From the human T2T-CHM13v2.0 reference genome, Homo sapiens: a DNA stretch of 64,000 nt. The position numbers and the translations under genes were made by a program. Of the stretch, positions 1 through 64,000 are shown one piece after another (the first letter of the stretch is position 1; the number at the start of each line of letters is the position of its first letter). The DNA lies in NCBI RefSeq assembly GCF_009914755.1, contig NC_060933.1; one strand, given 5' to 3'. Below the pieces are notes generated by a model, which searched no databases, was not told the origin of the DNA, and was given only the letters and a program-made list of their open reading frames with translations.

Positions 1-59
1 AGACTCCAGAAATTTGAACTTTCATGTAAAATATTTTCAATATTAATTTATAATATTTT

Positions 60-2945
<2,886 letters not shown>

Positions 2946-3520
2946 TTTTTTAAATCAAAATATAGGTCTGTAGTTTTCTGTTAATCTCTACCTATTTTTT
3001 TCCTTTAAGGGTAATCTGTACCTCATATAATGTATTGTTAGGGTTGCTTCCTCTTTTATTTCTGGAAGACTTTGCATAGAGTTGTTACTATTTATTCTTT
3101 AAACATTGTGAGAATACAAGAGTGAAACCTTCCTGACCTGGAATTATTTTGTGTGTGAGTTTCAAATTATAGATTTAATGTATTTAATAGATGCAGGATT
3201 ATTCATGGTGTCTCTTTATTTTTAAGTGAATTTTGTAACCTCTTTTCTCTCAAGTAATGTGTCCGTTTACCAAACTTTTAAAATGTATTTGCATAAAGTT
3301 TAAACATTGTGTGCTTACTATCATTTTATAACCTATAGTATAATTAGTGACAGCCTTTCATTACTGGCTTTAGTATTTAGCATTTTTTCTCTTTTTTGTT
3401 AAGTATAGCTAGAATTTTTTCATTTTTTAATAAATTAGCTTTTTATTTTATTGATATTCCATTTTGGTGTTCTTTCAATTTTTATTGATTTTTGTTCTTA
3501 TATGTATTTTATTATTTCTT

Positions 3521-3968
3521 TGTACCTTAGTACATTTCGACTGCAATAGAAAAATACCTTTTTGTTGTGGCTTATAAGCAACATAATTTTATAATTTATA
3601 ATAATATGAACTTATAACTTATAAATTTACTTCTCATAGTTCTGGAGGCTGAGAGGTCTGAAATCAAGGCTCTCAAATATTTGATGTCTGGTGAGGGCCC
3701 ATTTCCTGGTTCATAGATGGTTCCTTCTCTCTGCATCTTCACATAATGGAAAGAGCAAGGTAGCTCTCTGGGGTCTCTTATGTAAGAAAACTACTCATTT
3801 ACTATCCTTAATGTAGTACTAATTTAGTAACCTTATAAAAGAGCCCCAGATCTCTACTTTCATGATCTAAGCACCTCCCAAAAGACCCCATCTCCTAATA
3901 CCATAAGTTTGGGAGTTAGGATTTCTACATAGGAAATTCGAGGAGACACAAACATTCAGACAACAGCA
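3521..3968 (-). mobile_element. MaLR solo LTR (MLT1A-like)
   Basis: TG...CA ends, 'tctcatagttctggaggctgag', 'tctggtgagggcccatttcctggttcatagatgg', 'acacaaacattcagac'. Imperfect 5-bp TSD ttctt/ttctg. Confidence 0.85.
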
Positions 3969-4077
3969 TTCTGTTTTGTTTGGGTTTAATTTGCTTTAGG
4001 AACTGATTAGATTCTTTTTTCTTTTCTAACATAAACACATGGCACTATTACATTTATCTAATTCTTTATTTCTAAAA

Positions 4078-4212
4078 AAATTTTAATTATTATGGATACA
4101 TAATAGTTGCACATATGTATGGGGTACATATGCATACAAGCATACGACATACAATTATCAAATCAGGATTCTGATATTCATCACCTTAACATGTAGAGTT
4201 TCTTTGTGTTAA
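4078..4212 (-). mobile_element. L1MA-type 3' end fragment
   Basis: 'ggatacataatagttgcacatatgtatggggtaca' resembles an antisense L1MA 3' terminus. Confidence 0.65.
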
Positions 4213-4638
4213 TATTGTTTAGTTATCTTAATAAATTGACCCCTTTATAATCAGTGAGTATATTTTCTATCACTAGTAATATATTTCGTTCTGAAATATA
4301 TTTAGTTTGACATTAATATAGTAACTCTAGTTTTCTATAAATTTTTGTTTGTACTACACACACAGATATCTATGTATTTATATTTGCAGTAGAATTTTAG
4401 TAGACAGAATTAGATTTCTGATTTTTCATTGATGTGTATGAATGATTTACATGTAATGTAATGTGATTATGAATAAGCTTAGGTTTAAATATACCTTCTT
4501 GCTATGTTTTCTATTTATCTTATATGCTCCTTGTTCAATTATTTATCCTTTTTTTACATTTTGTAGATTAGTTAAATATGTACTTCATTATTTTGTGTCA
4601 TTTCTACTATTGGTTTACTAATGTACTTCTTTTTTAGG

Positions 4639-4727
4639 TTCTGCTTTAAGGTTTAAAATATAAATACTTCTGTTTTAAGGTTTAAAATATAAATACTTCT
4701 ACTTTAAGTTTTAAAATATAAATACTT
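4639..4727. repeat. Tandem repeat, 3 x 29 bp (ttctgctttaaggtttaaaatataaatac)
   Basis: Copies at 4639, 4668 and 4697, differing by 1-3 nt. Confidence 0.95.
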
Positions 4728-4905
4728 AACTCATCACAGCCTACTTTCAAATAACAGTATATCACTTGATATGCAGTATAATACATTGCCAGTTTTTTTC
4801 TGCAGACACACATATACATCTCATAAAATTTTACTTCTGCCTTAGGAATCTTTCTTATAAATGACAATGGAGGATGGCTGACAATGAAATTCTTTAGATT
4901 TTGTT

Positions 4906-5091
4906 CAGTGCTGAGACAACGTTGAGATGAGCAAATTTTACCTCTGGTGAAAAACTTAATGAGGCACTCTCTCGGGTCACACAAGGCACAAGTCTTGCAC
5001 TCTCAATCTCAAATATATAACTCTGAAAGTGAGTAGCTCTTTAGGTTTTGGGACCTAGTTGTGTCATTTTCTTTACCCTAGTTCCAAACCT
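4906..5091. mobile_element. MER91A-like palindromic hAT MITE
   Basis: Degenerate inverted arms 'aaaacttaatgaggcactctctcgggtc' and 'ctctgaaagtgagtagctctttaggtttt'. Ends 'cagtgctg' ... 'accctagttccaaacct'. Confidence 0.6.
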
Positions 5092-6254
5092 ATTTTTAAT
5101 TTTCTAAAAATAAATGAGCCCTATTTTGCTTTAGTGCTTAAAATTTTCTACTTGTTATAAAAATGTAGATAAAGCTGTTTTTTATTATTTAATTATTTAT
5201 GATTGCTCCATTGTCTCCAAGCTTTCATAGTTTCTGAAGAAAATTGCCCGTATTTGTGTGTTTGTGTGTGTATTTCTTTTGATGTGGATTATTTTTTCAT
5301 CTCTGATGCCTTTTAAGATTTTTCTCTTTATCACTGATTTTCAGAAATTAGACAATAGTTTACCTTGCCATTTTGTCTTTATTTGTGATTCTAATAACAT
5401 TTTGGCAATCGTTTCTTCGAATTTTTGGTTTTGTTCTTCCCTACCACATACTCACACACATACATCCACTCAGTGTTCTTGTTCTTCTGGTACTCCATCT
5501 CTTCTTGTATTATGCTGCTTGATATTGTCAAACACAGTGTGGTTGTTTTTTCAAATGTGTCTATGTTTTCTGTTTTGGATAGTTTATATTGTTATGTTAT
5601 CAAAATCACTGGTATTTTTTCTACAATGGTTAAAGTGCTGTTAAATTTATTCATACATTTTTAATCTAATATAGTTATTTTTTCTGTTTTAGGAGTCTGC
5701 TTGTTTTTATTTCTTTCATTTTTATCTTCTCGTAATATACATATTTTCCCATCTTATTTGAAAAAATAAAGCATATTTTTAACACCTGAATTAACATGTT
5801 TCAACGCTAATTATTATGTTCACCAAAACCAGATATTGTGAATTCTATATTGTTATGTGATGGATTTTGTTGAATTCCTTTTGTATATTTGTATTTTGTT
5901 CTCAAACACAGTTAAATTATTTGGAATCAATTTGATGCTTTTAGAGATTGCTATAAAATTTTCTTAGAGAAGATGTAGAGTTGCTTTAGGTTTAGGAATG
6001 AGCGAGTTCCATCACAAAAGCAGGATTCTTCCAAAGATTCTACCTAATAGCTCACACATTACCCTGTCTTCTACTTTGGTTTGTGGCAACAATAATATTT
6101 GCAGAGCTTTCTGAGCTTTGAGAATTGTTCTTCAAACCCTTTGTGTTGGCATTTTACCCCAGGCTTCAGTTATTTTCTCTCATGTATTCACAGTTTAGTA
6201 TTCAATGAAGGACTCAATAATTTCCTAGGAAGGTCTGCAGACACACGGTCATCT

Positions 6255-6496
6255 GTATTCATTAGCATGGGCTGCTATAACAAAATGCCATAGACTGAGC
6301 AGCTCATAAACCACAGAGATGTATTTCTCAGTCTAACCTCACATGGTGGAAGAGGGAGGGGTCTCTCTGGCACCTTTCATAAGGGCTCCACTCCCATGAT
6401 CCAGTCACCTACAAAATTGCCCATTTTTTAATATTATCACCTTGGTGGTGAGAATTTTAATATACAAATTTGGGGAGGTCAATTAGACCAGAGCAT
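6255..6496 (-). mobile_element. MaLR solo LTR (MLT1A/MST-like), internally deleted
   Basis: 'gggctgctataacaaaatgccatagactgag', 'cctcacatggtggaag', 'atcaccttgg'. Confidence 0.75.
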
Positions 6497-6842
6497 AATT
6501 CTTGGCAGATAAAAGAAGCCATAAGAAAGCTGGTGTGATCAGACCAGAATGAGCCAGAGAGAAGTTTTAAGATACAATAAAATATTAGGCTAGACTATTA
6601 AAGTACTTTGTCATTAGAAATTATATCTTTCAGATGAAATCTACCCAATCCTTGCTTGTACATCTTGCTAAAGTTTTAACTTTTCCATTGATTTCATTAT
6701 ATTTGTCATGTCTTTCCTATCAATTTAATTTTCAATTATCTTCACTTCTTATACATACTGCTATATATTATTTAATCATTCTGCCTTAAATTATTTTGTG
6801 TACAGTTATAATACTTCAGCCTAGTTTACTAGGAACTCATTA

Positions 6843-7175
6843 CAGTTGTTCCTCTGTATTTGTGGGGTACTGGTTCTAGGAACCCTCAGACACAAAAATC
6901 TACAGATGCTCAAGACCCTTCCATAAAATGATGTATAATAGTATTTTTTACACCTACATCCACACTGTCACATACTTTAAATCATCTCTAGATTTCTTAT
7001 GATACCAAGTACAATGAAAATGTTATGTAGTTAGTTATAGTGTGTTCTTTAGGGGATAATGACAAGGCAGAATTCCATATGTGTTCACTTTTTCATAAAT
7101 GTTTTTCCAAATATTTTTGATCCATGGGTGGTTGAATCCACACATGCAGAACCTATGGATATGGAGGGTCCACTG
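6843..7175. mobile_element. MER2 (Tigger-family MITE)
   Basis: TA|cagttgttcctc ... gagggtccactg|TA terminal inverted repeats with TA TSD. Internal 'tactttaaatcatctctagatt'. Confidence 0.88.
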
Positions 7176-7374
7176 TACTTTTTTCTATCCTCCTAACTAC
7201 ATATTGGTTTCTATTTTTGTCTTTATTAAATCTTAAATTGTAGTCATACTACAAATTCGATCTTTTCTATTGTTTCATTTTTTTCTATTGCTTGAACAGT
7301 ATTCTGTTTCTGTTTCAATGCATTAGTATCCACTTATTTATGTTTACCAAAATATTACACAGTCAAATAATTCA

Positions 7375-7715
7375 GGAAGACTTTGAAAATTTAAAGTCAA
7401 CAGATTTGTATTAGCCTCAATTATATCATCTGTAATAAATCAGATTATCCTGTCATTAGGATTAAATATTAAAATCTATTTAAGACATCTTAAAGAATAT
7501 TTGAGATATTATGTATACTTAATATGGATATTTGTTTTCTTCCCTTCATTTTCTGATTTATTTTAGCCTTTTCATTTGTATTGTTTTATGTACCTTACAG
7601 TTACATAAACTCCTTAGTATCTGGAAACTTGTCTTCTTATTTTAATGTGCCATTCATCTCCTTAGCACAATTTCTTACACATATATGTTCTACAAATGTT
7701 TATTAAATGAATTAG
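7375..7715 (+). mobile_element. MIR fragment followed by an L2 3' end
   Basis: MIR core 'gcctcaattatatcatctgtaat'. L2 tail 'cttagcaca...aaatgtttattaaatgaat'. Confidence 0.5.
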
Positions 7716-8780
7716 TGTCAACTACATGCATGCTTTATTCATTAAGCTGTCAAAGGATTGATCTGCTTTACAGCTTTGTCAAACTATAGAACTTTAATTC
7801 TTTTGCCATATTTTAAAAATCATACATGTTTAGGTAATAATAAAATCAATATTCATACTCATAAAATAACAGATTGTAAAAGCATTGTAGGCTAACCACA
7901 TACATTTTGGAAAAGAAACTGAAATTAATTCTTAAATTCTTTCAAATTCTTCATCTTATTTACTCTTTTTGTTAAGTAAATGTTTATCTTGTATTTTAGT
8001 TTTAAACTCTTAGAATCTTCAACAATATAGTTTTTTGTACATAAAATATTTAAATCAACTTAATCTATGTACATGTTATAAACTAAGTTCAAGTAAAATT
8101 ACATAAAATGCAACAATGCATTTTATTTTTCTATTCATATTTTTCTAATAAATCTTGTAAGTTTAAGTAATTATTTTAGTTAATGCTATGAAATTCTACC
8201 TAGGCAGGTTAGGTGTTAATTTCCCAATTTGTATGCAAACTGAACAATTTTCTCCGGGCTCTTCATCATTTCATCTTTCCACTTAACTTTCTCTATTTTA
8301 ACCCAATAATATTTATTGTATTTTCCCCATTTAAACTAATGAATAAAAATTTCCCTCAGTGTAAACTCTATGTTGATGTTTCAAATAGAATATTTTATTC
8401 CCTGTGTGTTTTGAGTAGTAGCACCTTTAATGTTTTATCTATTTATATTTGTACAAGGCATATTACACATCTGAAATGAACACAGTACTAATTAGCATAA
8501 AGTCAATGTTAGCCTTAGACTTTACAGGTAAGTCTACAGAATACAGAAAGAAAAAATATAATGTCATATGTACTTCTTAAACAGTTCTATCAGTGGAAAA
8601 ACTGATGATGCATTCATGTTTTCCTCAATATTTAGTGAGGAGAGCAAAAATGAGTAATAAGGCAAGAAAAAATATCCACTGCGTCACTGTAACAGGCACT
8701 AGATGATGAGGTCATAGAATGTATTCATCTTTATTTATTCAGCAATTAGCTCCATACCTAGCACATAAACCCTCCCATCT

Positions 8781-9123
8781 CAGGTCTCAGTTCACTTGTG
8801 CTTCTGTAACAAAATAGCTGAGACTGATAAGAACAGAAACTTGTTTCTCACAGTCCAGGAGGCTGAAAAGTTCAAAACCATGGTTCTGGCAGGTTTGGCA
8901 CCAAGTGAGGTCCCAGTTTCTGCTTCTAAAATGGTAACTTGAATGCTGTGTCCTTACATTAGCTAGTTCCCTTCAGCCCTTTTGCAATGCACTAATCCCA
9001 TTTATGAGTACAGAGTCCTCATGGCCTAATTACTCCTAAAGGCCTGACTTCTTAATACTGTTGCATTGAGGATTAAGTTTCAAAATGGCTTTTAGAGGGG
9101 AGACAAACATTTAAGCTAAAGTA
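8781..9123 (-). mobile_element. MaLR solo LTR (MLT1A-like) inserted in an L2 3' end
   Basis: 'ttctcacagtccaggaggctgaaaagttcaa', 'gcactaatcccatttatgag', 'ggattaagtttcaa'. L2 tail 'tttgaatgaatgaa' follows. Confidence 0.8.
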
Positions 9124-10779
9124 TAATAATCCATAATTTTTGAATGAATGAACAAAAAGACACTTGCATTTAAATGTGAAAAGGTAGATACTTTCGGTGT
9201 CAGTTATTTTCTGTACAATTGTGATTATTCCTCATAAAAATTCAGAGCAATCAGTTGGCTTTCAATTAAATTTACACATTAGTTATAAACATTTTAAATG
9301 TTAACTCTGTTTCTACTGTTCATGATATTTAATATGTATATTAATTTTACAAGAATTACTTAAATATTTTTCTTCCAATTTTCTAATTCTCTTTCCCTTG
9401 TTGAAATGAGCAAACACACAAAATATCAAGTGACAGACAATGCATTGCTAATGTCTTACTTTGGTAAGATACTTTCATTAGTATTTCGAATAGAACTGAG
9501 ATTTTTATTTTTATATATTTTTTAACCAAACCTGACTCATATTATGCATGATCTAAAGTATTAATGTAATACAAAACCATTGTATTTCTTGGCACAAAGA
9601 AAAAACGTGGGTCATGTCAAACACCTGCAATGACAGTAAAATCATGTCACAGATAAGCTAATTATGTTGAAAAATGATTATGCACACACTATGTAAAGCA
9701 TTGTCCTTTTCCTTTGTTGGAGGGCATTTATTCATAGACATCATGTGTACTTTCTTCCCAAAGGGTAAGGTTGACCTAGAACCCTATGGACGACCCTTTA
9801 TAGTTAAGCTTGCCAACTACTTGTCAGAAATGATTAGTGAGAAATGTAGGAAAGAAAATTTCCCCTGTTGATAACAGGGGGCAAATAGAAGATGCCCTGA
9901 AGTTGTCATAAGGAATCACATTTTTTTCAATAAGAATATTTTTTATTTGATAATATCTAATATCACAGATCAACCTTTATTTATACATATTCTAGGCATG
10001 TGTTGAACTTGACAGGTTTTGGTAATAGAAAATTCTGTGGCAACTCACAAAAGAGTATGTGTGCATTGTAATCATCTTTATTATAAATAATAACTGTGTC
10101 TTTTTTTGATAAAATGAAGATATAATAAATCATGATTTCCCCTCAATCATATCCTTTAGAAACTGATTTTATGTGTCTTTGGATTTATAATAATCCCAAA
10201 CTCACATTTTATGTTAAAATACTCATTAAAATGCGATAATTTATTACAACTTTATTTTGGATTATATTCTGAATGTTTTACAACATGAAAGCTAAAGAAT
10301 GCTATACATTTTTTGAAACAGATTTATATAAGCCTCACAGTCTGTATTATGAAATTATTAATGTTAGAGTAACATTTTGATCTACTAGATTCATAAAATT
10401 AGTGAGAATTCTTCAGCTATTATTTTGAATCCTCTCTTTATATCTCTTAATAATACAGATAACACAGATTTGAGCTACAGGAAAATGTAATGTGCATTGT
10501 GTTTGAACAAAGTGTGTTATAATTTTGGATGTACATCAACCTATACTGTATCCCTATGTTGTGTAAGACTGAATATCCTAGATCATATTGGATTATTACA
10601 GTCAATAATATTTTACATTAAACATCAAAAAATAATATGGCATTCATTTACAACCCAGAAAAATGAGTAACTCCCAGGAGAAATTTAGTTTTCATTGCTC
10701 CTTATGCTAACAACTTTAAAGTTCAAATGCTAACTTTCTATCTCCATTTTATTTAGAATGTATAATAAATCTTTCATGA

Positions 10780-11118
<339 letters not shown>

Positions 11119-11411
11119 TCTATTTTTGAAAGTTACCTTTTGTCATTTTTTTATCTGCAGTAGTGTGGATTAGAAACCTGGCTCAGTCCTACCACTAAAA
11201 TAATTCTTAAAAGTTGGTTGAAACATTAAAAAAATCTTGCTTTAGTGTCACAATTATCAGGCAAGAAGACAACAATTTTATGAAAATTAAGGTTTTACCT
11301 TGAGAGCATTCTCTGGTCCTGATAAGGATGAGGCCATGTTTCTTGGGACTGTAAAAAGCAGGGGACCAGAGACAAAGTTCAAAGTCCAGCCAAATTGGAA
11401 GTGTAGTAAGA

Positions 11412-12216
11412 GAACACTCTTACACTATTGGTGGGAGTGTAAATTAGTTCAACCATTGTGGAAGACAGTATGGTGATTCCTCAAGGATCTAGAACTAGAA
11501 ATACCATTTGAGCCAGCAATCTTATTACTGGGTATATACTCAAAGGATTATAAATTATTCTACTCTAAAGACACAGGCACACGTATGTTTATTGCAGCAC
11601 TATTTACAATAGCAAAGACTTGGAACCAACCCAAATGTCCATCAATGATAGACTGGATAAAGAAAATGTGGCACATATACACCATGGAATACTATGCAGC
11701 CATAAAAAAGGATGAGTTTGTGTCCTTTGCAGGGACATGGATGAAGCTGGAAGCCATCCCTCTCAGCAGACTAACACAGGAAAACCAAACACCACATGTT
11801 TTCATAAGTGGGAGTTGAACAATGAGAACACATGGTCACAGGGAGGGGATCATCAGGGAGGGGCTGCAGGGGGTGGGGGCCTAGGGGAAGGATCACATTA
11901 GGAGAAATACCTAATGTAGGTGATGAGTTGAAGGGTGAAGCAAACCACCATGGCACATGTATACCTATGTAACAAAACTGCAGGTTCTGCACATGGACAC
12001 AGGGAGAGGAACATTACACACCGGGACCTGTTGGGGGTGGAGGGCAAGGGGAGGGAGAGCATTAAGACAAATACCTGCATGTGGGGCTTAAAACCTAGAT
12101 GACGGGTTGATAGGTGCAGCAAACAACCATGGCACATGTATACCTATGTAACAAACCTGTACGTTCTGCACATGTATTCCAGGACGTAAAGTGAAATATA
12201 AAAAAAAAAAAAAAAA
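11412..12216 (+). mobile_element. 5'-truncated L1PA (PA7-like body joined to a PA8-like 3' end) with two 3'UTRs
   Basis: ORF2 C-terminus (ORF 11585-11818), two successive 3'UTR segments joined at cacatg (~11990-11995), poly(A). Confidence 0.9.
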
Positions 12217-12229
12217 GAATGCCCTTTTC

Positions 12230-13570
12230 TGGGGTTCTCACTAATATGACCTGTGTAACTTGAAAATCCTCAAGACAGAAATTTAAAGTGATCTCATTCT
12301 GTTTATAACCCTGGGCCCTTAGTACAAACAAATTTATATAATCCTTTTGGGAAACCTATTTCAATTCTATCCTAAAATTATTTGCATAAATATACTTCTA
12401 TTAGTTAGGAATTGACAGTAAAACAAAACAAAACACACAGAGAAAGATGGTGCATGAAAAGAATATAGGAGGAAAACAGGGAGATAAAAGAATCACATGA
12501 AGAAAGACTCCAGATACTGGAATTATAAGAATGTATAACAAACAAGTTTGAATTAAGTAAGAATTAAAATGAATGATTTAAAAGTTTAATTCAAACAACG
12601 GTAAACACACAACTGACACATTCATAATATGTTAGAGATAGCTAAAGTGAGAATAACCACATAACGTAAAACATAGTTAAATTCACTTTGACTATTAAGA
12701 GATGTATAAAAATGAACAATAAAGAGAAAGGATTCAGTGATATGAAAGACAGAATGAAAATGACTATCATATATTAAACTGGAGTCTAATATATTCATTA
12801 GTGAGATTTACTGACATCCCTAATGAAAGACATCAAATTCTCAGATTCAGGAGAAATAAGACATTACACTCAAGATACATAAGATGAATTCATTCCTCGG
12901 CACACCTAAGTTTTCATCATAACCTGTACCTTCAATCATCTTCATTCTTCCTGACCTGATCTATTTTTCTCATCGTATTTACCACCTTCAAACATATGGT
13001 ACACATCCTAGTTACTTTGGGTATCTTATATTACAATATAATCTCAAAACAGATTTTGTTGATTTTATTTACAAGATGTAACCAAAGGGCCTAGATTATC
13101 TTTATAGCATAGCATATGTTCAAAATTTATTACCAAATAAATATAAAGTACATTTATGAAAGGTGAAGGAGAATATAAAACAGAGGGAAGATCTTCAGAA
13201 CTACCACAACAAAATGACACATAACTTAAATGTCAAAATACCAACACTGACTTCTTATCAACAGCAATAAAAAGTAGGAAAAAATTTGGAAAATATCCTC
13301 AATGAGTTTAGACACACTTCTATACATTAGAGGTTTATAAAACACAAAAACTCCTTTTATAAATGAGTCAAAATAATGACATTTTAGACAAAGAATAACA
13401 GAAAATTTATCATCCAAAAGCACCTTCCAAAGAAACCTCAAAAGACAAATTTCAAACAAAGGAAAATGATCACAGATAAAAGATTTGGGATAAAATAAAT
13501 AATAATGAGAAAAATAGAATATATATGGGAGGTATAAAAAAGAAAATAAAATTTACCTCAATACAAAATT
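12230..13570 (+). mobile_element. Old L1M 5'/ORF1 remnant, with a possible L2 3' fragment at ~12910-13145
   Basis: A-rich degenerate ORF1 motifs 'gaaagacatcaaattctcagattcaggag', 'actgacttcttatcaacagcaat', 'gacattttagacaaag'. Confidence 0.5.
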
Positions 13571-13574
13571 GAAA

Positions 13575-14246
13575 TGTGTAAAGATGTTTTGGTGGGGGTC
13601 TCCATTGCTCTTCAGCTTTGATTATTTATTTAAAAAACTCTCAGAACTCAGAGAAGCAATTATACTCATGTTTACAGTTTATTAAAACAAAAGGATGCAG
13701 AGTCGTATCAACAAAGGAAAAAGATTCTCAGGGCAAAGTCCAGGAGACTCCAGGAACAAACTTACAAGTGTCCATCACAGCAGAATCACATGCAGATACA
13801 CTTCAGTCTCCCAGTAAAGCTGCATACAACCACACGTGAATTCTTGGCAATTAGAGCAGCTTATTTATTCTTTGATGTCCCAGGTTTTTATTGGTGGTTA
13901 ATCACATAGGCATGCAATGCCCAAGTGGCAAAACTTGGCAAATTCAGCTTCCTTTCCATGATCCCTCTAGAACAAAACCAGGCATTCAGCATAAATCATA
14001 TCTTAGAATAAACGTATCTGGTTAAATTGATACCACATGGTTCAAATAAATACAGCATGGCTCAGGGCCTCAGGCATATAAAGTCAGTCATTCACCATAA
14101 ACCCAAGGCCTCAGATATACAAAAACACTCTTCACGGTAGGGCTATTTCCAGAACTCAGAGGCTAGGTAGTCCTAAAAACAAACCTTACCTTTGAATGTG
14201 CAGGGTTGAAGAAACCCTGGCCTGCTGAGTTAACACATTCTTGCCT
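13575..14246 (-). mobile_element. MER77/MER21-family LTR
   Basis: 'ctcagaactcagagaagcaattatactcatg', 'cagggcaaagtccaggagac', terminal 'ccctggcctgctgagttaac'. Confidence 0.7.
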
Positions 14247-14249
14247 AAT

Positions 14250-15600
14250 CCATATTTATTGTCCCTGGTCTAATCTCTCCTGTAGCAAAACAATCATATT
14301 TTTCTGAGCATCTACATTGAATATGGCATTTATATGACAGTAACAACAGTAATATTAACATGAATATGCCTAGCATTTTATGGACACAGTGTAGGGTAAA
14401 GATTGATTTTTAAAAATTACTAATGCATCCTACAAGCCCATTACATACACTTTAGTATTTTGTACAAACAAAATTACTCATTCCTCCTCTCAATCTGCTT
14501 TTATTTTTACTTTTTGATAAATCTGTGCAGAACTATTTAGCATTGAAATTAGATAATGGTTAGCTAAATTCTGTTTTCTCAGGCCATTTATTATTCACCC
14601 AGATTACATTCTGAAGAGGCTTTAACTCAATATCTTAATACATTTGATTATCAATATAAGCATTATATAACTTCTCTACATAAGATAGTTGAATCTTACC
14701 AACAATGCTAGTGTAATGTCATATTGCAGTATGATCATGTTACAATTCAGTTTTATTACAGAAAAAGTTATTACGAATGATAGAGCTATTTGTTACAGCT
14801 ACTCAACATAATTGGTTCTTGTCTTTATACCGTATAGTATTATAAATAAGTGTTATTACTACTCACCATGATTTGATTATTTCTGGGTTTCTAATGGGTT
14901 GTGGACTTAGACAGTCACCCTGTCTTAGTTCACAGGCCCTAATTGACAATGGTCTCTACTATATGCTGTCTTACACCAGGATACACTCCCTTCCTATAGA
15001 CAAGACACAAGAATAAGAATAGTTTATATCTCTGCTACCTGTACTACAGGATGTCTTATCCTTATCTATTCTTGGGGCAATGGCAATAACAATGAATTAA
15101 TATAAGTTATGAGTGACCTCAGAGATGGGGTCCCTAAGATTATATAAATGTGTCCTTCTGCATCTAAGAAGAACCATTACCCTATGGTTATTTAGGCCTC
15201 CATCTGTGTTAAAGTGATAAAGTGATGCTATTGAGTCATAATACAAACTCATTACCAGTGTTGGGTCCTAGCATTATCCATCATTAATTGTTGAGTCTAC
15301 CTTACCAAGTTCACTAAAACTTCATTATTTTTTCCAGGTTGAATCCCATCCCTTCCTCTCTCATAGATGAGAATTCCCTCTAATCTATTTATTTTAGTTA
15401 ATAAATCTTCTTTCCTTAAAAGCCATTCATGATTAAAAATGAATTCAGCTTTTCTCACAATTCCTAGATCAGCATCTATCTCCCTGAAGGTTTTTTTCTG
15501 TTTGTAGGCCAATGCTTAACCCAAGAGGGTTGTTGTCATTGTATACTAGATTTAACTGGAATGAGGAACCATGTTTTACACTCCAGACTGTTTGGTTCTC
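14250..15600 (-). mobile_element. Possible degraded ERV internal region next to the MER77-like LTR
   Basis: Lies upstream of the minus-strand LTR. ORF 15297-15512 has a 'WLLR' segment loosely like ERVL-class gag remnants. Weak. Confidence 0.3.
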
Positions 15601-15649
15601 AGTATGAGGATAAAAATAAGAAAAAACAAAACAACAAACAAACAACAAC

Positions 15650-16478
15650 AAAAAACAAGAGTTCTCTACAATTTTCGAGAAACAGAAGAGGAAGAAATCC
15701 TTCTCAATTCATTTTATGAAGCAAGCATGACACTTAAACAGAAGAAGACAAAGATGATAAAAAAAAAGAAAAGGAAAACAAACAAAACTTTAGACCAACA
15801 TAACCTAGATGCAAATCTACAAATATACCCTAGATGCAAAATCCTCGACAACTTGAATACGACACTATGTAAAAAAGTGACACATGACCAAGCCATGTTT
15901 ATTCCAGAAATGCAAGACAGTTGCAATATTTTAAAAAATCTAATAATATAGTTCATCACATTAATATTCTAAAATAGGAGAATGCATGATCAGTTCAATA
16001 AATGCAGGGGAAAAAGACACTATTCAACAGTTACTTGTGAGAAAAATTCAGCAAACCAGAAATAGCAGAAAATTCCTTCATCTTGATAAAGAGCATACAA
16101 AAAATCCATCATATTTAGCTGTGAAGCACTGAATGTTTTCCACATGTATGCTCAGGAATAAAGCAAAGATGTTTGCTTTTATCACTCTTTTTCAACATAA
16201 TACTTAGAGTTCTATCCAGTGTGTAAGGAAAAAAAGGAAGAATAAAATAAATGCAGACTGGAAAGAAATAAGTAAAACTGTTCCTATTTGTAAATAATAT
16301 GATTACATATGTAGAAATTTATACAACATTTAGGAGAGAGAAGGAATGTAGAAAAGGGAGAGGAAGGGGGAGGCAAAAACAAAGGGGAAGGAGAAAGTAA
16401 AAGAACAGTGGAAGGAGAAGCAGTGTCTCCTAAAATTAAGAAGGATTTAGCAAGATTAGGACAAAAGGTAAAAACAGG
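15650..16478 (+). mobile_element. Old L1M ORF2 fragment (sense)
   Basis: ORF 15571-15951 has 'NSFYEAS' and 'HDQAMFIPEMQ', the degenerate L1 ORF2 region upstream of RT. Confidence 0.8.
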
Positions 16479-16893
16479 TTTCCTGATATTTTTAATTGCA
16501 TTTCAATAGCTTTCCAAACATAAATATTTCTCAGGTAGTTGAATGCTTTGGTCAATTTCGAGAATGATGGAAGGCTGCTTTAATGAATTTCTAGTGGCCT
16601 TTTGTGCAGAGGATTTGCTGGTCTTTTCAAGTGACCGTAGTCCACATTGATGGGTTGATTGAATATGGAAACCATCTTGAACTCCCAAGATAAACGCCAA
16701 TTAGTAATGATATATTTTACAAACACACGTGCATGCACACACATACACACACAGACATGAGAGGATTTAATTGGATAATATTTTGCTGAAGTTTTTGAAA
16801 TCTAAATTCATCATCAAAATACATATTTGTCTACAGGACATTTTCTTGCAATGTCTGTTTTATGGTTTTGGTATGGGGATAATGGTAGACTCA

Positions 16894-18161
<1,268 letters not shown>

Positions 18162-18462
18162 GAAAAGTGTTTCCTCTTTTTTATTTCTTAAACTTTTGTG
18201 TAATGTATAAATTATATCTCCTTAAATATTAGTAAAATTTGTCAGTTCATTTATCTAGGTGGGTATTAATAAATTTAAAACAGATATATAGGGATGTGCA
18301 CTTTATTGCTTTCTTTTTGAGTTTGCCTTAGTTTGTATCTTTTGAGGGATTTATACACTTAATCTAAATTAACTAATTTACATTTATAAATTTCATCATG
18401 GTATTCATTTAGTTATCCTTAAACTGTTGTAGGACAATAGAAATGTTACTTCTATCATTCTT

Positions 18463-18765
18463 TTTTTGTTGTTTATTTGTTTTGAGACAGAGTCCCGTTC
18501 TGTCGCCCGGGCTTGAGTGCAGTGGCCTCATCTCTACTCACTGCAAATTCCACCTCCCAGCTTCAAGCAATTCTTGTGCCTCAGCCTCCCGAGTAGCTGG
18601 GAATACAGGCATGCGCCATCACGCTCGGCTAATTTTTGTATTTTTAGTAGAGACAGGGCTTCACTATGTTGGCCAGGCTGGTCTGGAACTCCTGACCTCA
18701 AACGATCCGCCTGCCTCGGCCTCCCAAAGTGCTGGGATCACAGGCATGAGCCACCACCCCCAGCC
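18463..18765 (-). mobile_element. AluS (Sx/Sz-like)
   Basis: Full dimer with a perfect 15-bp TSD acttctatcattctt (18448-18462 / 18766-18780). Confidence 0.96.
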
Positions 18766-21142
18766 ACTTCTATCATTCTTAAAATTTGTAAATTATTTAT
18801 TTCCTATTATTTTCTCCATAGTCTGGCCAGAGATTTAACAATTTTATTGATCCCTTCAAAGATCTAAATTTAGTTTAATTTACTTAGCTATATAATTTTT
18901 CTCCGTTTAATGTTGTTTATTTCTTCATTAACCTTTATTATTTTCTTCTTTCTGATTGCTTCAGAATTAATTTGTTCTCATTTTTATAATAACAAGTTGG
19001 AAGCTTTCATCATAATTTCAAGGTAATTTTTCTTTTCTAATGCAAGCTCTTAATGGGATAGATTTTTCCCTAAACACAGAAATTTCCACATTTTGATATG
19101 TTATACTTTTTTAAATTTCTCTTACTTTTGGCTAGGTTCATGTTTAAATATACATATGTGCAAGAATATTTTCCCTTGATTTATATGGATTTAGAGGTTA
19201 AAAAAAGGCAAAAAAAAATATTTTGGAAATTTCTAGGAGACTTAGTTCACCATAATTGTTACATAATTGTGCATATGTTGCAAGTAATGTATTGAGAAAA
19301 GTATTTATATCTGTATACATGTTTGGTCCTTAATGATGAAATTAATGCACAGTTGTCTAACTGTAATAATTTCCTTATAATCACACTAGTTTTCCTTTGG
19401 TGCCACAAGATGATGAATCTCACTTTAGTGTGACCAAGCAAAATGAGGTACAAAAACAGTCCAATCAATGTGAAAATATCTCAAATTCACATGAATTTTA
19501 AAAATATTTTATATGTAAATTAAATTAGAAATTAAATATATATAATATATTTTATTTCAGAAATGTTTGCTTGCCTTTTGGAACTCAAAGTTCAAAACCT
19601 TCTATTGTCATCTTTAAATAACTAATTTTTAAGTTAATTTCTACTTGTTTCTATGAAAATACTACCACACAATGTGGAGATAAAGAAAACATTTACAGAA
19701 AAATTGTCCATATGGACACATTTTAAACAGATGATCTAATTAGCATAATAGCCACCAAACTGGTAAATAGTTTTGTTGATTTGCTGCTTAATCAGCATCT
19801 ATTCAGAATTCTGTAATATTGTTTAGTAAAACAGTTTATTTCCATCCATAAATGTATTTTATAAATTTATGCCCAGTAAACTTCCAGGTAAACCATCAAA
19901 ATATTAACTGTTTTCTACAAGTGATGGTCTTTTTTTTTAAGCTGGTTTCTATAATGAATTGATGAGAGTGAATGAAGATTAAAATGCTTATTCTGTAATA
20001 AAAGCCAATGCCAGCATGCCGATATATAATCTCTATAGATCAAAAAATATTCATGCCTTATTCTCAGATTTTTAATAGTGGCTCTAAGCAGTCTTAAAAA
20101 TTTATTATTTAGACACCTTATCCTATATTTTAAAAATATTTTCTTAGTATACTGTGGATGTTATACAAGTCATATAATGGATAGAGAATTTCTTACATAA
20201 ATTTACAATATAATTTTTTTAAATAAAACTTTTGTGAAATTATTTTCAAATGTTATAAATGTTAATGAGTTTTGTTATATTGGTTCCAATATTTCTCATA
20301 TATGGAAAATGTCATTTTCCATGGGAATTAATATTTGGAACTGGTGTTTAAGAAAAACCATGTTTGATGTTGGAAAATGCTATGTCCGGTATAACTATAG
20401 ATGTTTGGAAAGCAGCTCAGTTATGCTAAAGATAAAGAAAGGAGAGAAAAATGACAGAAGGGGAGGTTTGAACAAAACAAAATAATACCTGAAAATGTTG
20501 AATGGATATGTAATATTTGTGAATGTTTATGTTCTCTATTTCACCATTATTTAAACATTTATATTTTCAAAGGGAGACAATAATTATATTTTGAAATCAT
20601 TTTATTTTTTTATAGAGTGCTGTATTTTTTCTTTTCAATTTCAATTTGGTGAGCAAACAAAATCAGTCAGAATATTATACATAATTAGGTTTCCTTTTTG
20701 AGATTTGTTGAAACTCTTTATCCTTTATGTATGTATTTCAAGTAGTATAATAAAAAAGAAATATAAAATGATTAGATATACATAAAAGTATTGTAGGTTA
20801 TGTTTTTCATATTTTCTTTCTTTTAATGTATTTTGCAGATATAGCCATTCCAGATTATGATTTCACAAACTAAGATGATTCTCAGTAGGGAAGCGTTACT
20901 GCATGTCGTTTTCATCAAAGGGAGCTTAGTTTATTTGCCTGTCTGAATATTGACATTATATTACTAATTTACACATTGGGGAAAGGGTCAAGAGAACTCC
21001 AAATTTTTGTTGACTTGATATTAACCTGAAAAGGGAATGTTAATAACTGACAAAATATATCCACAGTAGTTAGACATCAAGTTATGTTTATTTTTTTAAT
21101 CTACTGCATATTATTGAATTATTTAGATAGATAGATTTATTA

Positions 21143-21505
21143 GATGTACAGGAAATAGAATTCACTGGTGGGCATGCGTAAAGAGGGGGCAGCTCTTTTC
21201 TAATGCAGGGCTAGCTGCTTGTCCAGGGGCCCATGATTCCAGGGCTATATTTGGCCCCACAGCCATCCAGGATGAGTTGTTTCTCAGCCACCAAGTCTTA
21301 AAATGTATATGCATTAAACTTAGTAAAATCGCACTTCTTTGAGATGTGGCTTTTTGGGCATTCACTGAACTTGAATTTGGCCCTAAATAAGGCCTCAGTC
21401 ACATGCTCCAGGGTTTGCAGCTTGGTATGGATGAACATGGCCAATGTGAACTCTGACCTCTGGGTCCTGAGGCTTTCCAAAGGCATACTACATCCGGTCT
21501 TAAAC
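21143..21505 (-). pseudogene. RPL10: RPL10 processed pseudogene fragment (last two exons spliced, plus 3'UTR)
   Basis: Minus-strand translations 'AFGKPQ...RVHIG', '[24 protein letters not shown]...[13 protein letters not shown]', 'LVAEKQLILDGCG' and 'GPLDK...ALH*' match the RPL10 C-terminus. The 3'UTR end 'aattctatttcctgt' also matches. Frameshifted. Confidence 0.92.
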
Positions 21506-21554
21506 CTAGACTAGGGAAAGCACTAGATCCAAGACATAAATGTCCAATGGCAAA

Positions 21555-21652
21555 GGCTGTTGTACGCAAGGAACAGGCTGCTGTACACTACCTAGGATGC
21601 TGCTGTTTGCAGCCCTTGCACACCAGGCCCCATGTGGCTTAATTGATTGTAG
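21555..21652 (-). ncRNA. SNORA70: SNORA70 (U70) H/ACA snoRNA retrocopy, degenerate
   Basis: Minus strand 'caattaagcc...catgggg...gtgtgc...ggctgcaaacagcagc.tcct.ggtagtgtac.gcagcctgtt' matches U70. H box ACAGCA at 21601-21606, ACA box at 21558-21560. Both hairpins have deletions (~98 nt versus ~135 nt). Confidence 0.85.
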
Positions 21653-21925
21653 AAATTATTTTATATATTAAGTTTTTGGGGATTCGTATCTTTTATTCAA
21701 GATAGCTAAATGTAATTTATATTAGACCATATACAGTAAGTTGTAAATTATAGAAGTTGTGCTTATCAAAATCATATTCAGTGGGCAATATGTGGCCTTT
21801 AATATAATGAAGTTTACTGATAAAAATTAAAATAAAATAATGTGGTTTTGTAGTGCTCTTGTATGTCAACTAAAACAAATTAACAAAACCTATTGAAACC
21901 CATAATCATTTAGACTACCTACTTA

Positions 21926-22214
21926 CACTTTGGGAGGCCAAGGTGGGCAGATCACCTGAGGTCAGGAGTTCAAGACGAGCCTGGCCAACATAGTGACATC
22001 CCATCTTTACTAAAAGCACAAAAATTAAACAGGCGTGGTGGTGCATGCCTGTAATTTCAGCTACTCAGGAGGCTGAGGCAGGGAGAACTGCTTGAACTTG
22101 GGAAGGGGAGGTTACAGTGAGCCAAGACTGGGCCACTGAACTCCAACCTGGGCGACAGAGGGAGACTCCATCTCAAAAACAAACAAACAAACAAACAAAA
22201 ACACAACAAAAAAA
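21926..22214 (+). mobile_element. 5'-truncated AluS
   Basis: Starts at 'cactttgggagg', (CAAA)n tail, TSD actacctactta/actatctactta. Confidence 0.93.
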
Positions 22215-23799
22215 ACTATCTACTTAAATACCATTCTATTAAAATAAATATTTTTCTGTGATCTTAGATTTGTTTTGTCTCAATAATATAAATAGTGTAT
22301 TGGTTGTCTCAAAGTGTTAAATGGAAGCATATTTTATGGCATTGCTGAAATATCTACCAACTTTTCTTACTGTAAGTTATGCAATGGTGCATTGATTAAT
22401 GCATTGAAACTTGTTAAGCAGTCTGCATGTCTGAAAAACCAAGGTTCAGAGGTATGTAGGTTAAATCCGGCAATCAAATATCAGAGAGATATTTCAGAAT
22501 ATTATTTTTGTGTACCAGAAAACACTTTTCAAAAAAAAAAAAAAGTAAGGGCATTAGGAAGGCATTGTAAGGTTAATCTTTTCCAGCAAAGCTATTACAT
22601 TGATTTTTCTGGAGTTCTTTAGTTATAAAAAGTAGAATGTAGTTATAGGATCTAGTCAGCATTAAATTGATTGAAAAAATGAAAAACACTGTTTCATTTT
22701 TAAATAGATTAACAATTAAGCAAGTTGTTCATGTTGTCCCACTGATATACTAGAATATGCTACATTCTTTTGGGCATCTTTTAGACCATAGGGCTAAAAT
22801 GTTGAGAATGACAGAGAGACAATTAGGAGCTCAGCACAAAGCAAAATGTTATGAATCAGGAAAATAAATAGAACAGAGATCAAAATTAGACAGATGCAGA
22901 ATTGGAATGATACTGAAAACAAGAGATGGAACTGCAGAAAATACTATGGCAGATCATTCATTCCTTTGAATGGTGAAAGTAGTTAATACAATGGCTAACA
23001 ATTGAAATGAAAAACCAGACCCAGATGAAAAAATGCAAACCAGTAAACTTACCTAGTCCTATTATTTTACTCAATTGTAGGAAATACATGAAAAAAAAGT
23101 TGTTCATTATGAATCCTTTTTTCTAACATGGGAAGAAGTCACCACTAAACCTTTCTCATTTTTTTACTCAAATGTTTGTGTTTTCTCATAGAACTTATAA
23201 TTTTAATTTATTTTTCAATATATGTTTCCCGTACAGTCTAGTTGGATTCATAGTTGCAATGTTTCATGTGGTATATTTGCTCCCTATGGAACAGAACATA
23301 ACATTAATCTTTAGATGTGTCACTAGAGAGATTTGTATATATCCACATAAATCTACAGTTGCAACTAGAAAAATTATCCTGTGAAAATTTTGTGATATGA
23401 ATGTCTTTCAACTTTTTAAAAAGTAAAGAGAAAATGATGAACAAATATGAGTTGGAAATCAGAATGAACAAATCATGAAAATATAGTGTACCCCTTCAAA
23501 AATTTTGAAAATTAAGAGAAATCGGTAGAACAGCTGTATTATCATTTACAAAAATGTTTCTCTACCTATAGAACAAACAATTACTTTGTCCTCTAATTTC
23601 CAAATAACTTACAGAACATTTATTTCCTACTGTCACTGGAATGGCAGGCTGGCAGGCTGAGTTGGTAGCCCAATTGGTTCCTCACATCAAAAGATTCCCT
23701 TTATTATTTCCTTATTTTCTCTTTAATTCTGGCACTCCTTCATGATTGAACTTACAGATGTTCTTTTGTCTACTAATTTTCGAGTAAGCCTGTGCTCTC

Positions 23800-24235
23800 T
23801 ATAACTTTCAGTCTCAATATCCTTCTACCATCAGCCTTTTGTCTAAACATTCCTATTCTGGTTTGTTTCCCTGAACTCTTGACATCAATCTCTGTTCCTT
23901 CAATATTCTGTTTCTTCTACTGGAAGCATTCTTTCCCAGATTTCACCCACTTTACTCTTCTCAATCTCTGTGTCTGAGTTAAATGCTTCCTTAGGTGTCT
24001 ATGTAGGATTGTCTGTCCATCTGTAATTTTTCTATATCTCTCATGTTAACATACTTATATCCTTTACTGAAAAATGTCTCCTTTAAAAAAAATCAATGTG
24101 TTTGTTTACTTTCTTAAAATGCCCTCTTAAACTGCAAGGTCAAAAAAGGTAAGTATGATATTTGGATATTAATATCTACCACTTAATACAGAAACTATTC
24201 TAGCACTTGTATAGGCAGTATAAGACATAATTTTA
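23800..24235 (+). mobile_element. L2 fragment
   Basis: Degenerate L2 3' motifs 'tggaagcattctttccca', 'taaactgcaagg', 'ctagcac'. Confidence 0.4.
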
Positions 24236-24312
24236 GAACTCTAAAATAAAAACTCATAAACTGAAGTTAAATATCCATTTCCCACTGCTATCTCCTTTTC
24301 CTTTTAACACAT

Positions 24313-26720
24313 TGATATCATTCGGATCTGTGTCCCCACCCAAATCTCATGTCAAACTGTAAGTCCCACTGTTGGAGGTGGGGCCTGTTGGGAGGCAATT
24401 GGATCATCGGGCGGTTTCTCTTAAATGGTTTAGCACCATCTCCTTGGCGCTGTTCTTGTGACAGTGAGTGAGTTATTGTGAGTCTGGTTGTTAAAAGTGT
24501 ATAGCACCTCCCCACCTCTCACTCTTCTTCCTGCTTCCAGCCATGTGAAGTGCTGGCTCCCCCTTCACCTTCTGCCATGATTGTTAGCTTACTGAGGCCC
24601 CCGCAGAAGCCCAGCAGATGCATCATGCTTTCTGTATAACGTGCAGAACCATGAGCCAATTAAACTGCTTTTCTTTATAAATTACCCAGTCTCAGGTATT
24701 TCTTTAGAGCAATGTAAGAAAGGACTAATATAGAAAATTGGTAGAGGAATATGATATTGTTGTAAACATACAGGAAAATGTGAAAGTGGCTTTGAAACTG
24801 GATAGTGGGCAGAGATTGGAAGGGTTTGGAGAGATCAGAAGAAGACAGGAAGATGAGGGCAAGTTTTGAACTTACTAGAGTCTTGTTACATTGTTGTGAC
24901 CAAGCTACTGATAGAGACACACAATGAAGTCCAGGCTGAGGAGGTCTCAGATGGAGATAAGGAACTTAATGGGAACTGGAGCAAAGGTCACTTTAGTTAG
25001 GCATTAGCAAAAAGGTTGGCTGCACTGTGGGCCTGCCCTAGGGATCTGTGGAATTTTGAACTTGAGAGTACCTCAAGTTCTGGTGGGTATCTGGTGGAAA
25101 AAATTTCTAAGCAGCAAAGCATTCAGGAGGTAAGCTCACTACTTCTGACAAACTATTTTGATGTGTGTGAGCAAAGAAATGACCTCAAACTGAAACTTAT
25201 ATTTAGAAGGGAAGCAGAGTGTAGAAACTTGAAAAATTTGCAGCCTGGCCATGTGGTAGAACAAAAAGCCCATTTTCAGGAGAGAAATTCAAGCAAGCTG
25301 CAGAAACTTGCTTAACTAAAAGGAAGGCACATGCTGATAGCCAAGAAAATGAGGGATACCCTCCAGGGCATTTCAGAGACCTTTGTGGCAGCTCCTCCCA
25401 TCACAGGCTCAGAGGACAACGAAGGAAGAATGGGACACTACTACATGCATCTCATCTGTTGCAGCTCTAGCCATGGCTCCAAGTGGCCCAGGTACAGCTC
25501 AGGATGCTGCTCCAGAGGGTTCAATCCATAAGTCTTGATGGCTTCCATGTGGCATTAAGCCTGAGGGTGCACAGAGTACAAGAGTTGAGGCTAGATTTCA
25601 GAGAATGTACGAACAAACCTAGATGTACAGTCAGAAATCTGCTGCAGGGTCAGAGCCCTGATGGAGAATCTCTACGAGGGCACTGAGGAGGGGAAAGGTG
25701 GGGTTGGAGCCACCACACAATGTCCCTACTGGACCACTATCTAGGGGAACTATGAGAAGAGGGACACTATCTTCCAGACCCCAGAATGGTAGATCCACCA
25801 GCACTTGTAGCGTGTGCCTGGAAATGGTGCAAGCACTCAACACCAGCCCTTGAGAGCAGCTGTCAGAGCTGAACCCTGCAAAGTCACAGGAGTGGAGCAG
25901 CACAAGGCTTTGGGAGCTCACCCCTTGCAGTGGTATACCCTGGATGGCGTCAAAGGAGATTGTTAAGCTTTAAGACTTAATAACTTTCCTACTGGGTTTC
26001 AGACTTGCATGGGGCCCGTAGCCCCTTACTTTTGGCCAATTTCTCCCTTTTGAAATGGGAGTATTTACCCAATCCCTGTACCCCCATTATACATTATATC
26101 TTGGGAGTTTTTTTTTTTTTTAATTTTACAGGGTCTTAGGCAGAAGGGGCTTACCTCATCTCAGATAAGACTTTAGACTTTGGATGTTTGAGTTAATGCT
26201 GAAGTGAGTTAAGACTTTGGGGGACTGATGGGAAGGCATGATTATATTTTGCAAACTGAGAAAGACATAAAATTTGGGAGGGACTAGGGCAAAATAATAT
26301 GGTTTGGATCTATGTCCCCAACCAAATCTCATGTCAAATTGTAATACCCAGTGTTGGAGGTGGGGCCTGATGGGAGGTTATTGGATTGTGGAGTGGTTTC
26401 TTTTTAATGGTTTAATACCATTTCCTTGGTGCTATTCTTATGATAGTGAGTGAGTGAGTTATTATGAAATCTGGTTGTTAAAAGGGTGTAGCACCTCCTC
26501 ACCTCTCACTTTTCTTCCTGCTCCCAGCTATATGAAGCACTGGCTCCCTCTTCATTTTCCCACCATGGTTATACATTTCATGAGGCCTCCCCAGATGCCC
26601 AGCAGATGCAACATTCTTTCTGTACAGCATGCAGAACTGTGAGTCAGTTAAACCTCTTTTCTTTATAAATTACCCAATCTCAGGTATTTCTTTATAGCAA
26701 TGCAGTAATGGACTAATACA
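24313..26720 (+). mobile_element. MSTA-like MaLR provirus (5' LTR 24313-24732, internal region, 3' LTR 26295-26720)
   Basis: Two similar ~420-bp LTRs, typical MaLR internal sequence, polypurine tract before the 3' LTR, TSD cacat/cacct. Confidence 0.93.
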
Positions 26721-26947
26721 CACCTAATAATATTATTTCCTTGAATCACGCAATCCATTAACAAAATCCTCTGTGTGGAATGGCTGGCTTCCTTTTATTG
26801 GTGGTTAACTGCTAATTAAACAATATTTTTGGCATTTCAATTTCGTTGTTATTATTGTTCAAAGCTTGTACAAAGCCGCCATCAAGTAGTCCAATTCTCC
26901 AGCTTCTGTCACTCCTGGACAACATTTGTATTTAAAAATACCTTTCA

Positions 26948-27246
26948 GCCAGGTGACACACACCTGTTGTCCCAGCTACTCAGGATGCTGAGGCGGGAGG
27001 AACACTTGAGCCCAGGAGTTCTGGGTTGTATGCACTATGCTGATGAAGTGTCTGCACTAAGTTTGGCATCAATATGTTAGCTTCCAGGGAGCAGAGGACC
27101 ACCAGGTTGCCTAAGGAGTGGTCAACTCAAAAATTGAGCAGAATAAAACTCCTCTGCTTATCAGTAGTGGGATGACCCCTTTGAATAGTCACTGCACTAC
27201 AACCTGGGCAACATAGTGAGACCCTATTTCTTAACAAAAAAAAGAA
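26948..27246 (+). pseudogene. RN7SL: 7SL (SRP) RNA retropseudogene
   Basis: Alu-domain ends plus the S domain ('gtgtctgcactaagtttggcatcaatatg', 'gaccaccaggttgcctaaggag', 'atcagtagtgggat'), A tail, TSD aaaaatacctttca/agaactaccttcca. Confidence 0.93.
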
Positions 27247-28041
27247 AGAACTACCTTCCATATTTCTGCAAGTATGTGAGTTATCTTTGATGTAGTGTTA
27301 CCTTTTCTCAGTGAATGAAGTGTAATAACCTCTTGCTCATTTTGTTTACAAAAATAAATAAATAAATAAAAGCAGGGACATTCTAAGTGGAATCAAGTTC
27401 CAAGTAATACAGACTTAATACTATTTATAGAATAATTCAATTTTATGATATATTTCATGTGTTGCTATCCTCAGTTATATTTACTCATGTATAGTTACAC
27501 TTGTCAATGTCCTAGCTATAATCACCTATTTTTAGATTTTAATAAATGTAATTAAATTAATAGCATTTCTATTTTTATAACAAGTTCTAAAATTAAGCCA
27601 CAGTAGAAAATTCATGATAAGATTAATTTGATTTTTATTTCACTTTTATATGTATGAATCTTAAGAATTTGGTATTTCCTATCTAATATTTGTCTTTCTG
27701 TTCTTGGAAACTAATTTCAAATTATTTACAAGTTTCAGAAGTATGCAGCCAGTGAAGAATCCAATATCATTTTGTTCAATATACCTATAATTTGAACTTA
27801 AATAAGTATACTTCCACAAATGTCACTGAAGCAAGTATTTCAAGTATTTATTTCCAGGTATAATTTCAATTATGGGGTATTCAGATATCTTGTTATATCA
27901 ACAACTAAACATAATATATTAAATTATTTGAGATATAAAAAGTATATCTTGAAAACAGTGCAGTTGTAAATCTTTAAGGTAGGAAAGCAGCTCAGCAAAT
28001 GTTTTCCTCCACTGTCCATGAGGCAAATGTTTAATGACTGT

Positions 28042-28076
28042 ACACACACACTCACACTCACACACATACATACACA
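28042..28076. repeat. Interrupted (CA)n microsatellite
   Basis: Seen directly. Confidence 0.7.
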
Positions 28077-31000
28077 TTCTGTCTCAAATATAGATATATA
28101 TTCACATTCTGATTCAATGAATTCAACCTCATGACTAAGGATTTGAATAGATAGTGTTTTTTAACCTTCATCCTTTCCTCTACTGCAATTTATAATTGAA
28201 TTAGCTTACTTATTTCCTAGTAAAAACATTCCAGCATTGTGATACTATGATAAGGTTAAGATGTGAAAGTGTTTTTTACTATTTATTATAGAAAAACTAT
28301 CTTATTTTCAGATTTCTAAGAACCTTTTCAAATCCACCAAGGAAAAGTGTCTATGCCTTATAGATTGAAAAGCTCATCTTTACCAGTTAATTTACATTTT
28401 ACTTTTTCCTAAAATATAAGGCTCTCCATATCTGTAGGTACACAGTTTGACTTAATTATCCTATGTTATATATTGTACATAATTATATGAGAGATAATGG
28501 CAATTTAAACAAATAAAATGATGGCTATTTCTTTTTATTAACTTCATCATATTTCACTGAGGTTTTCCTTACTTTAGGCTTCCTCGATGGCTGCAATGTA
28601 TGCTAAAAGTAAATTTTTATGTGAAATGTTTAAAATATTTGAAAATGATGTTTATTGTTTGTCAGGTTTTGCCACTGTTAGCATGACTCAGTACCCATAG
28701 AGTCTGTCTCTTAGGGATGTGAAGCAAATTATTTCTCTGATCCAAAACATTTCATATGCCTTAAAAGTCAAACAATGCAAAGATGTGATATTTAGAATAC
28801 TAGTTACATAATAATGGATGATTTAGATTTTAAAACAACTGCTTTAAACATGACACATTTAAAGCTAATTTGTAACTTTCATATGTTTCTGAAACTTTTA
28901 CAGTCACTAAATAATTTGAGTAAAGCAAATGGGTTTCAGACCGATTACAATTTGGAAAGATTGATTATAAATTTTTAATAATATGTAACAAAGAAAAATG
29001 TGGTCACTTGATTATATACCTCTTCCCCAAGATCAGTAAATACTTTATCAATAGAAAAAAGAAAGAAAAGCAAAAAGAAAAGAAAAAGAAAGCAACACTG
29101 CTACATAGAACATTTTTTTTTCTAAATGGAATCCAGCAGCAAAAAAAAAGATAATTGAAGATACTATTAAAAGATACAATTTAATATTAATATTGACCAC
29201 ATTTATAAATTCACATAATTTTATAAAACATATGCACTTCTGTGTATAAAACACACATAATACAAAAAAGATTATTACATTTTAAATTGTTAAAATTTCC
29301 TCAATAGTTTTTCCACACCTGATGATTACTCTCAATCTCAACAAGATAATTATAAATGATGTTTATTATTCAAAATAGATTATTTTGTGTGTGTGTTTTA
29401 TTCAATTAGGTGGTAAATTATAAGATTTTGCCAGGTGATTCAGAGAAGTAGCCTGGAAAAGTTTATATAGATGGTACTAAATGAAAGATAGAAAATTAAA
29501 AATTTAGAGTTAAATTTATTAGAAACTTAAAATTCTTTAAAAAATTATAGTTAGTTAAATAAATCAACTAAATTTTTCCTTTTTCCTTCATATTGCAGAG
29601 TGTATTATTCCAGCCAGTTTACCATGCAGGCTTCCCAATTTGATACTAATTTTAACCTGACTTTTATATATCAATATTAAAGAGACGAAAAATAAATGTG
29701 ATTTTCTCCAGCTCTATATCCCTCCAAGGAGAGCTTTGGAACTGAAATCCTAATCAGGGGTTACATTTTTAATATTTTTGTCTCAAATGAATTTGGAGTC
29801 CTCCATATTATTTCCAAAGTTGCAGAGCAGAAGAGGTTACCAATAAAATTGGGTAGTTCTCATCCCAATTACAGAATTAGGCCAAGTTATCAGATATGCA
29901 ACAAATATCCAGTCAGAAAGATTGAATATTTAAATATTTTAATTTATGAAGTATTAGCCTATTGCTCAGTTATAGTATTTTGGAAATTTTTCTTTAAAAA
30001 AATGTATCAAACTTGTGGTTAGATGACATTACTGACTCATTTTGCATCTGATCAAAACAAATAATGCATAAAACAAAGCAATGTAAGTTATAAAGCATTT
30101 TAAAATTGAAATAAGAGATCTTTATTTCTGTTGCATATCAAATGGGATTTATTGACTTCCTTTTCTCAAAAATGTCATATAGAAAACATTTCTACCCTCT
30201 AAAAATTACTAATAACATTAGCATCAATGACTTACAAGTAGACACAAGTAAGATGAAACACAGATTAACTCATACCATCAAATTCATATGGCCAAGTATA
30301 ATCCCATTATATAACTATTTTCTATCACTAAGCATAGTCCAGCTATAAGTGTAAAAGGATGAGGAAAAATGTTGCTAAAACATTAAGTGAAAATATACTG
30401 AAAAGAATCCTTAAAGACAAGAAATACAAGAACACACCAATTTGCCATCACACTTTATGTTCAGTCCTTTAGTGAAAAAAAAGTTTTCTAATTAATATTT
30501 CATTTACATTGGGGACAAGTACATAATGTAGTCATCAATTTGCTTAGATTCTGAAATACCATTCATTTATGTACATATTTTCTCTATTCAAATGTACTAT
30601 TCACATCACTTGTCAATTTGCATATATTAAATCATCTTGCAAATTTTACCATATTTTGAATATTTTATTAATAATGACCCTTTTCTACAATTTTTATATG
30701 CACTTAAATTTTAAACAGTCAAACATTCAAAGGCTTAAAAATCAACACTTGAATTTTAAAATACTATTTGTATGAAATGAAATATTTAATTACAAATGTT
30801 AACTATATGTTATTGCTGTAACTGTTGGGATAGACAGTGGGCAGTTAGTATAAGCTACTTTGTTAATAAATAAAATTTTAAAAATAATCAATGGAATGTT
30901 CATTTCAAACTACTTTGTTATTTCATTTCATTTAAATTTAGCATAAACTTTACTTCGGCAGCCAATTCCTTAGTTGTTCTTCTCCATTAACTCATGACTA

Positions 31001-31215
31001 CTTTAGCTCTTGATGCTAAGCATGATGATGTTTGGTTTCAGAAGTTGCCACATTAACAATAGGATCCTTGAAGCTACAATCATGCTAACCAATTTTGACA
31101 ATTTTATATTTTATAGGGCCTAGTTCTAACATTCTATTGTTATTTAATTTTATAAATATTTTTTAAAATCTTGTTACTAAATTAAAAATAGACCTCTGGA
31201 AAAAAAATCGAAAGG

Positions 31216-31520
31216 TTTTTTTGTTTTTTGTTTTTTGAGACAGAGTCTCACTCACTCTGTCACTCAGGCTAGAGTGCAGCAGCCTGATCTTGGCTCACTG
31301 CAACCTCTGCTTCCTGGGTTCAAGCGATTCTGCTGTCTCAGTCTCCCAAGTACCTGAGAATACAGGTGTCCACAACCATGCCCGGATAATTTTTGTACTT
31401 TTAGTAGAGATGGGGTTTTGCCATGTTGGCCAAGCTGGTCTCAACTCCTGACCTACATGATCCACTCGTCTGGGCCTCCCAAAGTTCTGGGATTACAGGC
31501 ATGAGCCACTATTCCCTGCC
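31216..31520 (-). mobile_element. AluS
   Basis: Full dimer with degenerate TSD aaatcgaaaggttttt/aaattaaaagttttt. Confidence 0.93.
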
Positions 31521-31689
31521 AAATTAAAAGTTTTTATATGAAAAAGATATACACAAAGCAAAGATACTTTTACAGTATGAAAATGATTTATAATTGAGAA
31601 AAATATCTGCAGGCCATAATAGAATAGTTCTATTTCAATAGTTCGCAAACAATTTGTTAGTTCTGCTAAATAAAAAAATTTCCAACACT

Positions 31690-32088
31690 TGTTAAAATGG
31701 TTAAGGATCACTTTATTTAAGATTAAAATGATAGGTGTCAAGATGATTCTAATAGGCAAGAGAGATAAGGTTCAACTCTGAACACAGCAAAGATATCTGG
31801 GAAGTGCAGCTAATGAGCAGAGTGAAAGGTTGTCGATGAATACAAACTACTAAGAGGAGACATCAAGGGTAGGGGATTTCTTGTTAGCTAACGTAAGAGG
31901 ATTCTTGCCGAAGGCAAGCCAGAGTGATCAGATATCAAGAGTGGGAGATTCTCTCTAAACTGACTTAGCAGCATTCTTGCAATAGCTGGACTAGGCAGTG
32001 TAAAGACAGGGCCCAAGGACAAAGTAGAGTCAAAAAGAGTGATCCTAGAAGCCTGACTAAAGCGTAGACAAGAAGAAAGTCTTCATCA
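31690..32088 (-). mobile_element. MER31-like ERV1 solo LTR
   Basis: 'ctctctaaactgacttagcagcattcttgc', 'cagggcccaagg', 'gcctgactaaag...tcttcatca'. TG...CA ends. Confidence 0.75.
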
Positions 32089-33999
32089 GTTCAAAAGTCA
32101 CTTTCTATACTTATGATTTGGCCATGAGCATTCCTATCTTTACTTAGTTTGGAGGAGTGGACTCAGCAGCATGTATGTTATGGGAAAAAAAGAGATTCGG
32201 AAAAATTACTTACATAAGTTTGAAAGGCAAGATGAATCTGGCCATATGGTAAAATCCAACAGAACTCTTCTGGTTATGAGTAATTTGTAAAATAATTCAT
32301 ACATTGCCCATTATATGCATTAGATATATGTAAATTTTACCATGCTCATTCTTCAGAACAGAAAAAGTGAAATACAAAGGCAAACATGGTAAAGCAATTT
32401 ATTTTAGTTTTTGTGAGAAGTTGTTCTAGAGTATGTTATATGACTCTATGCCCTCAGTTTGAAACTCTCATTGAACCATATCTAAATTAACTAATAAAAT
32501 GAACTTTGAATTATATATGCCACTATGTGCAAATTAACATTCATTGACTGTATGTATATGTAAATATTGGCCAGTAAACACAGCCATTTACATCTTCATA
32601 AAGAGAATAACACTTCCAACTAAAATTCCTTCTAAAATTGGACTCATATCAATTGGAAGTATTTCAAACAATTACTAAACTGATTTACTTGAACAAATAT
32701 AGAAAATATTATCTAAGCTATGTGTACCTATTTTTTTATATTCCTAGAAATTAGGGGGAACTTTTATTTCCTTTGATTGAATATGAGTTTCTAACTTAAC
32801 AAAATATATAATAGTGAGTCAGTAAAATGAATACTTTTACCAAGGATGGAAAGTGTTCTGAATTATCTAAAAGACATTTTCATTGCAGTTAACATTTGCC
32901 TGTGTAGAACAGATTAATATTAAAATCTATTTTTTTAACAAAATTTAGCAAATGAGGAATTTTCTATTGGTTCATTTCTTCTGACATTTCTTCTATGTTG
33001 ACCCTTCTCCCACTTCATGTTGCAAGATGTGAGATCTTACTTCACTTATCACATTCATATTCAAGGCAAACGAAATAGAATCGGGATGATAGGCTTGTAC
33101 ATTTATGCTTTTTTACAGAAACCTTTAGAGAAGTGTTCAGCTATATTGTATCTCACCTATAAAAGGTGGTTCACATTTCCAAATGGATAAAGGCTAGAAA
33201 AATCAAGAAAAAGAGCTGTCATGAGTACATGACAGCAAACGTAATTTGGGGCTTAGACTCATGACCAAAGTGAAGTTCTGTAAGTAAGAAATTAAGAGAA
33301 AATTAATATTGGGCAGGCAAAATCCATGTTGGTATATCCTTATGCATATAACTAGAAATATATTGCTAATTTTAATAAACTTACTTTCAAAAATGTATTC
33401 TGTGTTATTATACTTTAACATGTGTTCATTAACTGTGTGTGTTCCTAAACCTTGCTATATTTGGATATGATTTTTAGCAATAAATAGTGGGGCAAGATGG
33501 AAAATCTGAAGTTTTACAAAAACTAAATATAAGACAAAAACAATATATATTCAACTAAAAAGGAGTTGGCAACAAACTTCTCTGATTCTATATCAAATCC
33601 CAAAAAACAATGGAATATGTATCAGTAATTATTGACTACCATAGGGTAATAATAATAATAAATGGTCATAAAATAAATTAGTTAATGGAAAATGATAGAT
33701 ATTAATTATTGAATGATAAAGCACAATGTAAAACAAAATGATAGAAATAATCATACTCACAAACATAACAATCTGTATGTAGAAGTCTAGGTTTTCCAAA
33801 TTAAAGCTGGTTACTCACAAAATCCTTGAAAAGAGTGAGAAGTTGGTGGGGTGATTATATTTTTAAGCTATGAAGTCAGATAGTGTGATGTTTCATCTCA
33901 GTACCACTATAAAATAAAGTTTTAATCCTGTTCATGTCACTCTTAATTTTCACTAGCTTTTTAGGCAAGGAAAATTCACATCCATCCCTCCCTTGATTC

Positions 34000-34897
34000 A
34001 TCTCTTTCAAAAGCAACATTTTAAATGGTTGATGACTTAACATCACTGCAACTATTTTCTCCTTCATTTAAGAACATAATCAACCATTTATGTGGGCATG
34101 TTTATTTTACACCTCAATTTTGGCTCAAGGAATATAACACATAGTGGCTTCTTTCTTTCATTTGCCATATCAAATCCATGAACACCTGCCTTTAAGATGT
34201 ATCAGATTACTTTTACCTCTTACTAGCCATGTCCAGGCAACTGCCAAAGCACTGGATCATTGGAATAGCTTCATAAATGATGACCCCGTTTCTCTCACTT
34301 TCATTCCTAGAGGCTGTTTTTCAGCCAGGAGTCAGAATGATTATAAAACATAAATCAAATAATTTCACAGTCTTGCTCATAGCTTTCTAATTGTTCCCCT
34401 TCTCAAAGTAAAACCCAAAACCTTGTCATTGTTTGTGAAAGCAACAATATGGGATCCTTCTCCATACCTCCCCCAATTTATTTTATCACAGCCCTCATTG
34501 TTTTGGTCATTCTATCCTTAAGAGCCTCCTGATATTTCTTGGAAATGCCAAGATTCACCCACCTTAGAAACCACTTTGTTTTTCTGTCTTTAAAAGAGAC
34601 ATGCGCTGTAGATATTTGCTTGCTACTCTACTTCTTCTGAACATCTCAGCAGAATTCTTTTGAGAGGCAGACAGTCACTCTGTATCTGCATTCAAATTTC
34701 ACCCTAGAACTTATCCACATGTTAATACTGCGTTTCTTTTTTTAATTTTTCACTGCCTTTCTCGCCCAAAAAGAAAGAACATAAGCTCTTTTAGTCAGGG
34801 ACGGCTATTTTTTTTTCTGTTTTCTCTTTTTCTTAACCTGGCATGAAGACACATTTCTGGCATAGAGCAAATGAATAATAAATATTTGTTGAATAAT
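34000..34897 (+). mobile_element. L2 3' region
   Basis: 'aaaacataaatcaaataatttcac', 'aagtaaaacccaaaacctt', terminal 'ctggcatagag...taaatatttgttgaat'. Confidence 0.75.
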
Positions 34898-35129
34898 CTT
34901 GCATAAGTTAATCCTTAATTTGTCAACTGTTGATTCATTTTGCTCTGAAATCAACGACAATAAAAAAGAATTGTACTTCTATTTTGTACTTTTTTACTCA
35001 GAGTAAATATTTATTGAGATTTAATTTGTGCCCTGTAAACTGCTAAACTCCTAAATCCATTAGGTCTATTTCTCCCATGAGGTAAATATTTGCTCTTCAT
35101 TGAGGATATAGCCAGCAAGGCAGAAACTA

Positions 35130-35597
35130 GTCTAGGACTTACAAACAATCTGATTTTATTATGTGGAGCAGGTAACATCAGGGTGAAAATAACTAAGAAA
35201 CAAAGCAAGGACTAGTGATGAAAGTATTAGCACTAGCAGAGAACTAATCCTTTCCTCACGATAGTAAGGTCAATGGGAGAAACTAAAGTTCCAGAGATCC
35301 AGTAATGAGCCATTTCACAGTAGAATTACTGCTGGTGAGAAATGGGACCAGGGAGAAATATGACCTCTGATGTAGGTGTCATTAGAAGCAGAGAAAACAA
35401 ACAAACAAAAACAGAAGTGCCCCTTCTCCTTGCCTTTTCCTGCCCTTCAATCTTTGGTTTTTGCCTTCCCTTGCCTGAATCTACCCAAAGACTAGATGAC
35501 AAGGAAGCATGGGAAATGCAGATTTCTGTTACAGTGAAAAAATAAAAGAAAACTGCTGAGGAAATTGATCTGAGAGCAAACAAACTTTGATCAGCAT
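35130..35597 (-). mobile_element. LTR41-like ERVL LTR
   Basis: 'caaggaagcatgggaaatgcag', terminal 'gatctgagagcaaacaaac...cagca'. Confidence 0.5.
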
Positions 35598-35643
35598 ATT
35601 AATATTATCATGTCATTTTACAGATTAAAAAATTCAAGTTCAG

Positions 35644-35936
<293 letters not shown>

Positions 35937-36092
35937 AATTCAAGTTCAGAGAGATGAAACAACTTTTTAAGGCAATCAGACTACAGATCTAACTGTCATT
36001 TACACTAAAACATTTTAGGAAAACAAAATCATAATGCTTTTGTGGTATTTTGATATTTCAAGAAAAATAGTTATATGTTTTGGTGTGTGGCA

Positions 36093-36114
36093 TGTGTGTG
36101 TGTGTGTGTGTGTA
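36093..36114. repeat. (TG)n microsatellite
   Basis: Seen directly. Confidence 0.85.
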
Positions 36115-37574
36115 TAAAATGATTCTACATTAAATCAAAAATTTAACTTAAAATTTTAAAGATAGAGTAAGGGCTGATAATAGGTTTACCACCAATGCAC
36201 ATTTTCAAGCAGTTAAGTGATTCTAATTAGTAAGAAAAAAATCTAGCAGTCCATACCTAGCATATGGGCTGGCATATAGTTGGCACTCAGTGACTGTCTT
36301 TTGAAAGGTATTATGCCCTTGAGGCTGTTACAATTCCAGAATGAGATGGAGCAAAGTTTGTGGTAGTTGTGATTGCACTTATAATTCACTTATAGGTGTT
36401 GAATTCTCAGTAAGGATAATCCAGGTACTTCACTTCCATTTATCCTTTGTAACATTTACTTAATACACACTTTGTGCTCTTATCGAACTTTTCTGTTATA
36501 TTTTTAAAAGGTTTATTTGCCCTCCAGGTTAACTGGAGAAATAGTGTTTTATTCAAAGTTATGAAAAAGGACTTCCTCATTCTATTATTTCTACACAAAT
36601 ATTTATTACAAATATATAGATTACTTAAGTAGCTACTTATCTGATGACTTACAAAATGATTTGAGAACAATTTAAAGTTACGTGGTGTGCTTTCTGTACA
36701 CATAACCCACATACTAAGTAATTTATAAAAATCCATAAAATAGGAAATTAACTTGAAGGTCACTAGGCTCTCAGAAGAATAAATGACCTTTGATGCTGGA
36801 AATCACTTACTATTTTTTTCAGGTTTTGCATAATATATTATGTATCACTGCTCTCAAGATATTTCTTATAAAAATTAAAAGAAAACTCACACAGAATGAA
36901 CTGTTATAAAATATGTAAAATTTTAGAAAGTCATAATTATATGAATACTTAAAGCACTGCTCTGGAAAAATAATTGAAAGATAAAAGGACATTTATCTTA
37001 AATGTAGTAATTTTCATGTTTATTTAAAATAAGCACAGATAAAATTCTGAAAAAAAGAATGATAAAGTGAACTCAGAGTAGAAAAATCCTTTAGTAGTGA
37101 AATAACAGGTAAAACAGGACTAAAATCTTTTAAATAATGTACTTAACTTACTTAGTTTTGAAAAGATCATCATCATGTATAAAAGGCCATTTTATGTCCA
37201 GAGCAATGTTGGCCTTGGTCTAAGCCAAAATTCTTAGTAGAGAGTTTTTAGAGTGTTTGCTGTGGTAACATGTGTTAAACTTTTTTCAATATAGCCAATT
37301 CAAAAATTTTAAGTAAAATGTATGTTAGCCCTATTCCTACCTGCCATGCTGCTCAGATCTTATATCCTTATCTTATAACATCTGGCTGCTCCGTGATGGC
37401 CATTAAATCCCTGCTAGGAATTAGGAATCCATTCCTGTTTCAGGGTCCTCTTCATCACCTTCAAATTGTTTATGTACAGTGTACTTTTGAAGGCTATACA
37501 CTTTATATTTTTAACATTTAAAAGACAAATATTGATGCTATTTATTCACAGCTAAGTATATACAAATTTAAATA

Positions 37575-37870
37575 TTAATCCAATATACATGTATTTGGTG
37601 CACATTACACGCTGAGTACTTTTCTAGGCCCTGAGGCTAGAGCCGGGCACAACGGAGACAAGTCCTTGCTTTGTGAAGCAGAAAACAGATGACTTCCAGT
37701 AAAGTGCTAAGTTGTGCTTGGGAAAAATAAAATTAGAAAAGCAGCTAGAAGGTGTACTGGAGATGACAAGAAACTGAGAAGAGAGGTTGCTGTTATATAG
37801 AAAGGGCGGAGAAGGCTTCTAGCAAAAAGCAGCATTTTACCAGCTATCTGAAGGATATGTGAAGCCCTAA
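37575..37870 (-). mobile_element. L2 3' region, antisense
   Basis: 'tttctaggccctgagg', 'agacaagtccttgct', 'agtgctaag'. Confidence 0.55.
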
Positions 37871-38629
37871 GATCTTTAATTAGAAATGCTTTATTTGCAA
37901 GAGCAACAAAACATAAAATATTGATAATTTTGACAACAAATAACTTAGGATTTTCAAAAGAAAAATGACAAACTAGGTTGGCACCATGGTCTCTCACTTG
38001 TTATTTATTTTAAGCCTAATTTCTCTACTTATATAAAGGATGCAGTTTTTGTTTGGTATATGGTTTTACTCAATATATGAAGATATTGAGTAAATATCAA
38101 TTATTATTACAACTTTTAAAAACAAAAACAAGGGACAAAAGATGAGATTTGACTAAATCGTGACCATGTTTTCTTCAATGAGTGTTATCGATACACATTT
38201 TTTTCCAAATTACTTTAGTAAGTTTTATAATTTTAAAACACCTTAATGCATTTTAATTCTCCTCATTTATTGGAGTTAACATTTACTTTAATTAATAAAA
38301 TTTTAGTCTATTTTTCTCTTTTTCGAAGACCTTTAAAATATGGATTTCACATTTTCACAAGATAATTTTTAGAATTTTTGTAAATATCCAAATGGGGTGC
38401 TTTCCTATTGTTGGGATATTCCCTTTTACTAATACTGCTTTCATATTCTCCTTTCTGTAATGTATCTTAACTTCTTTTGTTGCAGAGAATGTGAACAATA
38501 TCTGAAACTATACTATGGCCCTACAAAAGTTGTCATGTTGTCTATGCTAACTGTTGTGCTAATTTTACTCTTTCGGTAGTGCCTGGTATAAAATTTGGGT
38601 CTATTATGGTGATGTACTGGTGTACCTTA

Positions 38630-41299
<2,670 letters not shown>

Positions 41300-41973
41300 A
41301 ATATGTAGAGAATTTTTAAAAATTTTTAGCATATTTTACAAAACTTATTGCCTTATAAGTACTCACTCAATATTTTATTTAAGGAGTACATCTTGATTTT
41401 TAAGGGTTTCTTAGCTTTATTGGTTATGTATTAAATAAAACCTCAGCATTTCAATCATAATGTATAAGAAGTATGTTTATGTCATTATTTTTAAAACATA
41501 ATTTCAATAAATGTATAATATTCCATGTATGCTGTTTTCATAACACATTTAAAAATTTTAGCAACATTCAATATCTCTTATTTTATTATCATATTTTAAA
41601 AATTAAAGCCTAATAATCACACTTTTTACATAAGCTTTCGTTTGATTTTACTTTCAAAGATTATGGTCAAGTTCTCTCACTATGTAGACTCTTTTTCAAT
41701 CATATATTTCTAGTTTCATAAATGACACAGCATGTTTCTTACTTCAAAAATAGCATAAACTTGAAATTAAATTAGATTCCTATTTAGGTATATTTGAATA
41801 ATTTAAAGTATGTGTCTTACATTGCAGAGCTAGAAAAATGTTTATTTTTTATATTTTGGTTTGCTTGTGGTTCTTTTAGTTCTTTAGTTAGCTTTTTTTT
41901 TAAAAAATAAAACACTTCACAAATATTCTCTCTAAAATATATGTACAAACTAAATGTGGTTTGCTTTCAGCTA

Positions 41974-42186
41974 CAGTTGACCCTTGAACACGTGTACACT
42001 ATGCAGGTCCACTTATATGCATATTTTTTTTCAACCAAACTCAATAAAAAATGCAGTGTTTTCTGTAGGGTTGCCTTTTCCTATAAACAGGTTCCACAGG
42101 GCCAACTGGGAAACTTGAGTATATGTGGATTTTGGTACATGAAGGTGCCCCTGGAATTGATCCCCACCTATATGGAGAGATAACTA
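41974..42186. mobile_element. MER8-like Tigger MITE
   Basis: TA|cagttgacccttgaaca ... gagagataacta|TA, with 'ggttccacagggccaactg'. Confidence 0.8.
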
Positions 42187-43865
42187 TATGTTGTGTTTGC
42201 TAGATTCACCAGCCAGAGATAATATACTATTATAGAATGCTTTAGATTTATACAATTACCTAATATATTTGGCACATTTTTATTTATGGCTCACATCAAG
42301 TTACATACTCAATACATGTCTGAATTAGTTTCTTTATCTGTAATCTGAGAGTACTCCCTTTCCTGAATACATATCATGATGACAAGGATCTTACAAAACA
42401 AATCATGTCAAAGACTAGGCATGTGATAGTTAGTTTTAAACATTCTTTAACAAATAATCTCCAGGGACACTACCTTCAACACTCAATCTTTGAGAAAATC
42501 TAGTTTTTAAATGGTCCACATTTTGCATTAATTTTTAAAAATGTATTGAAGACCGTAGGAAAGAACTGGAAAGATTTCTGAGACATCTGAAAATAATAGA
42601 AAATAATCTATTTTATATCAAGAAACATTGAACAAAAATGAAATAAGTAAAAAAATTCTGTGGAAGAAGAAATTAATTCAACCTCAAATATTTCTCGGTC
42701 AATTTATTCAATAATGAGGTCACTTGATTTACTTCATGTGTACATTTCAATGAGTGACTGCATGTCTAAAATATATTTTATACTTTTTTACTGAGATTAT
42801 TCACACTTCAGTCTTCCTGTTTTGGTACAAAATATTTTAGACAAACTATTATACTTGTTCATGTATAACTGTCACTTTAGTTATAAAAATGATGCTTAAG
42901 TTAAAAACAAAACAATTTTAATAAAGAAGTGTGAGAAGTAATATATAACCTCTGAGTCAGTCAGAATCTAGCAAAGCTTTATAGGTCACATTCATTAAAC
43001 ATTCTTACATTCACTGTCAGTGGCTCTAATTAAGAATGATCATATAAAAAGATCTTTTCATTTTTCTTGGCTTTTTCTAGTTTGCCCAAATCGCACCAAT
43101 TATTTCTTCTATACTGTTGGTTCATGAGTTCGTGACTGTACATAGTTAGTAATTACTTAAAATCAGATTTTTTTTTACATTTTACTGAAACATAGTTTAA
43201 TTCACCTTTGCTTTTCTCCCACCAGCTTGATATATTATTGAACTATAATAATTTTAAAAAGAAAAATCACACTATGCTAAAGATAAGGAAGCATTTAAAT
43301 GACAGAACTATTTTGTCTGAATAAAGACACAAGATCATATATAGAGAAGAGGAAATGAGCTAATTCATATATTTGGATGGTATGAAGTAGATTAAATATT
43401 TTATGTTTTTAAATAAGTAAATATTAAGCAAGACAGAAAATTATTTTTAATAAAATAAAAAATATACAAAAGCTTTAAAATTCATACAAATATCTAAATG
43501 AAAGAAGAAATCAGACAATGTATATCTTGGCATTGTTCAGTCGGGGATTATTGCTTGGACGATATTTGCTATATTTGTATTTCTCTGTCTTGTTTTTTTT
43601 TTTTCTATTAGCTGAACATAAAAGTTTCAAACATGCAACTAAAATAAATGAGTAAAACAACATCATTATGGGCTGACATACTTTTGATGTGTTAAGGTGT
43701 ATTACTAATACAATACATATTGTAAAAACCATCAATAATAATTTAAAATTATAATATTTAACAATAAAGTTACTACGTTTTATAATTAACTATGCTAACT
43801 ATATCATTAACTATATTAATGACTGACATTGCATAAAAATATATTTGTATAGCAGATAAAAAGAT

Positions 43866-44009
43866 GGGGGAGGGATAGCATTAAGAGAAATACCTAATGT
43901 AAATGACGAGTTAATGGGTGCAGCAAACCAACACGACATATGTGTACATATATAACAAACCTGCACGTTTTGCACATGTGCCCTAGAACTTAGAGTATAA
44001 TAAAAAAAA
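43866..44009 (+). mobile_element. Severely 5'-truncated L1PA (PA5/6-like) 3' end
   Basis: 'ggggagggatagcatta...atacctaatgtaaatgacgagttaatgggtgcagc...gtataataaaaaaaa'. Confidence 0.9.
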
Positions 44010-44569
44010 GTTGTAAAGATAAATTTTGTCTAGAGTTCAACTAACAGGCACCTAGAAATTTTTAAGGATAATTAAAATTCGAAGATGAAATTTGAATGTT
44101 AACATAAAACAAAATAAAAGAAATGCCAAATACATACAATTTTAAAACTATAACAACTTCAAAATTCAAAAAGAAACTTTTATATTATTATGTTATATAA
44201 TATTTTTATTTTTAAAGGCACTTTTTTCTTGTGATTAAAGGTATGTTTTCTCTTAAAAACATGTATTGCTCTACATTTAAAAAAATGATTTTTTAACTTA
44301 AAAAATAAATTTTCTTCCTTTTTCTATTCCTATTTTATTTTTTTTAATTTTTTTAGACTTTTGGCCATTTTTCTTAACTTTATATAGCACTAAAATGACA
44401 TAAAATACTATAATTCTATAAATTTTGATAGGATATTAGTGGAAATTTATATGCTATTCTGTTAGTTTATTAAATTAATGTTTATTTTTATACAAACATT
44501 AATTATTTTCAAAGTGGCTACTAAAATGAATAATAAGCAATCATAAAATAATTATACAAAATTATATAG

Positions 44570-44915
<346 letters not shown>

Positions 44916-45039
44916 AGAAATTGTATATTTTTAAATACACTAATAATCTTAATAATGCATCCGGTATATTTATATGAGTTACTGAGAAAGGTGTATTAGA
45001 ATCACCTTCAATAATTTTGGTTTTAAAAATTTATCCAAT

Positions 45040-45203
45040 TAAGAGACACTAGACCTTCTTTTTTCTCCCTAGTGAAAATACAACGAGAAGGCAGCTGTCT
45101 GCAAGCCAGGAAGAACTCTTACCAAGAATTGAATCTGCTGGCACCTTTAACTCGGACTTGCCAGCCTGCAGAACTGTGAAAAATAAATGTCTTTTGTGAT
45201 CAA
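45040..45203 (+). mobile_element. MLT1A-like LTR, 3' part
   Basis: 'gaaggcagctgtctgcaagccaggaag', 'ctgctggcacc', 'cagaactgtgaaaaataaatg'. Confidence 0.75.
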
Positions 45204-46459
45204 GTGCCAAGATGACTTACTAGAAGCAGCTAGTATGCTCCACTCTCGTGAAAAGGAAATAGACTGGCCAGTAAACACTAGCACTTCAACTGGATCTTCC
45301 AAGAGGACATGTTGGGATTCAGCAAGGAAGCAACAGAAGCCATGGAGAACAAAAACAGCAAGACACAACAGCCACCCACCCAGGATTGGGTGGAGTCAGG
45401 GGAGGATCCTTACCACAAAGAAATAGTGACTGAGAGAGAGCCCCATGGCCCCATACTTCTGTCACGGACCTTTGTAATCATCGGCACAGGTGATCCACCC
45501 TGAGTCCCTCCCCCTGGGGCCTTCAGACTAACAAGGAGAGCTGCATAGAATCTGGGCAGAGCTCCAGATCAGGCACATGAGAAGTCCCAGGGGTCTTAGA
45601 CCCCTAAACACCCCAGTGCTAGTTGCCATAGCTTCACCAACAGGAACGCCAAGTTCTCTGCATGCCAAAGGTTAGTGGCTACACTCATGGTTCTGAGGAG
45701 CAGAGGGACTTCATGCCTTGCCTCTGGTAAACCTCTCCAGGCAAAGCACACTGACCTGGAACTCCAGAACAGCCATGAAACACCCACTTGACCTCTTCGA
45801 CTGGCAGCAGCTCTGCATTTCTCTGGGATGAAGCTCCCAGATGCAATAGACATATCTGCTGTTTTTGCTGCTATTGCAGCTCCAGCCACTACCTAACTGC
45901 CTTCAGGGTCAGGAGGGAGTGAAGAGTGTTATGACTGTTGTGGGCCTCCAGCACAGGGAAAGCTGCCTTCTGGAAAAGCAGTCATATAGTTTTTAATGTT
46001 GGTCATGGCCCCTTCTACTCCTCACTGGTCAGGGCCTCCTGGCTTGAGCCTCCAGCACAGCCAGCTACCTCAGCCTGACAACTTGGGCCAGAAGCAGCAT
46101 TGCATTTCCCTTGGGCAGAGCTCTCATAGGTATAAGACAGGCCTGCCGTTTTTACCTGCTATAGCCCCTGCCCATAATGCCCTCAGATCAAGAGATAGCA
46201 AAGAGGCTTAAGGATTATAGCAGGTCTTCAGCTCAGCACAGCTGCCTTATGGAGGTGTTGTCAGACTTTTTTCCATGCCTGTCTTTGCTCCTGCTACTTC
46301 TCACTGGGTAGGGCCTCCCGACCTGGGCCCCAGCACAGCTACTCTGCTCCCACTTGAACACTTCAGACAGTGGCACCTCTGCATTTCTCTGGGATAGAAT
46401 TCCCAGCGACAACCCACAGCCCCTCTGCCATTACATACAGTGGTACCACCCTTGCTACC

Positions 46460-48768
46460 TGATATGGTTTGGCTCTGTGTCCCCATTCAAATCTCATCCT
46501 GTAGATCCCACAATTCCCATGTTTTGTGGGAGGTACCTGGTGGGAAATGACTGAATAATGGGGATGGGTATTTCCCATGCTGTTCTCGTCATAGTGGATG
46601 GGTCTCATGAGATCTAATGATTTTAAAAACAGGAGTTTCCTGACACAAGCTCTCTCTTAGCCTGCTGCCATCCATGTAAGATGTGACTTGCTCCTACTTA
46701 CCTTTCACCATGATTGTGAGGCCTTCCCAGCCACATGGAACTGTAAGTTGATTAAACCTCCTTCTTTTGTAAATTGCCCAGTCTCAGGTCTGTCTTTATC
46801 AGCAGCATGAAAATGGAATAATACAGTAAATTGGTACCCGTAGAGTGGGATCTACTGAAAAGTGCCTGCAAATGTGGAAGCAACTTTAGAACTGGGTAAC
46901 AGGCAGAGGTTGAAACAGCTTGGAGCACTCAGAAGGAGACAGGAAAATGTGGCAAAGTTTAGAACCACCTAGAGACTTGTTGAATGGCTTTGCCTAAAAT
47001 GATGTTAACGATATGGACAATGAAATCCAGGATGAGGTGGTCTCCAATGGAGATGAGGATCTTGGGGACTAGAACAAAGGTGACTTTTGTTATGTTTTAG
47101 CAAGGAGACTGGTGGAATTTTGCTCCAGGCCTAGAGATTTGTGGAACTTTGAACTTGAGAAAGATGATTTAGGGTATCTCATGGAAGAAATTTCTAAGCA
47201 GCAAAGCATTCAAGATGTGACCTGGGTGCTGTTAAAGTCACTCAGTTTTATAAAGGAAGTAGAGCATAAAAGTTCAAAAAGTTTGTGGCTTGACAATGTG
47301 ATAGAAAAGAAAATCCCATTTTCTGAGGAGAAATTTAAGTCAGCTGCAGAAATTTGTATAAGTAATGAGGAGATGAATGTTAATTCCCAAGACAATAGGG
47401 AAAATGTCTCTAAGGCATGCCAGAGGTCTTCATGGCAGCCCCTTCCATCGCAGGCCTGGTGACCTAGGAGAAAAAAAGTGGTTTTGTGGGCCAGGCCCAA
47501 GGTCATCATGCTGTGAGCAGCCTAGGGACTTGGCACCCTGTGTCCCAGCTGCTCCAGCCATGGCTGAAAGGGGCCAATGTAGACTTTAGGCTGTGGCTTC
47601 AGAGGGTACAAGCCCCAAGCCTTGGCAGCTTCCACTTGATGTTGAGCCTGTGAGTGCACAGAAGTCAAAAATGGGGATTTGGGAATCTCTGCCTAGATTT
47701 CAGATGTATGGAAATGCCTGGATGTCCAGGAATAAGTTCACTGCAACGGTGAGGCCCTCATAAAGAACCACTGTTTAGGGCAGTGTGGAAGGGAAATGTG
47801 GGGTTGGAGCCCCCACAGAGAGTCCCTACTGGGGCACTGCCTAATGTGGCTGAGAGAAGAGGGCCACCGTCCTCCAGACCCCAGAATGGTAAATCCACTG
47901 ACAGCTTGCACCGTGCACCTAGAGAAGACTAAGACACTCAATGTCACCCTGTGAAAGCAGCCATGAGGGAGGCTGTACCCTACACAGCCACGGGGGTGGA
48001 GCTACCCAAGACCTTGGGAACCCACCTCTTGCATTAGCATGACCTGGATGTGATACATAGAGTTACTGGGAGATCATTTTGAAGCTTTAAAATTTGACTG
48101 TCCCTCTGGATTTCACACTTGCATGGGGCATGTAGCCCTGTTGTTTTGGCCAATTTCTCCCATTTGGAATGGCTGTATTTACCCAATGCCTGTACCCCCA
48201 TTGTATCTAGGAAGTAACTAACTTACTTTTGATTTTACAGGCTCATAAGTGGAAGGGACTTGACTTGTCTCAGATGAGACTTTGGACTGTGGACTTTTGA
48301 GTTAATGCTGAAATTAGTTAAGGCTTTTTGGGACTGTTGGGAAGGCATGATTGGTTTTGAAATGTGAAGATATGAGATTTGGGAGGGGCCGGGGGTATAA
48401 TAATATGGTTTGACTCTGTGTCCCCACCCAAGTCTCATCTTGTAGTTCCCATAATTTCTACATGTTGTGGGAGGGACCCAGTGGGAAATGATTGAATCAT
48501 GAGAGTGAGTCTTCCCCATGCTGTTCTCATGATAGTGAATGGGTCTCATGAAATCTGATGGCTTTAAAAATGGGAGTTTCCCCAAACGAGATCTCTATTT
48601 GGCTGCAGTCATCCATGTAAGATGTGACTTGCTCCTCTTCTTGACTTCTGCCATGAGTTTGAGGCCTCCCCAGCCATGTAGAACTACAAATTGATTAAAC
48701 CTCTTTCTTTTGTAAATTGTCCAGTGTCAGGTATGTCTTTATCAGCAATGTAAAAAAGGACTAAGAAA
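46460..48768 (+). mobile_element. THE1A-like MaLR provirus (5' LTR 46460-46825, 3' LTR 48401-48768)
   Basis: Two ~365-bp LTRs with 'ccatgtaagatgtgacttgctcc', ~1.6 kb internal region, TSD ctacc/ctccc. Confidence 0.93.
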
Positions 48769-49791
48769 CTCCCCTTGGGCTGGGGAAAGAACAAAATCCT
48801 GGTTGCTTCACTAGCACCTTCATCATGACACAGCTGCCATATAGCGTAGAGCCCAGTCTCTCTTCCTTGTGAGCTCCCAACTCCTATCCTTCACTAAGCA
48901 GAAATCCTTGCTTGGGCCTGCAGAGTAGCTACCTTGCCCAAGCTGAACATTTCTATTGCCAGTGGCTCTGTGTTATCCTGTGATGGAGCTCCCAGAGGCA
49001 AATGACAGCCAACTGCCACTGCCAGTGCAGTGGTACCTGCCCTTGCTGTCTTAGACTGGGAAAGAAACAAAAGAGCCTGAATGCTTTACTCATGCTTCCA
49101 GCACACTATGATTACCATATGATCACCATATGGCATGGAGCCCAATCTCTATTCTCTGTGAGCCCCTGATCCCCTGCTTTTCACCAGGCAGGGGCCCCAG
49201 CAAAGGCTCATAGTGCAGCAGCCCCACTCCAGGCTGAAAATGCCCAGTGGCAGTGGTTCTGCATTTCTCTGGGGTGGAGATCCCAGAAGCAACTGAAAGT
49301 TTTTCTGCAACCGCTATTCAGCAGTACTGCCCTTGCTGCCCTCCAACTGGGGAGGGAACAAGACCCCAAGTGCTTTACTCACACCTCCAGCACACTGCAG
49401 CTACCCTACAGAGAAGAGATGAATCTGTCTTCTCACAAGCCCTGACACCCTCTGCTCATCACCAGTAGTGTCCCCCAGCTTGGTTCCAAAATGCACAGGC
49501 CCCATCAAAGGTTGACCACTCCATTTGGCAGCATCTCTGCATTTCTGTATGGTGGAGCTGCAAAAGACAAGTGATAGACCTCCACACATTACCACTGCCA
49601 AGGTCCTCACCCCTTTTGTCCCCAAGCTTGTGAGGAAACAAAAACCTTGAGCTCACCCCAGGGCTGTGATGTGCAGCACTGCAGTGACAAGCCAAGCTAT
49701 GCAGCCAGCATTTCAGTAGGAGGGAAGCCTACACACACAGAATACTGACACGGAGCATGGCTGCAAATGTGAGAAAATATACATTTGTGTA

Positions 49792-49862
49792 TGAACAAGA
49801 GCCTACCTATCAGCCATTATAGGTAGGTAGGCTGAACAAGAGCCTACCTATCAGCCATTATA
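49792..49862. repeat. Perfect 30-bp direct duplication with an 11-nt inverted-templated spacer
   Basis: tgaacaagagcctacctatcagccattata at 49792-49821 and 49833-49862. Confidence 0.95.
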
Positions 49863-50520
49863 CCTAAGTGTCATCAGCCAGATTGCAGCAGAAACTTCAA
49901 CTCTAAAATTACTTTGCTAATATAAGCTTCTGTGAAACCCAGGACAATAATTCAGCTACTAATAAAGATCATGCAAAAAGGTGCTTTGAAAACACCCAGA
50001 AACAAAGTCAACTGACTATGCTCAAATTATACCACAGTTAAAGAAACACCAGCCCACACAGATGAGAAAAAAGCCAACATAAGAACTCTAGCAACTCAAA
50101 AAGTCAGAGTGTCACTTTACCTCCAAATGACTGCACTAGTTCTACAGCAATGGTTGTTAAATAGAAGGAAATGGCTGAAATGACAGATATAGAACTGAGA
50201 GGTAGAAGGAAATGAAGATCATTGAAATTCAGTAGAAAGTTGAACACTATTTCCAAGAATCTGAGAAATCCAGTAAAATGATTAAAGAGAAAAAAATTAG
50301 CCATTTGAAAAAACAAAACAAGACAAACAAACAAACAAACAAAAACCAAACCTAGCAGGTAGAGTTACAAAATACACTACAAGAATTTCATAAAATGATT
50401 GGAAATATTCACAGCAGAATGGACTAAGCCAAGAAAAGAATCTCAGAGATTGAAGACTGATTATTTAAGTTAACACAGCCAGAAAATAAATAAAGAAAAG
50501 AAGAATTTTAAAAAATGAAA

Positions 50521-50815
50521 GGTCAGGCATGGTGGCTCATGCCTGTAATCCCAGCACTTTGGGAGGATATTGAGACCATCCTGGCTAACATGGTGAAACC
50601 CTGTCTCTACTAAAAATACAAAAAAAAAAAAAATTCACTGGGCATGGTGGCAGGTGCCTGTAGCCCCAGCTACTCAGGAGGCTGAGGCAGGAGATTGGTA
50701 GGAACCCGGGAGGTGGAGCTTGCATTGAGCCGAGATCATGCCACTGCACTCCAGCCTGGGCTACAGAGCAAGACTCCATCTCAAAAAAAAAAAGAAAAAG
50801 AAAAAGAAAAGAAAA
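50521..50815 (+). mobile_element. AluY/Sc-like element with a deletion in the left arm
   Basis: 'tttgggagg|atattgagaccatcctggctaac' lacks the 'ccgaggcgggcggatcacgaggtc' segment. Confidence 0.92.
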
Positions 50816-53070
50816 AACCTTGGAGAAATAAGAGATTCTATAAAAAATTTCCCCAATTTCACTAGAGAGATTGACATATAAATTTAGAAAATTCAGATAA
50901 CCTATGTAAGATGCTATGTAAGACAACCATTGCAGAGACACAAAGTAATCAGATTCTTGAAGGTCAATGCAAAAGAAAAAAATATTAAAGGCAGTTAACG
51001 ACAAGGGGCAGGTCACATAAAGTGGAAACTACATCAAACTCACAGGGGAACTCTCAGCAATATCCCACAGTCAGAAGACATTAAGAATCCATATTCAGCA
51101 TTTTTGAAAAAATAAAATTTTGAACCAAGAATTTTATGTCCCACCAAACTAAGCTTCATAAACAAGGGAGAAATAAAATCCATTTCAGATAAGCAAAAGC
51201 TAGGGGAATTTATTACCACCAGGCCTTTAGAGACCACAAGAGATCCTTAAGAAAGTGCTAAACATGAAAATGAAGGACTGTTACCTAGCACCAGAAAAAC
51301 ACACTCAAGTATATAGACTATCAACACTATAAAGTAATTACACAATCAAGTTTACATAACAACCAGCTAACAACATGCTGGGAGGATCGAATGTGCACAT
51401 GTCAATATTGAAGATAAACAAGCTAAACACCCACTTAAAAGGCACGGAGTGGCAAAGTGGATAAAGAATCAAGACCCAACTGTATGCTGTCTTCAAGAGA
51501 CCCATCTCACATGTGAGAACACCCATAGGTTCAAAGTAAAGGGATGGAGAAAGAACTACCAAACAAATGAAAAACAAAGAAAAACAGGTGTTGCTGTTCT
51601 TATTTTAGATAAAACTGACATTAAACTAACGATGATCAAAACAGACAATAAAGGGCATTACGTAATGATGAAGGATTCAATTAAACAAGAAGACTTAACT
51701 ATCCTAAATATATATGCACCTAACACTGGAGCACTCAGATTCACAAAACAAGCTCTTAGAGATATACAAAGAAACTTACATAACTACACGATGACAGTGG
51801 CAGACCTCAACACCTTACTGACAGTGTAAGACAGATCACTGAGGCAGAAAACTAACAAAGATATTCGGGACCTAAACTTGACACTTGGCCAAATACACCT
51901 AACAGACATCTGCAGAACACTCCACACATCAACAACAGAATATATATTCTTATCATCTGCACGTGACACATATTCTAAAATCAACCACATGTTCAGCTAT
52001 AAGTCAATTCTCAACAAATAAAAAAAAAAATTTTACCAGCCACACTCTCAGACCAGAGCACAATAAAAATACAAATCAATACCAAGAAGATCTGCCAAAA
52101 CTGTAGGATTAAGTGAAAATTAAACAACCTGAACCTGAATGACTTTTATGTAAACAATAAAATCAAGGCAGAAATCAAGAAATTCTTAGACTCTGATGAA
52201 AACAAAAATACAACACACCAGAAACTCTAGAACACAGCTAAAGCATGGTTAAAAGGAAAGTTTATTGTGCTAAACACTTATGTCAACAGCTAGAAAGATC
52301 TCAAATTTGCAACCTAACATCACAGATAGAGGAACCTAAAAAACAAAACAGAACCAACCTCGAAGGTAGTAGAAGAAAAGAAATGGCCACAATCATAACT
52401 GAAATTAACAAAATGGAGATGAGAAAAAAATATAAAAAAATCAACAAAACTGAATGTTGGGTATTTGAAAGAAAAAATAATGTTGATAGGCCATTATCTA
52501 AACTTATAAAGAAAAAAAAGAGACAATATTCAAATAAACACAATCACAAAAGAGACAAAGGGGACATTACCAGTGACCCCACAGAAATACAACAACCCTC
52601 AGGGATGATTATGAACACCTCTATGTACACAAACTGAAAAACCCAGGGAAGCTGCATAAATTCCTGGAAGCAATCTTCAAAGATTGCACCAGGAAGAAAA
52701 TGAAACTTTGAACAGACTAATAGGAAGGTCCAAACTGAATTGGCAATACGATGCCTATCAATCAGAAAAAGTGTTGGCCTCAAAGGATTCACTGCCAAAT
52801 TCTACCAGATGTATAAAGAAGAGCTGATACCACACCTACTGAAACTATCTAAAACAATTGAGGAGGAGGGACTCATACCTTACTCATTCTATGAGGACAA
52901 CATCATTCTGATACCAAATCCTGGCAGAGATGCAATGAAAAAAAAAACTTCAGACCAGTATTTCTAATGAACATAGATAAAGAAATATTCAACAAAATAC
53001 TAGCAAACCAAATCTAGCTGTACATCAAAAAGCTAATCCACCACAATCAAGTAGGTTTTATTTCTTGCAT

Positions 53071-53582
<512 letters not shown>

Positions 53583-54749
53583 TGCAAACCCCAACCTTTG
53601 GTAGAGTCTATGTGATATAGGGCCTGTGGGTGTGCAGAAGACAAGAGTTGAGCTTTAGGAACCTCAGCCTGAATTTCAAAGGATGTATGGAAACACCTGA
53701 ATGTCTAGGCAGAAGTATGCTGCAGGGGAAGGGCCCTCATGGAGACCTCTGCTAGGGCAGTGCAGAAGGAAGATGTGGGGTCAGAGCACCCATGCAGAGT
53801 CTCCACTGGGGCACTGACTAGTGGAGCTGTGAGAAGAGGGCCATCATTCTCCGGATCCCAGAATGATAGATCTACCAAAAGCTCACACCACTCACCTGGA
53901 AAAGCTGCAGGCACTCAACACCAACCTGTGAAAGCAGCCAGAAGGGAGGCTGTACACTGCCAAGCCATAGGAGTGGAGCTTCCCAAAGCCATGGTATCCC
54001 ATCTCTTGCATCTGTGTGACCTGGATGTGAGACATGGAGTCAAAGGACATCATTTTGAAACTTTAAGGTTTAATGACTGCTCTGTTGGATTTCAGACTTG
54101 CATGGGGCCTATAGCTCCTTTGTTTTGGTCAATTTCTCCTATCTCCAATGGGTGTATTTACCCAGTACCTGCACTCCCATTGTATCTAGGAAATAACTAA
54201 CTTGTTTTTGATGTTACAGGCTCATAGGTGGAAGGGACTTGCCTTTTCTCAGATGAGATTTTGAACTCGAACTTTCAGGTTAATGCTGAAATGAGTTAAG
54301 ACTTTGGGGGATTCTTGGAAAGGCATAATTGTGTTTTGAAATGTGAGGACATGAGATTTGCGAGGGGCCATGGACAGAATAATATAGTTTGGCTTTGTGT
54401 CCCTACCCAAAATCTCATCTTGAATTGTAATGCAAATTGTAATCCCCACATGTTGGGGGAAGGACATCATGGGAGGTGATTAGACATGGGGATCATACTG
54501 TTCTCATGATAATGAGTGAGTTCTTATGAGAGCTGAAGGTTTTATAGGGGCTTTCCCCCACTTTACTTTGCACTTCTCTCTCCTGCAGCCATATCAAGAA
54601 GGACATGTTTGCTGCCCCTTCCACCATAAGTGTATGTTTCCTGAAGCCTCCCCAGCCATGCAGAACTGTGAGTCAATTAAAACTATTTTGATTCTAAATT
54701 ACCCAGTCTCAGTCAGTTCTTTATAGAAGCATGAGAACAGACTAATACA
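53583..54749 (+). mobile_element. 5'-truncated THE1D-like provirus (partial internal region plus 3' LTR 54380-54749)
   Basis: The internal sequence starts mid-element at 'tgcaaaccccaacc'. LTR has 'gaaggacatgtttgctgccccttcc' and ends 'gactaataca'. Confidence 0.88.
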
Positions 54750-54935
54750 GTGACCCACCCCTTTATATTTGTTTAACTGAGTTGATTCAATGAATCCATC
54801 TCACAGCTCTCAGTTTTTTTCCTCAGCTTAGTCCTTTCTGTTGTTAATACTTCCAGTTAAACAATGAAATGCTCATAGTGAGTTTTTCAGCTATTAGACG
54901 AGTTTGGGTCATTGTCTTTTTTTCCTTTTTTTTTT

Positions 54936-54980
<45 letters not shown>

Positions 54981-56815
54981 TGGAGTCTTGCTCTGTCACC
55001 AAGGCACCAAGGCTGGAATGCAGTGGTGTGATCTCGGCTCACTGCAACCTCTGATTTCAAGCCAGTCTCCTGCCTCAGTCACTCGAGTAGCTGGAACTAC
55101 AGGTGTGTGCCACCATGCCTGGCTAAGTTTTGTATTTTTACTGGAGATGGGGTTTCACCATGTTGGCCAGCCTGGTCTCGAACTCCTGAACTCAGGTAAC
55201 CTGGCTGCCTTGGCCTCCCAAATTGCTGGGATTACAGGTGTGAACCACTGTGCCTGGCAAGAGTTTGGGTCTTTTAAAAAAATGACTATATCGTCTCTTA
55301 GCTCTTGTTTCTTTCTAATTGATTCCTTAGATTCTTTGGATGGGCTTTTAACTGTCTCCTGAATCTCAGTAACCTTCATTGCCATCAAGCTTGTGAATTC
55401 TGTCTATTATTTCAGTCTTTTCAGTCTGGTTAACAGCTGTTGCTGGGGAGTTAGTGTGGTCATCTAAAAATAGACACTCTGGGTTGTTGAATTGCCAGTG
55501 TAGTTATGCTGGTTCTGGTTCTTTCTCATCTCTGTGAGCTAATGTTCCTTTAATCGTTGAAGTTTGTTTGTTTGTTTGTTTGTTTGTTTTGGATGGGGCT
55601 TTTTACTTGTATACTTTGATGTCGTTGAGGGTTTACTATGCTATAAGTTGCATTTAATTGACTGGCTTCATCTCTGGATGATTTCAGGTGGCCAAGGCTC
55701 AGCTCAGCTCTCCTGGGATGTGTGCTCTAACACTGGAGGGATTGGGACCTGGCCCACAGCTTTTTTATATGCCCCCTCAAGATGAAGTACCTGCTGCACT
55801 GACAGGGCCACAGCATTCTCAGTCCACTGGCAGCAACAGTCCAATGGGGGATGCCAACAAAAGTGCTTCATTGGAGCATTTGCTGAGGGGTCCATGCTTA
55901 CGCACATGTGCACCAGCTGCAGCAGGGGTGCAGTGTGGCATGTTATACTCATACTCACCCTGGCAGTGGCAGGTTGTCAGGGTTTATACACACACACCAG
56001 TGGGGCCCATGCAGTTGCAGTGAGGACTCTGCATATGTGCACACTGGCGAAACAGTGATTGGAGACTGTGCACAGTGCATGCCGGCAATGCAGTGAGGGG
56101 GGACTGTAAGTAGGTGTGCACTGTTGGAGGTATATTTGCAGAAGCTCTCCAATGAGAGCAGAGTAGAGTCTGCTGCTATGGTGATGGCCACTGAGAAGCA
56201 CCCTCATTGGGCATGCAAAGCTGCCCTCCAAGAGGGTATGGCCTGGCGGGGACCCCAGGAGAGTCCAGTCGACAGGAGAGCATCTAATCACACTGGCATA
56301 TCCCATGGGCAAGACAGCCCTTCTCTGTGCAGGTCTGACAATCAATAATGACCTAAGTCACTCAGAGGCGTGTGGTAAGCCTTAGGAAATGGGTGTCCCT
56401 GGCTGTGCTTCACTGGAACCTTTCTTATGTCAAACTATCTGGGCTCTACACATACTGGAATCCTGTCTTTGCTACTTCTCCAAGCAACTCTCCTTGCTAA
56501 CTCGAATGTCCATGGGGACTGTGAAGTCTCCTAAAGCTAGGATTCTGGAGCTCTTTGGAAAGAGTAAGCCACTCCATCATATTTAACTCACCCCCTCCCT
56601 CACCTTTCAGGGCCAGGAATGAGTCCTGGTGCTCCACAACCCCATGCTGGGTTCCCAGCTTTCTGATCCTTTAGCCCAGTGTCTCCATCCTCTCTCCTTC
56701 CACTCTCAATGCTTTCCTTTTGAAGATCTGCTCAGAGTGTGCTGGTTTTCTTGATAGTCAGCTCTTTCAGTGGAGGATCTTCCTGGCTCTGTCTTGATGG
56801 CCATTTTGGTTCTTC
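54750..56815 (-). mobile_element. L1 (L1PB/L1MA-type) 5'UTR and ORF1 start, antisense
   Basis: Antisense ORF1 motifs, GC-richer 5'UTR, and 'ggccattttggttc' whose reverse complement resembles the L1 start ccaagatggcc. Confidence 0.75.
54911..55259 (-). mobile_element. AluS with a (CA)19 microsatellite in its tail
   Basis: TSD gagtttgggtc (54900-54910 / 55261-55271). (GT)19 at 54941-54978. Confidence 0.93.
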
Positions 56816-56989
56816 TGTCTTTTAGGGTTTCCTTGGTGAGTATCAGGTGTTCATAAATTAAGGATTTATATATTGGGTTTAATAATCAAGATTGTAAATC
56901 AAGATATCTTTAGTGTGATGAAAGGAAGTAAATTATAAAACGTATTTAGGTTACTATGTTGCTCTTAATAAGTAGTACGGCTGCCACAT

Positions 56990-58150
56990 TTTAAAGTGTT
57001 TTTTTTTTCCCCTATGGTTGTTTTAAGGATTTCTTTTTCTCTGTCACTCTCTGTCATTCCAGCTCTCATTTTCTCTCTTTCTCTCACATCAGATTTATTG
57101 TTAAGTGTTAATTCAGTGGTTATTTTTTCCTTGAAATTTACTGTGTTTCTTGAATGGACACGTGTATCTTTCATCATTTTGGAAAGTTTAAACCATTAAG
57201 TATTCACATATTTATCTGCTCCATTTATTTTATTCTAGCTCTCTATTTAAATATATCACTTCACACAACTCATTATTTGTGATAACCACTCTTCTACATT
57301 TCCATTTTTTCATCTCACTGTATTGAACTGTGCTCATTTGCTTTTCTGATTTAGCTTCCAGTGATGTAGTTCTTTTGCTGTGTCCAAAATATTATCATAC
57401 TCATGCTCCTAATGTTTAATTTTAGTCATAATATCATTTATCTTTAAAATTTGTTATTAGTTTCATGTTAAAACTGAAAGATTACATTGTATTGTTTTCA
57501 TTTGGCAGATATTTTCAAATTTACTTCTTAGAACATAATACAAATACATGTTTTTCAATGTGTCTGTAATAATACCAGATCTGCAATTTTTGTGACTTTT
57601 TTCTGTTATTTTTCCTGCTACTTATTGCAAAATGTGTCCTGTTTCCTTGCATTCTTTATTAGCTTTGAAAGTATGATGCTTACTGCTTCTGCCAAAATTA
57701 CTTGGAAGGATTCCTCAAATCCTGGAATGATGACTTCCTATATAGAATCATTTTCTTTATCTTTACTAGTTATCTCTGTAGATTACTTTAAGAACGATAT
57801 AAATTAAATTAGTAGCTTCCTGCTGTGACAGCCAGCCTGTGGACTATCCTTCAAAACCACAACTTTTCCCATTTCTACTATTTAACCTGGTTTATTCATT
57901 TTCAGGACAGCAATCCACACATTTTCCCGGAAGTGGAGGGACAAGGGTCAGTAATCGTTTGCTTTAAACATACTCTGATATTTCAGGCCTTTAAAACAAT
58001 AGCACAGGTTTTAGGAAGTGGATTTCCAAGAAAACTTCCCATTTTTGCCTGACATTTCTACTACTGCCTTCTCACTTATCCACCATTGAGTTTCTTCCGG
58101 ATCAAACAACCTTCTCGAAAAATATCAGATACTTTAGCCCTAATTAATTC
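56990..58150 (-). mobile_element. Old L1ME-type remnant, antisense
   Basis: 'tctttcatcattttggaaagtttaaaccatta', 'gttcttttgctgtgtcca'. Confidence 0.45.
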
Positions 58151-58160
58151 TCATACTTTC

Positions 58161-58416
58161 TTTTTTTTTTGAGACAGAGTCTTGCTCTGTTGCCCAGGTT
58201 GGAGTGCATTGGTGTGATCTTGGCTCACCACAACCTCTACTTCCTGGGTTCAAGCTATTCTCCTGTCTCAGTCTCCCAAGTAGCTGCGACTATAGGCATT
58301 CACCACCATGCCCAGCAAATTTTTGTATTTTTAGTAGACATGGGGTTTCACTATATTGGCCAGGCTGGTCTCAAACTTCTGACCTCGTGATACACCCACC
58401 TCAACCTCCCAAAGTG
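58161..58416 (-). mobile_element. 5'-truncated AluS
   Basis: Antisense Alu ending at 'cctcccaaagtg'. Confidence 0.92.
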
Positions 58417-60149
58417 ATTTTTGATCAAGTAATTCCTTACATACTTACCATTTTCTTCCTTTAAGAAGATTTTATAAAATATTTATATATCTATTAATAT
58501 TATCTGCCGTTACCTGACAGAAGTAGATATGCATCATTTTTTGATGCAGGTGGAGACTTAATAATTGAGAAAAATAATATAATCTATAAGCCTGTAGTAA
58601 AGATTAAACCAAAAAATCAAGAGTTTGATCACCTCTGTAGATAAAGGAAATAAATTGATAAAGTTCAAAATTTGTGCTACACTTGAAGGAAGTAATTTGA
58701 AATCATTTATCTTATAAAGGCTTTATAATCCAAGAATTAAAAATACTCACTTTTTTCCATTTTAGGTATTCACATCAAAAATCTATTACCTAACATATAA
58801 AACTATCAAGTATGTTGATTATGTTTTTAGTATAGTGGTATTGTTTATCCGGATTTAATCTTGAAGATTAAAAATAAAAATAATGTTAACTTCAGTTAAC
58901 TGTTCAGGCAAATTATTTTCTTTTTTGATAAAATGTATTTGTGTTGCTACACACTGACATGGAGCTGCAGATTTTCTCATTCAAGTTATTAAAATGCCAA
59001 CCACCTTTGTAATGCTAGTAGTCACTGCCAAATCAATTTTCATTATATCGGGGGGAAAATACAAATCTTCTTAAAAACTGATATAACTGAAACTGTATGT
59101 ACATTGTATTATATCACAAAATACATGTAAGTATAATGAAGAAAAATTTGTTAAGAAAGTTTACCAAAGCATTCTAGTTAAGATTACATTTAGGTGGATA
59201 AGAAATTTTTCATTTCCAAAAAATTACAAAACAACGGTAAATTGAGTTGGTATTTCACAATATTTGAATTGCAATAGTATGAAGCGTGTATCTAAATGCA
59301 TGCTATTTATGAGGCAATAGTTATGACAAAGGCATAGTAACATAATTGATTTCCCTTTGCATTCTGAGTTTGAGAATAATTAGGTAAATGACATATAAAT
59401 GAACAAGAAATAATTCCATTGATCTTATTAGGCATTATTATTAAACTATACCAGTGTACTTAATGGAAAAAAATGTACATATCGCTATAAATTGGTCTCT
59501 CTGCTAACATATAATATTTAAAATTTTGAAAACAGAAAGTTAATGTTATTAATCATTTTATTAAATAAAGCAAAGATATATCAGCCATAATTATAATAAT
59601 TACTTCATGATATGTTTGGATAAACATGTTTATTAAAACAGAATTCTACATTTGAAAGATACTATACAACATTTTATTTACATATTTTAATTGAAGTCTA
59701 CTGAAAATACACCAGAAAACCTAACAGATACACTTAACATAAGGGAAACATTATCCTACACTGCTTCACTTTTTCAAAGATGTTATTCCTCCTAGTTAAT
59801 GACTTACTCTAAAAAGAGTGTTAGAAGTAGCTAAAAAGAAAGGCTATGTTTAAATATGTGAAGAGGGCAAGTTTGAACATTTAATATTTATTGCCCACCT
59901 CTTAGCTTTGTTATGCTCTCAAGTGACTCTTAAGAGAATTTCACACTTCGACAATATTCAGAGAATAAGAGACATGACATTGTTAAATACCATCAACATG
60001 CCTGCTGCTCCGTTTTGAAATGTTCCTGAATTCAAAATACCCCAAAATAGTTCAGAATATCTTGCTTCTGATGTCAGGATTTACTCTGAACAGAAATATT
60101 TTGAATGAAGAAACACAAATATGTAATGAGGTATAATAGTACCCCTCAC

Positions 60150-62225
60150 TAATTATTAAAGAAAGACTACCCGAAGGCTAGATTTATCTTCTTGCTTGAA
60201 AAACAAAATCAAGGAAACACCCACAGAAATACAAGACTCTGGATATGAGGGAATGAAGTACTTCCCGAAAGACAGAAAACAAAGGAGTTAAACCCTGCTA
60301 CTGCCCTAATTTAGTGGCTAGAGTTTCCAGCAGTGGGGCAGAGAAAGTGGGCTCCTAGAGTTGTACAAAGCCAAGAGTTCCAGGAGACTAAGGTAACTAG
60401 AGTTTCTAGGTCTGAGAAGCTAGAGATTCAAAGAGAGAAATCTCTGATATCTACAGATGTTCTCCTTTCAGTGCTTAGCAGAATACTGATTAGTGTATAC
60501 ATGTGAGTAATCTGCTCACTGCCAGGGAAACAAGCATCTTCAAAGATTAAAAACAAACAAACAATAACAACAACAAAAACCAGTGCCTGACATTCACACA
60601 TGACCTGGATTATACCTGTATTTGCCAGTCAAATGAAAGAAAAAAGCTCAATTCACAGTGCATTTGGTAAAGCAATTTAAAAGGTCTTGCCTCAGGGGTA
60701 GAAATTAATTAGATTTAAACTGAGTACTGAGTTGAACGCATCAAAAAATCATAAAAGAAGTATCTAAAAGGATCAAGCGGTTTTGAACAAATTAACTGTG
60801 TCCTAGAGAAAAAGCTCATATTTTGTACAGAAATACAAAATATCCAGCAATCACAAAGATAACATTAACAAAAACTTCCATTATATTAAACTGTAGTTAG
60901 GTTAAAATTTCTTTAACAGATTCACAGAGACTAGCAGCACAAAGTTTTGTAAAGATTTAGAGCTACTGGAACTCTCATACCTTGATGGTAGAAATGTAAA
61001 ATGTTTTAAAAACTTCTGAAAACTGTTTGGAAATGTCTTATTTTCTCATAATGTTAAGCATACACCTATACTATGACAAAGAACTCCATTATAAGGTGTT
61101 TACAGGCCCTCGATCAGAAAAAACATAACCAAACATAAGTTGTATAAACATGTATATGGAAACTTTATTTAAGATAGTCAAAAATTTGAAAAATTCTAAA
61201 TGTCTATCAAAGAAAAGTGGATAAACATTGTGTGACATAATCACACAAGAGAGATTACCTTTCACCAATTAACAATTAATGAGCTTTTGATACGCACAAT
61301 GACACAATTAATCTCAAACACATGTTGAACCAAAAGATGCCAGGCAGAAATTAGTGCACACTGTTTTAATTCCAAAAACAGATACAACTACTGTGCAGAT
61401 ATGAGAAAAGTGGTTGCTTCATTAATGAGAGGTATTAACTAGAAAGAGATATTAGGAAAATTTATTGGGTCATATTTGTGCACTTGAATGAAAGTAGAAT
61501 TTATTTTTGTAAAAATAAAGATGTCAGCAGATATTCAACTACTATACATGTACTGTCACATGTAACCTACCAAAGAAAAATATGTTTAAAAATACTTTTA
61601 CAAAATGACAATTTAAATTAAATAAATTTGCAACTATTTGAAAACCAATTTGGCTGTTTTCTATAAAAGTAATTATTCATCCACCCAACTTCCCTATAAT
61701 CAAGTCACTCCTAGGCACTTATTCAAAAGGAGTAAAAACTCTTCTCCACAGAAAGACTTGAATAAGAATTGTAATAATGAATTAACTTTTAATTACCCCA
61801 AAATAGTAAAGCTGATGTGTTCAACAACAAATAGAAAAAAATCTGGTATATTCACACAAGAAAATACCACCTACCTATTGAAAGAGACCAACTATTTATA
61901 TATGCAACAGCATTTATGAATATCAAAAACATTTTAACTAATCTGTACACAAAAGTACATGTTGTATGGTTCCATTCATATGAATTTCTGGAAGACAAAA
62001 ACTATTCTATTGTAAATAGAATAGTTGTTGCCTTGGGAATGGAGATGCAGTTAAATGAGAAAGAACATGAGTGGACTTTGTGGTATGATGGTTACTACAA
62101 CATAATAGTAAACGTTACTATATTTTAATTATATATGTATATGCATTTGTCAAAACTTATAAATATTACTTAAATTTGTTCACCCTATTTTATGTAAATT
62201 TTATATAAAAATAAACAAAACAGAA
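60150..62225 (+). mobile_element. Old L1M remnants: 5' region, then two consecutive L1MC/ME 3' ends (~60950-61620 and ~61625-62225)
   Basis: 'ctactggaactctcatac...aactgtttgg', 'gtggataaacattgtg', then a second run 'ctatttgaaaaccaatttggc', 'gcatttgtcaaaact'. Confidence 0.6.
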
Positions 62226-63284
62226 AAAAATCCTAGTCTTTTTAGGAGTATGATCAAAGTTAATCACAGATTGTTTATATGTGAATGAACACACAAAAAA
62301 TATGTATGCACTTACCTCTCCAAAATGTTGAAGTGTCTGCTTGTAAAAGATACCGTTAATATTTATTCATTTAACATATTCATATGATTCAAACATTTAA
62401 ATATTTAAAATAAATATTACCAACACTTTTAGTAAATTGGAAAGTTTAAGTCAATATCGAATTGAGAGTTTTTTTCTCATTTGGTTGATTCATTAATTAT
62501 AATCAGCAAAAAAAATTTGCATATGTTACGTTTCGTTATACAGATACATTTGTGACATATAATTGCAGTATTGGGCAATGACTGATAAAGTTGTATTTTA
62601 TCAAAACAGCTTTCTGAGTATGTGATATTGTGATATATAAGTAAAAAAATGCTAATTCATGATATTCATGATATGGACAACAGAAATATTTTGTAGCATC
62701 AAATTTTAGACAAAAACAGAGGTTTACATTTAACATCAATGTCAATAATAGAGTCAGAATTGATATCAAACTTGAGAAATATTTTTACCAAAAGTAGGTC
62801 TTTCATAATTAATATGAATTGATTTCTGCCAAACTATCATATTTAGCCATGTGGTCAGTAATATAATGTAAATTATATGTAGATATATATTTTTAAAGTT
62901 GAGGACACCTAAATAAAACATGTAAATTATTTTAATTACTTGACAATCTATTATATACAAAGTATTTAAGTATATTTTAAACATATTTAATTTAACTAAT
63001 TTTTTGAGTGATTTGAGCAAAATTCTGTTTTAGTTCATGTATAGACATGCTTATATTTGAGTTACTGAAAATGCAAACATTTAAGTAGTCTACTCTTAGC
63101 ATATTAATATGTCCTGTATTCATTACAACATTAATTGCATTAAATTCAGCTACTATGAATAAATAATCTATCACATATACATTTTAAAGGTAGAAGCATT
63201 TTAGTTTTATACAAGGATGTCTTTTTGAGCTGACATAGGTTTCCAAGATTTGAGACAATATCAGAAGATTTATTAAAAATGATA

Positions 63285-63771
63285 TGAGACAGCAACTCCC
63301 CACATCACTTTGCTGGCATATATCTGCATGGGTGGGCTTTACTTGCTTCAACAGCACATGGGAATGCAGTGTGCCCCCCATAATCCCCACCAACCACCAC
63401 TGCAGATGGATCCTTGTTGGGCACAGAGTCATCAAGCCCCATCTACACCAGTGCCCTGCCCTTGTGCTGTGCTGCACACAGAGCAGGGGATCCCCCCACA
63501 ACCTGAGCAATTGCTCCTGCTTGCAGACCACAGATAAGGCGCCAAGACCTCCACTGGCCAGCACCCCACCCCAAGCCATCACCACCTACAGTGCAGCAGT
63601 GCACTTGGTCTCCAGCAGAAGGCCCTTGCTCCCCCAACAGCTGCCTTGCCTCCAATACTGTGGTGAACACCTGCAGAGAGGCAGACACCCCTATATCCAC
63701 TAGTACTTTGCTGCAGGTACTGCAGTTTGCTATCCCCAGCACAGTGGACTCCAAATCTCGAGGAGCCACAG
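63285..63771 (+). mobile_element. L1M/L1PB-type GC-rich 5'UTR fragment
   Basis: Abrupt rise in GC with degenerate L1 5'UTR motifs 'cacatcactttgctggc' and 'atccccagcacagtggactcc'. Confidence 0.5.
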
Positions 63772-64000
63772 TGTAAGAGATCGATCAGGTTGTTGTGGGA
63801 ATCAGGAGACTGGAGAGATTGGTAGGTGAAACAGAAGGATTTTTATTGAGTGCACTCAGAACCAGAAGATTAATATCCAAAGACTGGACCCTGAACAAAG
63901 ACAGCACTTGCCTTTTACGCACACTTCTAAAAGGGGGTGGTCTAACTTGAAACAAGCTTACAGTTGTGCAAAGTATAATGATTCAAAAGCAAGGATACAG
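63772..64000 (-). mobile_element. ERV LTR (LTR18-like), cut by the window end
   Basis: Starts TGT. Antisense poly(A) signal 'ttttatt', then 'atccaaagactggaccctgaacaaagacag...ccttttac'. Confidence 0.5.

What the first reader, a model, noticed from the sequence alone, without database searches (positions are those of the whole stretch)
21117..21661. Fossil of a snoRNA-capped, intron-retaining, polyadenylated RNA: SNORA70-intron-RPL10 chimeric retrocopy
Seen on the minus strand: a SNORA70-like sequence starting at the snoRNA 5' end (21652), with H and ACA boxes; ~50 nt of intron ending in AG (21507-21506); RPL10 coding sequence from 21505 with the next intron already removed (...AAA|AGCCACATCTCAAAG contiguous); the 3'UTR; a decayed A tail turning into (TAGA)n; and a candidate TSD aattattt (21117-21124 / 21654-21661). 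Established: SNORA70 is hosted in an RPL10 intron, and snoRNA retroposons carrying downstream host exons are a described class. Inference: the template was neither mRNA nor mature snoRNA, but a 5'-trimmed RNA protected by the H/ACA snoRNP and polyadenylated (SPA-like), present in the ancestral germ line. Deletions in both hairpins suggest this copy is not a working guide.
Basis: partly seen in the sequence, partly recalled or inferred. Interest (0 to 1): 0.8.

Follow-up and report, generated by a model that had tools for sequence, protein, structure and literature searches.

The report
Old SNORA70–RPL10 retrocopy, a known type
This is a decayed retrocopy of an RNA that began at the SNORA70 snoRNA and ran through the last two RPL10 exons to the poly(A) site, an already published type of snoRNA retroposon, and the copy in this window arrived by later DNA duplication from chromosome 4.

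Summary
On the minus strand there is a SNORA70 remnant (21652-21558; Rfam 44.6 bits, cut-off 40). It is followed by the 52-nt tail of the RPL10 penultimate intron, the last two RPL10 exons with the 75-nt last intron exactly missing, the 3'UTR up to the normal poly(A) site, a decayed tail and an 8-nt target-site duplication.

Weber 2006 (PMC1687206) named these Type-3 U70 snoRTs, counted 30 in human and proposed the same 5'-trimmed, polyadenylated template. A 2025 long-read study (PMC12152556) detected the RPL10-SNORA70 3' transcript itself.

In CHM13 I found 28 such loci:
- 18 start at the snoRNA 5' end.
- 10 are truncated inside the snoRNA.
- None extends upstream.
- All that reach the exons lack the last intron.

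Two corrections. This copy is the most diverged of the family. The window locus is not the insertion site: window 1-24600 is a ~95% duplicate of chr4:135.09 Mb, with eight further 97-99% paralogs on chr9, 13, 14 and 21. The 5'-hairpin deletion arose after that duplication.

Ordinary finding, low interest.

The parts
21654..21661 (-). 5' copy of the candidate target-site duplication AAATAATT
   Evidence: Read directly. It abuts the first base of the insert. Chance is about 1%.
21653..21653 (-). First base of the insert (T = parent 2301, one base before Rfam model position 1)
   Evidence: Among the 9 copies with clear duplications, 5 begin at parent 2301 (4 with TCTGCAG, 1 with CCTGCAG), 2 begin at 2302 and 2 are ambiguous within 2300-2302. 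Alignment.
21558..21652 (-). SNORA70 (U70) H/ACA snoRNA remnant; positions aligned to the H and ACA boxes retained, upper parts of both hairpins deleted
   Evidence: Rfam RF00156 at 44.6 bits (GA 40), model 1-135. Parent scores 161.8 bits. The fold is no better than shuffles, z = -0.07.
21506..21557 (-). Complete 3' tail of the RPL10 penultimate intron (parent 2437-2485), ending in AG
   Evidence: Alignment to the parent gene.
21352..21505 (-). RPL10 penultimate exon (parent 2486-2647), with an 8-nt deletion and broken frame
   Evidence: uL16 match. Frames listed.
21141..21351 (-). RPL10 last exon (rest of coding sequence plus 3'UTR; parent 2723-2938), joined directly to the previous exon. The 75-nt last intron is absent and AATAAA has decayed to AGTGAA.
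   Evidence: The uL16 match spans the junction.
21125..21140 (-). Decayed poly(A) tail, ATAA followed by (ATCT)n; longer in the chr4 copy and variable among paralogs
   Evidence: Alignments of five of the eight 97-99% paralogs break here.
21117..21124 (-). 3' copy of the candidate target-site duplication AAATAATT
1..24600 (.). Segmental duplication derived from chr4:135088994-135109903 (inverted relative to the window) that carries the retrocopy
   Evidence: blastn of the window against 70 kb of chr4: blocks of 492, 14099 and 6496 nt at 95.0-96.0% identity.

Best explanation
The element is a Type-3 SNORA70 (U70) snoRNA retroposon.

Origin of the template (inferred). In an early mammalian germ line an RPL10 transcript kept its penultimate intron, which hosts SNORA70. 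Its last intron was spliced out and it was polyadenylated at the normal site. Everything 5' of the snoRNA was removed by 5'->3' degradation that stalled at the assembled H/ACA snoRNP.

Insertion (inferred). The LINE-1 machinery reverse-transcribed this snoRNA-capped, polyadenylated RNA and inserted it at an A/T-rich site in what is now chr4q28.3.

Later history. The copy decayed: a 21-nt deletion in the 3' hairpin, frameshifts, and a tail that turned into a microsatellite. About 24 kb around it was then duplicated to pericentromeric chr9 and on to acrocentric short arms. During that spread the 5' hairpin lost 15 nt. The window holds one of these DNA duplicates. It is a pseudogene with no working guide.

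Shown here: the anatomy, the family-wide 5'-end pile-up, the removal of the last intron and the duplication history.

Inferred: snoRNP protection, which nuclease acted, L1 as the agent, and the age.
For: Anatomy: the element is colinear with the parent gene from snoRNA nt 1 to the poly(A) site, with the last intron missing.

Family: 28 loci in CHM13, not counting the 9 paralogs of the chr4 copy.
- 18 start at parent 2297-2309. The 9 with clear target-site duplications start at 2300-2302.
- 10 are truncated at 2327-2359.
- 0 of 24 non-parent hits to a query with 150 nt of upstream intron go beyond query position 146.
- All 28 carry the intron tail. The 27 that reach the exons lack the last intron.

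Young copies show 12-17-nt target-site duplications and A tails, the usual L1 signature.

If the SNORA70 intron is retained, the RPL10 frame hits a stop in the first codon lying wholly inside the intron (...AGADR*). Such a transcript would be a nonsense-mediated decay target. That fits the translation-dependent decay route cited for 3'-snoRTs in PMC12152556 (passages read).

Literature:
- Weber 2006 describes the class, reports 30 human U70 copies (18 entire, 12 partial) and proposes the cleavage-plus-trimming model (sections 8 and 14 read).
- PMC12152556 reports long reads with 5' ends two bases upstream of H/ACA snoRNAs, and ddPCR detection of the RPL10-SNORA70 3' form.

Duplication:
- Window 1-24600 matches chr4 at 95-96%.
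- Eight paralogs are 97.1-99.3% identical over about 3.5 kb.
- The 15-nt deletion is shared by all 9 non-chr4 copies.
Against: - The tail is not a clean poly(A) run.
- The target-site duplication is only 8 nt in very A/T-rich flanks (21% G+C). Its chance expectation is about 1%, not negligible.
- The site before it (TA|AAAT) matches the L1 endonuclease consensus quoted by Weber (tt|AAAA) only in part.
- No empty site could be examined, because no other mammalian genome was available.
- DNA cannot separate a template whose 5' end was at the snoRNA from reverse transcriptase always stopping there.
- One copy (L041) matches the parent 5 nt further upstream (4 of 5 bases). Its target-site duplication is unresolved.
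- chr4 as the ancestral site rests on general knowledge of pericentromeric duplications. The chr4 copy has private deletions of its own (6 and 23 nt).
Confidence: 0.9

Rival explanations
1. The template was a longer intron-retaining RPL10 mRNA, and the L1 reverse transcriptase regularly stopped at the folded, protein-bound snoRNA. The 5' end would then reflect enzyme arrest, not the RNA's own end.
For: - 10 of 28 copies end inside the snoRNA at nt 26-58, at or within the 3' side of the 5' hairpin. That looks like arrest at a structure, and Weber attributes these copies to RT arrest.
- Full-length intron-retaining RPL10-SNORA70 transcripts exist (PMC12152556).
Against: - 0 of 28 copies read through into the 338 nt of intron upstream.
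- The 9 copies with resolved target-site duplications start within a 3-nt window, 2300-2302. This lies next to the RNA 5' ends seen by long reads, two bases upstream of H/ACA snoRNAs.
Confidence: 0.06
2. The window copy is an independent retroposition at this chr9 site, or a DNA duplicate of part of the RPL10 gene.
For: The element is flanked by a short direct repeat at this locus.
Against: - The same flanks, the same direct repeat and about 21 kb of surrounding sequence are shared with chr4 at 95-96%. Eight other loci share at least 3.5 kb around the element at 97-99%. The locus was therefore copied as DNA after the insertion.
- A gene-level DNA duplicate of RPL10 is excluded by the missing last intron and the end at the poly(A) site.
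Confidence: 0.02
3. The chimera arose by template switching of the L1 reverse transcriptase from RPL10 mRNA onto mature SNORA70, as in U6-L1 chimeric retrocopies (that comparison is recalled from general knowledge, not from a call).
For: A small RNA is joined to an mRNA-derived piece inside one target-site duplication.
Against: - The snoRNA is joined to the exon through the full, colinear intron tail (parent 2437-2485) in all 28 loci. A switch onto the mature snoRNA would not carry that tail.
- The junction is the same in every copy.
Confidence: 0.01

Closest known systems
Type-3 U70 (SNORA70) snoRNA retroposons, 'snoRTs' (Weber 2006, PLoS Genet, PMC1687206; sections 8, 14 and 15 read)
   Same: It starts at the mature snoRNA 5' end and holds the whole downstream intron, the two processed last RPL10 exons, a tail at the mRNA poly(A) site and a target-site duplication. 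The proposed template is also the same: cleaved pre-mRNA trimmed to the snoRNA 5' end, then spliced and polyadenylated.
   Different: Nothing in kind. This copy is the most diverged I found (K2P 0.26-0.28 against 0.02-0.24 for the others). It has been multiplied about tenfold by segmental duplication.
Box H/ACA retrogenes of the 'U70m' type (Luo and Li 2006, NAR, PMC1802619; passages read)
   Same: Retrogenes made from partially processed, exon-containing host transcripts.
   Different: Their table of 21 U70 copies (U70b-v) lists none on chr4 and one on chr9 (118.98 Mb, not pericentromeric). This diverged copy was probably below their identity cut-off.
RPL10-SNORA70 3'-snoRT RNA (snoRNA-retaining transcript, 3' form; PMC12152556, 2025; passages read)
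   Same: [quoted passage not shown] It was detected by nanopore reads and ddPCR.
   Different: That is an RNA seen in somatic and cancer cells. The paper contains no word beginning 'retropos' or 'retrotranspos'. This locus is a DNA fossil of the same kind of molecule in an ancient germ line.
SPA lncRNAs and the cytoplasmic SNORD86/NOP56 SPA (as summarised in the review PMC11028025; passages read)
   Same: A 5' snoRNA end with a 3' poly(A) tail. The snoRNP blocks 5'->3' decay.
   Different: The SPAs in the passages read come from readthrough of host genes, and the named cytoplasmic example is capped by the C/D snoRNA SNORD86. Here the cap is an H/ACA snoRNA and the body is the 3' end of a ribosomal protein mRNA. 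The route (nuclear XRN2 or cytoplasmic NMD/XRN1) is not testable from DNA.

Membership tests
Type-3 snoRNA retroposon (Weber 2006) | 5' end coincides with the 5' end of the mature snoRNA | tested here: met
   The Rfam alignment begins at model position 1 = window 21652. The upstream flank has no similarity to the parent intron.
Type-3 snoRNA retroposon (Weber 2006) | Contains the entire intronic sequence downstream of the snoRNA | tested here: met
   Window 21557-21506 aligns to parent 2437-2485 up to the AG.
Type-3 snoRNA retroposon (Weber 2006) | Followed by the processed (spliced) 3' exons of the host gene | tested here: met
   A 75-nt gap falls exactly at parent 2648-2722. The uL16 protein match runs across the junction.
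Type-3 snoRNA retroposon (Weber 2006) | Poly(A) tail at the host mRNA poly(A) site | tested here: inconclusive
   Homology ends at parent 2938. The other copies that reach the gene's 3' end stop matching at 2903-2940, 21 of them at 2929-2940, with poly(A) following in the young ones. What follows here is ATAA plus (ATCT)n, not a clean A run.
Type-3 snoRNA retroposon (Weber 2006) | Target-site duplication abutting the insert, with an L1 endonuclease-like site | tested here: inconclusive
   An 8-nt AAATAATT abuts both ends. Chance is about 1%. The cleavage-site match is partial (TA|AAAT). No empty site was available.
Working H/ACA guide RNA of the SNORA70 family (Rfam RF00156) | Score above the family's gathering threshold | tested here: met
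   44.6 bits against 40. Of the eight paralogs, seven score 42.4-45.2 and L006 is not listed.
Working H/ACA guide RNA of the SNORA70 family (Rfam RF00156) | Hairpin-hinge-hairpin-tail with intact upper stems closing both guide pockets | tested here: not met
   The apical 26 and 33 model positions are reduced to 10 and 10 nt. The fold is no better than shuffles, z = -0.07, and is not two hairpins.
SPA-type RNA (5' snoRNA-ended, 3' polyadenylated) as the template | RNA 5' end defined by a snoRNP block to 5'->3' exonuclease; uncapped | not testable with these tools
   Only the DNA copy is available. The 5'-end pile-up is consistent with it.

The most novel reading that the evidence does not exclude
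This is the oldest surviving fossil of the SNORA70-capped, polyadenylated RPL10 3' fragment. It would show that this RNA was already made in germ cells around or before the placental radiation. The 28 snoRNA-start copies far exceed the processed RPL10 pseudogenes: I confirmed 7 among the 8 further hits examined, and Weber counted 12. That excess would mean snoRNP-capped decay fragments are privileged LINE-1 templates, much more so than the far more abundant mRNA. In the passages and search listings I saw, no one linked the 2006 retroposons with the decay-derived 3'-snoRT/cytoplasmic SPA RNAs described since 2018.
Probability: 0.3. Interest if true: 0.4.

Novelty: already known. Interest (0 to 1): 0.12.

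Why it matters
It matters little as a discovery. The class, the SNORA70 family, the mechanism and the RNA itself are all in print.

The re-analysis on a complete genome has some value.
- It confirms the 2006 census: 28 loci here against 30 then.
- It shows that no copy reaches upstream of the snoRNA.
- It dates this copy as the most diverged of the family.
- It shows that the ten chr4/chr9/acrocentric 'SNORA70 pseudogenes' (nine reach Rfam's cut-off; the window's is RefSeq's LOC124900590) are one ancient insertion multiplied by segmental duplication. That is worth knowing when counting snoRNA pseudogenes or mapping small-RNA reads.

Tried and rejected
- Earlier findings of this scan were not open.
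- Supplements of Weber 2006 (Figure S3 and the tables listing each U70 copy) could not be opened. Whether this exact locus was listed there stays open.
- Weber mentions a distant U109 snoRT with five chr9 copies and one chr4 copy. I looked for it in the chr4-derived part of the window with Rfam at E<=1. There was no SCARNA18 or U109 hit, only Alu-derived SRP/mir-1268 matches and weak chance hits.
- Single-sequence folding of the remnant, the chr4 copy and the parent was not informative beyond the Rfam alignment. Even the parent has z = -1.3.
- I searched for a paper that ties Type-3 retroposons to SPA, 3'-snoRT or NMD fragments. None was seen. In one search none of the 12 listed papers (of 60 matching) held the term 'SPA lncRNAs'. 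One search returned 2 papers, both on trypanosomatids. One search returned 2 papers, and I read passages of one, which did not make the link. This covers the open-access library only.
- Two searches failed on term syntax and were reworded.
- DNA duplication of the gene and template switching were considered and rejected (see the rival explanations).

Full report
**What is there**

I read window 21900-20900 on the minus strand. Rfam places SNORA70 (RF00156) at 21652-21558. The match covers model positions 1-135 and scores 44.6 bits against a gathering score of 40. The apical parts of both hairpins are shortened, from 26 to 10 and from 33 to 10 positions. This is the stretch RefSeq annotates as LOC124900590.

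A search of the window's own assembly with 21700-21100 found the parent on contig 23, the X chromosome. I fetched that locus as L031. It carries a full SNORA70 (161.8 bits) at L031 2302-2436.

Alignment of the window element to L031 shows the following.
- Similarity starts at the first snoRNA base. Window CTACAATCAATTAAGCC aligns to parent CCGCAGCCAATTAAGCC.
- The upstream flank is unrelated A/T-rich DNA.
- The intron tail (parent 2437-2485) is present and ends in AG at 21507-21506.
- The penultimate exon follows (21505-21352).
- The 75-nt last intron (parent 2648-2722) is exactly absent.
- The last exon and 3'UTR run to parent 2938 (window 21141).

The 70-residue open frame 21510-21298 matches ribosomal protein L10/uL16 residues 135-180 across the exon junction, with E = 4e-11. 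The frames are otherwise broken.

After the last templated base comes ATAAATCTATCTATCT, then AAATAATT (21124-21117). The same word lies at 21661-21654, directly before the T at 21653 with which most family members begin. The chance of such an abutting 8-mer recurring is about 1%.

**The family**

I used a query holding 150 nt of upstream intron, the snoRNA and the start of the exon. I then ran blastn of each fetched locus against the parent. Together these give 28 loci with SNORA70 sequence, not counting the paralogs of the chr4 copy.
- Eighteen begin at parent 2297-2309.
- In the nine with clear target-site duplications (8-17 nt) the insert begins at 2300-2302.
- Ten begin at 2327-2359, which is snoRNA nt 26-58.
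- None begins between 2360 and the 3' splice site at 2485.
- None extends upstream. In one search, 0 of 24 non-parent hits pass query position 146.
- All 28 carry the intron tail.
- The 27 that reach the exons lack the last intron. They stop matching the parent at 2903-2940, 22 of them (this copy included) at 2929-2940. An A run follows in the young ones.
- The exception, L053, ends at 2479, just before the splice site, followed by poly(A).

Seven of the eight further hits that I checked against the whole parent locus are ordinary processed pseudogenes with every intron removed.

One copy (L041) matches 5 nt further upstream (4 of 5 bases). Its target-site duplication is unresolved because an Alu sits at its 3' end. 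One locus (L045) shares the 3' flank of another (L034), so it is a secondary copy.

**What is in print**

Weber 2006 (PMC1687206; sections 8, 14 and 15 read) defines Type-3 snoRTs exactly this way.
- U70 lies in the penultimate RPL10 intron.
- Of 42 human RPL10 processed pseudogenes, 30 are Type-3 U70 snoRTs (18 entire, 12 partial snoRNA).
- The explanation given is endonucleolytic cleavage of the pre-mRNA followed by exonucleolytic trimming to the snoRNA 5' end, while the 3' part is spliced and polyadenylated.

Luo and Li 2006 (PMC1802619; passages read) list 21 U70 copies, none at this locus.

PMC12152556 (2025; passages read) reports polyadenylated '3'-snoRTs'. Their 5' ends lie two bases upstream of H/ACA snoRNAs. 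The paper validates the RPL10-SNORA70 3' form by ddPCR and cites a translation-dependent decay route.

In line with that route, reading the RPL10 frame into the retained intron gives a stop in the first codon lying wholly inside it (...AGADR*).

**History of this copy**

Its non-CpG K2P distance to the present parent is 0.279. The chr4 relative is at 0.256. These are the largest values of the 28 loci; the others range from 0.023 to 0.244.

From recalled figures, about 0.17 substitutions per site have accumulated in the human lineage since the human-mouse ancestor. That would place the insertion around or before the placental radiation. This is an inference that I could not test.

Window 1-24600 aligns to chr4:135088994-135109903 at 95-96% identity. 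Two insertions interrupt it in the window. Eight other loci on contigs 9, 13, 14 and 21 are 97.1-99.3% identical over about 3.5 kb.

The hairpin deletions can be ordered against that duplication.
- All nine non-chr4 copies share the 15-nt deletion in the 5' hairpin. The chr4 copy keeps those bases and scores 61.3 bits.
- The 21-nt deletion in the 3' hairpin is common to all, so it is older than the duplication.
- The chr4 copy has private deletions of 6 and 23 nt.

The retroposition therefore happened once. The window copy is a DNA duplicate.

**Verdict**

However, the class, the family, the mechanism and the RNA are already described. The remnant is not a working guide: both upper stems are gone and it folds no better than shuffled sequence. 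Interest is low.

Noticed in passing
L031 2303 and 2354 (parent SNORA70 on contig 23), compared with L010-L067: The outermost pair of the basal stem is C-G in the present parent. It is U-A in the retrocopies: T in 17 of 18 full copies and A in 25 of 28. The direction is uniform, always TG at one site and CA at the other, which argues against independent CpG decay. It points to a compensatory U-A to C-G change in the parent after the youngest insertions. Position 2364, in the stretch between the two hairpins, likewise reads A in most copies but C in the parent and the two youngest copies.
   Followed up: partly
L040, L045, L047, L050, L052, L053, L055, L011, L030, L067: The ten 5'-truncated copies all begin at snoRNA nt 26-58 (parent 2327-2359). 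None begins in the following 126 nt up to the splice site. This clustering suggests a second discrete stop, for the reverse transcriptase or for the exonuclease.
   Followed up: partly
L045 (C12:75.66 Mb) and L034 (C1:201.24 Mb): L045 is 5'-truncated and carries the tail, target-site-duplication word and about 90 nt of 3' flank of L034. It is therefore a secondary copy of the L034 locus, by readthrough retroposition or DNA duplication, and not an independent copy of RPL10.
   Followed up: no
L053 (C17:30.72 Mb): This copy ends at parent 2479, six bases before the 3' splice site, followed by a long A run and no exon. It resembles Weber's Type-2 form, a polyadenylated intron fragment.
   Followed up: no
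window 490-2928 and 16928-18162: Two stretches interrupt the chr4 homology in the window. Each holds a 617-nt match (83-84%) to the same element at chr4:135100344-135100950, so they are probably insertions of one repeat family after the duplication. Past 24600 only short matches of 300-380 nt at 72-81% remain, so another duplicon begins there.
   Followed up: no
window 21125-21136: The (ATCT)n run derived from the tail differs in length among paralogs. Alignments of five of the eight 97-99% paralogs break there, and chr4 has about five more units than the window.
   Followed up: no
window 22026-22177, 26948-27232, 10834-11117, 18482-18764: Alu elements, seen as Metazoa_SRP and mir-1268 matches. 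Only the one at 26948-27232 reaches the SRP gathering score (142.6 bits).
   Followed up: no
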